64,000 nucleotides of DNA. It comes from an uncultured candidate division Zixibacteria bacterium (GTDB taxonomy: Bacteria > Zixibacteria > MSB-5A5 > RBG-16-43-9). Numbering within the stretch: position 1 is the stretch's first letter; the number at the start of each line of letters is the position of its first letter. This document shows positions 1 to 64,000 of the stretch, piece after piece. The notes below the pieces were generated by a model. The model worked only from the letters and a program-made list of their open reading frames with translations. It was not told where the DNA came from and did no database searches. The stretch covers positions 1,984,001-2,048,000 of the forward strand of contig OY970208.1 in assembly GCA_963713865.1 (NCBI GenBank). Direction: 5' to 3'. Position numbers and translations under genes: made by a program.

Positions 1-289
1 TTATCCTGGAATATCTTATTCCAATAATTGTCATAATTGAGAAAAGAGCTAAGAGGAAATACCAGAAAGACAGACTCTTCAATAGAGAATTCTTAGAATT
101 GGAGATAATATCCCCCAGTTTGCTTCCCAACCCCACCCATAAAAGCCAGACACAGAGCAGAATACCCAGACACAGCTCATTCCCGTAAAAAACAGTTAAA
201 AGCTCTCTGAAAAGAATTATCTGCGAAAGGATCGAAGCAAATCCTAAAAGGATACAGGCTGAGATAAAAAGGCTCTTATTTCGAATCAT
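1..289 (-). CDS. Partial (runs off window) membrane protein, N-terminus of fused MFS/spermidine synthase-like family
   Basis: Manual translation from ATG at 289: MIRNKSLFISACILLGFASILSQIILFRELLTVFYGNELCLGILLCVWLLWVGLGS..., open to the window edge; Q..RE....GNE motif and hydrophobic helices typical of this family. Confidence 0.7.
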   Translation of the reverse strand, partial: MIRNKSLFISACILLGFASILSQIILFRELLTVFYGNELCLGILLCVWLLWVGLGSKLGDIISNSKNSLLKSLSFWYFLLALFSIMTIIGIRYSRI

Positions 290-334
290 TGAGAAAAAAT
301 CTAATCTATTTTAAATAGAAGTCAAGAAAAAGAG

Positions 335-514
335 GTAGGGGTTCATCCCGCCAAAGGCGGGATTGAACTCCTACAAAATAAATCTCCCAAGTGGTCGCCG
401 GGTTCCCTGACCCGACGATAAAAGACTTGCCAGGTCAGGGGACCTGGCAAGCACTGAAAAGTTGAGCTCCTGCTCCAGCAAAAATATGTTGCGTCGGGCT
501 TTATGCCCGACGCA
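335..514. repeat. Cluster of REP-like palindromes (GTAG type)
   Basis: GTAGGGGTTCA..TGAACTCCTAC (335-374); doublet GTGGTCGCCGGGTTCCCTGACCCGACGA..TTGCCAGGTCAGGGGACCTGGCAAGCAC (391-454); GTTGCGTCGGGCTTTATGCCCGACGCAA (about 488-514). Confidence 0.8.
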
Positions 515-520
515 AGAATA

Positions 521-1672
521 CTAAGACCAGACCCCTGGTATTTTCTCCCCGCAGAATTTGCATCTTCCCTTTTGCAAATTCATCTGGGTAATGGAAAATC
601 CATATCTGCCTATTATGATTTTCTTGCATTTAGGACAATAGGTATTCTCCCCTTCGTGTCCCGGCACATTCCCTATATAAACAAAATTAAGACCAATTTC
701 CTGAGCAATTTTTCTTGCCTGCTCTAAGGAAGAAACTGGAGTAAGTGGCAAATTCTTTAATAGATACAACGGAGTAAAGCGTGTAAAATGAACCGGCACA
801 TCCGGACCTAAGTTGTTTAAAATCCACAAACACATTTTCTTGATATCAACCATATCATCATTCAAAGTCGGAACCATTAAATAAACTATCTCATGCCATA
901 TTCCGATTCTCTTCAATTCTTTTAGTGAATCCAGAACCGGCTGAAGCTTTCCCTGGCAGATCTCCTGATAATATTTCTCGGTAAAACCCTTTAAATCGAT
1001 TTTCACCGCAGTTAATTCCTTGCACAATTCAATCAGAGGTTCTGGTTGAATATATCCCGCGGATACCATCACACTTTTTACCCCTTTCTCTTTTCCTGAC
1101 TTGGCGCAGTCCAGCATATATTCATAAAAAACTGTCGGCTCTGAATAGGTGTAAGCGATTGAAGGACAGTTTCCTTTTAAAGCATACTCCACCACGGTTT
1201 GGGGCGAGAACTCATAATTATAGGTTTGCTCCGGTCGGGCTTGTGATATCTCCCAATTCTGGCAGAATTTACAGTTCAAGTTGCATCCAGCCGTGGCTAT
1301 GGAAAAAGCATCTGTTCCGGGTAAAAAATGAAAGAAGGGCTTCTTCTCAATCGGATCTTTGTGAAAGGTGCAGAGATAACCGTAGACCAGGGTGTAGTAA
1401 ACCCCTTTCTTATTCTCTCTTACCCCGCAATAACCTCTTTCCCTGTCACCGACCCGGCATTTCCTGGGACAGAGCTGGCATTCTATCTCTTTATGCTCAA
1501 GCTTCTTATAATATTTCGCCTCTATGTGAGAAATCATGCCAGTTGAGCTTAAAGCATAAGCTGTATCCGGAAGAGATAACAAAGGAACTTTTGAGATTAA
1601 ATTTGAGCAAATAGCTCCTCCGGTCCCGGCTAAAGAATATTTGAAAAATTCTCTTCTTTTAAATTTCTTCAT
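521..1672 (-). CDS. amrS: AmmeMemoRadiSam system radical SAM enzyme with twin-arginine-like N-terminal leader
   Basis: CQLCPRKC..GYCGVR, DPIEKKPFFHFLPG, CNLNCKFC (CxxxCxxC), YTYSEP, YIGNVPG..TYCPKC; leader KRREFFK; ATG at 1672 preferred over TTG at 1684. Confidence 0.9.
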   Translation of the reverse strand: MKKFKRREFFKYSLAGTGGAICSNLISKVPLLSLPDTAYALSSTGMISHIEAKYYKKLEHKEIECQLCPRKCRVGDRERGYCGVRENKKGVYYTLVYGYLCTFHKDPIEKKPFFHFLPGTDAFSIATAGCNLNCKFCQNWEISQARPEQTYNYEFSPQTVVEYALKGNCPSIAYTYSEPTVFYEYMLDCAKSGKEKGVKSVMVSAGYIQPEPLIELCKELTAVKIDLKGFTEKYYQEICQGKLQPVLDSLKELKRIGIWHEIVYLMVPTLNDDMVDIKKMCLWILNNLGPDVPVHFTRFTPLYLLKNLPLTPVSSLEQARKIAQEIGLNFVYIGNVPGHEGENTYCPKCKKIIIGRYGFSITQMNLQKGRCKFCGEKIPGVWS

Positions 1673-1684
1673 TTTATTTTGCAA

Positions 1685-2587
1685 TTAAAGATTTACCTCA
1701 ATCATTTCAATCTCCTCTAAAGAGGCTTTACCCAAGTTATGATTTTTATCTGCGGCTGTAAAGATATACTTAGGATATAGTCCGGATTTTTCCAAAGCAG
1801 GAATTCCTTTTTTCTGTCGAAGCTGGTTTATTATCTGATAACCGATGAAATCTAAAGCTACAGGGTCTGAGCTGATTATTATTCCCTGGTAATCCTCATT
1901 CCACCCGGGATGATAAGAAGGACCCCCTTTATATTGAACCGTTAAAGCATCACAGATAATCAATCTGTTCTGGTCTTTTATTTCGGGTAGAGCATTCAGG
2001 TCAGCTACAAAAGGGTCACAGCCATCCTCGTGATATTTATTGGGGTTGTTAATTGCCCCATAGAAATTCTTCAGGGCACAACTTACCCCAGAGAGTCCAT
2101 GATCCTTTAAAGTCGGTATATTTACCTGAACGTTAGTATAGTTTAATAAAATCTTGCTCAAGAGGCTTCCGATATTAAGATGCTCGTACAAATCACTTGA
2201 ATATCCTATTCCCTCCGTATCGGTCCCGAAACAGCGTAAACCATCGTTATTAAAATTCAGCGGAAAACCGACATCTTCCAATTCATCATTCGAACGATCC
2301 CAGATGATGATACTCTTATCCTTTATCCCACTTTCTTTGAGTAAACCGGCAAAACCTAAAGCTACTTCCGGATGAGTGGAAGCCCCCTTCCCTGCCAGGC
2401 AATTCACCTTCAAGCCCACTATCTCCTTTGGAGAATAGAATTTTCGAATAGAATCCCTGAAATCCGAGTCCCCGGAAAAAGCTGAAAGTCCTCTTTTGAT
2501 CATCTCTGAAAGAACAGAGGAATCGATCTTCTTAGAGCTATTTATAGCCTTATTTGAGCGGATAATTACTACTTTAGACTTATTCAC
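1685..2587 (-). CDS. DUF362 domain protein
   Basis: VGLKVN, THPEV, NIPTLKDH..SGVSCALKN, DPVALD motifs. Confidence 0.85.
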   Translation of the reverse strand: MNKSKVVIIRSNKAINSSKKIDSSVLSEMIKRGLSAFSGDSDFRDSIRKFYSPKEIVGLKVNCLAGKGASTHPEVALGFAGLLKESGIKDKSIIIWDRSNDELEDVGFPLNFNNDGLRCFGTDTEGIGYSSDLYEHLNIGSLLSKILLNYTNVQVNIPTLKDHGLSGVSCALKNFYGAINNPNKYHEDGCDPFVADLNALPEIKDQNRLIICDALTVQYKGGPSYHPGWNEDYQGIIISSDPVALDFIGYQIINQLRQKKGIPALEKSGLYPKYIFTAADKNHNLGKASLEEIEMIEVNL

Positions 2588-2642
2588 ATAAATCTCTCTT
2601 CCTCTAACTTACTATTTAAAATACGATTAATTATTGAAAGAT

Positions 2643-2670
2643 GTAGGGGTTCAAATTTTTGAATCCCTAC
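2643..2670. repeat. REP-like palindrome
   Basis: GTAGGGGTTCAAATTTTTGAATCCCTAC, same species as 335-374 without the nested insert. Confidence 0.75.
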
Positions 2671-2698
2671 TATTTATAAGTCTCTTAACAGATTTTAG

Positions 2699-2726
2699 TT
2701 GACAGCTTTAAATTGAAGCTTATATT
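2699..2726 (+). promoter_or_regulatory. Putative sigma70 promoter of the Lrp/AsnC-domain gene
   Basis: TTGACA-16 nt-TATATT; RBS AGGAGG before ATG 2774. Confidence 0.55.
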
Positions 2727-2773
2727 TTCAATGAAATTAAATCCATTCCTCTAAAAATGGAAAGGAGGGTCAG

Positions 2774-3007
2774 ATGACAGTCAAAGCTTTCATTTTAATC
2801 GAGATGGAACCTAAGAGCATTAATGGAGCCATTCAAGCTCTGAAAGCAGTTCCCCAGGTGAAGTCCGCTACTGCAGTAGCAGGACCTTATGATATTGTGG
2901 CAGTCATTGAATCAAAATCCTATGAGGATATTCCGCGGATCATCACCAAGGAGATACAATCAGTTGAAGGGGTAATCAAAACTACTACCCTTTTAGCTTT
3001 CGAATAA
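2774..3007 (+). CDS. Stand-alone Lrp/AsnC ligand-binding domain protein
   Basis: 77 aa, AFILI...V.GPYDIVAVIE...I..IQSVEGVIKTTT pattern. Confidence 0.85.
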   Translation: MTVKAFILIEMEPKSINGAIQALKAVPQVKSATAVAGPYDIVAVIESKSYEDIPRIITKEIQSVEGVIKTTTLLAFE

Positions 3008-3010
3008 AAA

Positions 3011-3039
3011 ATAGCGTCCGGTCTAAACCCGGACGCTAT
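3011..3039. terminator. REP-derived hairpin between convergent genes, possible terminator
   Basis: ATAGCGTCCGG-TCTAAAC-CCGGACGCTAT, related to the GTAGCGTCCGGG REP at 32901/33055. Confidence 0.55.
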
Positions 3040-3092
3040 TCCCGGTATGGAAATTGTGGAACAGAAAACGGAACTACATGGTTTAATTTATA

Positions 3093-3515
3093 CTATCTCC
3101 CTTGACGACCTTTTCTTTCAACGGTAGTTTTTTTCTCCTCGGTCTTTTTCTCGGTCTTCTCTTTTTCTAAGCGATCATCTATACCGTTTCCATTTTTATC
3201 TATAAAATAATCATACCTGTCTTTCTTTTCCTCTTTCAGACTCCCTTTAAGCCCCTTGAGTATTTTAGATAATCCTGTTTCTTTTTCCTTCTCTGGTTTC
3301 CTTACTTCAGCTTCCCTGGCTTCTATTTTTTTACTCTCCTTCCCGGCCGAACTCTCTTCTTTTTTTCCAACCTCAGAAGGTCCGGGTTTTGTTTCTGCTT
3401 TCTGCTCTTTATCAGTTATGTTATCCTTCTTGGGGGTTCTCTCTATGGCTAAAACCGAAGAGAAAAGAAAAACTGAGAGCAAGAGCAGTACCAGCATTAA
3501 AAAGACTCTTTTCAT
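3093..3515 (-). CDS. Secreted, highly charged hypothetical protein with DxNxNGxDD Ca-binding-like motif
   Basis: Signal peptide (..SSVLA), K/E-rich body, FIDKNGNGIDD. Confidence 0.7.
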   Translation of the reverse strand: MKRVFLMLVLLLLSVFLFSSVLAIERTPKKDNITDKEQKAETKPGPSEVGKKEESSAGKESKKIEAREAEVRKPEKEKETGLSKILKGLKGSLKEEKKDRYDYFIDKNGNGIDDRLEKEKTEKKTEEKKTTVERKGRQGR

Positions 3516-3527
3516 TTTTTATTTACC

Positions 3528-4847
3528 TCACCTTTTCCTCTCGGTTTTATTTCTTTTGACCTCAACTTTTTCCCGGTTGATCTGAGTGCTTTTCTCTTTG
3601 TGGATCACTTTACTTTTTTGTTCATACTTTGGGGATTCAGGTTTTCTTGATTCCAGATTGCTTTTTTTCTGAGGAACACTTTCCGCTTTGATTTCTTTTT
3701 CCTTCGTTCTTACCCTCTCAGAGGTAATATCCCTCTCCCTTACTTTCTTTTCTTCAACTCTTCCCTTCTCCGGAACAAAATCCTTTTCCCTGTCATTTAT
3801 TCTTTCTTTTTTCTGCTCTATTACCCTATCCTGCCGTGGAGATTTTTCTTCATAATAATCAGACCGGGAGCGGACTTGTTTTTCTACAGGTAATGTTCTT
3901 TTATCCTTGACATACCGGTATTCCTTCTCTTTCCAGCTTCGATATTCTTTTTTAACCGGGTCCTCAGAGACATATTTTATTCGCTGATTTATCTTGGCAT
4001 CCACTCTGACGGTTTTACTTCTCTCTACATAAACATAGTCATTCCATACTCTGCAGCCGTTATAATAATAGGTTACATAGTGCCTGCCGACGATGATAGC
4101 GGGAATGGTTATCGGGGCTATCCCATAGAAAATGCCATCGATATAGACCTCCACTCCATAGGGAGCCCAGAAATAGACACTTCCTAAATCGTAAGGGAAA
4201 GAATAAGGGTAATACTGATAAAGGTCTGGATGATAATACCACCGGGGATGAGGATACCTCACATAGAGATTAGTCACATCCGTGACATAATCCGGAGATG
4301 GGCTGATTTGATGGTTCACCCATTCCATAAAAACGTAGGGGTCTTCATCCTCATCCATCCTCAAGGTGCGGACATCTGCTGGCTCTGTTCCTTCTCTATA
4401 ATAATCCGACCAGTGCGGAAGGGAAAGAGGCTCATAAGAAGCCACTGCCTGAATGTACTCGACGCCTGATGGACCATCCACTGTCAGAGAATAATCATCA
4501 TATCTGCCCGGAATCCCGTAAACTCTGCCGCCTTCGACGTAACGATCATCCTCTGAGCTATAAGGATAAAGAACGTTTACATATCCACGGGTATCCAGGT
4601 TATAAACTACGACGTAACAATCCCTGGAAGCTCTGAAATAAATCCGGATATCGTCACCCGGATAATAGGTCGATCCCTCCCCTTTATCGATCCAGACATC
4701 GATATCTAAACCTGGATTAGGTGTCCGTATAATCCGGTTTTCGGCCATCCCCTGATATTCGTCTTTCTCTGGCGACTGTGCGAATGCTGGTTTAAAAGTC
4801 AAAGCCAAAACCAGGATCGCCAGCATCAGTTTTAATATTTTCAACAT
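3528..4847 (-). CDS. Secreted DUF4384 + PEGA domain protein with charged C-terminal tail
   Basis: Signal peptide (AFA), Y.PGD.IRIYFRASRDCYVVVYNLDT.G.VNVLYP (DUF4384-like), GVEVYIDG.FYG.API (PEGA-like); RBS AAGGAG before ATG 4847. Confidence 0.8.
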   Translation of the reverse strand: MLKILKLMLAILVLALTFKPAFAQSPEKDEYQGMAENRIIRTPNPGLDIDVWIDKGEGSTYYPGDDIRIYFRASRDCYVVVYNLDTRGYVNVLYPYSSEDDRYVEGGRVYGIPGRYDDYSLTVDGPSGVEYIQAVASYEPLSLPHWSDYYREGTEPADVRTLRMDEDEDPYVFMEWVNHQISPSPDYVTDVTNLYVRYPHPRWYYHPDLYQYYPYSFPYDLGSVYFWAPYGVEVYIDGIFYGIAPITIPAIIVGRHYVTYYYNGCRVWNDYVYVERSKTVRVDAKINQRIKYVSEDPVKKEYRSWKEKEYRYVKDKRTLPVEKQVRSRSDYYEEKSPRQDRVIEQKKERINDREKDFVPEKGRVEEKKVRERDITSERVRTKEKEIKAESVPQKKSNLESRKPESPKYEQKSKVIHKEKSTQINREKVEVKRNKTERKR

Positions 4848-4894
4848 CTCAATCACTCCTTTCATCCCGTATTTATGCGGGATTGTCTTACTTC

Positions 4895-5317
4895 TTACCT
4901 ATTAGGTTTCCCGGGTTTCCTGTATTCCTTCTCAATCTTCTTCCTTTCCTCTCCACTCACTCCGCGATATTCTCTCTCAATCCTATCTCTTTCCTTATCA
5001 CTTACTCTGTATTTCTTGTAATGCTCCACAAATTCTTTGTCTTTATGATAATTATATTTCTTGTAAACATAAACCCGGTCCACTCCATGTCTGGGAAGAT
5101 AATAATACCCATTATCCACGAAATAGAAATCATAAAAATCACACTCTGCATACACTTGAGTCCAGGTTGGATGATGATGACAGTCATAACAGTAGCGCGG
5201 GTGGTGATACCCGTATCTTGGACCACCAAAGACACCTCCCACATACAGAGCACAGCCACTTATAAAAACACCCAGGACTATCAAGAGACTCCCTAATACT
5301 AATCTTCTGTTTCTCAT
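4895..5317 (-). CDS. Hypothetical Tyr/His-rich lipoprotein
   Basis: Lipobox FISGC; YCYDCHHH motif; RBS AAGGAGG before ATG 5317. Confidence 0.7.
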   Translation of the reverse strand: MRNRRLVLGSLLIVLGVFISGCALYVGGVFGGPRYGYHHPRYCYDCHHHPTWTQVYAECDFYDFYFVDNGYYYLPRHGVDRVYVYKKYNYHKDKEFVEHYKKYRVSDKERDRIEREYRGVSGEERKKIEKEYRKPGKPNR

Positions 5318-5352
5318 TTCAACCTCCTTCCAGTAACCCTTAAAAGATCGCA

Positions 5353-6195
5353 CTACTTTTTATTAGCAATCCTCTTAGGCACAATCTTAAGCTCAGGATT
5401 ACCCACTGCAGTCTGATAAGCCCATTCGAATCTTATATGATTATAATAGATAGTATCAATATCGGTAACTCTCAATTTGGCATAACGATTATCCCAGGTC
5501 CAGATAACATAAGTATGACCTAACCAAACTGGAATGTAGTCCAACTCAGACCAGCCTATGTTCGTATCCGGTGCAACATTTATCTCATCCAGACTATTCG
5601 TAAATCCAAAGTCTTGTATATCATTAGGAATACTATCCTTCATAGTAGTATTAAGATAAAAAACTCTAGCGTAACTATCTAAATAAACATCACAAAGTGG
5701 GCTGGTTCTGGAGACAATTTGTACTCCCAGTTGATTATCGAAGTAAATCCCAGCGTGACTATTGTCAATTGCTACATTAAATAAAATGTTGAAACCATCA
5801 GGTCTGGGAGTATCATAAAGCACTTTAGAAGGCTCACTTTCATTTCTAGAATTATCGACTGCGGTTATAACATAATAATAAGTAGTGCCGTTCTCCACAT
5901 CAGTATCGATATAATTCGGTTTGTTTGTTGATGCCATATATTGGAAATCACTATCTGGTTCTGGAATAATACCATCTGTTTCTGGAGCCCAGTAAATCTT
6001 ATACCTGTAAAAATCCGACTCGTCATTTCTTTCCCAGTAGATATATACTGCTTTATTACCAGTTACACAATATACTCCTTTAGGAGATGAGGGTGGCGTA
6101 GTATCCGGTTCAACTACATAAACCTTCCTCTCACAGCCACTCAATATAAAAAACAAAGCTGTTAAGACTAACGAAATCAAAATTACCTTTCTCAT
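5353..6195 (-). CDS. Fibronectin type III-like lipoprotein
   Basis: Lipobox LSGC; DTTPPSSP.G...W......Y.IY...YYYVITAVD...NESEPS Fn3 pattern; RBS AAGGAG. Confidence 0.8.
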   Translation of the reverse strand: MRKVILISLVLTALFFILSGCERKVYVVEPDTTPPSSPKGVYCVTGNKAVYIYWERNDESDFYRYKIYWAPETDGIIPEPDSDFQYMASTNKPNYIDTDVENGTTYYYVITAVDNSRNESEPSKVLYDTPRPDGFNILFNVAIDNSHAGIYFDNQLGVQIVSRTSPLCDVYLDSYARVFYLNTTMKDSIPNDIQDFGFTNSLDEINVAPDTNIGWSELDYIPVWLGHTYVIWTWDNRYAKLRVTDIDTIYYNHIRFEWAYQTAVGNPELKIVPKRIANKK

Positions 6196-6230
6196 AACTA
6201 CTCCTTTATAAAAGTTCCATCTATTAATTA

Positions 6231-6247
6231 TGCAAACCTTATGCCTA
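6231..6247 (-). promoter_or_regulatory. sigma54 -24/-12 promoter
   Basis: Minus strand TAGGCATAAGGTTTGCA (GG-N10-GC), about 35 nt upstream of ATG 6195; a sigma54 activator is encoded nearby. Confidence 0.7.
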
Positions 6248-6256
6248 ATTTAAAGC

Positions 6257-6291
6257 AGGTGATAGGAATAAGGTGATAGGTTGTAGGATAT
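6257..6291. repeat. Degenerate heptamer tandem repeat (AGGNNNN x5)
   Basis: AGGTGAT AGGAATA AGGTGAT AGGTTGT AGGATAT. Confidence 0.6.
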
Positions 6292-6361
6292 TATAATATA
6301 ATGAGTTATCGTAGTTATATAAAGCACTTTATTAAGGACTTATTTTGCTTATATTTGTGAA

Positions 6362-6401
6362 CTGCACAAAAATTGTTCAAAATAATTAAGATTTTGTGCA
6401 G
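6362..6401. promoter_or_regulatory. Candidate enhancer (UAS) for an NtrC-family activator
   Basis: CTGCACAAAA...TTTTGTGCAG inverted repeat; the 17-mer TGCACAAAAATTGTTCA resembles the NtrC-type TGCAC-N7-GTGCA; 115-155 bp upstream of the -24 element. Confidence 0.5.
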
Positions 6402-6407
6402 ATTATC

Positions 6408-6652
6408 GTAGGGACAGAACATAATTCTGTCCCTTGCTCTTGAGAATTCCTCTCTTCTTTTTTTTAAACAGAGGTGGTTTTTTTGCTCTCTGTTGGTCAC
6501 TAGACCAACGGAGAACTTATGGGAGCGGAGCTTATCTCCGCTCATCTTTTTTTCGTAATGCAATCCTTTCAGGGTCGCCCAAAAACGTAGAGACGCATCA
6601 CTATGCGTCTCTACCACTGTTAAATTAATGGAGGTCTAAAAACCTCCGCTAC
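6408..6652. repeat. Mosaic cluster of different REP-like palindromes
   Basis: GTAGGGACAGAAC..TTCTGTCCC, CTCTGTTGGTC..GACCAACGGAG, GAGCGGAG..CTCCGCTC, GTAGAGACGCATCACTATGCGTCTCTAC, GGAGGTCTAAAAACCTCCGCTAC. Confidence 0.8.
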
Positions 6653-6655
6653 AAA

Positions 6656-7459
6656 TCAAAAAATCACCTCATCTAAATTCAATTCCATCCCGTCTGAGGC
6701 TGCTATAACCTCAGTTTTCAACTCTTTTTTCAACTGCAAAGCCAATTCCCAGGGCTTGGCTTTGAGCATCGTCATTCCGAAATGAGTTAAAATGGCAATT
6801 TGAGGTTTACAGTTTTTTATTATATTTTTCGCATCCTCTAAATTCAGATGGTCTAAATTTAACTTTTTTGCCCCTTCAGGCTCATATCTAACTGTATTGA
6901 TCACTATCAACTCACTTCCTGTGTGAACTTTTAATAGTTCCGGAAAAAACTTAGTGTCTACTATAAATGAGATTCTGTATTTTGGAGTTTTGAAGGTCAA
7001 CCCATAAGCCTCAACTCCGTGAATATGCTTTAAGGGTGTAGACAAAGTAATAGAATCTATATTATGCTCACCACCAGCTTTGAGTATATGAATTTGTTCC
7101 ACAAAACTCCTTACATATTTCAGAACAACCGCATCCTCATCTAAAGCATCAGCCGGACAGAAAAGCACTCCTCTTTTCTTAAATCCACCCTCAGTCATCG
7201 ACTCTATCATAATATTAACGTCATTGGAGTGGTCAATATGTCGGTGAGTTAAAATGATTGTATCTAACTTGGATGGGTCTAATTTCGGTTTGCTGGAGAA
7301 ACATTTGACCAGAGTCCCAGGTCCGGGATCAATCAAAAAGTTTTTATTTTCCAGAGTAAGCCAGGTTCCCCCTGAAGCTCTAAGTTGTTTGGATACTACT
7401 ACTCTTGCTCCAGCCGTCCTTAAGAATTTGATCCTGTTAGGTGCTTCTGATTTTTTCAT
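6656..7459 (-). CDS. MBL-fold metallo-hydrolase
   Basis: LIDPGPG, THRHIDH (HxHxDH), later H, DT and LTHFG motifs. Confidence 0.9.
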   Translation of the reverse strand: MKKSEAPNRIKFLRTAGARVVVSKQLRASGGTWLTLENKNFLIDPGPGTLVKCFSSKPKLDPSKLDTIILTHRHIDHSNDVNIMIESMTEGGFKKRGVLFCPADALDEDAVVLKYVRSFVEQIHILKAGGEHNIDSITLSTPLKHIHGVEAYGLTFKTPKYRISFIVDTKFFPELLKVHTGSELIVINTVRYEPEGAKKLNLDHLNLEDAKNIIKNCKPQIAILTHFGMTMLKAKPWELALQLKKELKTEVIAASDGMELNLDEVIF

Positions 7460-7466
7460 TTTAAAC

Positions 7467-7657
7467 TGTCACCTTGACCCCGATTTATCGGGTAAACATC
7501 TCTCTCAATTGTTTAAAGATTCTTCTCCCGCCTTTGGCGGGATCAGAATGACACAGTGTATGGATTGTGTCATGTTGAGTCCGCCAAAGGCGGACGAAAC
7601 ATCTATTTCATAAAGACAACAGATTCTTCTCCCGCCTTTGGCGGGATCAGAATGACA
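7467..7657. repeat. Array of four TGTC-type palindromic repeats (two head-to-head pairs)
   Basis: TGTCA..AAACATCT units at 7467-7501 and 7568-7604 alternate with identical 37-bp AGATTCTTCTCCCGCCTTTGGCGGGATCAGAATGACA at 7517-7553 and 7621-7657. Confidence 0.85.
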
Positions 7658-7658
7658 A

Positions 7659-8996
7659 TTACTTTATCTGATACTCTTTCATCTTCAGCCTCAAAGTATT
7701 CCGGTGAATGCCTAAAAGCTCTGAGGCTTGACTCAGATTCCCACCGGTTTTTTCCAGGGCTTTAAGGATATGGCTTTTCTCTAAATCTTTCAGTAAAAGA
7801 GTTGATGAAATTTCATCTATTCTCTGGAAACTCAGGTGAGCCAAATCTGATTTATCAATTGCCTCCCCCCGGCTTAAGACAGTTGCCCTTTCTATTACAT
7901 TCTCTAATTCCCGGATATTTCCATGCCAGGGATATGAAAATAAAATGTCTTTTGCTTCCCGGGTTAATCCCTGGATATTTTTCCCGGTTTTCTGGTTTGA
8001 CTTCTGAATGAAATAATCGACCAAGGGAAGTATGTCCTCTTTTCTTTCCCTTAACGGAGGGATAAAAATCGAGATCACATTCAATCTATAATATAGATCC
8101 TCACGAAAAGATTTTTCTTTGATTTTCTTTTCCAGGTCCTGATTAGTGGCAGAGATAATCCTGACATCAACCTTTATAGTCTCCTCACCACCTAATCTCT
8201 CAAATTCCTGAGTTTCAATCACCCGAAGAAGTTTCACCTGAGTCTCTAAGGATAGATCACCGATCTCATCCAGAAAAAGAGTTCCCGAATCCGCCAGTTC
8301 AAATCTTCCCTCTTTCCTACGAGTTGCACCGGTAAAAGCGCCTTTCTCATATCCGAACAGCTCAGATTCAAGCAGGGTCTCAGGTATAGCCGCACAGGAC
8401 AAAGAGATAAATCTTTGATTATCTCTATCACTTAAAGCATGGATTGCCCTGGCCACCAATTCCTTTCCGGTTCCACTCTCTCCACGGATCAATACAGTTG
8501 AATCGGATTTTGCTACGCGTGCAACAGTGCTCAACACCTCTTTTATGGCTTTGCTCTCGCCAATTATCTTCAAATCTTTATATTTCTCATTCAACTGTTC
8601 TTTCAGGTATTTGTTTTCGGTTAAAATCTTCTGATTTTCCAGGGCTTTTTTTATAGTTATTCTTAACTCCTCTAAATCTACTGGTTTATTAACATAATTA
8701 AATGCCCCTTGCTTCATCGCCTCAACTGCCGTCTCAATTGATGCATAAGCCGTCATAACAATAACCTGAATTTCCGGGTTAATCTCTTTTAATTTTGATA
8801 GTAATCCAATCCCATCCATCCCCGGCATTTTCAAATCTATCAGCGCCACTTCAAAGAATTTATCCTGACAAATCTTTAGAGCTTCTTCGCCTGAATCAGC
8901 TAAAGATACAGAATATCCTTCTTTCTTTAGAAAACCGCCTAACATTTCCCTTTGAGTTTCTTCATCATCCACTACTAAGATTCTATATAGAGCCAT
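7659..8996 (-). CDS. sigma54-dependent response regulator (NtrC/ZraR/AtoC family)
   Basis: Receiver (VVDD, D.KMP), [29 protein letters not shown], Fis-type HTH. Confidence 0.95.
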
Positions 8997-9065
8997 AAAA
9001 TCTCCTTCTGCCTATTCGTTTCTCATAAGGCAAACCCAGGTTGAGAGCAACGTGGACATACCGAT

Positions 9066-9100
9066 AGATTCTTCGTCCCCTGCGGGGACTCAGAATGACA
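9066..9100. repeat. TGTC-type palindromic repeat
   Basis: AGATTCTTC-GTCCCCTGCGGGGAC-TCAGAATGACA; same arms as 7517/7621 with a different core. Confidence 0.8.
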
Positions 9101-9156
9101 GCATAAATAGACATTTATCATACTTTTTATCTGCCTAATCTGCCTTGAATTTATTT

Positions 9157-11202
9157 TTACACCGGTAGCCTGATAATGAAAGTAGTCCCTTCACTGAGTT
9201 TGCTTTCCACTTCGATTTTACCCTTATGATCAGCGATAATCCGATAAGCAATTGCCAGACCCAAACCAGTCCCTTTATCTTTAGTGGTAAAGTAGGGTTG
9301 AAAGATCTTAGAGAGATTTTCCTCTGGAATTCCAGGCCCTGAATCTTTAATTTTTATAACAATTTCTTTTCCTGACCTATCCAATTTACCCAGGATTTTC
9401 ATCTTCCCCCCCGCCGGCATTGCCTGAATCCCGTTAAGAATTACATTTACAGTAGCTTTTTTCATCTCCTCTCTATCTATCCGTATCTTTGGTATATTCT
9501 CAATCTCTTTCTCTATTAATATCCCCTTTTCTTTAGCTTCGATCTCCATTAAAGAGATGATTTCACAAAAGAAGGAATTCATATCAGTAGAAACGAGATT
9601 CAATTTCTGAACCTTAGCCAGGCTTAGAAATTGATTTATAGTCTGATCCAGCCTTTTGATCTCATTCAGGATGGTCTGTGTGAAATTAAGGTACTCCTCC
9701 TTATCTTTAATGGGTACAAACTCACTTTTCAATCTCTGAGCTGCAATAGAAATGGCATTCAGAGGATTCCTTATCTCATGAGCCACTCCCGCTGCCAGAT
9801 TCCCTAAAGTAGAAAGCCTTTCTGCCCTTTTAGCCTCCTCTTCATATTTTTTCAACTCAGTCATATCATGGATAACTGCTACTGCTCCCTGAATTTTCCC
9901 TTTTTCATCTAAGAGAATTGAGGTGCCGAGAACCAGGTCCTTGTTTTCTTTTGAACGCATCGGTAATCTTCTTTCCATATCCCATATGCTTTTCCCTGAA
10001 CTTAAAACTTGATTAATTAAGGGTTCGTCCTCAGGAAAAATCTGAGAATAGTTTTTGTTGATTACCTCATTTCTTTTCAGCGAAAATAGTTCTTCAGCCA
10101 CTGGATTGAAAACAATTATACTTTTATTTTTATCCACAGCCACAACCGCATTATTCATTCCTTCTAAAACATTTCCGGTTAGAGTTCTGATCTCCTTATA
10201 AGATCTATCCAGGACAAAATAGCTTTGATTGACCATCACTATTCCAATAAAAAGTAAGCCTAAGAAGAAGAGGATAAGGCTGAAAAAGAGGATTTGTCTC
10301 TGAAAACTTTTCGAGACTTGACTATACCCCTCCAGGGATAGTCCTATGCGGAATACCCCCGCAGGAAATCGATCTGATATGAAAGGCTTTACCACTTCTA
10401 AGACCTTTCTTTCCTCGAAAGGCGTCACTCTGCTTTTAGTTTCATTTTTCAAGAGAGCTTCTAAAAGGAAAGGGTCGTTTTCGAGCTTCAGCATCTTTTC
10501 CACCTTTTTAGAGGCAAATACAATCCCCTCTCTGGATTGAAGAACTATATATTCTATTCCGCTCTGCTGGCTAATATTCTGGATCAGATATCCGATTCCG
10601 ATCTCCTTCTGGAAATTCTCCATATAAGCAGTTGGTGATATGACTGCAATTCCACCTTGACCTTTAGACCTTCTTAAGACCACCACATATTTCCCCTCTG
10701 AAAGTATTCCATCTCCTTTTATTTCAAAAGCTGTCTCCTGGATTTCACCTTTTAAAACCTTCTCTGATTTAGCAAAAGAGAAATGGGCAGTATCGGCATA
10801 AATTTCTAATTCTTCTGGATGACTGCTTTTGAAAATCTTTCTATTTATGTCCAGAAGATCAATTCTCGACAATGAATTTCTTCTGACCAGTTCCTCTAAC
10901 TTAGAATTGGTTAAAATACCGTCTTTATCCATCTGATCAACCAATTTAGCAACATCCAAAAGCCTCTCTGTAACTAATTCCTCTAATAGACTGTTGGCTT
11001 TGACCGTATTCTGGCTGGCTAAAACTAAGCTCTCTAAAAGAGCCTCCCCCTCTTTTTCCATCACCTTCAGCATATTCGATTTGCTCTTCTCGATACTGAA
11101 AAAAGCAATTAAAAATAAGAGCGAAGCAAAAAGAAGGGTTAACAGGATAACATATCTCAGCCTTAAGCCGGTTAAGAATCTTAGACTTTTCAGCTCAGCC
11201 AA
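9157..11202 (-). CDS. Membrane PAS sensor histidine kinase (ZraS/AtoS-like)
   Basis: Two TM segments, periplasmic region, PAS, AHEIRNPLNAI H-box, N/G1/F/G2 boxes (DSGPGI, GTGLGL). Confidence 0.95.
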   Translation of the reverse strand: MAELKSLRFLTGLRLRYVILLTLLFASLLFLIAFFSIEKSKSNMLKVMEKEGEALLESLVLASQNTVKANSLLEELVTERLLDVAKLVDQMDKDGILTNSKLEELVRRNSLSRIDLLDINRKIFKSSHPEELEIYADTAHFSFAKSEKVLKGEIQETAFEIKGDGILSEGKYVVVLRRSKGQGGIAVISPTAYMENFQKEIGIGYLIQNISQQSGIEYIVLQSREGIVFASKKVEKMLKLENDPFLLEALLKNETKSRVTPFEERKVLEVVKPFISDRFPAGVFRIGLSLEGYSQVSKSFQRQILFFSLILFFLGLLFIGIVMVNQSYFVLDRSYKEIRTLTGNVLEGMNNAVVAVDKNKSIIVFNPVAEELFSLKRNEVINKNYSQIFPEDEPLINQVLSSGKSIWDMERRLPMRSKENKDLVLGTSILLDEKGKIQGAVAVIHDMTELKKYEEEAKRAERLSTLGNLAAGVAHEIRNPLNAISIAAQRLKSEFVPIKDKEEYLNFTQTILNEIKRLDQTINQFLSLAKVQKLNLVSTDMNSFFCEIISLMEIEAKEKGILIEKEIENIPKIRIDREEMKKATVNVILNGIQAMPAGGKMKILGKLDRSGKEIVIKIKDSGPGIPEENLSKIFQPYFTTKDKGTGLGLAIAYRIIADHKGKIEVESKLSEGTTFIIRLPV

Positions 11203-11388
11203 TTTTTTTCTCCTTTTGATAGAGTTAATTTAACTCCAAATAAATTAAGTGTCAAGATATATGAATTTGGAGAATGTAGTGTCAGGCTGTAGCCTTCCTT
11301 CTAACCATCTATATATCGTAAAACCAGCGAAGATCTGCAGGGGCGAACCGATAGGTCACCCCTACAACGACCGTCAAAAAAAGAAAAC

Positions 11389-11419
11389 AAAAAAACCGAC
11401 CCCATAGATCAGTTTTTTT
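11389..11419 (-). terminator. Putative intrinsic terminator after the cytochrome gene
   Basis: Minus strand ACTGATC-TATGG-GGTCGGT followed by a T run. Confidence 0.5.
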
Positions 11420-11439
11420 GTTAGCCAGACTACCTCTTT

Positions 11440-14091
11440 TTATCTGATCAGAAGCATTTTCTTGGTTTCAGAGTAATCTTTTGAGTTCAGTTTGTAGAAA
11501 TAGATCCCACTGGATACATCAAATCCCTTTTCGTCTTTTCCGTTCCAGGTAGCAATATAATTTCCCGCCTCCATCTCCTCGTTCACCAGATTTTTAACTT
11601 TCTGTCCGAGTATATTATAAACTGAAAGCTCAACCCTGATCCTCTTCGGTATGGAGAACTTAATCTGAGTAATCGGATTGAACGGATTCGGATAGTTCTG
11701 GAACAGAGCGAAAACCTTAGGTACAGCTCCCTCTTCCTCACGAACCGACGTAACCATAACTGGAAGCTCAACCGAAGGTTCACTAATGTTCCCTGAGAAA
11801 TCAATGGCAGTTAGCTTGTAATAGTAATTACCATTCACCAGGTTAGAATCTACATAATCGGTATTAGCAGAGTATCCGATCCGGTTAGAAGGAGATGGTG
11901 TGAACCCGGATGTGGTGCTACGATGGATAACAAAATAGTTAAGATCAGGATCCGGAGACTGGTTCCATCTCAGCTGAACATTGCGTCCCAGAATCAGGGC
12001 TGCAAGTCCTGTAGGAACGGCAGGAGCTAAATTATCTACGGAATAACCGCTATCCGGTAAAGATTCGTAGAAAGTCCCGGGATCTGCAGTATGGCCTGAT
12101 ACGTATAAGATGGTCCAGTGCATTCCGGAAACGATAGTAGAATCATAAAGGGTTGGAGCTACGTAACCATAGCGATCATGATGTGTGGCTGGTATGGAGC
12201 CTAAGAAAGTCCAGACCGTTCCCGCTACTGAGATTTTCGCACCAAGTTTCAACTCGGGGTAGGATGAGAGCATCTTCTTAAAGGTATCCACTTCTTTTGC
12301 CAGAATCTTTGAGTTGTAAGAATCATCTCTTCTCCAGATACCGTAACTGGTAACTGGATGGTCGATATCATCCTCGCCCGCAAACATATTCCAGAGGATA
12401 CTTACTTGTTTACCCTGATCGTTAGGCACATCCGAGATCTCCACGATGTCTCCGGCCTGAGCTTGAGCTGATATCCTTTTGATAGAATCCCATAAAAGTT
12501 TTTCAGCATAGGCTGGGTTGTGCATACCCTTGCTGCCGTCTAACTCTACGAAGTAGTAATTGTATGCCCCGCCCTTCTCGGTAATAGTCAGAAGAGGATC
12601 CAGGTGGTTTCTGACTGCGCCTGTGGAATCTTTAGGAAGTAATGTACCCAGAGAGTCCAAAACTGTTTCGACTTTGGCTTGAGCTGTCCTCAGGAAGACA
12701 AGGCTCACACTACCATGACATCCTTTGCACCCCCCGTCATTTAAGATATCATCTGTAGAGTCATCCGGAGTACCATTATCAGAAAAAACTGCAAAGGTAT
12801 GCCCGCCCACTTTAGTGACAAGAGTATCTGCTGGAGATACTGCCATATGACAGGTTACACATTTATCAGCCGCATAAGTATGGCTTCCAACCGGGTATAT
12901 TTCATTGGGATAGTTATACCCGCTCTTTCCTTCCAGCATATCTGACTGGTGCGAATGGTGAAGCCCACGACTGCTTACTCTTAACTTGTGACAATCGTAG
13001 CATACACCGTATAATTGCGGTCTCCTGAGCTGGTGCAGATTCTCAGCACTATGAGGATCGTGACAGGCTGCACAGGTAACCCCTTCTACCAGCTTATAAG
13101 GTGCCGCAGAGGACTGTCCATCTATGGTCTCATGCAAATAACCTTGAGCAGTATGACACCTGGCGCAGTTAGTGCTATTCATATGTTCAGGATCTCCAGG
13201 TTCGCCTGCTGACATCGAATGTCTGGAGAAATCCCATTGATAAGGGAATATATGATGACCCGAATCATGACATGCAGCGCAGACACCGGAATTAAGGCTA
13301 ACACCGATCCTGTTGTACCTATTCTCACCGCCGTGCCGGCTGCCCGGACCATGACAGTTTTCGCACTGGATATTAGCTAAGTTAGCCAGATCTGGATAAT
13401 TAACCACCATAGAGTCAAAATTACCCGGCTGCAAAGTGGTCGGGAAAGTCCAGCCTAATAAAGCTGCCACATCGTCAAAGCCATAGTTGTTTGCTGCAAT
13501 GTCTTGATCATACCCTACTGTGTGACAGCTAATACAGTTTGGACCATAATGGGTGCTGACGATTCCGTCTATGCCCCTTTGAAACATAGAGGCGTGACCA
13601 GTCTCCTCCCATTCGGCAACCTTATTGTTATGGCAGAAAAAACCGCACTGGGGCCAGTGAGGAGTCATTCCACCAATTTGACCTGTACCTACCCACGTTC
13701 CAGCGCTAATATACATAGTGTCCGGATTACTCGTGCCTGCACTTCCAGTTATTACCAGGGTAACGATATAAGTTCCCTCTAAATCCGGAACCATAGTTGG
13801 ATTCTGAATGGCAGCGTTACTTAAAGTAGTTGATGAACCAATCGGTTTGGCAAGAACCCAGATATAAGTATAAGTGTTAGTATCACCAGGATTAGATGTA
13901 AAATAAATTTTACTACCTACACCTACATTCGGCAATCCGGTAGAAGTTCTAAGCAGGGTAGTGTCTACAGTAAGGTCTCTGGGCGAATAGGCTAAAAGTC
14001 TTACCTTAGCCACCGGAACTGCAGCTAAAGAGAATTGAAAACTAAAGAGAAGTAAAAAAACATTAAACAAGAAAACTTTGCCAACTTTCAT
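11440..14091 (-). CDS. Secreted multiheme c-type cytochrome (8 CxxCH + 1 CxxxCH) with Fn3-like domain and FlgD/T9SS type A-like C-terminal tail
   Basis: Signal peptide; CGFFCH, CISCH, CENCH, CAACH, CARCH, CAACH, CYDCH, CVTCH, CKGCH; tail LFQNYPNPFNP...SGIYFYKL..TKKMLLIR. Confidence 0.9.
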   Translation of the reverse strand: MKVGKVFLFNVFLLLFSFQFSLAAVPVAKVRLLAYSPRDLTVDTTLLRTSTGLPNVGVGSKIYFTSNPGDTNTYTYIWVLAKPIGSSTTLSNAAIQNPTMVPDLEGTYIVTLVITGSAGTSNPDTMYISAGTWVGTGQIGGMTPHWPQCGFFCHNNKVAEWEETGHASMFQRGIDGIVSTHYGPNCISCHTVGYDQDIAANNYGFDDVAALLGWTFPTTLQPGNFDSMVVNYPDLANLANIQCENCHGPGSRHGGENRYNRIGVSLNSGVCAACHDSGHHIFPYQWDFSRHSMSAGEPGDPEHMNSTNCARCHTAQGYLHETIDGQSSAAPYKLVEGVTCAACHDPHSAENLHQLRRPQLYGVCYDCHKLRVSSRGLHHSHQSDMLEGKSGYNYPNEIYPVGSHTYAADKCVTCHMAVSPADTLVTKVGGHTFAVFSDNGTPDDSTDDILNDGGCKGCHGSVSLVFLRTAQAKVETVLDSLGTLLPKDSTGAVRNHLDPLLTITEKGGAYNYYFVELDGSKGMHNPAYAEKLLWDSIKRISAQAQAGDIVEISDVPNDQGKQVSILWNMFAGEDDIDHPVTSYGIWRRDDSYNSKILAKEVDTFKKMLSSYPELKLGAKISVAGTVWTFLGSIPATHHDRYGYVAPTLYDSTIVSGMHWTILYVSGHTADPGTFYESLPDSGYSVDNLAPAVPTGLAALILGRNVQLRWNQSPDPDLNYFVIHRSTTSGFTPSPSNRIGYSANTDYVDSNLVNGNYYYKLTAIDFSGNISEPSVELPVMVTSVREEEGAVPKVFALFQNYPNPFNPITQIKFSIPKRIRVELSVYNILGQKVKNLVNEEMEAGNYIATWNGKDEKGFDVSSGIYFYKLNSKDYSETKKMLLIR

Positions 14092-14275
14092 TATATTCCC
14101 TCCTTATTGATTGTTGAGCGATTCATTGTCTAAAGTATAATTTTTCTGAATCACCTCCTATTTAGTTAACAATGTTGAAATTTAATGTTTGAGGAATTCA
14201 TTATCCCTTGATTGTAAGTCGATGTAACCAATGAACATACCTGTCAAAAGACCAGCTCAATAATCATACTTGACA

Positions 14276-14304
14276 ATTATAATCTCTTATATCTAATTTG
14301 TCAA
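14276..14304 (-). promoter_or_regulatory. Consensus sigma70 promoter for the cytochrome gene
   Basis: Minus strand TTGACA-17 nt-TATAAT, perfect consensus. Confidence 0.75.
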
Positions 14305-14320
14305 GTATTATTTAGGGCAA

Positions 14321-15767
14321 TGTTATAGCAAGATTAAAATGTCCTAATTTCTACAAAGTTAAAATGTCCTGTTTTCATGTTTTAGTTAATAGTAGCTTTT
14401 GTTCTTTTTGTTCATAAGGTCTATATTGTGAATTAACCTTAAACTTCCGCCAGGGATGATCCACTGGAGGTATATAAGCCGTTTTGAGTTTTAATATGGG
14501 TAGTTTTGGAGTTTCTTTTTCTCTCTTAGGCCTGATGATAATCTCTTTAAACTTCAAGATGGTATCTTTATAGGTAATTAGCATAGAGCCATCTATCATA
14601 TCTTCTACTATCACATTGTTAGTTCTTACATTATCCTTTATCTGATAGAGCCTGTTATTATGCGCTACCGTGAAGTCGTTCCTTAAAGCCCTTTCGGTCT
14701 TAAAGCATAGTATTCGATCCAGGTTAAGAGCTATGGGAACAGGTCTATGAAGATCAAGCTCTTCTGCCGCCCTAAAGCTGAATCGCTTATTATATATGGG
14801 CAGGTAGTATCTTAAGAGTCGATTGGCTTCTTCTATGGTCTTAATACCTCTTAGCCTCATCTCCTTTATTAGGCGATCCTGGAAAGTCCTGAATTGTCTC
14901 TCTATCCTCCCCTTAGCCTGAGGAGAATGGGCATAGATAATCTTAACTCCCAATTCCTTAAAAGCTCTGGCAACCTCACTCAACGGCTCTATTCCCTTAA
15001 GCTGGTCTTCTATAGAAGGCTTCTTAGTTGATTTATATGTGGTATGCTTGTCTAAATATATGCTCAGCGGAATACCATATTTTTTGATATAACGTTTAAA
15101 ACTGTCCATAGCTGGAATGGTGCCTTCATAAGGATAAAATCTTGCAAAGACATTACCGGTAGCGTCATCCACATAACCCATAAGAACACATTCCGGACCC
15201 CTGCTCTCCAGCCAATCATGATGAGAACCGTCCAGCTGGATCATCTCGCCAAAATAACGCCTCCTCTGACGCCACTGACGATGAGCCTTTCTCTTTCGAC
15301 CCCGGTACTCTATCCCTTTCTCCTTGAGCCAGTTCCTTAAGGTCTCTCGACTTAAACCTATCTTGTCTATCTCTAAAAGCTTCTCTGTCGCTAAGGTCGG
15401 ACCAAATCCTGCATATCTCTCCTCATAAAGCTCAAGAACCCTTGTCTTTATCATATCCGGTGTCATATTATGCGATGGTTTTCCTCGAGATCTGTGGACT
15501 ATACCTCGGTCGCCTTCTTCTATCACCCGCTTTATTATTCTTCTGACCTGCCTATCGCTTAAACCTAATATCCCAGCTGCCTCTACTTGAGTTAAACCCT
15601 TGTCAATTGCCTGGTGAATCACATTTATCCTCTTTAGCTCCTCCTGGCTCATCTTTATTATGTCCTTCCCTGCCATAATATCCTCCTTTGGAAAAAGATA
15701 CTATGGCAATCTCTAAATAGGACATTTCTGCTTTGCTAAAACAGGACATTATTATATTGCGATTACA
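14321..15767 (-). mobile_element. IS1202-family (ISNCY) insertion sequence, ISTde1-like by target duplication length
   Basis: Ends TGT...ACA; imperfect IRs each with two AATGTCCT sub-repeats; 16-bp direct repeat GTATTATTTAGGGCAA at 14305-14320 and 15768-15783. Confidence 0.9.
14375..15676 (-). CDS. DDE transposase, ISNCY/IS1202 family
   Basis: N-terminal HTH (LS.RQVRR), GEMIQLDGSHHDW, VDDATG, YLDKH, SPQAKGRIER. Confidence 0.95.
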   Translation of the reverse strand: MAGKDIIKMSQEELKRINVIHQAIDKGLTQVEAAGILGLSDRQVRRIIKRVIEEGDRGIVHRSRGKPSHNMTPDMIKTRVLELYEERYAGFGPTLATEKLLEIDKIGLSRETLRNWLKEKGIEYRGRKRKAHRQWRQRRRYFGEMIQLDGSHHDWLESRGPECVLMGYVDDATGNVFARFYPYEGTIPAMDSFKRYIKKYGIPLSIYLDKHTTYKSTKKPSIEDQLKGIEPLSEVARAFKELGVKIIYAHSPQAKGRIERQFRTFQDRLIKEMRLRGIKTIEEANRLLRYYLPIYNKRFSFRAAEELDLHRPVPIALNLDRILCFKTERALRNDFTVAHNNRLYQIKDNVRTNNVIVEDMIDGSMLITYKDTILKFKEIIIRPKREKETPKLPILKLKTAYIPPVDHPWRKFKVNSQYRPYEQKEQKLLLTKT

Positions 15768-16134
15768 GTATTATTTAGGGCAATTCTTAGAAATTACCTT
15801 TCTCAAAAAAGTCAAGAGCTAAAACTTTTGCTTTGCCTGAGTGATTCTCTTCTTACTTTAAACTATTTAATTTTGACGAGTAAATCTCTAACCCCTTAGA
15901 TTTGGTAGTTACAACTGAAACTCAGTATTTCCAAATTCATTAGAAACCTAAAGAGTCATTTTTCACCTTTCCCCTCCTTGGTTTCAAATTAATTTGAGTC
16001 TCATTAGTTTAGTTTAAACTTAGGTTGAATGTCAAGTATTTATTTTAAATTGTTTGAAGAATTTCTTGAGAGGTATTTCTGAGTCTGAAAAAATTACTGA
16101 TTTATAAAAAATCTCACTTTATTTACCACGATCG

Positions 16135-17898
16135 CTACTTTTCCCCTCTCCCGAATATAAAGAGGAGTTCTTCAATAGTCTCCTCAGTTTCATAAATATT
16201 ATCTCTTACTTGAAACCCGGCAGAAATTAGACTATGAAATAATTCCACAGTCTCTGGGGCTCGCATCCCTTCTTCTTTGAGCTTTTCAACCTGTTTAAAG
16301 AAATTAGTCTTGGGACCATCATATAGAACTTTACCTTGCTTTAAAAAGATAACCCTTTTAGCTAATGCTGCTACCAGATCTAAATTATGAGAGATTAGAA
16401 TTACGGTTACGCCTTTTCCCCTTAGCGCAAGCAGTATTTTCTTAACTCTATCTACTCCATCAAAATCTAATCCCGCCGTGGGCTCATCCAAAATTAAAAT
16501 CTCTGGTTCTAAAGCTAAGACCCCAGCTATAGCCACCCTTCTCTGCTCACCGCTGCTCAAGGAAAAAGGTGAGCGATAGGCAAAATTATCGAAATCCAAC
16601 CCCACCGTCTGAAGGGAGTTTTTTACTCTCAGGTCAACCACCCTATCATCCAAGCCAGAATTCTTTGGTCCAAAAGCAATATCTTCATAAACTGTTTCTT
16701 CAAAAAGTTGCCTTTCCGGAAACTGAAATACTAATCCAACTTTTCCCCTGATTCTTTTCAAGTATGTTTCCTTCTCTTTCAACTCTAAATCCTCAACCCG
16801 GACCTTGCCTGAAGTAGCAAACAATAAACCGTTGAAGTGTTGAGCCAGAGTGGTTTTACCGGAGCCAGTAGGTCCTACCAACCCGATAAATTCACCTTTC
16901 TCAATTTTCAGATTGATCTCTTTTAATGCTGTTTTCGGATTAGCGCTTTTGTAATTATACACATAATCTAATTTTTCAAACTCTATCTGAATATAACCTG
17001 AGACTTTAGGTTTGACCGTCTCGGTTAGATCTGTTTTCTTCTGTATAATGGGTAATGAATAGTTTACCCCTTCTAAGGAGAGCAGTTCCTGAATCAGCTC
17101 CTCCATCTTTGAGATTTCCCTCTTGAATCTGAACCCTTTTCCTTTAAGACCATTTGTTATCTCTATGCTTTTAGGCACAGATAATCCAATATTTTTAAGC
17201 TTCTCAGTCTCTTTGAATACTTCTTCAGGTGTGCCATCCAGAACAACTTTTCCCTTATCTAACACCAAAAGACGCTGAGCCAAAAGAGCTTCATCTGGAA
17301 ATTGAGTGATGTTAAGGATAGTAATCTTTCCTTCACCTGCCAGTTTTCTAATCAGTAGATTTAACATTTCCCTGCCTTCAGGATCGAGGAGTGAGGTCGG
17401 CTCATCCAAGATCAGATATTTTGGTCTCATCGCCAAGACCGCGGCAATTGCCACTCTTTGCTTCTCTCCACCTGAAAGCTTGTGGGGAGGAGAATTTTTA
17501 TACTCCCAGAGATGAAAAGCTGAAAGTGCCCACTCAACTTTCTCTCTAATCTCATCATAAGGTAGGTTTAAATTTTCCAATCCAAAAGCGATCTCTCTTT
17601 CTACTGAAGTAGTTATAATCTGATTATCCGGATTCTGAAAAACCATCCCTACTTTTTGACGAATTAATCTTAAATTCTTTTTATCTTCTGGATTAAGACT
17701 ATCTATCCTCACCTCGCCAGAGGAGGGTTTCAAAAGACCATTCAGTAATCGAGCCAAAGTGGTTTTACCTGAGCCATTAGGCCCGATTATAGAGACAAAC
17801 TCACCTTCTTTAAATTTAAGAGTTAACCCCTCCAGAACATTGATAATCTTTCCTTCAGGTAAGGAGTAATCAAAGGTAACTTGATTTAATTCAATCAT
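16135..17898 (-). CDS. Energy-coupling factor transporter ATPase, fused EcfA1-EcfA2
   Basis: Two ABC cassettes: GPNGSGKT/VFQNPDNQ/LSGGEKQR/LDEPT and GPTGSGKT/VFQFPE/LSSGEQRR/LDEPT. Confidence 0.9.
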   Translation of the reverse strand: MIELNQVTFDYSLPEGKIINVLEGLTLKFKEGEFVSIIGPNGSGKTTLARLLNGLLKPSSGEVRIDSLNPEDKKNLRLIRQKVGMVFQNPDNQIITTSVEREIAFGLENLNLPYDEIREKVEWALSAFHLWEYKNSPPHKLSGGEKQRVAIAAVLAMRPKYLILDEPTSLLDPEGREMLNLLIRKLAGEGKITILNITQFPDEALLAQRLLVLDKGKVVLDGTPEEVFKETEKLKNIGLSVPKSIEITNGLKGKGFRFKREISKMEELIQELLSLEGVNYSLPIIQKKTDLTETVKPKVSGYIQIEFEKLDYVYNYKSANPKTALKEINLKIEKGEFIGLVGPTGSGKTTLAQHFNGLLFATSGKVRVEDLELKEKETYLKRIRGKVGLVFQFPERQLFEETVYEDIAFGPKNSGLDDRVVDLRVKNSLQTVGLDFDNFAYRSPFSLSSGEQRRVAIAGVLALEPEILILDEPTAGLDFDGVDRVKKILLALRGKGVTVILISHNLDLVAALAKRVIFLKQGKVLYDGPKTNFFKQVEKLKEEGMRAPETVELFHSLISAGFQVRDNIYETEETIEELLFIFGRGEK

Positions 17899-17935
17899 AT
17901 TTTAAAAATACTGAAAAACATAATATATTTCAAAT

Positions 17936-17965
17936 AAAACCCGCCTAAGAGTGCAGGCGGGTTTT
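17936..17965 (-). terminator. Intrinsic terminator after gcvPB
   Basis: AAAACCCGCCT-loop-AGGCGGGTTTT. Confidence 0.7.
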
Positions 17966-18009
17966 GACCTTTTTATATTTCATCCACTTAGATGGATTAA
18001 ACTATTACT

Positions 18010-19470
18010 TTAACCTTTCCACCTTATTTCTAAGTCTTTAGCGGCTTTAATTTCATCTAACCGTGAAACCGGTGTGTTGTATGGTGCTCCTTTTACCAAC
18101 TCAGGATTTTCCTCAACCTCTTTAGCAATTTTTCTCATTACCTTAATAAACTCATCACAACTTTCCCGGCTTTCAGACTCAGTTGGCTCAATCATCAAAG
18201 CCTCAGATACGATCAATGGGAAATAAACCGTGGGTGCATGTAATCCATAATCCAGAATCCTCTTGGCTATATCTGCTGTTCTCACCCCTTTACTTTTCTG
18301 CTTAATACCAAACAATACAAATTCATGCATGCAGGGTCCGGGATAAGGAAGGTGATACAGCTCTTTCAAAGACTCCATTATATAATTGGCATTTAAAACC
18401 GCATTCTCTGAGATTTTTTTCAGCCCTTCTGCACCACAGGCTCGGATAAAAGCATAGGCTCTGATCATAATCCCGAAATTCCCATAAAATCCTTGCATCT
18501 TTCCGATTGAATCCGGTCTTTTATAATTCAACGAATAATTTTCTTTCCCCTTTTCATCAACTTTTTTCTCTATAACTGGAACTGGTAGAAAAGGCTCTAA
18601 GATTCTTTTAACTCCCAAAGGTCCTGCTCCAGGTCCTCCGCCCCCATGCGGGGTGGAAAAAGTTTTGTGCAGGTTGAAATGGACTATATCAAAACCCATA
18701 TCACCCGGACGAACTATACCTAAAAGAGCATTCAGATTTGCACCATCCATATATAAAAGTGCTCCTGCATTATGGACTGCTTTGGAGATCTCTTCTATCT
18801 GGGATTCAAAAAGTCCTAAAGTATTAGGAGTGGTAAGCATAAAGCAGGCTACCTCTTCATCCAGAGCTTTTTTTAACTCATCTAAATCCACTAATCCCTT
18901 TTGGTTCGATTTGACCTGAACGACCTGATAGCCGGTTATGGTGACAGAAGCCGGGTTTGTGCCGTGAGCAGAATCTGGAATGATTATCTTTGACCTGGGA
19001 TTTCCGTTTTTGGCATGATAGGCTCGGGTTATCAAAAGACCGGTCAGCTCTCCCTGAGCTCCAGCCGCAGGCTGAAGGGTTACTGCATCAACTCCACCGA
19101 TCTCCTCTAAATATTCACCTAATTCATACATCAACTTTAAAGCACCCTGAACTGTCTCCTCCGGTTGATAGGGATGGATTGAGGAAAAGCCCGACAGACG
19201 TGCCAGATCTTCATTGATTTTGGGACTGTATTTCATTGTGCAGGAGCCTAAGGGGTAAAAGCTTTTATCCACGTGATGATTTAAAATAGAAAGAGCGATG
19301 AAATGACGTACTACATCTACCTGACTCACCTCCGGTATTCGTAACTCTTTCTGCCTTAAGTTGTCCTGAGATATAAGCTCCTCTATTTTTTTTGGTGGTA
19401 TATCTAATTCTGGTAGATCACACCCGCTTCTCCCTTTTGAGCTCAGTTCAAAAATCAGTTTTTGACCCAT
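18010..19470 (-). CDS. gcvPB: Glycine dehydrogenase (decarboxylating) subunit 2
   Basis: [45 protein letters not shown] (PLP lysine). Confidence 0.95.
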
Positions 19471-19535
19471 CCAAAACTCCTTAATATTTTAAAGTATGTA
19501 AAACTACCTTCCTGCATTTAGTTCTCGAAATATTT

Positions 19536-20414
19536 TTACTCCTGGGCTTCTTTTTTCCCTTCTAACTTTTTTATCATCTTCTCCACCCAATCTTTTTCTC
19601 CTGATTCTAAATCCGGATGATCTTTTAAGATATTTTTAAATAAAGTAATGGCTTTGACTGTATCACCCATAGTTGCATAAGTATAGGGAATATACTCCTC
19701 AGCTTCTAAACTCACCTCACTCCGGGGATATTGTTTAAGGATTTCTTGAAATTTCTCAATGGCTTTAGGATAATTTCTCAGTTTCCTGTATATAAACGCC
19801 ATATTCAAAAGTGCTTCTGAGGTTTTTTTGGTTTGGTCTTTTGGATCTAAGAAGACAACCTTATTGAAATTTAACAGAGCTTCATCGAATCTTCTACGCT
19901 CCTGATACTTCTCCCCCACTTTGAACCAGAGCTCTAAATCGGTGGTATCTTTTTTTAACTTGTTTTCTAAATCAGACAGGGTCCCTTCACCCTTAATGTA
20001 CTCTTTAATTTTTTGCATAAAATCAGGAGCATTGGCATATCCTACAACTCGGTCGATCTCCTCACCTGAAGGATTGGTAAGGATGACGGTGGGATAACCA
20101 TTTACCTTAAATCTTTCAGCCAAAGCTGTATCCTTTTCCGCATTGGTTTTGAAGAAAACAAAATCCATAGAGAAGCGTATTAAACTGGTATCAGTGAAGG
20201 TAGAATCAGCCAGCTTTTTACACCACTTACACCAGTCGGTATAAAAATCTACAACCATATTTTTGTTCTCAGACTTAGCAATCTGAGAAGCCTCTTCAAA
20301 ATTAGCCACCCAGTTAATCGATTTAGGGATAACCTTCCCGCAGGCGAAAAAATAAAAAGATATGAAAAAAACTACTAACAGAATAAACCAGTGAGAATCT
20401 TTTCTTTTTTCCAT
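19536..20414 (-). CDS. Thioredoxin-like + TPR lipoprotein
   Basis: Lipobox FFAC; DFYTDWCKWC, GYPT; C-terminal TPR repeats. Confidence 0.85.
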   Translation of the reverse strand: MEKRKDSHWFILLVVFFISFYFFACGKVIPKSINWVANFEEASQIAKSENKNMVVDFYTDWCKWCKKLADSTFTDTSLIRFSMDFVFFKTNAEKDTALAERFKVNGYPTVILTNPSGEEIDRVVGYANAPDFMQKIKEYIKGEGTLSDLENKLKKDTTDLELWFKVGEKYQERRRFDEALLNFNKVVFLDPKDQTKKTSEALLNMAFIYRKLRNYPKAIEKFQEILKQYPRSEVSLEAEEYIPYTYATMGDTVKAITLFKNILKDHPDLESGEKDWVEKMIKKLEGKKEAQE

Positions 20415-20435
20415 ACCACCTCTCCTTTAGTAAAG

Positions 20436-20774
20436 TTATAGGTTTCCTACAGTTTGCTCTTTAATAGCTAAGCTCTCCTCATATTTATCCTCCGGCACAT
20501 ACAACCTAAATCCGGGTTGGTCTTTTACCACATATCCCAACCCGCCTTCTAAAAAACTTCCCGTATAGCGAAGAAAACAGGGAATATTGCTGTCCGCCAA
20601 GGTTTCCTTTAAAAACTCAGCCAAAACCCGATTTGGAGTAACATAGAGCAGGACCAGGTTCTTCTCTTCTTCCTCTTGCTCTTCGGGTAACTCCTCAATT
20701 AAATCGGCTTCACACTCCGGGCATCTTTTTGCGCCAGCCGGATATTCGGAATTACATAACGGACAGAACGGCAT
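20436..20774 (-). CDS. Zinc-ribbon + DUF2007-like protein
   Basis: CPLC..EY....CPEC, then A.FLKETL....IPCF..LYV. Confidence 0.75.
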   Translation of the reverse strand: MPFCPLCNSEYPAGAKRCPECEADLIEELPEEQEEEEKNLVLLYVTPNRVLAEFLKETLADSNIPCFLRYTGSFLEGGLGYVVKDQPGFRLYVPEDKYEESLAIKEQTVGNL

Positions 20775-20809
20775 AGACTTATTTTTAGTTGGAAGTTTTT
20801 ATTACTTTT

Positions 20810-21175
20810 CTATTGTAAATCATCCACTAATAGCTCTTTTATCTTCAAGCTTTTTTCAAAGTCTTCTTCTCTTACATAAATTTTAATATCTGTGACAGGA
20901 TGTCGGGTTAAAGCTCCGGCTCTAAGATTCAAACCAGATTCACTGCGAACCAAACAGGGAATCTCATTTTTTTCCAAAGTCTCTGACAAGAAATTAGCAT
21001 AAACCATATTCTTAGTAATATACAGAAGTTTGAGTTTTGGTTCAGTTATAACCTTTTCTCTTACAACCTCTTTTTCCCTGACTGATTTCAGTTCTACAAC
21101 CAACTTCTCTCCGCAGTCTGGACAAGTGTTAATCCCAGGTTTATATTCAAATCCACATTTAGGACAATAGGACAT
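20810..21175 (-). CDS. Zinc-ribbon + DUF2007-like protein (tandem paralogue)
   Basis: CPKC..EY....CPDC, then ANFLSETL...IPCL..IYVREED. Confidence 0.75.
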   Translation of the reverse strand: MSYCPKCGFEYKPGINTCPDCGEKLVVELKSVREKEVVREKVITEPKLKLLYITKNMVYANFLSETLEKNEIPCLVRSESGLNLRAGALTRHPVTDIKIYVREEDFEKSLKIKELLVDDLQ

Positions 21176-21176
21176 T

Positions 21177-22526
21177 CTATCCTCTTTTGACCAAACCCTT
21201 AAGATTCTCTACAAAATCATCTATCTCCTCTTTGGTCCTCTTTTCAGTGATAGATACCAGAAGACTGTTCTTAACCTTCCTATCGAACCGGGAGAGATCG
21301 ATTCCCGCCAGGATATTCTTCTTCAGGAAGAGCTTGATTACTCTACCTGCCGGGATGGGTGTTTCCACTACCAACTCCTTGAAGAATGGCGCTGAGTATC
21401 TAAGTCTGAAACCATCTATTTGAGCTATCTTTTCAGCTGCATAATGGCTTTTCTGCAGACACAACTCTGCTACTTTTCTTAACCCATTTTTGCCCAAAAG
21501 GGAGAGATAAACTGTAGCTGCCAAAGCACACAAAGCTTCATTCGTGCAGATATTAGAGGTAGCTTTTTCACGACGGATATGCTGTTCTCTGGTCTGCAAC
21601 ACTAAAACAAACCCTCTTCTACCTTTCGAATCTACGGTTGCTCCGACAAGCCTTCCGGGCATTCGACGGATAAGGTTTTGTTTACAGGCAAAAAACCCTA
21701 AGAACGGTCCTCCGAAATTGAGGCTGTTTCCTAAAGGTTGACCTTCGCCCACTGCAATGTCTGCTCCATACTCTCCCGGAGTTTTCAGAATGGCTAAAGA
21801 GATGGGGTCACAAACCATAATCAACAAAGCTCCAGCTGAATGCACTTTTTTCTCAATCTCCTCTACCTTTTCTAAAAGTCCGAAGAAATTAGGAGATTGC
21901 AGGATGAAACTGGCAGTCTTTGAAGAAAGTTTTTTATCCAGAAGCTCCAGATCAGTAACTCCATCTTTCGGTTCGAGCTTCCGTATTTTCATCCCTCCTC
22001 TCTCACAATAGGTACAGAGAACCTTATAGTAGGTTGGATTAAGAGAGCCTGAAACCAGAATCTCTTTTCTGCCAGTTTCGGCTAAGGATAAAAGACCTGC
22101 CTCAGCCACTGTCGATGCCCCGTCATACATTGAAGCATTTGAAACCTCCATCTCAGTAAGCTGACAGAGCATAGATTGGTATTCATAGATGCTCTGTAAA
22201 GTCCCCTGACTCACTTCTGGCTGATATGGAGTATAGGCCGTATAAAATTCTGAACGTAAAAGAATATGATTTACCACGCTGGGAATGAAATGGTCATAAG
22301 CTCCACCGCCTAAGAAACTAATCAGTCCATCTGTGTTCTTATTTTCCTCTGATATCCCGGTCAGTAAATTATTAAGTTCCAATTCCGAGAGTCCTTTGGG
22401 AAGCTTGAGTTCATCTTTTAACCTCAGGGATTCGGGAATAGGATTAATTAGATCTTTAAATCCGCCAACTCCTATCCTCTCCAGCATTTTTTTCTGATCA
22501 TCCTCAGTATTAGGAATATAGCTCAT
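21177..22526 (-). CDS. gcvPA: Glycine dehydrogenase (decarboxylating) subunit 1
   Basis: EFYTAYTPYQPEVSQG, NASMYDG, QTREQHIRREKATSNICTN. Confidence 0.95.
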   Translation of the reverse strand: MSYIPNTEDDQKKMLERIGVGGFKDLINPIPESLRLKDELKLPKGLSELELNNLLTGISEENKNTDGLISFLGGGAYDHFIPSVVNHILLRSEFYTAYTPYQPEVSQGTLQSIYEYQSMLCQLTEMEVSNASMYDGASTVAEAGLLSLAETGRKEILVSGSLNPTYYKVLCTYCERGGMKIRKLEPKDGVTDLELLDKKLSSKTASFILQSPNFFGLLEKVEEIEKKVHSAGALLIMVCDPISLAILKTPGEYGADIAVGEGQPLGNSLNFGGPFLGFFACKQNLIRRMPGRLVGATVDSKGRRGFVLVLQTREQHIRREKATSNICTNEALCALAATVYLSLLGKNGLRKVAELCLQKSHYAAEKIAQIDGFRLRYSAPFFKELVVETPIPAGRVIKLFLKKNILAGIDLSRFDRKVKNSLLVSITEKRTKEEIDDFVENLKGLVKRG

Positions 22527-22577
22527 AAACTCTCTTTTTTTAAAATCAATAGTCTAATTTATCTTCAAAAATATTCT

Positions 22578-22961
22578 CTATTTTTGTTCAAGCATCTTTT
22601 TATAATCTTCTGCCGAAAGAAGATTATCTAGCTCCTTGGGGTTTTTAACCTTTATCTTTATAATCCATCCCTCTGCGTAAGGGTCTTTATTGATCAGTCC
22701 TGCTTCCGCTTCAAGCTTAGAATTGACTTCGATTACTTCACCCGTTACCGGGGAGAAAAGCTCTGATACAGCTTTGACTGCCTCTATCACCCCAAAAGGT
22801 TTCATCTGCTCAACCTTGGTCCCTACTTTGGGTAATTCCACAAAGACAATATCCCCTAACTCCCCCTGGGCATAATCGTCGACCCCCACAGTTGCTATAT
22901 CCTTCTCCAGTTTCACCCACTCATGCTCTTTGGTATATCTCAAATCATCTTTTATAATCAC
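22578..22961 (-). CDS. gcvH: Glycine cleavage system H protein
   Basis: YTKEHEW, LGDIVFVELP, EAVKA lipoyl lysine, N.DPY..GW. Confidence 0.95.
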   Translation of the reverse strand: MIIKDDLRYTKEHEWVKLEKDIATVGVDDYAQGELGDIVFVELPKVGTKVEQMKPFGVIEAVKAVSELFSPVTGEVIEVNSKLEAEAGLINKDPYAEGWIIKIKVKNPKELDNLLSAEDYKKMLEQK

Positions 22962-22980
22962 TTTACCTCCTTTGAATTAT

Positions 22981-24348
22981 TCAAGTGGATACTTTTTCTT
23001 TTGAAGTTTCTTTAAACAGGTTTTCTACGAATGAAGTATCATATTCACCGCTTATGAAATTGGGATTGGAAAAAACGGTTTTATAAAATGTTATCGTCGT
23101 CTGTATACCTTCGATGATGAACTCATCTAAGGCTCTTCTCATTTTGAGAATAGCCTCCTCCCTGGTATCGCCACAGGAGATCAATTTTGCCACCAGGGAG
23201 TCATAAAAAGACGGGATCTCATATCCAGCATAAGCGTGAGTATCTACCCTGATCCCGTGTCCACCCGGGACATGAAAGCTTTTAATCAAACCTGGATTGG
23301 GCCTGAAATCCTTCTCCGGATCTTCGGCATTGATCCGGCATTCGATCGCATGTCCTCTCAGGACAATCTCTTCTTGAGTGCGAGAAAGTTTTTCTCCAGC
23401 TGCAATTTTTATTTGTTCTTTTAAAAGGTCTATCCCTGTAACCTCCTCTGTAACCGGGTGCTCAACCTGAATTCGGGTATTCATTTCCATAAAATAGAAA
23501 TTACCATTTTTGTCTAAAAGAAACTCTATCGTACCCACGCTCTCATAGCTTATCCGGGATGCACCTAATACTGCTGCACTACCCATCTTTTCTCGGAGCG
23601 ATGGGGTTAGAGCTGTAGAGGGTGATTCTTCTATTAATTTCTGATGCCTTCTCTGGATAGTGCAATCTCTTTCACCTAAATGGATCAGATTCCCGTAACT
23701 ATCTCCTAATATCTGAAACTCAATATGACGTGGATTTAAAACCAGCTTTTCAATATAAACTTCAGGATTGCCAAAAGCCGCTTCCGCCTCCATCTGAGCC
23801 ATCTCAAAATTTTTCTTAAGTTCCTCTTCGTCTTTAGCTACCCTCATCCCTTTACCCCCTCCTCCTCCAGAAGCTTTGATCAAGACCGGGAATCCTATTT
23901 CGATTGATACTCTCCGAGCCTCTTCCAGGTCTTTAATAACGCCCTCGCTTCCCGGAATGACCGGCACTCCAGCTTCCCTCATTTTCTGCTTTGCTACAGC
24001 TTTATCACCCATAAGTCTGATCATTTTAGAAGTAGGCCCTATGAATTTTATTTTGCAGGACTCACAGATTTCAGCAAAATCCGCATTTTCAGCCAAGAAA
24101 CCATATCCCGGATGGATAGCTTCTGTATTGGTGACCTCAGCCGCACTGATAATTCTTTTAGGATCCAGATAGGTTTCCGTTGCTTTAGCCGGACCGATGC
24201 AGACATCTTCATCCGCAAATCTAACATGTAGAGAGTTACTATCTGCCTCAGAATGAACCGCTACCGTGGCAATCCCTAACTCTTTACATGCCCGGATAAT
24301 CCTTAAGGCTATCTCACCACGATTTGCTATCAATATTTTTTTAAACAA
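22981..24348 (-). CDS. accC: Acetyl-CoA carboxylase biotin carboxylase
   Basis: [44 protein letters not shown]. Confidence 0.95.
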
Positions 24349-24519
24349 ATTAATTCCTCTCTAAACATCCATCTTACTTAATCATTAGATTAAAATTTAT
24401 CTTTTTTTAAGAAGAATAGCAAGAAAAATATTTACTTTTATTTTTAGATCAAACCTGTCATGGCAAGCTTTATCAACACCGATGGTGAGATTGTTGAAAA
24501 GCAGTTTTCGGAGTAATTC

Positions 24520-24611
24520 TGGTGTGTAAACCCTTGAGGTTTACCTGAATAAATCATTCATTTGTTTAAACGTAAAGCTCTAGTCTCAAGCCCTTGAGGC
24601 TTTACACTCCA
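24520..24611. repeat. TGGAG-type REP doublet with nested 16-bp palindrome
   Basis: CTGGTGTGTAAACC..GGTTTAC and GTAAAGCTCTAG[TCTCAAGCCCTTGAGG]CTTTACACTCCA. Confidence 0.7.
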
Positions 24612-24627
24612 AAAACTATAAATAAAG

Positions 24628-24652
24628 AAGCTCTGAGAAAGTCTCAGAGCTT
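24628..24652 (-). terminator. Terminator after the PilT-like gene
   Basis: AAGCTCTGAG-5 nt-CTCAGAGCTT with a T-rich tail on the minus strand. Confidence 0.6.
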
Positions 24653-24682
24653 AAATATTAATATTAATTTTAGTTTTCTGAA

Positions 24683-25801
24683 CTACTTCCTTTTCTTTGC
24701 TTGTTCGAATTCGGTCCAGCCTCTATCTGCAGCTCCGGTTATTCCCTTAACCCTCAACTCGAAATCATCTGGATTGGTACACTGCTGCATAGCCTCATCA
24801 TAAGAGATAAACCCATCTTTATAAAGCTGCATAATCGACTGGTCGAAAGATTGCATCCCATACTGAATATTACCGCTTTCGATCAGCTCGATTATCAGAG
24901 GTGTTTTCATGGGATCGATAATATATTCCCTGACCGAGGAGGTTGAAACTAACACTTCAACTGCTGGTATTCTTCCAGGTCCGTCCGCGCGGGGAAGTAA
25001 TCTCTGGCAGACTACCGCTTTAAGAGTGGCAGCTAAAAGCAATCTGATCTGCTGGTGCTGATGTGGAGGGAAAAAAGAGATAATCCGGTTTATAGTCTCG
25101 ATGGCATTTAAGGTATGCAGGGTGGTTAATACTAAATGGCCGGTATCAGCCGCAGTCAAAGCAATGGACATTGATTCGTAATCCCTGATTTCTCCAATCA
25201 GGATCACATCCGGATCCTGACGAAGAGCATGCCTTAAGGCAGTTATAAAACTCTCTGTATCTCCTCCTACCTCTCTCTGGCAGATTATACTCCTGCGATC
25301 TTTATGAATATATTCGATCGGATCTTCGACTGTAAGGATATTCTCTGCCCGGGAAGAATTTATATGCTCGATCATAGCTGCCAGGGTAGTTGATTTGCCA
25401 CTTCCAGTTGTCCCGGTAAGGATTATTATCCCTCTGCGGTTATTAGCCAAATCCTTTAAACCTTTAGGCAGATTCAGCTCTTCGAAGGAAGGGACCAGAG
25501 TATGAACCGCTCGGAGGGCAACCCCCACTGTCCCCCTCTGCCGGTAGAAGTTAATCCTGAACCTTCCCATCTTAGAGATACTCAGGGCCAGGTCCAGCTC
25601 ATTCTTTTTAAGGAACCTCTCCTTCTGTTCTTCAGTCAGAATCTGACTCATTGTCTCATCCATATCTGCCTGGGTCAGATTCTCACATTCTAAAGACAAA
25701 AGAGCCCCATCTACCCTTATAGTAGGTTTTACCCCTACCCTGAGATGTAGGTCAGAGGCTTTCCTTGCCAGGACCTCTGCGAGCATCTGTTTTAAGTTCA
25801 T
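24683..25801 (-). CDS. Type IV pilus retraction ATPase, PilT/PilU family
   Basis: ASDLHL, RFRINFYRQRG, GTTGSGKST, EDPIE, LRQDPDVILIGEIRD, TGHLVLTTLH, GMQSFDQ; lacks an exact AIRNLIRE motif (SVREYIID); RBS GGAGG before ATG 25801. Confidence 0.9.
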   Translation of the reverse strand: MNLKQMLAEVLARKASDLHLRVGVKPTIRVDGALLSLECENLTQADMDETMSQILTEEQKERFLKKNELDLALSISKMGRFRINFYRQRGTVGVALRAVHTLVPSFEELNLPKGLKDLANNRRGIIILTGTTGSGKSTTLAAMIEHINSSRAENILTVEDPIEYIHKDRRSIICQREVGGDTESFITALRHALRQDPDVILIGEIRDYESMSIALTAADTGHLVLTTLHTLNAIETINRIISFFPPHQHQQIRLLLAATLKAVVCQRLLPRADGPGRIPAVEVLVSTSSVREYIIDPMKTPLIIELIESGNIQYGMQSFDQSIMQLYKDGFISYDEAMQQCTNPDDFELRVKGITGAADRGWTEFEQAKKRK

Positions 25802-25964
25802 CTTTATCTTAACCTCCCTGATCATAAATCTTCTTCTCTTTCTATTTTCGGCTGAAATAATAAACACCTTAATACCTTTTAATTGGTTCTCTTGAGAAAA
25901 AATCTAACTGGAAAGAGAGTGGTCAGGCAAGGGTATCCGACTTACGATGAATAACAACTTTTCT

Positions 25965-26175
25965 CTTCTGGGCATCCGCCAGAGGTGGACCAACCCTGCA
26001 AAACGACTTCCTCAAAGATTTCTGGTAAAATACCTTGAAATGAAAAGGTGTCAGGAGGTAACTCCTGACACCACGAGAATAGTTTTTAGGTAACATTGGA
26101 GAGTAAAGCTTTAGCTTTACTCTAACTCCTTGATGCCAGAGATTTTTTTGGTAAGCCTAAAGACTTACACTCCAG
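25965..26175. repeat. REP-like palindrome cluster between accB and the PilT-like gene
   Basis: TCCGCCAGAGGTGGA core at 25975; GGTGTCAGGAG-GTAA-CTCCTGACACC; doublet TGGAGAGTAAAGCTTTAGCTTTAC..GTAAGCCTAAAGACTTACACTCCAG. Confidence 0.7.
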
Positions 26176-26192
26176 TGGTTATTTCATTTTTT

Positions 26193-26675
26193 TTATAAAG
26201 GCTCAATTAAAAAAAGAGTCTGACCGAATTCAACTGGTTTTGCATTCTCCACCAAAATCTTAACCAATCTCCCGGCAACTTCCGCTTCGATCTCGTTCAT
26301 CAGCTTCATCGCCTCTACAATACAGACCACCTGTCCCGCGCTTATTATCTGACCTACATCTACATAAGGCTTTGCCCCGGGTGCCGGTGCTCGATAGAAA
26401 GTTCCCACCATCGGTGATTTGATAGGCACTAAGTTACCTTCTACCCCTTCGGGCTTAGAGATTTCTACTGATACCGCTACCGGTTTTTCCTTAGAAGGTG
26501 TAACCGCGACCTTCTCCGGAGCCGGGTTCACTATCAGATGGGAAGAACTATGTGGATTCTGATGGTTTAACCTTCGAGTGATTTTGATTCTCCTTCCCCA
26601 GCTGGTTACTTCTAATTCATCTATGTTGCTTTCCTCGACGATCTTTATCAATTTTCTAATTTTAGATTCTAACAT
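26193..26675 (-). CDS. accB: Acetyl-CoA carboxylase biotin carboxyl carrier protein
   Basis: IKSPMVGTFYRAP, EAMKLMNEI biotinylation motif. Confidence 0.95.
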   Translation of the reverse strand: MLESKIRKLIKIVEESNIDELEVTSWGRRIKITRRLNHQNPHSSSHLIVNPAPEKVAVTPSKEKPVAVSVEISKPEGVEGNLVPIKSPMVGTFYRAPAPGAKPYVDVGQIISAGQVVCIVEAMKLMNEIEAEVAGRLVKILVENAKPVEFGQTLFLIEPL

Positions 26676-26791
26676 CTTTACCCCTTTCTCCAAGGGTTAA
26701 ACTGAATGTTTTGCTAAATCTAGTTTTATTGTGTGAAAATTACCCCCTTTTAAATATTTTCGGAAATCCCTCCTCCAGATATTAACTATTT

Positions 26792-27862
26792 TTATAGCTC
26801 CAACAGCTCTCTATTTATGTTAGTTAAGACTTTACACCCTTTTCTGGTAATAAGTATGTCATCCTCGATCCTCACCCCACCCCAACCTGGAAGATATATC
26901 CCTGGCTCTAAGGTAATAACCATTCCCGGTTTGAGCACCTCCTGACTTTTAGTATTTATGCCTGGTGAATCATGCACCAAAAGTCCTATCCCGTGTCCTA
27001 ATCCATGTCCAAAATAATCTTTGAATCCTGCATTATTTATAACATCGCGGGCTACTTTATCTAACTCAAATCCTTTCATACCAGAACAGGCATTTTTTAT
27101 GGCTTTAGTTTGAGCTTTTAGAACCAGATTATAAATCTTTTTCTGCCGAGGAGTAGCTTTTCCTAAAACTACTGTCCGGGTAATATCACAGACATACCCT
27201 TCGTATAAGGCGCCAAAATCCAGAGTCACGAAATCCCCTTTCTGAAACCTTTTAGAAGAAGCTCTGGCGTGAGGCATGGCTGACCTTACGCCTGAAGCTA
27301 CAATCGGTTCAAAGGCAGAGCCTGTTCCGCCATTTTTTCTAATGTTATATTCCAACTCCGTCGATAAATCTTGTTCTTTTACTCCGGGTTTAAACAGAGG
27401 TAGAATCTTTTCAAAAGCTTTTTCACTAATATCTGCTGCTTTCTTTATCTTTTTGATCTCCTCTTCATCTTTGGTTACCGAAATAGATTCAACTAATTCC
27501 TCAGTAGGTATCCAGAGAATCTGGGGGAAAAGTGCTTTAAGCTTTTCATATAACTTAAAGGACAGAATCTTAGATTCAAAACCAACCTTGATCCTCTTCT
27601 CTTTCAGCCAGTCTATATCCGTAAGAGTGGAAAATAATTCTCGCTGGGCAATTTTTATCTCAGCACCTTTGACTTCTTTCTTTACCTGTTCTTTATATCG
27701 AAAATCAGTCAGAAAAATAGATTTATCCTTTGAAACCAAAAGGATTCCATTGGAGCCGGTATAACCACACAGATATCTGAGATTTGTGGGAGTAGTTACT
27801 AGAAGAAGATCTAAGCTCTCACCTTTTATTTTCTCCCCTAATCTCTTTATTCTATCTTTCAT
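26792..27862 (-). CDS. Xaa-Pro aminopeptidase/dipeptidase (M24B)
   Basis: Creatinase N-terminal domain; DFGA...DITRT, HGLGHGIGL.VH, EPGIY, GVRIEDD. Confidence 0.9.
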   Translation of the reverse strand: MKDRIKRLGEKIKGESLDLLLVTTPTNLRYLCGYTGSNGILLVSKDKSIFLTDFRYKEQVKKEVKGAEIKIAQRELFSTLTDIDWLKEKRIKVGFESKILSFKLYEKLKALFPQILWIPTEELVESISVTKDEEEIKKIKKAADISEKAFEKILPLFKPGVKEQDLSTELEYNIRKNGGTGSAFEPIVASGVRSAMPHARASSKRFQKGDFVTLDFGALYEGYVCDITRTVVLGKATPRQKKIYNLVLKAQTKAIKNACSGMKGFELDKVARDVINNAGFKDYFGHGLGHGIGLLVHDSPGINTKSQEVLKPGMVITLEPGIYLPGWGGVRIEDDILITRKGCKVLTNINRELLEL

Positions 27863-28062
27863 TTTTGATTCCTATTTAATTTGAATTTCTTCTCTAATTC
27901 TTCAACTTTTTTAGCTATTTCAGGGTTAGCTGGATCTCTTTTAAGAATCCTCCGGTAAATCTCCAGTCCTTCTCTGTATTTTTTAACCTGGATATAGATT
28001 TCAGCCATAGTCGGAGTTTCTATAAATTCCCTCCCTTCCAGTCCTTTATCATCTTTCTCCAT
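27859..28062 (-). CDS. Small TPR-containing protein
   Basis: TPTMAEIY...YRRILKRDPAN; ATGA overlap with the peptidase gene. Confidence 0.65.
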   Translation of the reverse strand: MEKDDKGLEGREFIETPTMAEIYIQVKKYREGLEIYRRILKRDPANPEIAKKVEELEKKFKLNRNQK

Positions 28063-28174
28063 CTAAAAAAATAACCATAAAATGACCATTTTATTATTTG
28101 AAGGATAACATCTTATTATAAGCCTGTCAAGAAAAAAAGAGAAAAGAAAATCTTCTTTTCTCCTTAAAGGATAT

Positions 28175-28660
28175 CTATTTTATATTACGAAACCTTCTTA
28201 TGATGGTTTGGATAATCTGCTGGGTTGATTTCCCTTTAACCATTTTAATATTCAGAACTTTTCCGCCGTGTGATTCTACTGTCTCTTTTCCCACTATGTC
28301 CTTTATCTTCCAATCACCTCCTTTGACCAGAATATCCGGGACTAATTTGGAGATAAGTCTCAATGGCGTTAACTCATTAAAAATGCAGACATAATCGACG
28401 AAGTAGAGTGAAGCCAGAATCTCCGTGCGATCTTTTTGATCCTGGATGGGCCTGCCTTTACCTTTAATTCTTCTAACCGAGTAATCGCTATTTAACCCGA
28501 TTACCAGAATATCTCCTAATTTCTTTGCTTTTTTCAGATATTCGATATGCCCGCGATGTAAAAGGTCAAAACAGCCATTGGTGAAAACCACTTTTTGGTT
28601 CTCTTTTTTGGCTTTATTTCTAATTCGGATTAATTCTGCTAATTTAACTATCTTTCCCAT
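28175..28660 (-). CDS. rfaE2: D-glycero-beta-D-manno-heptose 1-phosphate adenylyltransferase
   Basis: VFTNGCFDLLHRGH, GLNSD.SV..IKG..RP, PDILVKGGDW. Confidence 0.95.
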   Translation of the reverse strand: MGKIVKLAELIRIRNKAKKENQKVVFTNGCFDLLHRGHIEYLKKAKKLGDILVIGLNSDYSVRRIKGKGRPIQDQKDRTEILASLYFVDYVCIFNELTPLRLISKLVPDILVKGGDWKIKDIVGKETVESHGGKVLNIKMVKGKSTQQIIQTIIRRFRNIK

Positions 28661-28708
28661 AAAAAAGTGAGTTCTTCTGTTTACAAGATTCAAGGTGTAA
28701 TTATATTT

Positions 28709-29710
28709 TCATTCTATATAATTTTTCAAGTCCTGATACAGAGCTTCTTTAGTCACCTGAGCAGTCCCTAATTCACCTACAACTATACCCGCCGCATGAT
28801 TTGAGATTAAGGCTGATTCCTTTAAAGAGGCTCCAGCTGCAAAGGCACAGGTGAAAGCAGAGATAACCGTGTCACCTGCACCGGTGACATCGTACACCTT
28901 CTTGGCAACCGTTGGAAAATGAGTTAGTTTCCGAGTCTTCTCGAAAAGTGACATTCCCCTCTCTCCGCGGGTTATCAATAAAGCCTCAGTCTCTAATCTT
29001 TCCAATAGCCCCCAGCCAACCTCTTCTAAGCTAATTTCATCTTTTATCCTTTTGCCATAAGCAAAACCAGCTTCATTATGATTTGGGGTTATGAGTGAAA
29101 CATTTTTGTAATTCATAAAATGGGTCTCTTTGGGATCAACCGAGATAAAAATCTTGTTTTCTCTGGCAAAGTTTATAATCTCATTCAAAAGATTTAAACT
29201 GATTACCCCTTTGCCGTAATCAGAGATCACCAGGGCGGAGATCTTCTCCTCTATTATATTCTTCTTTATGAAGTCTCTCAATTTAAAAGTCATATCCGCA
29301 GAGAGTTCATCCGTATTTTCCCGGTCAGCTCTCACTACCTGTTGACTATGAGCGATGATCCTGGTCTTGACCGTGGTCTGCCTATCTTCATCTATAAACA
29401 CCCCCTGGCTCGAAATACCCGATTTTGTAAGGATTTCCTTTAACCTCTCTCCATTTCTATCTTTTCCCACAACTCCAACCAGGAGCGGAACATTTTCTAA
29501 GGCATTAACATTAAGAGCTACGTTAGCCGCCCCGCCTAATTTCAAAGACTCCTCCATAATTTCTACTACCGGTACCGGAGCTTCAGGCGAGATTCGACTA
29601 ACGCTTCCCCAGATATATTCATCCAGCATAAGATCACCCAGTATTAAAATCTTATGATCTCCAAAGGTGGAGAAGACCTGTTCTAATCTCTGTGCTGATA
29701 TTCTATTCAT
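28709..29710 (-). CDS. rfaE1: D-glycero-beta-D-manno-heptose 7-phosphate kinase
   Basis: GDLMLDEY, RISPEAPVPV, SDYGKG, DVTGAGDT. Confidence 0.95.
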   Translation of the reverse strand: MNRISAQRLEQVFSTFGDHKILILGDLMLDEYIWGSVSRISPEAPVPVVEIMEESLKLGGAANVALNVNALENVPLLVGVVGKDRNGERLKEILTKSGISSQGVFIDEDRQTTVKTRIIAHSQQVVRADRENTDELSADMTFKLRDFIKKNIIEEKISALVISDYGKGVISLNLLNEIINFARENKIFISVDPKETHFMNYKNVSLITPNHNEAGFAYGKRIKDEISLEEVGWGLLERLETEALLITRGERGMSLFEKTRKLTHFPTVAKKVYDVTGAGDTVISAFTCAFAAGASLKESALISNHAAGIVVGELGTAQVTKEALYQDLKNYIE

Positions 29711-29715
29711 CTCTT

Positions 29716-30543
29716 TTAAAAGTTTAATGTTACCTTTAAAATATTAGATTCAACCTTAGTTTGAAAATATAAATTCTTTGACTTTATAATCTTGGTTTTA
29801 TTAAACCGAACAATACTTTTACCTATCCAATGCCCTAACATACCTCCGAAGAAAACATCTGAGGTAAAATGAACATTATCATTAACCCGAGCCCAGGCAG
29901 CCAGGAAAGCTAAACTGTAAGAGAGTATACCGATGACTTTATTATTATACTGTTCAGCCACAACCGAAGCTAAGGTGAAAGCTGTAGCTGAATGACCTGA
30001 AGGAAAAGATAACGAGTAAGAAGAGGGATGAGCTCTCAAACCCTCGAAAGAAAATGCACCTTTCTCTGCAAAGGGTCTGGCCCTTCCGGTAAGGCGTTTA
30101 ATCCCCTGAGTAATCCCCTGTGTAAAAATCAATGCTTCCAAAAGATAAAAAGCGGTCTCTTTTTCTTTTTTACAATTAAAGACTAACCCACCCAAATAAA
30201 AGCTTCCGATGATAACCGTAGGATAGACATGCTCAGAAGGGGTAACTAAATTTGAAAGATCATCTGAGAAATGATTACGATTCCTTTGAACCATCTTCTG
30301 GAGTTCTTCATCCGTCAAAAATAATCCGGCTGTTGCAGTAGCTACTAGAAGAAATTCTACCCTTTCTTTTTTATCCCAGTGAAAGGGAGAAAGAAAAAGA
30401 TTTTTGCCATCAGAGTAAAATTGCTTGATTGTACAGTTTAGAATATTCTCTCCATTACACCCTTGAGCCCGGGCTTCTTTTGCTGCCAGGATTGAAGAAA
30501 TAACTGTTAGAACCGAAATAAGTATTATCTTTACTCTTGACAT
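29716..30543 (-). CDS. PAP2 family phosphatase
   Basis: K...GRARP, SFPSGH, RV....HF.SDV. Confidence 0.85.
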   Translation of the reverse strand: MSRVKIILISVLTVISSILAAKEARAQGCNGENILNCTIKQFYSDGKNLFLSPFHWDKKERVEFLLVATATAGLFLTDEELQKMVQRNRNHFSDDLSNLVTPSEHVYPTVIIGSFYLGGLVFNCKKEKETAFYLLEALIFTQGITQGIKRLTGRARPFAEKGAFSFEGLRAHPSSYSLSFPSGHSATAFTLASVVAEQYNNKVIGILSYSLAFLAAWARVNDNVHFTSDVFFGGMLGHWIGKSIVRFNKTKIIKSKNLYFQTKVESNILKVTLNF

Positions 30544-30604
30544 CGTGTCTAAATATATTAAAATAGGATTTAAATGCAAGCAGAACTTAACAGAGGAGTA
30601 GAAT

Positions 30605-30934
30605 ATGGAGATAAAACCGCAACAGCTTAGCGTGGAACTGGGTGAAAAAGAATCCGAGGGGATTTATTCCAATTTAGCTTTTATAACTCATTCCCCTTCA
30701 GAGATAATCATCGATTTCGCTCGAATGATGCCCGGAGTTCCTAAGGCTAAGGTCTATGCCCGTATAGTTATGACTCCGGCGCATGCCAGGATGCTCTTGA
30801 ACGCCTTAGAAGATAATATCAAGAAATTCGAATCCCAGTTTGGAGCAATAAAGCTTTTTGGCAAAGAGGGGAAAGAAATAGGTTTTACCAGAGGGATGAC
30901 TGATACATCTGAACCGCCTAAAAAAGAGAACTGA
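30605..30934 (+). CDS. DUF3467 domain protein
   Basis: EGIYSNLAFITHSPSEIIIDF...ARIVMTP.HA..LL.AL..NI..FE..FG.I. Confidence 0.85.
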   Translation: MEIKPQQLSVELGEKESEGIYSNLAFITHSPSEIIIDFARMMPGVPKAKVYARIVMTPAHARMLLNALEDNIKKFESQFGAIKLFGKEGKEIGFTRGMTDTSEPPKKEN

Positions 30935-30962
30935 TTGTTAGGATTTTCCCCTGTAGGTTTCT

Positions 30963-31013
30963 GTAGTCGCTCGATTCGTCGAGCAAAAACATACCCAGTA
31001 AATTGGGCAACTA
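30963..31013. repeat. GTAG-type REP doublet
   Basis: GTAGTCGCTCGATTCGTCGAGCA..CCCAGTAAATTGGGCAACTAC. Confidence 0.6.
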
Positions 31014-31044
31014 CAGTGAAGAACTAAAAAAGAAAGGAAATCAA

Positions 31045-32786
31045 ATGCCAGTAAATAAAATCGGTAGTTTCACCTTCGTCTTGCATTTACATCTGCCTTA
31101 TGTTATCGCTCATGGAAAATGGCCTCACGGGATGGACTGGTTAAACGAAGCAGCTTCTGAATGCTACCTCCCCATTTTGAATATCTTAAACGAGCTGATA
31201 GAAGAGGGGTACTCTCCGAAATTAACCCTGGGTATTACTCCGGTTTTAACTGAACAGTTGGCCGATGAATCGTTCAAATCCGAGCTTTCTTCTTATCTTG
31301 AGCAGAAGATAAAAGCCGCAGAATTAGATATTCAGGAATTCACCCGGTATAACCGCCCAAATCTTCTCTCCTTAGCCTGGATGTGGAAAGATTATTACAT
31401 TAAGATAAAAAATGATTTCGAAAACAAATATAACCGAAACATTATTGAAGCTTTCAAAAATCTGCAGGATAATGAATATATAGAGATAATCACCAGTGCA
31501 GCTACTCACGGGTATTTACCTTTATTGTCCCGGGACACTTCGGTTCAGGCACAGATAAAACAAGGGGTAAAAACTTACGAAAAACATTATGGAAGAAAAC
31601 CCAGAGGGATCTGGCTTCCGGAATTCGCCTATCGTCCCCGTTATAAATGGATGCCACCCGTAAATACGGGAGAAAAAATAGAACCATATCTTCGAAAAGG
31701 GATCGACGAGTTTCTAACCGAAAACGAGATCGAATATTTTTTCGTGGATACTGCTCTACTTAAGGGAGGAAAAGCCATCGGAGTCTACATTGACCGGTTT
31801 GAAGCCCTGCAGCAGTTATGGGGTCAGTTTGAAAAAGAATATAAGCCCAGAGAAGAAGAATTGGATAAAACCCCTCGTGAAATCTATTTGGTCTCCTCCT
31901 CGGTTGAAGGGAAAAAACCCGTGGCGATCTTTACCCGTGATCCGGAAACAGGTTTACAGGTTTGGAGTGGTGAGTGGGGTTATCCCGGTGATGGCAATTA
32001 TCTGGATTTCCACAAGAAGCATTTCCCGGGCGGGCATCGCTACTGGAAAGTAACCTCAGCCAAAAGCGATTTAGCTGACAAATGGGAGTATTATCCCAAA
32101 GATGCCCAGGCCCGGTGCCGGAAAATGCAAATCACTATACAGCTTTGGTAAAAAGACTTCTAAGTGAGTATCGTCAGCAGACTGGCAGAAAGGGTATAGT
32201 CTGTGCTCCCTATGATGCAGAGCTTTTCGGACACTGGTGGTTTGAAGGAACCCAATTTCTGAAATTTGTCTTGAAATATATCGCTGAAGACCCGGAAATT
32301 GAATTAACCACCTGTTCAAAATACTTGAACGAAACCAGACCCACACAGGTGATTTCCATACCAGAAGGCTCCTGGGGAGAAGGAGGTTATCATTATATCT
32401 GGCTGAACCAGTGGACCGAATGGACCTGGAAACATATCTATGAGGATGAAAAAAGGATGCAGGATTTAGCCCGAAAATTCAAAAATACTCAGGATGGAAA
32501 TCTACTAAAAATATTAAAACAAGCTGCCAGAGAACTTTTGTTATTACAATCTTCTGACTGGCAGTTTTTGATTTCCACCTGGAGTGCCAGAGACTATGCG
32601 GAATTAAGACTTACCGAACATCATCAGAATTTTATTCGACTTTGTGAGATGGCAGAGAAGTATGGTAAAGGTGAACACGTTGACCCGGGTGAGTGGACCT
32701 TCTTAGGTGACTGTGAAGCCCGGGATAAAGTATTTGAAGACATAAACCTCGACTGGTTCGCAGAGGTGGAATACCCGGCTGAGTAA
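31045..32786 (+). pseudogene. GH57 1,4-alpha-glucan branching enzyme (DUF1957), frameshifted near 32113-32117 (real lesion or sequencing error)
   Basis: HLHLPY, ATHGYLP, GIWLPE in the first ORF; PYDAELFGHWWFEG, ELLLLQSSDWQF in the second; adding one G to GCCCGGTGCCG gives ..DAQARVPENANH.. Confidence 0.85.
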
Positions 32787-32796
32787 AATATTTCTC

Positions 32797-33186
32797 GTGG
32801 TGCGACCCGGCTTGTCTCGTCATAGGGGGATCAGGGTCACTCTATAATTTGTAGGGACAGAACATTGTTCTGTCCCTGCAGTTGTTTTTAAGGGTAAAAT
32901 GTAGCGTCCGGGTTAATCCCTGACGTTAAAATCTCGTCCATTTGGACGCTACAAAACTTGAAAAGGAGAGGGAACTCAGGGTCGCAAAAATTTGTAGGGG
33001 CGTATTGCAATACGCCCCTACCATCTGGTTAGAAGCAAAATTCATCAGGAAAATGTAGCGTCCGGGTTAATCCCGAACATTTCTCTTCTTTTCGTCGGGC
33101 ATAAAGCCCGACGCTACAATTTCTTGGAGACACATGCGATGCCTCTCTACGTCTTTCATTCGGACAGAACACTGTTCTGTCCCTAC
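32797..33186. repeat. Large mosaic cluster of GTAG-type REP palindromes
   Basis: GTAGGGACAGAACATTGTTCTGTCCC, GTAGCGTCCGGG x2, GTAGGGGCGTATTGCAATACGCCCCTAC, CGTCGGGCATAAAGCCCGACGCTAC, GAGACACAT..ATGCCTCTCTAC, GACAGAACACTGTTCTGTCCCTAC. Confidence 0.85.
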
Positions 33187-33198
33187 AAAAAAACAAAC

Positions 33199-33226
33199 AA
33201 AAAGGGCGAATCACTTCGCCCTTTTT
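33199..33226 (-). terminator. Intrinsic (possibly bidirectional) terminator
   Basis: AAAAAGGGCGAA-TCAC-TTCGCCCTTTTT. Confidence 0.8.
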
Positions 33227-33246
33227 GGCAAACAAATTAGAAAGAA

Positions 33247-33906
33247 CTACTTCCCACCGAAACGATAGTTCAGAACAAATCCGACGTACGTGGTAATAGT
33301 ACTGTAACTTAACTCTTCCTTAACACCGTCAGCCCAATCAAAGTTACCCTTAGCAAAGCTAAATCTCCAACCAACTTCACCACCTACGCTGAAGTTATCA
33401 GAGGCATAGTACTCTACACCAAAAGCTGGAATGATACCAAAAGGACTGTTGACCTCCTTACTAATCTCTTCATCGGCTCTTTCACTTTCTGACACAGCAT
33501 TTAAGTCCACAGATGTGAAGGCCTTGAAAATTCCGCCGTAAAGGTAAGGTGTGATATTTCCACTCGTTCTCGGTTGCAGGTAGAATTTCACTCCCACATT
33601 AGGTATAAACTGGGTTATTGATGCCTTATTGTCAATTGAAACATCAGCGCCGCTCTCCTTATATTCGAAACTGGCGCGAGTCAAATCTAAACCGCCCAAG
33701 ATAACAACTCTCTCCCCCGCATCAACACCAAAATAGCAACCCAAAATCTCATTAGAAGGTAAGTAAGGAACAGATCCTGTGAACATCATGGGCGTGAGGT
33801 CAGTCTGCTTTAAGGATAAAGCCTTTACTCCGAAATTGAATCCAGCCTGGGCAGTGGCTGCTCCGAACAAAATCAAAATCCCTAAAACTAATAATGCCTT
33901 TCTCAT
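33247..33906 (-). CDS. Outer membrane beta-barrel protein (8-stranded type)
   Basis: Signal peptide AQA; amphipathic strands GVKFYL, PYLYGG, GVEYY, FSVGGE, terminal LNYRF. Confidence 0.85.
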   Translation of the reverse strand: MRKALLVLGILILFGAATAQAGFNFGVKALSLKQTDLTPMMFTGSVPYLPSNEILGCYFGVDAGERVVILGGLDLTRASFEYKESGADVSIDNKASITQFIPNVGVKFYLQPRTSGNITPYLYGGIFKAFTSVDLNAVSESERADEEISKEVNSPFGIIPAFGVEYYASDNFSVGGEVGWRFSFAKGNFDWADGVKEELSYSTITTYVGFVLNYRFGGK

Positions 33907-34318
33907 TTCTTTTCCTCCATTCTAAGGTTTACGTTCTATTATTTAAAAGAACCTCCTTTTTAACCTCTTTTGCATCACCTCCCTCAGGTTAAAAGGTTTA
34001 CAATTACAAATTATCTTAAAAAAACAAGTCGATTTAAGCTTGTCAAGTAAAAAATTTTCTTTCTTTCAAATTTTTTACTTTTTACTCCAACTCCTTTCTT
34101 TTATCCCAATACCTCCTTCAAGTGAAAAGTTAGGAATCTATAAATTGCGTTATATTAACTTAACCATTTTCATTTGTCAAGAAAAATATTTATTAATTCT
34201 CAAAAATATACCCAACTTAACTTTACTATACGCAAAACCAAACTCCGGGTTTGATTTATTTTTTAAGTAAATCCTCCATGTTTTTATTTAGGTTTACATA
34301 CTTTCCTTCAAAATTCAT

Positions 34319-35669
34319 TTAAAATTCAGTTTTCCCGGTGAATTTAAAGTTTCTAATCAGCAGAGCCGGGGTAACGATTACTCCAACATCTCCCCACCAG
34401 GGAATAGCGATTTTTCTTTGTCTGGATATCTGAGAGATATTGGAGAAAGCCTTGAGCATGCTTTCGGTAAAACGTAAATTCTTTACCCCCTGCTTTACTT
34501 TTCCATTCTCGATCCAGAAAGTTCCATCCCTGGTCATCCCGGTCATAAGGGCATTTTTAGTATCCAGATATCCATTGATATAATGAAAACGGGTGACCAG
34601 TAGCCCTTTCTCTAAAGACTCAATCATCTTCTTTAAAGAGGAATCGCCAGCCCTTACAAAAAGATTCAGGGGAACAGGCCCATCCGTAGCTGGAGGCGGC
34701 AGGGAATGTCCGGTGGATTTGACTTTGTCTTTATAAGCCGTCTGGGAATCATACACCAAACCTCTGGCTACACCTTTCTCGATCAGCACCACTCTCTTTT
34801 TGGGCATTCCTTCGAAATCAAATGGAAAAGGAATTCCGTTCTCCTCCGTTCCATCATCTATCAGGGTAAAATTATCTCCCATCACCTTCTTCCCCATTTT
34901 ACCATTTAAGAAGCTTGTTTCCTCTTGATATTGTTTGGCTCCCAATCCGATTATGCTCAGCCATTCAAACAGGTTTCCGACTGCAGCTGGTTCCAGAACA
35001 ACATCATATTCACCCGGCTCTACCCCTTTCGGCTTCTTTGAATCCAGAACATTTCTTAATAGCCGTCTCAGCCACTGTTTCGAAATCGATCTGGGTAACG
35101 TCCCGGCTTATACTTTCGGCATAGCCAGAGCTGTCATCTGACATAACTACCAGGTTTATGCTGGCTGAGGTAAATGGCTGATAGGCAGTAAGGCCATTAG
35201 TATTCAAAACCGCTATCTCCGACTGACCGGTGATAAAGGAACCCGCTACCGTTAAATTATGCTCTGTGGCTCTATCGCAGATTTTTTTAACTTCTTCTGC
35301 TCTCTGTTTGGGCGAGAAATCCTCAGTCTTTTTGAAAAAGGTTTTAAGTTTTTTGTATTTTTGCCTGATAGGGAAACCGGGGAAATCAGGATTCTCCTTC
35401 TGATGTAAAGCAATCTTATAAGCAGAAGTTAAAGTCTTGAGTAATGCATCTTTCTTAAAGGAATTGGTAGAACAGATTCCTATCCTTTTACCTAAAGCTA
35501 CTCTGAAGATGACTTTGCTGTTGCGTTCTGATACATTCTGGTGAATATAAGAGTTAGCATATCTGGTCAGTCCACTCTCTCCGCTGAAGAATAATGCCTC
35601 CGCCTGGTCTGCTTCTGATTTTTTTAAAACCGAATTTAATGTCTCCAAGATTTTCTCTTTTCCGATCAT
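34319..35669 (-). pseudogene. TldE/PmbA family protein, frameshifted near 35048 (real lesion or sequencing error)
   Basis: N-terminal LTRYANSYIHQN; removing one base gives KKCLDSKKPKGVEPGEYDVVLEPAAV.. continuing into FD.EG and TGMTRDG.F.IENG...VKNLRF. Confidence 0.85.
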
Positions 35670-37108
35670 CTGCTTACTCCTACTTTAACATTTCTAAATC
35701 TGGCTGGAGCTACCCCATGCGCTACGTGCATAGTCTGCATCGGCTCGCCTTTTCCGCAGTTGGGTAGGCCCCAGATATGCCAGTGGTTCCGGTTACAAAC
35801 TGCATCACAGCTATTCCAGAATTCAGGGGTGATACCGGTATATACTGCGTTCTTATACATCTTTCCTTTTTTCCCTTCTTTTATCTCCCAGGCAGCTTCA
35901 ACCCCGAACTGGAAGTTTAACCTCTTATCATCGATAGACCAGCTCTTGTTCATATCCAGAAGAAATCCATCTTTCGTATCTGCGATCAGTTCCTCGTAAT
36001 CCCATTCTCCGGGCTCTAAGTTAATATTGGTCATCCGGATTAAAGGTATTCTATTCCAGCCTTCCGCTCGCATAGTACCGTTACTTTTCTGCTTGAGCAC
36101 CCCAGCCGTTTCTCTGGAGGTAAGATAACCAACGAAAACTCCATTTTTCACTAATTCTACTCGCTGAGCTTTTACCCCTTCATCATCATACCCGAAACTC
36201 CCCAAACCTCCTTCCAGGGTTGCGTCAGCATTGATGTTCACTTTGTCCGAACCATATTTTAACTTATTAAATTTATCCAGAGTGAGAAAACTACCTCCAG
36301 CTAAACTTATCTCGGTTCCCAAAACCCGGTCCAGTTCCGAAGGATGTCCGCAGGATTCATGCACCTGCAAAACCATCTGAGAACCGTTGATTATCACGGT
36401 AGTAACTGTATCCGGACAAGCCGGGGCACAAAGAAGTTCTAAGGCTTCTTCCCTTACCCGATCTGCGTTCTCTACTAATTTTAATTCTTCGATAAACTCA
36501 TACCCTCGGGTAGCAAAATCACCCCGATGAGAATTAGGATAAGACCTTCTCTGGACTTCATTGCCATCTACTGCAGTAGCCATAATTCCGGAACCGCTTT
36601 CCAGAATGAACTGCTGGATAAAAGCTCCTTCGGTTGAGGCAAATAGTTTTTCAGTTTTGTTGAAGTCCATACTCCCTTCTGCTACTTTGATCTTATTATT
36701 TTTTCGCAATATCTCCGTCGATCTTAGCAGAAGCTCAATTTTCTTTTCTAAAGACACGTTAAACGGATCGATCTGAAATTTCGAAGTATACGTATCCTCA
36801 AAAACCTCAGTGTGACTTAATCTAACCATCTCTTTCTTGGTTATGGAGCTAGCTTTGGCAATTTCTAAAGCCTGGATAGCTACTCTTTTCATCTCTGCTT
36901 CAGAGAGGATAGAACTGGAGGCAAACCCCCAGGCTCCGTTAGCGATAATACGGATGCCAAAACCCTGGTCCTCGTCACAGGAGATGCTTTCCACATTTCC
37001 ATTTTTTACCTGAATGCTCTCCGTCTGACGACGCACCTGTCTGATATCCGCATATTCCACTTTTTTTCTTTTCAGATAATCTAAAGTTTCCTTAATTGCT
37101 TCTTTCAA
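35666..37108 (-). CDS. tldD: TldD family metalloprotease
   Basis: GFGIRII.NGAWGFAS, HESCGH, YDDEG, RMTN, W...NCGKGEP.Q. Confidence 0.9.
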   Translation of the reverse strand: MKEAIKETLDYLKRKKVEYADIRQVRRQTESIQVKNGNVESISCDEDQGFGIRIIANGAWGFASSSILSEAEMKRVAIQALEIAKASSITKKEMVRLSHTEVFEDTYTSKFQIDPFNVSLEKKIELLLRSTEILRKNNKIKVAEGSMDFNKTEKLFASTEGAFIQQFILESGSGIMATAVDGNEVQRRSYPNSHRGDFATRGYEFIEELKLVENADRVREEALELLCAPACPDTVTTVIINGSQMVLQVHESCGHPSELDRVLGTEISLAGGSFLTLDKFNKLKYGSDKVNINADATLEGGLGSFGYDDEGVKAQRVELVKNGVFVGYLTSRETAGVLKQKSNGTMRAEGWNRIPLIRMTNINLEPGEWDYEELIADTKDGFLLDMNKSWSIDDKRLNFQFGVEAAWEIKEGKKGKMYKNAVYTGITPEFWNSCDAVCNRNHWHIWGLPNCGKGEPMQTMHVAHGVAPARFRNVKVGVSR

Positions 37109-37209
37109 ATCTTCCTCCTTTCTCAGAATCCAAGTAATCCTTTAAAAACATTTTTAATCTAAAAATTCAAAACTGTCTTGTCAAGTCAAATCAATCTCTT
37201 TTTTATTCT

Positions 37210-37237
37210 GCAGGGGCGTACTGCAATACGCCCCTGC
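37210..37237. repeat. REP-like palindrome
   Basis: GCAGGGGCGTACTGCAATACGCCCCTGC, same species as 32994. Confidence 0.75.
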
Positions 37238-37269
37238 GAATAATAAACAAAAAATCTATACTCTGGGAA

Positions 37270-38193
37270 TTATAAGTTGTGTCTAGAATAAACTTCTAAA
37301 AAACTTTCAACTCCCGAAAATGTGCTTTTCATCCCGGCAAGAAAATTGGCGAACTCGGATGATAGCTCAGCCTTATTGGTTTTAAGATACGCTAAAAGAA
37401 ACCCGGCTGAAAAAACATTTCCGCAGCCAGTAGGATCCACAGTATCTGTTAATTTTAGAGAAGCAGTATGATAAAAGTCGGCTTTTCTTTTTTCTTTATA
37501 ACATATTAAGGCCCCTTCTCTTCCGCGGGTAACTAATAAGATCTCAGGTCCTAAATCTAAAATCTTCTCTGCAAAAATTTCCAACTCTTCTTTTGAATGC
37601 AGCTTTCTTTTTGTGAGGACTTGCATCTCCTTTATATTCATCTGGACAATGTCAGCGATTTTTAAATATTCCTTCCAAAAAACCGGCACCTTAAAAAATC
37701 TTTCTCCGTTCTTTCTCATCCCCAGGATCAGGGAATGAAGGTCTATGAAAATTCGAGCTTTACTTTTTTGTCTTATCTTCTTTAAACTCTCCAGGTCAAT
37801 ATCAAAACCAGAGATGAAATTAATCAAGATACAATCGCTATTAAGATGGGGTTCAACTTGCCGGAACTCGATTCTGGGAACTAAATATTTTAAGATTTCC
37901 TTTTTGTCCCATTTTCTATTATAAAATAGATGAACGTGATTATTCTTCTCTTTAACCCTTGATATTCCACTCAGATCAAGGTTTTTAAATCCTCTCAGAT
38001 AAGAGAGAACCTTTTCATAGATATCTGAGCCCAAATTGCAAATGGGTAAAACAACAAGATTCTGAGTAGCAAGGAGCGCTAAAGGAATGATATTATAAAG
38101 AATCCCTCCAAAACTTCTAATCCTTTTCCTGTCTGGAAAAGTAATGGTATCACGGGTAATCGTGCCAATAATGGTTAGCTTGATCTGTTTCAT
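37270..38193 (-). CDS. PfkB-family carbohydrate kinase
   Basis: GG..Y, N..E, TRGREG, VDPTGCGN(V)FSAGF. Confidence 0.8.
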   Translation of the reverse strand: MKQIKLTIIGTITRDTITFPDRKRIRSFGGILYNIIPLALLATQNLVVLPICNLGSDIYEKVLSYLRGFKNLDLSGISRVKEKNNHVHLFYNRKWDKKEILKYLVPRIEFRQVEPHLNSDCILINFISGFDIDLESLKKIRQKSKARIFIDLHSLILGMRKNGERFFKVPVFWKEYLKIADIVQMNIKEMQVLTKRKLHSKEELEIFAEKILDLGPEILLVTRGREGALICYKEKRKADFYHTASLKLTDTVDPTGCGNVFSAGFLLAYLKTNKAELSSEFANFLAGMKSTFSGVESFLEVYSRHNL

Positions 38194-38196
38194 AAT

Positions 38197-39222
38197 TCAC
38201 GGAAGCCTTTTTGCAACTACCTCAAATACCTCTTCAGATGTTATCTCTTTCATACATCTGAAATGTTTTTCCGGACATTTCCTTCTCCCGTGAATACCAC
38301 AGGGTCGGCAATAAACTTTTTTCTGAATGACTATATCCTTTTCCCCGGTTGGGGCAAACCCGAACTCCGGGACGGTTGAGCCAAAAATTGCAACCACTGG
38401 AATCCGCATTGCCACTGCTATGTGCATCGGTGCAGTATCATTGGATAAAACCGCTTTACCTCTGGAAATCAAAACTGCAGATTGTAAAGGTGTAAGTTTA
38501 CCAGCCGCTATAAAGGGTTTATTTTTCATAGCTCTGGAGAGCTCCATACACAGCGGTTCATCTTCTTTCCCGCCTATGAAGACAACTTTAGCCCCAAGCT
38601 TTGCAATCAGAGATTCTGCTACCTGGCCAAACCTTTCCGGTAGCCACCGTTTAGTTTCCCAAACTGAGCCTGGAGCGATCTCCACTATCTTGTCATTTTT
38701 CTGAATATTCCAGCTTTTTAATAAATCATCCACGTATCTGAAATCATCTGTTGATGGAAATAGTTCAGGCAAAAATTCTTTTTCCGAAAATAAAACTTCC
38801 TCTAAAAGAGAGAGATTCCTTTTAATCTCTGATTGATTCTGAATATATTTGATTTTCCTGGTAAAAAGAAAAGAACCGGAGCTTTCATCAAAACCGACCC
38901 TCTGCGGGATTCCGGCAAAATAGGTTAAAAGTGCACTGCGCAGGGAGCGATGCGGAACAAAAGCTAAATCGAAAGCCATGCCCTTGATCTTTTTTATCAA
39001 CTTCAAAAAGTTGAAAATCCCTTCCTCTTTATCCTTTTTATCATAAACGATAATCCCCTGTAAATAGGGATTATTTTGCAAAAGCTCTTTAGTCTGGGGA
39101 ATAAGCAAAATAAATATTTTTGAGCGGGTATATTTTTTTCTTACCGCTTTTATCAGAGGAGTTATCAGAATCACGTCCCCCAAAAAAGCAGTCTGGATGA
39201 TCAGTATCTTTTCTGGATTCAT
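38197..39222 (-). CDS. waaF: Lipopolysaccharide heptosyltransferase II (GT9)
   Basis: QTAFLGDVIL, PGSVWETKRW, SNDTAPMHIA, IFGST, C.PC. Confidence 0.85.
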   Translation of the reverse strand: MNPEKILIIQTAFLGDVILITPLIKAVRKKYTRSKIFILLIPQTKELLQNNPYLQGIIVYDKKDKEEGIFNFLKLIKKIKGMAFDLAFVPHRSLRSALLTYFAGIPQRVGFDESSGSFLFTRKIKYIQNQSEIKRNLSLLEEVLFSEKEFLPELFPSTDDFRYVDDLLKSWNIQKNDKIVEIAPGSVWETKRWLPERFGQVAESLIAKLGAKVVFIGGKEDEPLCMELSRAMKNKPFIAAGKLTPLQSAVLISRGKAVLSNDTAPMHIAVAMRIPVVAIFGSTVPEFGFAPTGEKDIVIQKKVYCRPCGIHGRRKCPEKHFRCMKEITSEEVFEVVAKRLP

Positions 39223-39280
39223 AGATGAATGAAATTTTTCTTTACTCTATTTCAGGTAAGGCCCCCAGAGCTTTTTCAGC

Positions 39281-40177
39281 TCAATCTTTGATTGTGCTTT
39301 TCCATCTTCGATGAGGCCAGAACCAGTGATCCGGATACTTTCTGATATATTCCTCTAAAAGAGCGGTATAAGCCTGAGTCAAATTCCTGATATCATCATC
39401 TTTATTATTACTTTTCCGGATGTAAATTGGTTCCTCAAAAATTATCTTCTGCCGCCCGTTATCCTGACGGATTATGAAGCCCATAATGATAGGAGCCTCG
39501 GTCTTCAAGACAAAAGCAGCTGGACCCTTGGAAGTAGAAGCTGGATTGCCGAAAAAATTTACAATGGTTCCATCTTTACCTGCATCCTGGTCTGAAAGCA
39601 TTGCCACAAATCTGTTATTTCTTAAAGCTTTAATCACCCCTCTGGTAGCCGCACCCATCTTGATAATCCCTATACCCATCAACTGCCGGTATCTGTTCAT
39701 TAGATTATCCACTAACAGATTGTGCTGCTCACCCACTAAAAAATCAATGGGATAACCTTTTTGGCTTGTGGCTGCGCCCATCAACTCCCAGCTGCCAAAA
39801 TGTCCTGCAATCAAGATTGCACCTTTCTTACCAGTCAAAGCACGGTCAAAATTCTCCAGCCCTTCGAATTTAACAAACTTATCCAATTTCTTCTTCAGAA
39901 CCGGGAACATCGCATATTCAACCAATCCCCTCCCGATGTTTCGATAAGCTTCTCGGGCGATTCTTTTTATTTCTTTTTCAGTAAGTCCCTGACCAAAAGC
40001 TCTTTTTAAATTATCTAAAGTAACTTTTCTCCTTACTTTGAATAAACTAAAAGCTAAGTCTCCCAGGAAAGAACCTATACAGATAGAAGCTTGATAAGGA
40101 AGGATTTGAACCAGAGTCCCCAGCCCTCTGGTGAAAAGATATTCAATCCGGTGTCTCATCCTCCTCATTATAGCCAT
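39281..40177 (-). CDS. Lipid A lauroyl/myristoyl acyltransferase (HtrB/LpxL family)
   Basis: HFGSWE, L.DQD, FFG..A, PDHWFW.HRRWK. Confidence 0.9.
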   Translation of the reverse strand: MAIMRRMRHRIEYLFTRGLGTLVQILPYQASICIGSFLGDLAFSLFKVRRKVTLDNLKRAFGQGLTEKEIKRIAREAYRNIGRGLVEYAMFPVLKKKLDKFVKFEGLENFDRALTGKKGAILIAGHFGSWELMGAATSQKGYPIDFLVGEQHNLLVDNLMNRYRQLMGIGIIKMGAATRGVIKALRNNRFVAMLSDQDAGKDGTIVNFFGNPASTSKGPAAFVLKTEAPIIMGFIIRQDNGRQKIIFEEPIYIRKSNNKDDDIRNLTQAYTALLEEYIRKYPDHWFWPHRRWKSTIKD

Positions 40178-41072
40178 ACTTCCCTATCCTTTCTTCATAC
40201 TCCCATCTTTTCAAGGTCTTACGGTTGTAATACCTTTTCATAAGATAAAGAAATACCAGCAAAATGGCAAGCCCCAGCCAGAGCAAACCGGTATCTCCTA
40301 AAAAAGCTAACCAGTTATATCTTTTTTTAATAAAACTTGAAAATTCATTTTGAAAACCCATATAACTTGAGCCGGTAGTCTTAATAAAAGCTAAATCTAA
40401 ACTTTCCCCCGATGCTAAATCATCTAAAAGTTTAAAAAAACTTTCTTTTCCATATTCATCTAAGAAATATGACAAGGCTAGATAGCTTTCTGTATAAGAC
40501 AGTAGAGCCTTGTTATCACTGAACTGGTTTAAATTCTCTATCTGGGACAAAGGAATAATTGAATTAGTAAAGACTGCTCTTACCACTAAAATATCCTGAC
40601 CTATCTGCCATTCTTTAGACTGGAGCATGGCAAACCCCTCCTCTATCCAGCGGGGAAGTATTGCACCACTTGATTTTTTATCTAAGAATATATGGGCTAA
40701 CTCATGTTCTAATACTTCTGAAAATGGTCGACCATATCTGAATTTAGCTGGTGATTTTAAAATTATGAGATTTTGACTGGAGACAGCCACTCCTATACCC
40801 CAGTCCGGAAAATCAGGACCTAACCTGGATTTGAAATCTTCTTCACTTTCTGCTACATAAATTGTCAAGGGCTGAGTAAGCGAATCCTCAATAAATAAAG
40901 AGATGTCATTATAGGCCTTTTTTGCTAAAACCTCAATTTCCTGTTTAAGTTTTGGATTTCTGGTATGAATATCAAACCTTGGAATTGACCAAATATCTTC
41001 TGGAATAAAACAAATCCAGAAAAGAACCAAAACCCAAATCCATCCTAATCCCAGCCTTGACTTCTTTTCCAT
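40143..41072 (-). CDS. Peptidase MA-like metallohydrolase with C-terminal TM helix
   Basis: HELAH (HExxH), LPRWIEEGFA. Confidence 0.8.
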   Translation of the reverse strand: MEKKSRLGLGWIWVLVLFWICFIPEDIWSIPRFDIHTRNPKLKQEIEVLAKKAYNDISLFIEDSLTQPLTIYVAESEEDFKSRLGPDFPDWGIGVAVSSQNLIILKSPAKFRYGRPFSEVLEHELAHIFLDKKSSGAILPRWIEEGFAMLQSKEWQIGQDILVVRAVFTNSIIPLSQIENLNQFSDNKALLSYTESYLALSYFLDEYGKESFFKLLDDLASGESLDLAFIKTTGSSYMGFQNEFSSFIKKRYNWLAFLGDTGLLWLGLAILLVFLYLMKRYYNRKTLKRWEYEERIGKYGYNEEDETPD

Positions 41073-43490
41073 TTATTTATTGATAAGTTTTTTCAGCAAA
41101 TCTTCGCCTTTCTTTTTCAAATCCTCTTTCAAATTCTCCTTCTGTTTTTTTAATTCTTCCTGAAACCTTTTCTCTGCCCCGGAGGTGCTGAGTGTAAATT
41201 TCGGACTTTTGACATTCCCTTCTATTTTGAAATCCAGAACCTTTCTTCCTTTCTCATCCTGAAAGAACTTATTTAGATCACCCAGATCCAGCTTACTGGA
41301 AAGCTCAGCCGAAAGGACAACAGATACCAGATAATCCAGACTTCCGTCTAAACCCACAGAACCGGTAGCCTTCCAGTCACCACTTTCGGATAAAGCTTCA
41401 AATTCCTCAAAAAATACTCTTCCATTATTAATCAGGAAAGAATTATTCAAAGTCTTTATCTTTTCTTCCTTAAATTCTTTTGTCTTAAGATAGGAGGAGA
41501 GTTGATTTAAAAGCTCCCAGTTCACCAGCTTGCCATCCGTAATCGTGCCTTTGCCCGAAGCTATCAAGGATTTAGTCATCTCTTCAGTAGTTCCCCCTTT
41601 TCCTGAAAAATTGGCTGTCAGATTAAGATTTCCAAAAAGATGGTCTTTGAAAAGAGCGAATCTGGACAGGAAATTATTGGCTTCGATCTTACTGGCACTG
41701 ACCTCTATATCAAACTGGGGATTATTAATATCCCTTAAATCATAAGTAGCATTACCACCCACTGAGCCATCATAGACATTTGCCACCACGTTCTCAATTT
41801 TAACCACTCTATCCTGAATTTCTAACTTCGCCACTAAGTTTTCCAATTCTACTTCGCGGAAAATCGCTTTTCTTACTTCTATCTGCCCAGAGGCATCTAT
41901 ATCCGGAAAAGGAGGTGCAGTTTTAACCTCTTTCTTCTCTCCGGTTTTAGCTTTTTGGCTTGCAGGTATAATCTCGTCTAAATTTAATAAAGGCGAGCTC
42001 AAGGTGAAACTCAAGAAGGGTTTTCGAGTCTCTCCCTTTTTTGCCATAAGTGACTGCAAGAGATTTTCTACTTTTCCTTTAAGACTCAAAGAGGATTTCC
42101 CTAAATTCAAACTGAGTTCACTTATATTCAAAATCCCTTTTGTAAATAAAATATCTCCGTTCAAATTATTCACCGGGACTGTAAGTGAAGGCGAGTTGAT
42201 TTCAATATCTCTCAAGTTGAATTTTCCAGATAAATCCAGTTGCTCAACTTTTTTAAACTTGCCAAAAGCTTTTATGTCTGCATCAACCGTGCCTGACAGG
42301 TTAGTCCCTTCAGGAAGTTTCTTAAGCTCTTTTACTATAGCCAGGTCAACTTTACTTTTCAGCTCAGCAGTAAGATTGGGGTCTGAAAAATTATCTATCA
42401 CTGCTTTAAACTCTAAAGGTGCATCACCCAATTTAGCATCTGAGGTAACGATACTCAATCTCTGATTATCAAAATCTATCTCCCCGGCAGGAAGAATAAA
42501 AGGTTTTGGAAACTTTGCAAAATCGATCTTCACATCCTGTAAGGTAACCATTCCCTCATAAGGAGGCAAAGTCTTTCCCTTGAGTTCCCCCTTTAGTGAG
42601 GATTTTACTCTCATCTTTCCTGAAGCTTTCAACTGGGATAAAGGCGAATCTTTACTTTTTGGAAAAGATTTTAACAGGTCTTGAATCGCTATATCTTTTG
42701 AAGATAGAACAATATCTGCTTTAGGATTAGTCCTTAAATTCTCTATTTTACCTTTTACCTCCAGGGAAACCTTAGCCAACTCTATTTTAATCTGTTCGAT
42801 ATTCAAAGAATCTCCCGGTAGATTAACTTTTAGATTATGCTGTAAGGAAAAGGAAAGTTCGGGTATCTGGCTTTTCAATCCCGGCAGGTTCAAATCTATT
42901 TTCTGGATAGAGAGTTTACCTTCAGACTTTCCATTTTCCATCTTGCTATCCATAACAAATTTCCCTTTTTGTTCAATTCCGCCCAGAAAAATCTTGCTTC
43001 CGTTAGAAAAATCATAATAAGTAAACTCACCCTCTTTTATCTGGACATTTTCAAATAGAATTAATGGCAAAGGACCCTCTCCACCTTTCAAAAGGTCAGC
43101 GATATTTAGAACCCTCTCTTTACTTTTTTCAATAAAAATCTCCGGCTTATCCAGGATTATCTTTTTTACCTCAATCCTTTTTTTCAATAAGGGCAGGAAT
43201 TTGACCCTGACTGAAAAGTTTTTAATTCTGAATAGATCTTCCTGCTCAAATCCAGGCAGATTGGAAATCTTAAGCCCTTTTATATCCACACCCAGACCTC
43301 TAAAGATGGATGGAGAGATATCTTCGATAACCACTTTGCGGTGTAAAGCTTCTTCCACCCGTGGCTGGATCATAGATATTAGCTTCTCTTTAGTAAAGAT
43401 AAGCCTTACGGCTAAAGAGGTGATTATTAAAAGAGCAATGATAATACCAATTACCCAGAGAACAATTTTCCAGCCTTTTTTGATTTTCAT
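41073..43490 (-). CDS. AsmA family protein
   Basis: N-terminal TM anchor, V.FLPLL...IEV..I.L..P, N..DL, repetitive beta-groove segments, C-terminal I.G....P.F; RBS GAGG before ATG 43490. Confidence 0.85.
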   Translation of the reverse strand: MKIKKGWKIVLWVIGIIIALLIITSLAVRLIFTKEKLISMIQPRVEEALHRKVVIEDISPSIFRGLGVDIKGLKISNLPGFEQEDLFRIKNFSVRVKFLPLLKKRIEVKKIILDKPEIFIEKSKERVLNIADLLKGGEGPLPLILFENVQIKEGEFTYYDFSNGSKIFLGGIEQKGKFVMDSKMENGKSEGKLSIQKIDLNLPGLKSQIPELSFSLQHNLKVNLPGDSLNIEQIKIELAKVSLEVKGKIENLRTNPKADIVLSSKDIAIQDLLKSFPKSKDSPLSQLKASGKMRVKSSLKGELKGKTLPPYEGMVTLQDVKIDFAKFPKPFILPAGEIDFDNQRLSIVTSDAKLGDAPLEFKAVIDNFSDPNLTAELKSKVDLAIVKELKKLPEGTNLSGTVDADIKAFGKFKKVEQLDLSGKFNLRDIEINSPSLTVPVNNLNGDILFTKGILNISELSLNLGKSSLSLKGKVENLLQSLMAKKGETRKPFLSFTLSSPLLNLDEIIPASQKAKTGEKKEVKTAPPFPDIDASGQIEVRKAIFREVELENLVAKLEIQDRVVKIENVVANVYDGSVGGNATYDLRDINNPQFDIEVSASKIEANNFLSRFALFKDHLFGNLNLTANFSGKGGTTEEMTKSLIASGKGTITDGKLVNWELLNQLSSYLKTKEFKEEKIKTLNNSFLINNGRVFFEEFEALSESGDWKATGSVGLDGSLDYLVSVVLSAELSSKLDLGDLNKFFQDEKGRKVLDFKIEGNVKSPKFTLSTSGAEKRFQEELKKQKENLKEDLKKKGEDLLKKLINK

Positions 43491-43521
43491 TTTATTACCT
43501 CTTATTTTCAGTTTTTTTTTC

Positions 43522-43592
43522 GTAGGGCAACCCTTTAGGAGTGCTTTTTTTCTGCAAGGCTGAAGTCTCAAGACCTTGAGGCCTTGCCCTAC
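43522..43592. repeat. GTAG-type REP doublet with nested 16-bp palindrome
   Basis: GTAGGGCAACCC..; GCAAGGCTGAAG[TCTCAAGACCTTGAGG]CCTTGCCCTAC. Confidence 0.75.
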
Positions 43593-43600
43593 CTATATTT

Positions 43601-44284
43601 CTATAAATTATAACTCTCGCCGATCTTGAGTATCTTCACTTTGGTCTTAGAGTCTTTTAGTTTATTGGCAAATATTTCCGGGTTTTGTTTAATGATATCA
43701 AAAGTATCAAAATGCATTGGAATAACCACTTTCGGATTTAGAAACTCTGTTGCCTTTACTGCATCCTCAATCCCCATTGTGAAATTATCCCCAATCGGAA
43801 TCAATGCTAAATCTAACTTATTCATCTCCCCTATCAATTTCATATCCGAAAAAAGTCCGGTATCCCCGGAATGATACACAATCTTTCCTGCAAAATTAAC
43901 CACGAATCCGCAAGGGTTGCCGGTATAGGTAATATCCTCATCTATTACTGCTGAGCCATGGTGAGCTATGGTCAGTTTAACCCGGCCGAAATTAAAATCC
44001 CGGCTTCCCCCGATATGCATAGGATGAACGTTAGCACCTTTTTTCTGGCAGTACATTGCCAGCTCAAACGGAGCAATAACCAAAGCATTATTCTTTTTAG
44101 CAATAGCTAATGCATCTCCTAAATGGTCACCGTGCCCGTGCGATAAAAGTATCGCTTCAACTTTGATCTCTTCTGGGCTTATTTTTGCTAAAGGATTTCC
44201 AGAAATAAAAGGATCAAAAATAATCTTATGCTCCTCATCCTCTAAAGTAAAACAAGAGTGCCCTAAATAAGTTAATTTGACCAT
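43601..44284 (-). CDS. UPF0173 metal-dependent hydrolase (MBL fold)
   Basis: YLGHS, DPFISGNP, SHGHGDHLGD, YHSGDTGLFSDM, PIGDNFTMG, IPMH. Confidence 0.9.
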   Translation of the reverse strand: MVKLTYLGHSCFTLEDEEHKIIFDPFISGNPLAKISPEEIKVEAILLSHGHGDHLGDALAIAKKNNALVIAPFELAMYCQKKGANVHPMHIGGSRDFNFGRVKLTIAHHGSAVIDEDITYTGNPCGFVVNFAGKIVYHSGDTGLFSDMKLIGEMNKLDLALIPIGDNFTMGIEDAVKATEFLNPKVVIPMHFDTFDIIKQNPEIFANKLKDSKTKVKILKIGESYNL

Positions 44285-44378
44285 AACTCCTCCATTTTCA
44301 TTCAAAGGTTTTATTTCCCTTCAATTCAATTTAAAAACTGTCAAGTCTTTGTCAAGAAAAAAGCCAGTTTAAGAGAAC

Positions 44379-44450
44379 GTAGGGACAGAATCCGCCTGAG
44401 GTGGATTCTGTCCCTACAAAATTCCCGTCGGGCATAAAACCCGACGCTAC
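44379..44450. repeat. REP-like palindromes downstream of the kinase array
   Basis: GTAGGGACAGAA[TCCGCCTGAGGTGGA]TTCTGTCCCTAC; CGTCGGGCATAAAACCCGACGCTAC. Confidence 0.8.
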
Positions 44451-44478
44451 TTTCTTTTCCCTATCTACTGTATGCTGT

Positions 44479-47418
44479 TTACTGTCTACTTTTCAGTTTT
44501 CTCAATCTTTCCTTAGCATCTGCAATTTCAGGTATCCCCGGGTCAGCATTCTTCCATATATCCAGAAACTCCTCATATTTCTCAATCGCCTTTTTGTTCC
44601 AGCCAGATTTCTCATAAGCCAAGCCTAAAAGATAATAAGCTTTTACTGCCCTGTAAGACCACACTCTGTCATCGTCATATCTTGAGAGTGCCTTTTCTAA
44701 TTCAGATACTGCCTCGTCAAGTCTGCCTCTTTTCAAGTAAATTTCCGCCAGATGAGAACGGAGATCAAAAGATGGAGTTGGTGAGTCCTTATACGCCCTT
44801 TCTAAATAGCTCAATGCCATGGTGGTATCTCCTTTGACTAACTCTATGTCGCTCAATGTCCACCAGTAAGAAGACATTAGCTTTGGATTCTTTTCCTCAA
44901 TATCCTTTTTCAAAGCTTTTGCTAATTCTTCAGCTTCAGCAATTTTTCCACTCTTAGTGAGAAGAAAAGCGTAACCATCCCTCCCGTACACGGGATCATT
45001 AGGTTTGGCTTTCTTGTATATTTCCATGCCCATTTCCATTTCCTTTGATGCTAAATCCATCTTTTTCTGCCTTTCATAGAGAAGAAATGCCTTATCGAAA
45101 TGTTTATAAGCATTCATGTCCCCGTCAAACTGTTCCATTCTGTCTGCTGCAATGCCATCGTCTAAAACCTTGAGGGCATCTTCGAACTTCCCCTGGTAAG
45201 AAGGAATCAATTCTAAATATACCCTTCCCATTGACCTCAAACGCTTCTCGCTGTTAGAACAAAGTGCCTGAAAACAGCTTTCAGCTTTAGTATAATCTTT
45301 CTTGAAAACATACATATCCCCCAGCATGTACTGAGACGTAAAGAAGTCGGGTTTTATCTCTAATGCTTTCTTGTAAGATTCTATCGCTTGGTCGAGCTTA
45401 CCATTCCAGGCAAATAACTCAGCTCTTGAATCGTAGGGATTTGGTTCATCCGGGGCTAATTCTATATATTTGTTTATAGCCCAGATAGATTTGTCAAAAT
45501 CTCCCATTTCATTGTAGGCATAGGCTAGAATGTTGTAAGCTAGTTTATAGAGAGGGTCTATCTGGATGGCTTTGCTGAGATAATAAACTGCTTCTTTGAA
45601 CTCGTGGAGATTATTATTATAAATTTGTCCTAATACATAAAATGCGTCTTTTTCATCAGGGTAACTTTCAACTATTTTTTTTAGTCCGTTTATTGCTTGA
45701 GAATAATCACCTGTTATATAGGCTCCAAAACCTTTAATATAAAGTTTTTCCTTCTGGGTTATCTTATCTGTGTATTTCGCAGCTTTGGTAATGAACTCTC
45801 TTGCTGCCCTATCATCACCTGCATATCGATTAATTACTGCCAGCCAATAATATGCCATAGCAAAGGTAGAATCAAACTCTAGAGCTTTCTTGAGACTTTT
45901 CTCTGCCTCTGCAAAGTAAAGTTTGTAACCGTAATCAACGCCTTCGAGAAAGTAACGATATGCTTCTTGCGAATGGGTCGTAACCTTAGCTACAGACGGT
46001 TCCTTCTCCTGCTGGGCTGAGACAGGAAGAGTAAAACCTTTTTTGATTTCAACGGTTAGCCTATCAACTAAAGAGAAGACATCTTGCTCCTTTTCTCCCG
46101 TGATTCGTTGAGATGCCTTTATTTCACCAGTTCCGACATCGACTAACTGGGTTGTTATTTCGATTCTTGGCTTAACTTGGAGTATACTCCCCAGAAGCAT
46201 CCATTTAACCCCGGCTTTTGTGGCAACCTGGGATGCCATATTCTTATCTATCCTCTTTTCTCCCTCTCTTCCCAAAAGCTTGAGAATATCGTATAATCTC
46301 TGGCTGGATACTACCTTGAGATATTGCGACTCGGATAAACCAGTAATTAACAGATTAGTAACAATTTCACCAAGCTTTTGCTTGTCCTCCGGATCAGCCA
46401 GATTATCAAAATACATTACTGCTAAGGAGTTCTCTTTAGCTACTGCACCTTTTTCCGGAGCTACCTCAAATTTGAAAGGTTTAAGAATCAAGAAAAGTAA
46501 AATCAGGATGAAAACCACTGAGGCAGGAATAACAATCGGCAAAAGTTTCTTCTTAGGCTTAGGAGTAATCACTTCTTTTGGAATTTGACCGGTTTTCATG
46601 TATTCCAAATTTTTCTTTTCGTGCCTTAAATCTGCAAGTAAATCATCTATATGCTGGTATCTTTCCTCTTTATCTTTGATTAATGCTTTGAAGACGATCC
46701 GCTCTAATTCAGAGGAAACCTGATTATTGTATCTGGCTACAGGCTGAGGCTCTTCGTTGATTATCGAGTAAACAATAGCGGCCTGATGTTCTCCTCCAAA
46801 AGGTAAATTTTTGGTCAAAAGCTCATACAATACTACACCAAAAGAGAAGATATCGCTTCTTGAATCGACTTCCTCACCTTGAGCCTGCTCAGGTGACATA
46901 TAAGCTAAAGTCCCTAAGGTTGAGCGTGTCTTGGTCAGCTTGGTTGCTCCTTTCAGCTTTGCCAGTCCAAAATCCATTATCTTAACCTGACCTCGAGGAG
47001 TAAGCATTATGTTATCCGACTTGATATCCCGGTGCACAATCCCCTTCTCATGAGCCATAGCTAACCCTTCACATATCTGTATCCCGATATCCAGAACCTT
47101 TCTTATGGAGAGAGTTTCTTTCTCAATTACCTGCTTCAAAGTCCTGCCCTCACAGTATTCCATAACTATAAACATCTGCCCTTCAAATTCATCGATCTCG
47201 TAAATGGTAGTGATGTTAGGATGATTTAAAGCTGAAGCGGCTTTGGCTTCGTGGATAAACCTTTCCTTCTCAACAGCATCAGCGGTCAGATGTTGGGGTA
47301 AAAACTTCAAAGCGACCAGTCGATCCAGTTTGGTGTCTTGGGTTTTATAAACTATTCCCATTCCACCTTCCCCTAACTTTTCCAGAATTCTATAATGTGA
47401 GATCGTCCGTCCAATCAT
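44479..47418 (-). CDS. Ser/Thr kinase - TM - TolB_N/FlgO-like - TPR protein (array gene K6)
   Basis: GEGGMG, ALK, HRDIKSDN, DFG, YMSPE; TM LLPIVIPASVVFILILLFLIL; SLAVMYFDN; many TPRs. Confidence 0.95.
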   Translation of the reverse strand: MIGRTISHYRILEKLGEGGMGIVYKTQDTKLDRLVALKFLPQHLTADAVEKERFIHEAKAASALNHPNITTIYEIDEFEGQMFIVMEYCEGRTLKQVIEKETLSIRKVLDIGIQICEGLAMAHEKGIVHRDIKSDNIMLTPRGQVKIMDFGLAKLKGATKLTKTRSTLGTLAYMSPEQAQGEEVDSRSDIFSFGVVLYELLTKNLPFGGEHQAAIVYSIINEEPQPVARYNNQVSSELERIVFKALIKDKEERYQHIDDLLADLRHEKKNLEYMKTGQIPKEVITPKPKKKLLPIVIPASVVFILILLFLILKPFKFEVAPEKGAVAKENSLAVMYFDNLADPEDKQKLGEIVTNLLITGLSESQYLKVVSSQRLYDILKLLGREGEKRIDKNMASQVATKAGVKWMLLGSILQVKPRIEITTQLVDVGTGEIKASQRITGEKEQDVFSLVDRLTVEIKKGFTLPVSAQQEKEPSVAKVTTHSQEAYRYFLEGVDYGYKLYFAEAEKSLKKALEFDSTFAMAYYWLAVINRYAGDDRAAREFITKAAKYTDKITQKEKLYIKGFGAYITGDYSQAINGLKKIVESYPDEKDAFYVLGQIYNNNLHEFKEAVYYLSKAIQIDPLYKLAYNILAYAYNEMGDFDKSIWAINKYIELAPDEPNPYDSRAELFAWNGKLDQAIESYKKALEIKPDFFTSQYMLGDMYVFKKDYTKAESCFQALCSNSEKRLRSMGRVYLELIPSYQGKFEDALKVLDDGIAADRMEQFDGDMNAYKHFDKAFLLYERQKKMDLASKEMEMGMEIYKKAKPNDPVYGRDGYAFLLTKSGKIAEAEELAKALKKDIEEKNPKLMSSYWWTLSDIELVKGDTTMALSYLERAYKDSPTPSFDLRSHLAEIYLKRGRLDEAVSELEKALSRYDDDRVWSYRAVKAYYLLGLAYEKSGWNKKAIEKYEEFLDIWKNADPGIPEIADAKERLRKLKSRQ

Positions 47419-47567
47419 AGATCACACCTCCCGCTTTCGCTTCGCTTCAGCGGGATCCTCAAATTCGCAACCACTCGTTGAAAAAAGACTCGTGGGCGAA
47501 TTTGGGACATCCCACCCTCACCCAGCTTTTCTAAAATCTTGTAATGAGATATTGTTTTTCCAATCAT
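47415..47567 (-). pseudogene. Abortive kinase 5' fragment interrupted by a 79-bp palindromic element
   Basis: Reads MIGKTISHYKILEKLGEGGM, then insert 47507-47429, then GGT GTG ATC TAT (GVIY); the 50-aa ORF's TGA overlaps the K6 ATG. Confidence 0.85.
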
Positions 47568-47611
47568 GATATTATTGTTTCATTTGTTCATTGTTCCATT
47601 GATTCAATCCC

Positions 47612-50188
47612 TTATCCTTTCGGCTTCAAAAGCTCCTTAAACGGCGGGTAATCCCACAACGATTCAAAGTCAACATCTGTATGGAGATCGATACTATAGG
47701 AGCGTCCTTGCAAAAAGCTCTCCTTCAGAAGGGCTATCGCCTGATCCTTGTCCCCCAGAATTGCTGCAATACATGCACGGTTATAAGTATACCCACCAAA
47801 AAGATATGGCTTCTTCAGGTTTTTGAGCCATTCAGAGACTCTCAGCGCTTTTTCTTTATCCCCTTGCCGAGCTGCTATAAGACCAAGCCACCCTTGATAA
47901 TCAATGTTGTCAGGCGAATCCTTGGCAAGTTCCTCGAAAATGCTCTTTGCCTCCTCCCATCGCCGAGCATCATACAGCGTAAGGGCATAGGCGTTGCGAA
48001 GGAGGGAATCCATCTCTTCAGCCGGCCTGCTTTTATACCATTGAACTGACTGGTCAAAAATCGTCATGGCAGCGTCTGCATACCCGTGAGCGCGCAATTC
48101 CTCTCCAGCACCTCTCATGGTACCTCCGGGAGTACCCGTGGCAATCCCGGGTTTGGTAAGGGTCAGACTTTCTTCAATAAGTTTTTTGACCTCCTCGATC
48201 TTCCCCAGGGCAGCAAGTGCCCGGATTTCGTAGTTCAAGGCACTCAGGGATGTCGGGAATCTTTTGCGAGCCTGTTTTGCGATTTCGAGTTCCTTTTTGT
48301 GCTCCCCCAGAAGGTGGTATGAGGCAGTGAAGAAACCCCAATAGAAGAGCCAGACTTGTTCCTGGTCAGCCATCTTGAACGCCTCAACGGCTTCTTTGGG
48401 GCGATTTACCAGAAATGCGTCCAAGCCCCACTCATAAGCATAGAAAGGTCCAGGCGCGATCTTGGCTGCTTCTCGCACAGCATTCAAGCATTTCATCCTA
48501 TCACCTGAAACCCAACCGCTTTCCTCGTCCAACCCCAATTGCTGAAGAGGAGTGAGTTGAGCACGGCGCAGATTAAGAAATCGCACCAGGGAATCTGCCT
48601 GTGCCAATTGCCCGAGGTTTATGTATGCAGCACACGCGTCGGTCAACGGAAAAAAGAACGATGTGTCTATAGTGTAAGCCCGCTTGAAGTATTCGAGTGC
48701 TCCCTGATAGTCGAACTGTTTTGAAAAGAGGTCCAATCCCTGGACGTACTGTTGGTATGCATCGTACTTAGGAGGCTTTGATACCTGCGTAGCCCATCCT
48801 TCCAGCCGTTTATCCAGCACAAGGGCAAGGGCGCCCAGCACCCGCTGGCGCACAGATTCAACTCCGTCCATGGTTTTTCTGGCTTCAGAGGTTACCGGTT
48901 CAATCGCCGTAAGAAGCTTTTCATTAGCATCCATTACCTTCGCTTGAAACTCGATAGTATCACCTAACTTGTAATAGGAACCAATCACAATCATGCTTGC
49001 ACCAGTTGCCTTGGCAATTGAGCGGACACTCTTGAGTTTTTCAAGTTCAGGCACTTTTTCTGGCGGAACAACTTCAGCTAAACCTGTCTGCAGAAGACTC
49101 TGGGTAGTCCAATCTGCAATCATCCGTCCAAGAGAATTAAGCGACGGGTCTCCGGTTTGGTTCTGGAACGGCACGACAACCACCCGCTTGGCAACCTGTT
49201 TTGAGACTTTAAATGGCTGCAGGAAAAAAATCACAACAACTGACCCGATAACCAAAACCGCTAATCCAACCAGCCATATCAGGTTTTTTCGGAAAAAGCT
49301 CGGTTGAGAAATGATTTTTGGCTCTGTCGGCAACGGTTGACTCACAATTGCTTCCGGCACACGGTGCACGCGTGAAGTATCTTTCTTCAGCCTGCGCAGC
49401 TCGATGACCACGTCCGCCATCGATTGGTATCTATCGTCCGGAGTCTTCTCCAGCAAACGATTGAGAATGTGAATTAGGTCTGAGGATGTATCCGGCAGAT
49501 ATTTCTGAATCGGTTCAGGGTCCTCATTCACAATCGAATACATCATCGCCGCCTCGTGCTCTCCCTTAAAGGGCAATTGTCCGGTGAGCATCTCGTAAAG
49601 GACAATGCCAAAGGAGAAAATATCAGACCTGGCATCTATCTCACCTCCCTGGATCTGTTCAGGTGCCATATAGGCAAGGGTCCCAACTGTGCTGGAGGTT
49701 TTCGTAAGTTTAAGAGAACCTTTTAGCTTTGCCAGGCCGAAATCCATCACCTTGACCTGGTTCTTGGAGTTGATCATTATATTATCAGATTTAATATCCC
49801 GATGGACTATTCCCTGACTGTGTGCCTCCTTTAACGCCTCCCCAATCTGGATGGCATAGGTTATTGCTTCGTTCACTGAAAGAGCTTTGCTCTCAAATTT
49901 CTTTCTTAAAGTCACACCGTCCACATATTCCATAACGATGAACTGCTGTCCTTTTTCCTCCTGAATATCATGGATTACACAGACGTTAGGATGATTTAAA
50001 GCTGAGGCTGATTTCGCCTCCTGTAAAAAGCGGGCTTTTTCAGCTTCGCTGGCTACGAGTTGAGGCGGGAGAAACTTCAGGGCTAAAAGCCGGTCAAGCT
50101 TAATATCCTGGGCTTTATAAACCACCCCCATCCCACCTTCACCCAGCTTCTCCAGGATTTTGTAATGTGAGATAGTTTTACCGATCAT
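47612..50188 (-). CDS. Ser/Thr kinase - TM - TolB_N-like - TPR protein (K5)
   Basis: Kinase motifs (YMAPE), TM LIWLVGLAVLVIGSVVVIFFL, VVVVPFQNQTGD, TPRs, C-terminal D.DFESLWDYPPF. Confidence 0.95.
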   Translation of the reverse strand: MIGKTISHYKILEKLGEGGMGVVYKAQDIKLDRLLALKFLPPQLVASEAEKARFLQEAKSASALNHPNVCVIHDIQEEKGQQFIVMEYVDGVTLRKKFESKALSVNEAITYAIQIGEALKEAHSQGIVHRDIKSDNIMINSKNQVKVMDFGLAKLKGSLKLTKTSSTVGTLAYMAPEQIQGGEIDARSDIFSFGIVLYEMLTGQLPFKGEHEAAMMYSIVNEDPEPIQKYLPDTSSDLIHILNRLLEKTPDDRYQSMADVVIELRRLKKDTSRVHRVPEAIVSQPLPTEPKIISQPSFFRKNLIWLVGLAVLVIGSVVVIFFLQPFKVSKQVAKRVVVVPFQNQTGDPSLNSLGRMIADWTTQSLLQTGLAEVVPPEKVPELEKLKSVRSIAKATGASMIVIGSYYKLGDTIEFQAKVMDANEKLLTAIEPVTSEARKTMDGVESVRQRVLGALALVLDKRLEGWATQVSKPPKYDAYQQYVQGLDLFSKQFDYQGALEYFKRAYTIDTSFFFPLTDACAAYINLGQLAQADSLVRFLNLRRAQLTPLQQLGLDEESGWVSGDRMKCLNAVREAAKIAPGPFYAYEWGLDAFLVNRPKEAVEAFKMADQEQVWLFYWGFFTASYHLLGEHKKELEIAKQARKRFPTSLSALNYEIRALAALGKIEEVKKLIEESLTLTKPGIATGTPGGTMRGAGEELRAHGYADAAMTIFDQSVQWYKSRPAEEMDSLLRNAYALTLYDARRWEEAKSIFEELAKDSPDNIDYQGWLGLIAARQGDKEKALRVSEWLKNLKKPYLFGGYTYNRACIAAILGDKDQAIALLKESFLQGRSYSIDLHTDVDFESLWDYPPFKELLKPKG

Positions 50189-50193
50189 CTTTT

Positions 50194-52788
50194 TTATATC
50201 TTTCGATTAATCAATTCTTCAAACGCTGGATAACCAGATAGATTCTCGAACGACGGCTCCAATTTAATATAAGCAGGTGTCATAAAATTGTTCTTCACCA
50301 AGAATTCGAGCATACGCACTGCCTCTTCTTTTTGTCCTGTAGCCGAATAAACGTAACTCAGGCTCCAAACCGCTCCAGACCACTCCACAGTTAGAAGGGA
50401 ATTCCCTAAACTTTTCTTCACTCTCTCTGCCTGCTCCAGGGCTTTTTTGGATTCTCCTTTTAATGAATAGGCTAAGGCTATTCTTAACCGACTATAATAT
50501 TCATTGGGAAGACCTTCAAATTCTTTGATTAAAGGTAGATTGAACTGAATGCAGGAATCCAAGTATATTTCCGCCTGTTTTTTATTTCCTCTCCTAAGCT
50601 CTGAGTAACTCAATTCTACAAACCATTCGCCAGCTGGGTTTTGTCGGCGTAATTCATTTGAATAATAAAAAACGCTGTCGGCCTCGCCTGACACCATAAA
50701 AATCCAATTCAAGGTCCCTAAAGAGGAGGTGCGCTGTGGGTCGATATTCAGAGATTTATGAGCCATTCTTTTTGCTTCTTCTAATTCACCCCAGACCAGG
50801 TGGCAACCACTCATGGCATCCCATATTGATGCATCGGTAGACTGAATCTCCAATCCTTTGTTAAAATATTCCTCCACCTTTTCTTTCTTCCCCCAGGCTG
50901 AGTACAAGCTTATAAACTTAGAGAATAAGGTAGCTTGGGTTGGCTTTACCTCTAACGCTCTCATCAAAGCACTCTCAGCTTTTGGATATTGACCAATGCT
51001 ATACCACCAGTATCCCAAAGTCCCCCAGCCTTCTCCATAATTAGGATTGGCTTTGACCGCTTCTTCTGCCTCTTGTATGCCCTTTTCGGTTTTCCCCTCG
51101 ACCATGTATAGCCTGGAGAGAGAGCGATGAGCCTCGGCCAAATCTGGGTCGAGAGCCAATGCTTTTAAGCTGGCTTTTTCAGCTTTTTCCAGCCAGGACT
51201 TCTTGGGGTCAACAGAAAACATCACATAGCTCGAATAGCAATCCGACAATCCAGCATAAGCTAAAGCAAAATTAGAATCAGCTTCCAATGCTTTTTCAAA
51301 CATCCTGGTTGACAGTTCCAGGCCTTCTTTAGTTGTACTTCCTCCTCCGAAATAATATTCCCGTCCTTGCAGATAGTAGTTGTAAGCTTGAACATTCAGG
51401 GTCGGTTTTTTTTCAATCCTTTCTACTTCAACTGGAGCAAGGGCAACTTTTAGTGCCTGGGCAACTGACTTAGCTACATCTGCCTGAATGGCAAATAGAT
51501 CCTCCATCTGTCTATCGTAGCTAGCTGCCCAAACGTGGAATCCATCACTGGCTTTAATCAGCTGACAAGTAATTCTGACCTTATCTCTGTATTTTTGGAC
51601 TGAACCTTCCATTACATACTTAACTCTTAACTTATCAGCTATCTCCTTAAGATTAATTGGTTTATTTTTGAATTGTTCAATGTCACTTCGGGAAGCAATC
51701 AGTAAGCCAGCGATTTGGGATAGCTGGGTGATAATATCTTCAGTCATTCCAGACGCAAAATAGTCATCTTCTTTATTTTCAGAGAGATTCCGCAAATACA
51801 GAACTGCTATGGAAGGTTTGCCAGCAGTAACTGGTTCTTTTTGTTTGAGAAATACTAAGTAAACTATAATAAGAATTAAAATCGCCATTAATCCTGCCAT
51901 CAATGGAAAAGCTCTCTTTTTGACTGGCTTGGGAGAATCAGTGGGTTTAGGTGTTACTCCTGTTTTGACATAATCCAAACTTTTCTTTTCCCTCCTCAAA
52001 TCTGCTAACAATTCATCAGCATGTTGATACCTTTCTTCTTTATCCTTTGCCAGTGCCTTGAAAACCATATCTTCTAACTTGGCGGAAACCTGATTGTTAA
52101 AACGGGCTACTGGCTGAGGTTCTTCATTAATTACCGAGTAAACAATAGCAGCTTGATGCTCTCCTCCAAAAGGAAGCTTCCCGGTCAGAAGCTCATATAA
52201 AACAACCCCAAATGAGAAGATATCACTTCTCTGGTCAACTTCCTCACCTTGAGCTTGCTCTGGTGACATATAGGCAAGAGTCCCTAAAGTTGAACGAGTC
52301 TTGGTCAGTTTGGTTGCTCCTTTCAGCTTTGCCAAACCGAAATCCATTATCTTCACCTGCCCTCGAGGAGTAAGCATTATATTGTCAGATTTGATATCTC
52401 GGTGCACAATCCCCTTCTCGTGAGCTAAAGCTAAACCTTCACATATCTGAATCCCGATATCCAAAACCTTTTTTATAGAAATGGTCTCTTTTTCAATTAT
52501 CTGCTTCAAAGTCTTACCCTCGCAATATTCCATCACTATAAACATCTGCCCTTCGAATTCATCGATCTCATAAATGGTGGTGATGTTCGTGTGATTTAAA
52601 GCTGAAGCTGCTTTGGCTTCGTGGATAAACCTTTCCTTCTCCTCAGACTCAGAGGTCAGATGCGGAGGTAAGAACTTTAAAGCCACCAGACGGTCTAATT
52701 TAGTGTCCTGGGCTTTATAGACCACACCCATTCCACCCTCACCCAGCTTCTCGACGATTTTATAATGAGAAATTATTTTACCGATCAT
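50194..52788 (-). CDS. Ser/Thr kinase - TM - TolB_N-like - TPR protein (K4)
   Basis: Kinase motifs, TM, SIAVLYLRNLS..DDYFASGMTEDIITQLS, TPRs. Confidence 0.95.
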   Translation of the reverse strand: MIGKIISHYKIVEKLGEGGMGVVYKAQDTKLDRLVALKFLPPHLTSESEEKERFIHEAKAASALNHTNITTIYEIDEFEGQMFIVMEYCEGKTLKQIIEKETISIKKVLDIGIQICEGLALAHEKGIVHRDIKSDNIMLTPRGQVKIMDFGLAKLKGATKLTKTRSTLGTLAYMSPEQAQGEEVDQRSDIFSFGVVLYELLTGKLPFGGEHQAAIVYSVINEEPQPVARFNNQVSAKLEDMVFKALAKDKEERYQHADELLADLRREKKSLDYVKTGVTPKPTDSPKPVKKRAFPLMAGLMAILILIIVYLVFLKQKEPVTAGKPSIAVLYLRNLSENKEDDYFASGMTEDIITQLSQIAGLLIASRSDIEQFKNKPINLKEIADKLRVKYVMEGSVQKYRDKVRITCQLIKASDGFHVWAASYDRQMEDLFAIQADVAKSVAQALKVALAPVEVERIEKKPTLNVQAYNYYLQGREYYFGGGSTTKEGLELSTRMFEKALEADSNFALAYAGLSDCYSSYVMFSVDPKKSWLEKAEKASLKALALDPDLAEAHRSLSRLYMVEGKTEKGIQEAEEAVKANPNYGEGWGTLGYWWYSIGQYPKAESALMRALEVKPTQATLFSKFISLYSAWGKKEKVEEYFNKGLEIQSTDASIWDAMSGCHLVWGELEEAKRMAHKSLNIDPQRTSSLGTLNWIFMVSGEADSVFYYSNELRRQNPAGEWFVELSYSELRRGNKKQAEIYLDSCIQFNLPLIKEFEGLPNEYYSRLRIALAYSLKGESKKALEQAERVKKSLGNSLLTVEWSGAVWSLSYVYSATGQKEEAVRMLEFLVKNNFMTPAYIKLEPSFENLSGYPAFEELINRKI

Positions 52789-52796
52789 TCCTGAAC

Positions 52797-55406
52797 CTAT
52801 TTACTCCTTGCCAAAAGTTTCTGAAAGCGGGGTTGGTTACGTAAAGGAGCCCAGGTTGGGTCGATACGAAGATATGGAATTGAGATCTCCGAAGGGATCG
52901 ACAAAAGATACTCAAGCTGGTCTATGGCAGAGTCGTAATCACTAACCATAACATATATCTGTGCCAAATTCTGGACATAGCCAGGACCGTCGAGTGCATC
53001 CTTAGGTACAGGGAGTAATTCCACCCCTTTTTTCCCTTCCCGGATTGCCTCTTCTTTGCGTCCAAGCCCGGCATAAGCGATGCCGAGATAACTGTGGAAG
53101 AACGCCTCGCCTGGCCTTGACTGTATCCTGTTTTCGAGGATGATTCTAGCAGAGTCACTATAGACCAGTTTCAGCTGTTGTCGATTCAGCAAACCATATA
53201 TTTTAGCTTTAGTCAAAAAGTAAGATATTGTATCATTACGACCACCCGCATCCACGTATGCGCAGACCCCAGGTAGCCGACCTAATGCTGTCTGATAGTC
53301 TCCATCGAGAACATCCAACCATACCAAATCAGGCACAAGTAGCGACACATCTGCCTTTCCGGTCGCCTCATGGAAAACTTTCCTCGCTTTTTTTGTGTCA
53401 CCCTCCGAGATTTGATATAGCCAGGCCTTGCGACTATAAGCTACTGGCCAATCAGGAGCCAGAGAGATGACTCTGTCCAAGTAGTACTCTGCCTCGGCAT
53501 ATTTGCGCATAAGTCGGTAGGTAGTGGCAACCTCATCTGCCTTATCGTAGGCTCGCGGGTCAAGCTCTGCTGCCTTCTTGAGGTTAGTGACCGCCTGCTC
53601 GAATTTCCCCTGACGCCTTTGAACAAAACTGATAGCCGCAAGGAGGTCGCTGTTATTCGGCTGACCTTTCTGGGCAATTGCAAACTGCTCCAGGGCACGG
53701 TCATAGTCCCAGCTTCCCCAGTAGTAATAATAGCCCAGGGCCAAGTGCGCTTCAGGCAGATCCGGCTTCAGCTTCAGGGCTTTGTCCACAGCTTCTTTGG
53801 CTTTATTAAGGCGCTCGTCAGTATTGTCCCAATAAAACCAATACAGCCAAGAATGAGCCCATGAAAGTCTGGCATAGGCTAACGCAAAAGCCGGGTCTAA
53901 CTTCACCACTTTCTCATACATCTCTATAGCTATGCGGACATCTTTCTCCCCCTTACCATAAATAAAATAATCCTCACCGCGCAGATAGTATTCGTAAGCC
54001 TCAAGGTTCTCGGTCGGCTTGGCTGCTATGTACCGTTGCTCAGCTTCGAGAAGCGTGATGTTCAATGCAGAAGCTACCTTCTCTGCTATGTCAGCTTGAA
54101 GGGCAAAAACCTGCTCCAGAACACGGTCATATGTCTCGGCCCAAACATGGGTACCGTCTTTGACTCTGATTAGCTGGGGATTTATTCTTACCCGATTGTT
54201 AACTTCAGACTTATCCCATAGAATTGTCCCTTCTAAGACATACTGGACCCCCAATTCTCTGCCTATTTGCTGAACAGTTTTCTTGGTATCTTTGTATTGG
54301 AGAACACTGGTGCGGGAGATAACACCCAAACCGCTGACTTTGGCCAACTGGGTCGTTATCTCGTCGGTGATGCCATCAGCAAAATACTCCTGCTCTGGCG
54401 CTCCTAAATTTTCAAAGGGTAAAACCGCAAGCATCTTTATTCCGGATTCCGGCTCCTTTTTACTCAATAGGGTAAAGTATCCTACAATCAAAATAAGAAC
54501 CGCCAGTCCAGCCAAAACTAAGGGTAACATTTTCTTCTTGAGCGGCTTTTGTGTCTCTACGGGCTGAGCCAGCGTGGCTGTCTTCACATATTCCAAACTC
54601 TTCTTCTCGTGCCTTAAATCTGCCAACAATTCATCAGCATGTTGATACCTTTCCTCTCTGTCTTTTGCCAGTGCTTTGAAAACTATCCGCTCCAGTTCTG
54701 CTGAAACTTTGTTGTTATATCTGGCTACTTGCTGTGGCTGTTCATTGATTATCGAGAAAATAATAGCGGCCTGATGTTCACCCCCAAAGGGCAACTTTCC
54801 AGTTAAAAGCTCATATAAGACAACGCCAAAGGAAAAAATATCGCTTCTTGAATCTACTTCCTCGCCCTGAGCTTGCTCTGGTGACATATAAGCTAAAGTG
54901 CCCAAGGTTGAGCGAGTTTTGGTCAGCTTGGTTGCTCCCTTTAGCTTTGCCAATCCGAAATCCATTATCTTCACCTGACCCCGAGGAGTGAGCATTATGT
55001 TATCCGATTTGATATCCCTGTGCACAATCCCTTTCTCATGAGCCATAGCCAAACCTTCACATACCTGTATCCCAATATCCAGAACCTTCTTTATAGAGAG
55101 AGCTTCTTTCTCAATCACTTGCTTTAAAGTCCTGCCCTCACAATATTCCATCACTATAAACATCTGACCATCAAATTCATCAATCTCGTGAATAGTAGTG
55201 ATATTGGTATGACTTAAAGCTGATGCGGCTTTGGCTTCGTGAATGAATCTTTCCTTCTCAACAGCATCGGCGGTCAGATGTTGGGGTAGAAACTTCAAAG
55301 CCACTATTCTATCCAGCTTAGTGTCCTGGGCTTTGTAAACTATTCCCATACCACCTTCACCCAGCTTTTCGAGAATCTTATAATGCGAAATGGTTTTGCC
55401 AATCAT
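52797..55406 (-). CDS. Ser/Thr kinase - TM - TolB_N-like - TPR protein (K3)
   Basis: Kinase motifs, TM, LAVLPFENLG..QEYFADGITDEI, TPRs, DP.WAPLR..PRFQ. Confidence 0.95.
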   Translation of the reverse strand: MIGKTISHYKILEKLGEGGMGIVYKAQDTKLDRIVALKFLPQHLTADAVEKERFIHEAKAASALSHTNITTIHEIDEFDGQMFIVMEYCEGRTLKQVIEKEALSIKKVLDIGIQVCEGLAMAHEKGIVHRDIKSDNIMLTPRGQVKIMDFGLAKLKGATKLTKTRSTLGTLAYMSPEQAQGEEVDSRSDIFSFGVVLYELLTGKLPFGGEHQAAIIFSIINEQPQQVARYNNKVSAELERIVFKALAKDREERYQHADELLADLRHEKKSLEYVKTATLAQPVETQKPLKKKMLPLVLAGLAVLILIVGYFTLLSKKEPESGIKMLAVLPFENLGAPEQEYFADGITDEITTQLAKVSGLGVISRTSVLQYKDTKKTVQQIGRELGVQYVLEGTILWDKSEVNNRVRINPQLIRVKDGTHVWAETYDRVLEQVFALQADIAEKVASALNITLLEAEQRYIAAKPTENLEAYEYYLRGEDYFIYGKGEKDVRIAIEMYEKVVKLDPAFALAYARLSWAHSWLYWFYWDNTDERLNKAKEAVDKALKLKPDLPEAHLALGYYYYWGSWDYDRALEQFAIAQKGQPNNSDLLAAISFVQRRQGKFEQAVTNLKKAAELDPRAYDKADEVATTYRLMRKYAEAEYYLDRVISLAPDWPVAYSRKAWLYQISEGDTKKARKVFHEATGKADVSLLVPDLVWLDVLDGDYQTALGRLPGVCAYVDAGGRNDTISYFLTKAKIYGLLNRQQLKLVYSDSARIILENRIQSRPGEAFFHSYLGIAYAGLGRKEEAIREGKKGVELLPVPKDALDGPGYVQNLAQIYVMVSDYDSAIDQLEYLLSIPSEISIPYLRIDPTWAPLRNQPRFQKLLARSK

Positions 55407-57728
55407 TCTTCCAATCCTATCTTTTTAATTAGTGCAACCACTCGTGGGTCTTTGCTATAGTCTTCCCATCCCGGGAAAGTTCGTATGAATAGCAGCATAA
55501 GAGACCTATATTCAGAAGCTTTTTCCAAACATTCGATAACCTTATCATGCTCACCTAAAGCAAGATATACTACGGCAAAGAGATAAGGATCTACATACCG
55601 ATGTTTTGATTCCTCGATTAAATCGCTAAGAATTTTGCGTGCCTCATTTTCTTTACCAGAACGCTGCATAAGCATAAGCCAGCCAACTAAGAGAAATACT
55701 GTTCTTTAAGGCAATTGATTTTTGATATTGATTTATCGCCTCGTTATACATTTTTTTACACAAATAACAATTACCAAGCATATCATACCCGAATGCTAAA
55801 GTGCTGTCGATTTTTAATATTTCATTGGCTAAGGTTATCGCACTATCACACTGTCCGGAATAGAGAAAAACATATACCATACTCGTGCTTATGTCAAAAG
55901 AAAGCGGGTCAAGCTCTCTGGCTTTCTTTGCTTTCCTTATTGCTTCATCAAACCGTTTCATTGCTGACAGGTAGTAAGCATACCAGGCATAAGCAGTTGC
56001 ATAATTTGGATTAAGCTCGATGGCTCGTTTGTAGTTTTCCTCAGCTCCCCTCCAATCCCATTCGTAACAAAATTTGACATCAGCCATAAGCACATACGCA
56101 TCCGCCAGCGTTTTGTCAAGGCTCAGTGCTTTCCTGGCTAATGAATCTACTTTCGGCCAGGCTTCCTTTGGTGGCATCGTAGCCAAAGCAAGATAATCAT
56201 ATCCTTTTGCCATACCGGTATAGGCTAAGGCATAGTCTGGGTCTTTCTGAATGGCCTCTTCAAAGTATTTGAATCCTTTTTCAACATCTGCGGGTGATAA
56301 TTTGTTGACGAAGTACATCCCTTTAAGATACAGCTCATGAGCTTCAGGATTGACTGTGCGGTAAGCTGCTAATTTTTGCTGTTCTTCAGGTGTTACAGTG
56401 ATTTTTATTTCACGTGCAATTGCCTGTGCAACTTCGCTCTGGAGTATCAGGATATCTTTAAATTTTCTGGTGAAATCACTTGCCCACAGGTGTTTCTCCG
56501 GTTTTGCCTTGATAAGTTGCGCCGTAATTCTGACATCGTCCTGCACTCGCTGAACCGACCCTTCTACAACCGCATCCACGTTTAAATCATGAGCTATCTC
56601 CGGCAACGATTTCTCTGTTTTCTTGAAATGCATGACCGAAGTCCGGGAGATAACCCGGAGTGCTTTGATTTTCGATAATTCCGAGATAAGCGCTTCAGTA
56701 ATTCCATCGGAGAAATACTCCTGCTCAGGATCAGCGGAGAGATTTTGGAAAGGCAGAACAGCTATTGAATTGATCGGCACTTCCCGTGAAGCGAAGAAAT
56801 AGAGTTTACTGAGGATAAGAATTGCGATTAGGATTGTAACACTGACATATACATAAATCGGTACCTTCATTAAACGCTTTGGTTTTCTCCTTTCTTGTAT
56901 TGGCGTCGTCGTTTCAAGTCTCTTCTTGAGATATTTAAAATCAGCCATCATCTCGTCAACATGCTGATAGCGTTCATCCTTCCCTTTTGACAATGCCTTA
57001 TCAATGATTTTTTGTAGTCCCTCTGGAACATTCGCTTTATACCTTGCCAGAGGTTCTGGGGTCTCATTTAAAATAGAATAGATTATCGCAGCTTCATGTT
57101 CCCCCTTGAAGGGAAGTTGTCCTGTAATCATCTCATACAACACCACTCCAAACGAGAAAATGTCTGAACGCTGGTCAACTTCCATCCCTTGAGCTTGCTC
57201 CGGGGACATATAGGCCAATGTGCCAACTGTAGAACCTGTCCTGGTTAGTTTGCTTACTCCTCGGAGCTTAGCCAAACCAAAATCCATGATCTTAACCTGA
57301 CCATCTTCTGTTAGCATGATGTTGTCAGATTTTATATCCCGATGGACTATCTCCTTCTTGTGGGCAGCATTTAGTCCCTCTGCTATCTGAATGGATATGT
57401 TCAAAATTTCTTCTATAGAAAAACTTCTCTGTTTAAGTAATTCTTTTATAGATCTACCTTCAATATAAGCCATGGAGATAAAGCATTCCCCTTCGACTTC
57501 ATCGATTTCATAAATGGTAGCTATATTGGGGTGGTCTAATGCAGATGCAGCTTTGGCTTCATGCTCAAATCTCATTTTGGCTTCACTATCGCACAAAAGA
57601 TGTTTTGACAAAAACTTTAGAGCTACTATCCGGTTCAACTTGGTGTCCTGGGCTTTATAAACTATTCCCATTCCACCTTCCCCTAACTTTTCCAGAATTC
57701 TATAATGTGAGATGTTTTTACCAATCAT
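55403..57728 (-). CDS. Ser/Thr kinase - TM - TolB_N-like - TPR protein (K2), +1 frameshift near 55660
   Basis: ORF 55653-57728 ends AYAYAAFW*; removing one base continues into SGKENEARKIL..HRYVDPY..DPRVVALIKKIGLE, homologous to the K1 C-terminus. Confidence 0.9.
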
Positions 57729-57731
57729 TGC

Positions 57732-57875
57732 TTATCCTTTATAGCCGCATGTATGAACCACATGGTTCATACCGCAGACTTTAGTCTGCGTCATTTTATC
57801 GCAAGCTGGATTCCTTCGAAATGGATCCGTAGGACTTGCGGTTACCTTATAATAAGATATCGTTTTACCAATCAT
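57732..57875 (-). pseudogene. Abortive kinase 5' fragment plus REP doublet upstream of K2
   Basis: MIGKTISYYK followed by GTAACCGCAAG..CTTGCG..CGCAGACTAAAGTCTGCG..GCGGCTAT; in frame with K2, separated by TAA GCA. Confidence 0.8.
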
Positions 57876-57960
57876 GTTATTATTTATTCATTGTTTCATT
57901 TGTTCATTGATCCATTTTATCATTGAACCAATGAGTCAATCATTCAATGTTACAATCTTT

Positions 57961-60195
57961 TCATTTTTCAGATCTTATCTTTTTAAGCAGTACCGTGAAC
58001 CTCGGGTCTGAGCGCAGGCTATCCATAAAGGGAGCGGTTTTGAGAGTAGCCATCCAGGACTCTCGCTCATCATAAGCTTTATCCAGGTATTCAAATGCAT
58101 GATCCTTCTTACCCAGTCCACCATAGATTAGCGCTTTGTATAAAGACGAAACATACCTTTTTTTTGATAGTTCGTTCAATTGATCAAGCATTTTTAGCGC
58201 TTCATCTGTTTGTCCCGACAGAGCATAGGCTAATCCAAGATGCCCTATTCCGATTGGGCTGTTCATGGATAGCGCCACGAACCTTTTCAAAGATGCAATC
58301 GCTTCTTTCCACATTTCCTTGCCAACAAGGTTAAATCCCTGAAAAAGATAGGCTAAGGAGAAGTTCGGGTCCATCTCGAGCGTTCTTCGATATTGATCCA
58401 ATGCTTCATCATACTGGCGTGCCCAATACAATCCAAGTCCTACAACTGTGCTTATCATCAGGGAAAGGGGATCCAACTCAAGAGCCCGTTTCAATAATAT
58501 CGATGCTTCATCTAATCGTTCCATTGGTGCTAAAGACACCGCGTACCATTCGTACCCTGTCGCATAGTTTGGATTGAGATTAAGGGCACGCTTGAATTCC
58601 TCTTCAGCACCAATCCAGTCCCAGTCATAGAACGTTCGAATCCAACCCATTGAGGTATGAGCCTCGGCTAACTTGTCATCAATCTCCAAAGCTTTCTCCG
58701 CGGCAGTCCTTGCTCGCGGATAGGCCTCTTTTGGAGGAAGCCAACCAAAATGCCCTAACAAGATATAACAGTCAGCCATTCCTACATAGGCCAGTGCGTA
58801 GAGTGGATCCTTTTCAATGGCTTGTTGAAAGAACTCAATCCCCTTTTGTAGTCCTCCTTCATAGCGTCTGTTCCAGAAATAACGGCCCTTCAAATACAGG
58901 TTATAAGCTTCCTGGTTTTCAGTAAACCGCTTCACCAGTTTCGCTTTCTCTTCTTTTAAAAGCTTGACCTTTAATCTGTCCACAATTGCCAGAGAGATTT
59001 CATCCTGGATTGCAAAGATGTCTTCTATGTTTCTATCGTATTTATCTGACCAGAGATGATAGCCGTCAGCAACGTTAATAAGCTGGGCGGTAATGCGGAC
59101 CCTGTTTCCCGCTTTCCGTACACTCCCTTCAAGTAAGTTCTCAATATTCAGCTGCCTTCCAATCTCGCGGACATCTATTTCTTTACCTCTAAATGAAAAA
59201 GACGAAGTTCGGGCAACTACTCGCAAACCTTCCAACTGCGTGAGCGCATTGATGATTTCCTCTGCCATACCATCACAGAAGTACTCTTGCTCTTTATCTG
59301 CGCTTAAATTGGTAAATGGCAACACTGCGATGGAAGGCTGAATCTTTTTTGTATAAGATTGATCTGTCGAGATAGTTAATTCCAGCTCTTTTGAAAGTTT
59401 CCTCAAATCAGTTCTTAAGTCATCCATATTCTGGTAACGCACCTCCCGGTTTTTCTCCAGTGCCTTATCCACTATTTTCTGCAACCCTTCCGGAATATTG
59501 GTTTTATACCTTGCCAATGGTTCAGGTGTTTCATTTAAAATAGAATAAATTATCGCCGCAGTGTGCTCACCCTTGAAAGGAAGTTGTCCGGTTATCATCT
59601 CATACAAAACCACTCCAAAAGAGAAAATATCTGAACGATAGTCAACTTCTATCCCTTGAGCTTGTTCCGGTGACATATAAGCTAAAGTTCCCAGGGTTAA
59701 GCCAATAGTGGTCAGCTTGGTAGCACCTTTAAGCTTTGCCAAGCCGAAATCCATTATCTTTACTAAACCTTCATTAGTAAGCATTATGTTATCTGACTTA
59801 ATATCTCTATGAACAATACCTTTCTTGTGAGCCGCGTTTAATCCTTCTCCAGTCTGTATGGCTATCTCTAAAACTTCCTTTAAAGAAAAACTCTTTTCTT
59901 TCAAAAGCTCTTTGAGAGATTTCCCCTCTATGTATTCCATAGCAATAAAGCATTCCCCTTCTTTCTCATCTATTTCGTAAATGGTGGTGATATTTGGATG
60001 ATTCAAAGCAGATGCGGCTTTGGCTTCGTGAATGAATCTTTCCTTCTTCTCAAATTCAGAGGTCAGGTGCGGAGGTAAAAACTTTAAAGCCACCAAACGG
60101 TCCAGCTTGGTATCCTGGGCTTTGTAAACTATTCCCATTCCACCTTCCCCTAACTTTTCCAGAATTCTATAATGTGAGATGTTTTTACCAATCAT
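57961..60195 (-). CDS. Ser/Thr kinase - TolB_N-like - TPR protein without TM helix (K1)
   Basis: Kinase motifs followed directly by PSIAVLPFTNLSADKEQEYFCDGMAEEII, TPRs, LRSDPRF. Confidence 0.95.
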   Translation of the reverse strand: MIGKNISHYRILEKLGEGGMGIVYKAQDTKLDRLVALKFLPPHLTSEFEKKERFIHEAKAASALNHPNITTIYEIDEKEGECFIAMEYIEGKSLKELLKEKSFSLKEVLEIAIQTGEGLNAAHKKGIVHRDIKSDNIMLTNEGLVKIMDFGLAKLKGATKLTTIGLTLGTLAYMSPEQAQGIEVDYRSDIFSFGVVLYEMITGQLPFKGEHTAAIIYSILNETPEPLARYKTNIPEGLQKIVDKALEKNREVRYQNMDDLRTDLRKLSKELELTISTDQSYTKKIQPSIAVLPFTNLSADKEQEYFCDGMAEEIINALTQLEGLRVVARTSSFSFRGKEIDVREIGRQLNIENLLEGSVRKAGNRVRITAQLINVADGYHLWSDKYDRNIEDIFAIQDEISLAIVDRLKVKLLKEEKAKLVKRFTENQEAYNLYLKGRYFWNRRYEGGLQKGIEFFQQAIEKDPLYALAYVGMADCYILLGHFGWLPPKEAYPRARTAAEKALEIDDKLAEAHTSMGWIRTFYDWDWIGAEEEFKRALNLNPNYATGYEWYAVSLAPMERLDEASILLKRALELDPLSLMISTVVGLGLYWARQYDEALDQYRRTLEMDPNFSLAYLFQGFNLVGKEMWKEAIASLKRFVALSMNSPIGIGHLGLAYALSGQTDEALKMLDQLNELSKKRYVSSLYKALIYGGLGKKDHAFEYLDKAYDERESWMATLKTAPFMDSLRSDPRFTVLLKKIRSEK

Positions 60196-60198
60196 TGC

Positions 60199-60321
60199 TT
60201 ATCCTTTATAGCCGCAGGTATGAACCACATAATTCATACCTCAGACTTTAGTCTGCGCTACTTTATCGCATGCTTGAGCTTGTGGCTTCCCTATAATATT
60301 AGAAATTATTCTAACAATCAT
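60199..60321 (-). pseudogene. Degenerate kinase 5' fragment plus REP doublet upstream of K1
   Basis: ATGATTGTTAGAATAATTTCTAATATTATAGG resembles ATGATTGGTA.AA.AAT.TCTCATTATA; followed by the same REP doublet and AAAGGATAAGCA-ATG as upstream of K2. Confidence 0.65.
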
Positions 60322-60445
60322 AGTTTCCCGTTGATAGAGCTTTGATTACGTCCTTAATAAATTGAGAAATTATTTATTTGTCAACAAGGAAATTGTTGAC
60401 TCTCCTGTAATGAGATTTATATTGTAAACTGTAGGTAACCAAAAA

Positions 60446-60922
60446 ATGACCGAAAACCTGAATGAAAAATGGATGCAGGTAGCCCTACGGGAAGCAAGGA
60501 TAGCTCTTAAGAAAAAAGAGGTGCCAGTGGGTGCGGTAGCGGTCTATCAGGGTAAAATCATTGGCAGGGGACATAACCAGACCGAAAGTCTAAACGATCC
60601 CACTGCCCATGCTGAAATCTTAGCTATTGGAGCCGCCTCAAATTGCTTAAACTCCTGGAGACTTTCGGAAGCAGATTTATACGTTACCTTAGAGCCCTGC
60701 CCTATGTGTGCTGGAGCAATAGTATTATCCAGGATCAGAAAGCTGGTCTTTGGAGCTTATGATCCCAAAAGCGGTGCCTGTGGTTCCTTATATAATTTAG
60801 TTCAGGATAAAAGGTTTAACCATCAAGTAGAGTTAGTATCCGAGGTATTAAAAGATGAGTGTTCAGAGCTTCTTCAGGCTTTCTTTAAAGAACTGAGAGA
60901 AAGAAAAGATGAATCAGAATAA
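60446..60922 (+). CDS. tadA: tRNA adenosine(34) deaminase
   Basis: EVPVGAV, DPTAHAE, LYVTLEPCPMCAGA, DPK.GA.GS, NH. Confidence 0.95.
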   Translation: MTENLNEKWMQVALREARIALKKKEVPVGAVAVYQGKIIGRGHNQTESLNDPTAHAEILAIGAASNCLNSWRLSEADLYVTLEPCPMCAGAIVLSRIRKLVFGAYDPKSGACGSLYNLVQDKRFNHQVELVSEVLKDECSELLQAFFKELRERKDESE

Positions 60923-61442
60923 AATAGAATCAATTGAAAAGATATATCTCCGGATATTGCATTTAGGAATCCTCATGGACATATTTGCGCCCATAGTCGT
61001 ATTCTTTTTTGCAATTCTCCTCAGAGAGAGATTGATCCATATCCAGAGCATAAAGGAGCTAAACCTCTTATTCTATGTTTTATTAATAATAAGCTTGTTG
61101 GAGATTGCAGCAATTTTCATCTTCAGAAAAAGATTCTGGGAACCTTTTATTCAGAGGAAAGTAGGGCATCTGCCTATGGCGGACAGTCTTGCTCAGAATA
61201 AAGCAGATTCAAATCCTCACTGCTCTATTGAGCAAAATCTCGTTACCTTTGGAATAGTTATCTTTACCCTTTGTTTTTCTCCTTCACTTTATGGATTAAT
61301 CTATTATCTTTTAGGTGGAACCTGGGAGCATTTTGCCATATTCATTGCCATAACTTTTCTCTCTTTCCAGCTGTTTAAACCGAAACAGGAAGAGCTTGAA
61401 AAACTGACCAGAGATTTAAATGTAAGTGCAAATTCTTTTTAA
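60909..61442 (+). CDS. Hypothetical four-TM membrane protein containing an in-frame REP-derived segment
   Basis: Four hydrophobic helices; overlaps the tadA stop; 61161-61229 is repeat-like. Confidence 0.7.
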   Translation: MNQNKIESIEKIYLRILHLGILMDIFAPIVVFFFAILLRERLIHIQSIKELNLLFYVLLIISLLEIAAIFIFRKRFWEPFIQRKVGHLPMADSLAQNKADSNPHCSIEQNLVTFGIVIFTLCFSPSLYGLIYYLLGGTWEHFAIFIAITFLSFQLFKPKQEELEKLTRDLNVSANSF

Positions 61443-61506
61443 TTTATTTAATTTATTTTGTTCTTTTATAAACTCTTAAACTCTAAACTCCTAAACTGTC
61501 TTTCCC

Positions 61507-61601
<95 letters not shown>

Positions 61602-61796
61602 CTTAAGATTTTAACAAGAAGTTATGAGATGGCTATATTAAGTAGTGTCAAGTTCGTACCACAATTTTTGAGGTTATCTTATAGCCAGAATTTATTAAAG
61701 AGGTAATATTTACTACATAGACTACTCAGTCAATGGATAGATGGTAAGAAAGCGAGTAGGTACCTCAAAACGGATAGCTGAGCTTGCTTTCAAAGA

Positions 61797-64000
61797 TCAG
61801 AGAAAAAATTTAGGTTTATGTTGAAAAAAGTACTTCTCGAACTTAATTCTTTCATCTTGCTCAAACAACTGAGGGAGCGATACTAAGCAGCTCATTTTCT
61901 GGAGAGCATTGAGAGACGTATCCTTCTCAATCATTATGCCAAGATGTTTGGGCAACAACTCGAATAATAGCTGCTCCCTCTTCCTTTCGTCAGGAAAAAT
62001 CCTGTAACAAGTGCTTTTCAATGCACTCCAGGCATCCCTTACATACTTGTCGTTTCTTCGGTAACAACGCCACAAAAATGCAGCCCAGATGCTTGCAGCC
62101 CTATTCTCCTGCTCTTGGGATGCTATGCCTGATAGCACACCTCCTGAAGTCCGCAGGGAAAGCGCCCAGCTCGGATATTTCATGCATTCAGAGAGAATTG
62201 ATCCTGGAATGCTTCTGTCAAATAAAACGCTTACCCACCACTCTACTGCTAGACTTACCAATGCAAGGGGATTCAAAGTTGTATCACCAAACTGTTTCAA
62301 CAAAGTTCCTAAAATATCATCATTTAAGAAATCCTGGCTCTCGGGGAGTTTGCCCGGTTTTTTGAAGTCCCTTATCAACTCCTCCAATCGGGTCTTGAGA
62401 TCTGATACTCGAATCGGAATGGTTCTGAGATTCATCCGAATCATCTTAGCGATTAGGGCGGTGCGCTGACTGTTGGTGATTGTGTTATGTGTCACGAGTT
62501 TTTCCATAAAGCCTAATGTGCCTAAGGTAGATAATTGAAAATCTTTTTCTGCCCAGTGTCTGAAAATAGATTCGTCTGAATAAAGGGGTAATCCGAGTTC
62601 CTGGGCCAATAAGAGGTCACCCGTGCCGCTAGCCACCTGAACATCTAACGAAAGTTCATTCTTGACTCTTAGACTCGCACCATGATTTCCAGATTTATCA
62701 ATTCTATGTGTAGTAGATATGCCGGGGTTTCGTATTCGTATTTTAGAACGATTTGCCAGTCTCCATGTCTCTATCCTCTGTGCCAACGGATGAGGGCCTG
62801 TGATACCAAAGATATTATTGTCAACAATGAGCTTAGTACCTCTTGCGATCACAACCTCTTTGAAAGAACCTGTGAGTGCATCAAGAAGCCCGAACTGGGC
62901 TAACGTCAGCAGAGCAGTTATGTCGATACATATTACCTTCGCCATCTCTGCGATGCGAGATTCTCTTTCGAGATCGTTTACATCACCAAAAATGTGTATT
63001 GCATTTCCGAACTCCTTCGAACTGATACAATTATCCCAATATTCAAAAACTGAACCATAACCTGGGAGATATTGCGCTCTGAAAACTAATGGCCAGGGCT
63101 GATTTCTCACAGCAAGCTGTAGGGGGACAGTAGCCAAATATTGCGGAAGCATTATCTCAGATAGCTGAGCAAGAAAATGCTGTCTCATTTCTTCGCTGGA
63201 TAAACCGGACGGTATTTTCATCGTCTTGAAACTGGGATAATTGGGATACTTATTGGAAAATTCGGCTAAGCGAGCCTGAAACTCTCTAACCCATTCTTTT
63301 GCTTCTGTATCCATGTGCTCATTTGGAATTAGTGGGGACATAAAGAACATTACAAGATATCTTGCCTCTGACTCTGGCTTTCCGTGCGTTCTTTTGCCAA
63401 ACTCTACCACATGTCTCAGGATATCCTTAGGGTCGCCTTTACGCCGTTTTTTTAATTCATAAAGTTGGCAGTGAATCTCGGCGATTTCTTTTTCATCTTG
63501 TGTTTTTCCAAGTGCCATCGCAAAGAGCTTAATCGCTGTATCTAGCCGATTAGTATCAGTTGCGATAACCCCCATATTTCGAAGCACGGAATAATCCTTT
63601 TGACCGTGCTTTATATAAACTTGCATGACAGTGAAAGCACCTTCAGCATCGCCCATTTCCATCAAGGCGTAAGCTCTGTCACATAGGAAACGTAGCTCGC
63701 CTGGATAACGGATGAAGGCTTGTCGAAAAACTTGCTCTGCTTCCTCGGGTTTGCCCAAAACCATTAAGGCAGTACCTAAAAGGGAGAATTCCTCGAGGAT
63801 TAATTGTCTTTCTTGGTAGACTTTTCTCAAACATACCTCTATCTCAGCGGAATTTTCTGGAGTCGCGGGAGCAAGATTCAAAGCTAAGTGGCTTAGCAGC
63901 CTCAAATTGCTTGGATGATCTTGTGATGCTAATCGAATTATATTGATAGCTTCTTTTCTAGGAGCACCAGTCTTGATTGCAAGAGAGGCTTTGGTTATGG
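61797..64000 (-). CDS. Large TPR + PIN-like domain protein (C-terminal part; ORF open to window edge), resembling TPR-GreAB-C-PIN conflict proteins
   Basis: Frame has no stop from 63998 to 61800; TPR helices; PIN-like ICIDITALLTLAQFGLLD ... LPLYSDE. Confidence 0.65.
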   Translation of the reverse strand, partial: ITKASLAIKTGAPRKEAINIIRLASQDHPSNLRLLSHLALNLAPATPENSAEIEVCLRKVYQERQLILEEFSLLGTALMVLGKPEEAEQVFRQAFIRYPGELRFLCDRAYALMEMGDAEGAFTVMQVYIKHGQKDYSVLRNMGVIATDTNRLDTAIKLFAMALGKTQDEKEIAEIHCQLYELKKRRKGDPKDILRHVVEFGKRTHGKPESEARYLVMFFMSPLIPNEHMDTEAKEWVREFQARLAEFSNKYPNYPSFKTMKIPSGLSSEEMRQHFLAQLSEIMLPQYLATVPLQLAVRNQPWPLVFRAQYLPGYGSVFEYWDNCISSKEFGNAIHIFGDVNDLERESRIAEMAKVICIDITALLTLAQFGLLDALTGSFKEVVIARGTKLIVDNNIFGITGPHPLAQRIETWRLANRSKIRIRNPGISTTHRIDKSGNHGASLRVKNELSLDVQVASGTGDLLLAQELGLPLYSDESIFRHWAEKDFQLSTLGTLGFMEKLVTHNTITNSQRTALIAKMIRMNLRTIPIRVSDLKTRLEELIRDFKKPGKLPESQDFLNDDILGTLLKQFGDTTLNPLALVSLAVEWWVSVLFDRSIPGSILSECMKYPSWALSLRTSGGVLSGIASQEQENRAASIWAAFLWRCYRRNDKYVRDAWSALKSTCYRIFPDERKREQLLFELLPKHLGIMIEKDTSLNALQKMSCLVSLPQLFEQDERIKFEKYFFQHKPKFFL

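Follow-up and report, generated by a model that had tools for sequence, protein, structure and literature searches.

The window, a stretch of 64,000 nt from an uncultured Zixibacteria bacterium, carries a 16-kb array of kinase genes, K1 to K6, on its minus strand. K1 (57961..60195, 744 aa), K4 (50194..52788) and K5 (47612..50188) were recognised from domain evidence, and K6 (44479..47418) is a Ser/Thr kinase of 979 aa with Pkinase and TPR domains. Comparison with a congener, G001, identified K3 (52797..55406) as a chimera, in which the first ~830 nt correspond, as positional ortholog, to the 5' portion of that genome's K6 ortholog. K2 (55403..57728), assigned from ORF and domain evidence, reads here as 691 aa followed by a 90-aa tail ORF, split by a 1-nt difference at 55660; the base is omitted in contigs of three of four runs (X3 has no depth there), and the K2 ortholog in G001 is 774 aa long. 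A promoter-like sequence, TTGACA and TTTATT separated by 17 nt (60354..60384), precedes a 5'UTR that includes TCAAAGCTC ahead of K1. The region is conserved in other genomes, where it precedes kinase starts and stubs; a consensus promoter scan did not report it.

K6, K2 and K1 are each preceded on the minus strand by a kinase-type start, which we call a stub (47567, 57875 and 60321, respectively), followed by a palindromic insert and then by the intact ATGATTGG start of the gene. Stub 1 opens a uORF of 50 codons (47415..47567), the first 60 nt of which encode MIGKTISHYKILEKLGEGGM and match the full-length genes of the family in 20 of 20 residues; its TGA stop overlaps the K6 ATG at 47418. Stub 2 (57846..57875) consists of ten kinase codons, MIGKTISYYK, after which it departs from kinase sequence; the K2 ATG (57728) follows 147 nt downstream in the same frame, and the junction reads TAA GCA ATG. 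Stub 3 (60291..60321), which aligns as a decayed kinase start (MIVRIIS) with a 1-nt indel, begins 126 nt upstream of the K1 ATG (60195), also in frame, and has an earlier TGA. In two other genomes a stub ATG, preceded by this same promoter and 5'UTR, both conserved, aligns with that of stub 3, indicating that the latter is a decayed real start and not a chance match. A-rich leaders with 8/16-nt periodicity in TRF lie ahead of stub 1 (47574..47606, after the K5 stop) and stub 2 (57882..57930, after the K1 stop), and the two leaders are homologous. The anatomy given in a preliminary description of this DNA, namely truncated kinase N-termini at these three positions, the TGA overlapping the K6 ATG, the in-frame spacing of stubs 2 and 3, the earlier TGA in stub 3 and the octamer-repeat leader common to the first two stubs, was thus confirmed throughout. 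Stub units were also found elsewhere: a fourth lies outside the array at genome position ~2255130, and the G001 loci examined hold eight stubs alongside 15 full-length kinases.

The insert at K2 (57741..57845) is a REP doublet with a GTAG-type tag, resembling a REPIN (GTAACC-hairpin ... hairpin-GGCTAT), with two other palindromes nested within it, as judged from its genome-wide family and predicted fold. It is followed by AAAGGATAAGCA (57729..57740), which comprises the native ribosome-binding region and the in-frame TAA that closes the stub 2 ORF. The insert at K1 (60208..60290) is a decayed REP doublet paralogous to that of K2 by sequence comparison. Copies of the family carry a tag and palindrome on each side (GTAGCC then GCAAGC-ttta-GCTTGC; GCAGAC-taaa-GTCTGC then GGCTAC), some with compensatory variants such as GCAACC/GGTTGC and GCAGGC/GCCTGC. 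The 16-mer GCAGACTAAAGTCTGC, allowing up to three mismatches, matches ~30 loci in the genome, mostly away from kinases, and there are 34 exact GTAGCCGCA sites; judged by eye, the copies are mostly intergenic. Strict end patterns recovered nine complete inverted doublets of 56–276 nt, and more were seen in the 16-mer match set. The palindromes at K1 and K2, which the preliminary description had tied to the array, are members of a REP family that is spread over the genome and has no connection with kinases. REP doublets lie 12–22 nt ahead of at least five of 16 kinase starts; at kinase 44647 the AAGGATAA of the K2 ribosome-binding region also stands between a REP doublet and the ATG. The K1/K2-type unit as a unit was found in this genome and in none of 40 relatives, and its stubs are decaying.

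Six of the eight Y1 proteins of the genome score above the cut-off of the RAYT family NCBIfam NF047646. One Y1/RAYT protein is bordered by related GTAGCG-type REPs and one by a different palindrome family; none of them has flanking GTAGCC REPs within 1.2 kb, and no matching RAYT was found for the GTAGCC subfamily. As defined in two papers, REP elements are a GTAG-type tag with a short hairpin, two of which stand inverted around a spacer in a REPIN, are multi-copy and are associated with RAYT genes (PMC3733652, PMC3337134). Set against these definitions, the K1/K2 insert is alike in its tag and hairpin, inverted pairing, copy number and the presence of RAYT genes in the genome, but differs in that the doublets lie inside an old coding start with other palindromes nested within them, and in that no RAYT was matched to the GTAGCC subfamily here.

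The unit at K6 is of another type. Its insert comprises two hairpins, hp1 (47455..47507) and hp2 (47430..47454, CCCGCT...AGCGGG), followed by AGGTGTGATCT (47419..47429), which holds the Shine-Dalgarno GGAGGTG, shared with the end of hp2, and a spacer. Together with the AT of the ATG, AGGTGTGATCT matches kinase codons 21–24, GGTGTGGTCTAT, in 11 of 12 bases, and in unit L035 the bases of AGGTGTGATCT continue directly into kinase codons 25 onward. hp2 is unique in this genome and present in every K6-type unit of 10 of the 34 genomes of the order; its 3' arm is predicted to pair with part of the Shine-Dalgarno, in a fold with a z-score of −3.25. Comparison of units shows hp1 to be an optional 48-nt insert, missing from units L036–L040, which occurs in two variants set apart by compensatory changes in four base pairs; the T-run of hp1 sits in the loop of the predicted fold. 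The double hairpin is confined to kinase leaders, once in this genome and in the same 10 of 34 genomes. A pattern scan for the K6-type unit returned 13 loci, 12 of them relevant; the remaining match, L070, in a GC-rich record from another phylum, was discarded as chance. All four families of the order have the unit, and every copy sits at a kinase head; stub units in general occur in series, behind promoters and at kinases outside arrays. An Rfam search of 44000–64000 with permissive filters and E up to 1 gave no match in or near the units, its sole hits being a tRNA and, overlapping that tRNA, two sub-threshold matches (61495–61678), and no terminator-like site was found on the minus strand at the three units.

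The stub ORF ends on the new ATG, as ATGA, in 12 of 15 K6-type units (one of the 15, L036, read by eye), and in one further unit the stop lies 3 nt upstream of the ATG. Inserts fall into length classes of 37, 64 and 85 nt, each leaving a remainder of 1 on division by three; hp1 (48 nt) and an insert in unit L042 (27 nt) are divisible by three and free of stop codons in the uORF frame. The stub ORFs that do not end at the new start include those of stub 3, unit L045 and the AACTCACCC-type stubs, the last of which end at least 28 nt short of the new ATG. Conservation of frame is partly inherited, since the units have a common ancestry and a TGA in GTGTGATCTATGA closes two of the three possible frames. 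Differences among stubs fall at third codon positions in 71% of cases (728 synonymous versus 246 non-synonymous codon differences), compared with 76% for working heads; this bias could reflect selection on the stub, or repeated conversion from working heads, which would give the same pattern. The preliminary description had offered, as its alternative, that the stubs are retained uORFs acting by translational coupling or attenuation. For the K6 type only, the frame kept in 12 of 15 units lends coupling indirect support, and we infer from sequence that such coupling may operate at K6; the attenuation part of that alternative found no support.

Identity along these genes is mosaic. The core of the K6-type unit, comprising hp2, the Shine-Dalgarno and the first 55–90 coding bases, is 96–100% identical between units, while gene bodies are 40–70% identical, and near-identical cores span different genomes and even genera (L031 versus L034). 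K1, K2 and K6 have in common an exact 56-nt head tract, with bodies that are 55–75% identical. The heads of K2 and K6 are 66–76% identical to those of their G001 orthologs, compared with ~86% for the bodies; K6 as a whole is ~86% identical, and in its C-terminal part 89% identical, to a G001 ortholog that has neither stub nor unit, and the K2 ortholog in G001 (91%) carries a K6-type unit in place of the REP doublet. We read the stubs as displaced old starts, and the mosaic pattern suggests that recombination within the conserved head has swapped 5' units among paralogs. The near-identical cores could instead reflect recent transfer between genomes. The part of the preliminary description that saw the stubs as scars, with old starts left behind and DNA joining at the conserved 5' end, agrees with the 56-nt tract and with heads that differ from those of the orthologs.

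Given the observed anatomy, repeat families, conservation and mosaic identity pattern, we consider it probable, with restrained confidence, that the stubs are displaced starts, that a REP-containing unit was copied between K1 and K2, that the K6-type module is exchanged between kinase paralogs, and that K6 is translationally coupled to its uORF. Each unit would then run from the first 6–24 codons of a kinase, through a palindromic repeat that has been inserted, to a substitute ribosome-binding site and start, which the gene now uses. The K1/K2 unit would have arisen once and been copied to both genes, in a genome with several RAYT transposases. The K6 module, specific to kinases and made up of an optional hp1, hp2, the Shine-Dalgarno GGAGGTG and the first 20–30 codons, would swap among paralogs via homologous recombination or gene conversion, joining on the left within the old start and on the right roughly at coding positions +60 to +90; insertion probably relies on homology in the conserved kinase head. 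At K6, ribosomes would initiate at the old ATG, behind an A-rich leader lacking a Shine-Dalgarno, and traverse hp1 and hp2, hairpins that in the absence of this traffic would cover part of the Shine-Dalgarno; termination at the TGA within ATGA would be followed by a restart on the kinase. A stronger version, which we think unlikely, holds that the K6-type unit is a self-spreading, homing-like start cassette that copies itself over the 5' ends of paralogous Ser/Thr kinase genes, both inside one Zixibacteria genome and from one to another, with the conserved head as its sole homology and each displaced start becoming a uORF that gates kinase translation. If so, the unit would be a mobile regulatory module and not debris.

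This arrangement resembles coupled uORFs with ATGA junctions in that the K6 uORF stop overlaps the main ATG and a predicted hairpin covers part of the Shine-Dalgarno, and in that the K2 uORF stops 3 nt before its ATG; it differs in that the K6 uORF copies the first 20 codons of the downstream protein itself and recurs on different paralogs. We know of no other uORF that copies the N-terminus of the downstream protein on a set of paralogs, although our literature searches were aimed elsewhere and we do not imply that none is published; the papers listed included nothing on Zixibacteria kinases, and queries on REPIN, RAYT and gene conversion gave general REP papers only. Rickettsia palindromic elements (RPE) are inserted in frame in coding genes, and hp1 (48 nt) and the L042 insert (27 nt) are likewise stop-free multiples of three, but they sit in a vestigial uORF and not in a working protein. 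Integrating elements with attL/attR repeats carry a replacement gene end; here too the incoming DNA would supply a copy of the displaced part, leaving the gene intact and a direct repeat behind, but the unit is only 100–180 nt long and has no integrase. The case illustrates how a gene can survive a palindromic repeat in its first codons when a second start takes over, and how, in a large paralog family, a 5' end repaired in this way can turn into a unit found again on other genes. If coupling is real, an entire signalling-kinase family of an uncultured phylum would be under unusual translational control from its own N-terminus. For annotation, the stubs will be called as small ORFs or false kinase starts.

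The same architecture occurs at glnA, a single-copy gene, where G000 and G001 have a direct duplication of ~50 nt around a palindromic insert of ~85–100 nt with a decaying stub, and where G003, G006 and, by match coordinates, G004 have an empty site with a single copy. Among 2518 crude ORFs scanned for duplicated gene heads within 300 nt upstream, glnA was the only convincing case beyond the kinases; the remaining high scores came from repeat arrays or noise. Since glnA is single-copy and has no donor paralog, recombination between paralogs cannot be the sole origin of such units, and glnA also counts against the array-building origin as worded in the preliminary description. The glnA architecture and the empty sites in relatives make local duplication another possible origin, whereby a gene's own 5' piece of 40–70 nt, holding the ribosome-binding site, the start and the first codons, is doubled when or where a palindrome inserts, the kinase copies being later blurred by gene conversion. 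Beyond glnA, kinase 44647 fits this origin, its REP doublet being bordered on both sides by AAGGATAA, as do rare codons common to stub and fresh head in several units. However, direct repeats flanking nine REP doublets (mean 6.06 versus 5.74) and five AACTCACCC elements (mean 6.7 versus 6.15) were, in these small samples, no better than those of shuffled pairings, which also gives no sign of a short, fixed-length, MITE-like target duplication; a seed-based scan for direct repeats around hairpins mostly returned the repeat elements themselves. The K6-type layout is moreover not a simple copy-insert-copy, as codons 21–24 come after the insert, and the fresh heads of K2 and K6 are unlike those of their orthologs. 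We consider local duplication the less likely origin. We are similarly doubtful that the stubs and inserts are neutral scars, tolerated debris that repeat insertion and recombination have left in a rapidly changing family, with an ATGA that is inherited and has no role in expression. The decay of stubs 2 and 3 and of the glnA stub is consistent with such debris, as are the early stops of the AACTCACCC-type stub ORFs and the strong Shine-Dalgarno that the new K6 start has of its own, but two independent inserts that keep the frame open, the recurrent ATGA and the presence of the K6-type unit in every family of the order argue against it.

Displacement of starts with exchange of short 5' units also differs from the reading of the preliminary description, in which the stubs mark the entry of whole kinase cassettes into the array. 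In favour of that reading, G001, G003 and G005 have the same flanking genes with none of the array between them, and K3, K4 and K5 sit between genes that are adjacent in G001, with ~830 nt of the K6 5' end duplicated. However, the K3–K5 junction lies ~830 nt inside the kinase domain and not at a stub; the moving piece is a short 5' unit of hairpin, ribosome-binding site and first 20–30 codons; units at single, non-array kinases, in series and behind promoters do not mark entry points of an array; and the spread of the K6-type unit across the order does not suit fresh scars. We consider entry of whole cassettes quite improbable. Programmed recoding, with ribosomes hopping from Met20 onto the new AUG, or attenuation by a leader peptide would accord with an 89-nt K6 insert that has no ATG and with the strong Shine-Dalgarno before the landing AUG, but the would-be take-off codon has no stop after it, the product would have a duplicated N-terminus, no U-tract terminator lies downstream of hp2 and no Rfam family matches, and we give this explanation very little credence. 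Less credible still is that the stubs are assembly chimeras, as might be suspected in a region rich in repeats and paralogs with a 1-nt frameshift in K2. Contigs of two other runs extend unbroken from the K1 3' end through the leader and stub 2 and across the REP doublet at ~98% identity, and K6-type units recur in independent assemblies; misassembly, which the preliminary description had named as grounds for rejecting the stubs, is unlikely for these reasons. Many contig joints linked paralogs; at 90% likeness and with short sides they are indistinguishable from cross-mapping, and only bridging contigs and the difference at 55660 were used here.

As a separate observation, X3 and X6 contigs match the window from the tadA side to 60315 and continue into unlike sequence, which may represent a different head behind the K1 promoter.

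The host genome is a single contig of 2.72 Mb (40% G+C), and the minus strand of the window carries six genes encoding Pkinase+TPR proteins: K1 (57961-60195), K2 (55653-57728), K3 (52797-55406), K4 (50194-52788), K5 (47612-50188) and K6 (44479-47418). K3, K4 and K5 are tightly spaced (5-8 nt), and there are upstream gaps at K1, K2 and K6. The preliminary description had reported a leftover kinase start, or stub, in each gap, and we observed this architecture at all three genes: a kinase-type start is followed by a palindromic stretch and then by a fresh ATGATTGG start. The frames assigned to the stubs are all right, as judged from the window sequence. The ORF of stub 1, upstream of K6, spans 47415-47567, with a TGA that overlaps the ATG of K6; stub 2 (57875) begins 147 nt 5' of K2, in the same frame, and terminates TAA GCA ATG; stub 3 (60321) begins 126 nt 5' of K1 and carries an earlier TGA. 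The leaders ahead of stubs 1 and 2 are, as had been described, homologous, with 8/16-nt periodicity. We conclude that the stub observation is sound, and that the stubs are displaced starts.

Within K2, the window has one extra base at 55660 relative to contigs from three of the four sequencing runs compared (the three with depth there). With this base, K2 is split and reads as 691 aa plus a 90-aa ORF, against 774 aa for its ortholog in a congener, G001. The extra base reflects a frameshift specific to this strain or else an error in the consensus. In two runs, X3 and X6, contigs that enter from the tadA side follow the window across the K1 promoter as far as 60315 and are unlike it thereafter; they may carry another head behind that promoter. 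Positions 61507-61593 encode a tRNA (52.8 bits) that has a long variable arm.

The insert following stubs 2 and 3 has the form GTA(A/G)CC-hairpin ... hairpin-GGCTA(T/C). It resembles REPs and REPINs in its GTAG tag, short hairpin and inverted-pair layout, features with which these repeats are described in two published accounts (PMC3733652; PMC3337134). The doublet occurs at ~30 loci genome-wide, the majority far from any kinase, and its half-site, GTAGCCGCA, occurs 34 times in the genome. There are eight matches to Y1 transposases, six of which score above the NCBIfam threshold for REP-associated tyrosine transposase (RAYT), and a sister REP subfamily (GTAGCG) flanks one of the RAYT-type proteins. 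Several other palindrome families are present at tens to >100 sites each, and two of these are nested within the K2 doublet. We conclude that the K1 and K2 inserts are ordinary REP-type repeats. Three stub-less kinases (genome positions 44647, 2299083 and ~2310785) have a REP doublet 12-22 nt 5' of the ATG; hence, a REP before the start is a normal arrangement for part of the kinase family. Short palindromic repeats at 43516-43595 and 44379-44421 of the window flank a metallo-beta-lactamase-fold gene, one of them at the array boundary; these repeats are also found at dozens of sites in G001 and two other related genomes, G003 and G005.

The K6 insert comprises two hairpins, hp1 and hp2, and we found no other copy of either in this genome. 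A search with the 119-nt insert identified the K6-type unit in 10 of 34 genomes of the order, this genome (G000) included, the relatives being fragmented assemblies from which repeats are often lost. The unit is present across all four families of the order and lies, without exception, at a kinase head. A pattern scan in which each species was represented by a single genome yielded 13 loci: 12 K6-type units and one chance match. The junction invariably falls directly after codon 20 (GGnATG). Hairpin hp1 is missing in three genomes (G010, G015 and G013) and at two further loci, and the two variants of this hairpin differ from each other by compensatory changes at four base pairs. Across genomes, K6-type units share 96-100% identity from hp2 to ~+90 and 40-70% deeper in the gene, with no similarity upstream of the stub between units of different genomes (e.g. 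G000 vs G005, G015 vs G011). The K6 unit is a conserved, kinase-specific 5' module that recurs on differing gene bodies.

The kinase family is represented at 16 or more loci in this genome, of which four have a stub unit: the three described above and a further one at genome position ~2255130. This further unit consists of six kinase codons, a AACTCACCC...GGGATGAGTT element, 22 nt and a fresh start; its element is a third kind of palindrome among stub units. The loci fetched from G001 include 15 full-length kinases and eight stubs (five K6-type and three AACTCACCC-type), with two stubs in series at two places. Kinases at genome positions 2296851 and 2309122 have GAGGTGTGAAG ahead of the ATG, resembling GGAGGTGTGATCT of the K6-type unit.

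Heads and bodies of these genes differ in their relationships. K1 and K2 are 90-100% identical from ~-40 to +120 and 57-75% identical beyond, and an exact 56-nt tract is common to K1, K2 and K6. The C-terminal part of K6 is 89% identical to a G001 gene without the unit, directly after the K2 ortholog, and that of K2 is 91% identical to a G001 gene bearing a K6-type unit; over their first 60-90 nt, K6 and K2 share just 66-76% identity with the heads of these orthologs. The K3 head matches that of the G001 K6 ortholog at 90% and 83% in the first two 30-nt windows. These identities, together with those between units of different genomes, favor exchange of the unit, and recombination in the conserved head would be the means of its spread.

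The K6 unit itself may have originated by local duplication or deletion. The 12 bases 3' of hp2, GGTGTG(G/A)TCTAT, correspond to kinase codons 21-24 (GVVY), and in one unit (L035, in G021) they continue into codon 25 onward without a fresh start. From this continuity, we infer that hp2 entered a kinase between its codons 20 and 21, and that the new start was joined later at TAT/ATG; alternatively, L035 could be a secondary deletion between two 12-mers. A non-kinase parallel, glutamine synthetase (glnA; Pfam; L080, G000:C1:2531700-2532900, minus strand), came from a scan of 2518 crude ORFs in which we looked for gene heads with an upstream copy. In G000 and G001, this gene has a decayed ribosome-binding site, a TTG and ~7 codons, followed by an ~85-100 nt palindromic insert containing a REP from another family; the intact ribosome-binding site and TTG start lie after the insert. 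G003 and G006 have the empty site with one copy, and G004 agrees with this in its match coordinates. This is a ~50-nt direct duplication in a gene without a paralog to donate a start, indicating that insertion-linked local duplication is a real route to the stub architecture. Direct repeats at the flanks of nine REP doublets and five AACTCACCC elements showed no excess over shuffled pairings, and insertion-linked duplication is not a general property of these repeats. ORF heads at genome ~411-414 kb and 1459-1463 kb are also strongly repeated upstream, and have the appearance of repeat arrays, not of stubs.

The whole array (window 44306-60445) is absent from between the same flanking genes, encoding a metallo-beta-lactamase-fold protein and a tadA-like deaminase, in G001, G003 and G005. 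The first ~830 nt of K3 and K6 are duplicates that arose after the split from G001, and between them lie the K3 C-terminal part, K4 and K5. Based on the absence of the array from relatives and the K3/K6 duplication, we conclude that the array was built or moved in this lineage via joins inside kinase homology; one join lies deep in the kinase domain, not at a stub. K3 is a chimera whose C-terminal part has at best only ~31% identity to any other kinase found. Outside the window, at genome position 999502, a kinase pseudogene (184 aa open, then a frameshift) follows a K5 paralog, with an A-rich leader of the same kind ahead of it, and likely pictures the former state of the stub 1 gene.

The K6 unit may function in termination-reinitiation. 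We tallied stub frames in 15 K6-type units (14 by script, L036 by eye); in 12, the stub ORF terminates at the new start, on its ATGA, and of the others, one stops 3 nt before the new start, one is decayed and one has no new start. Inserts fall into length classes of 37, 64 and 85 nt, and the differences of 27 and 48 nt are multiples of three with no stop codons in either. This frame-keeping is suggestive, although the argument is post hoc and the units share ancestry. Differences between stubs fall on third codon positions in 71% of cases (728 synonymous vs 246 non-synonymous codon differences), and those between working heads in 76% (709 vs 154); the bias in stubs would be expected both if selection acted on the stub and if working heads repeatedly converted it. 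The K6 leader is predicted to fold more stably than shuffled sequences do (z = -3.25), with the 3' arm of hp2 predicted to pair with the first bases of GGGAGGUG. A-rich leaders with a weak or absent Shine-Dalgarno sequence precede most kinase starts in the genome, as well as the K2 and K6 stubs.
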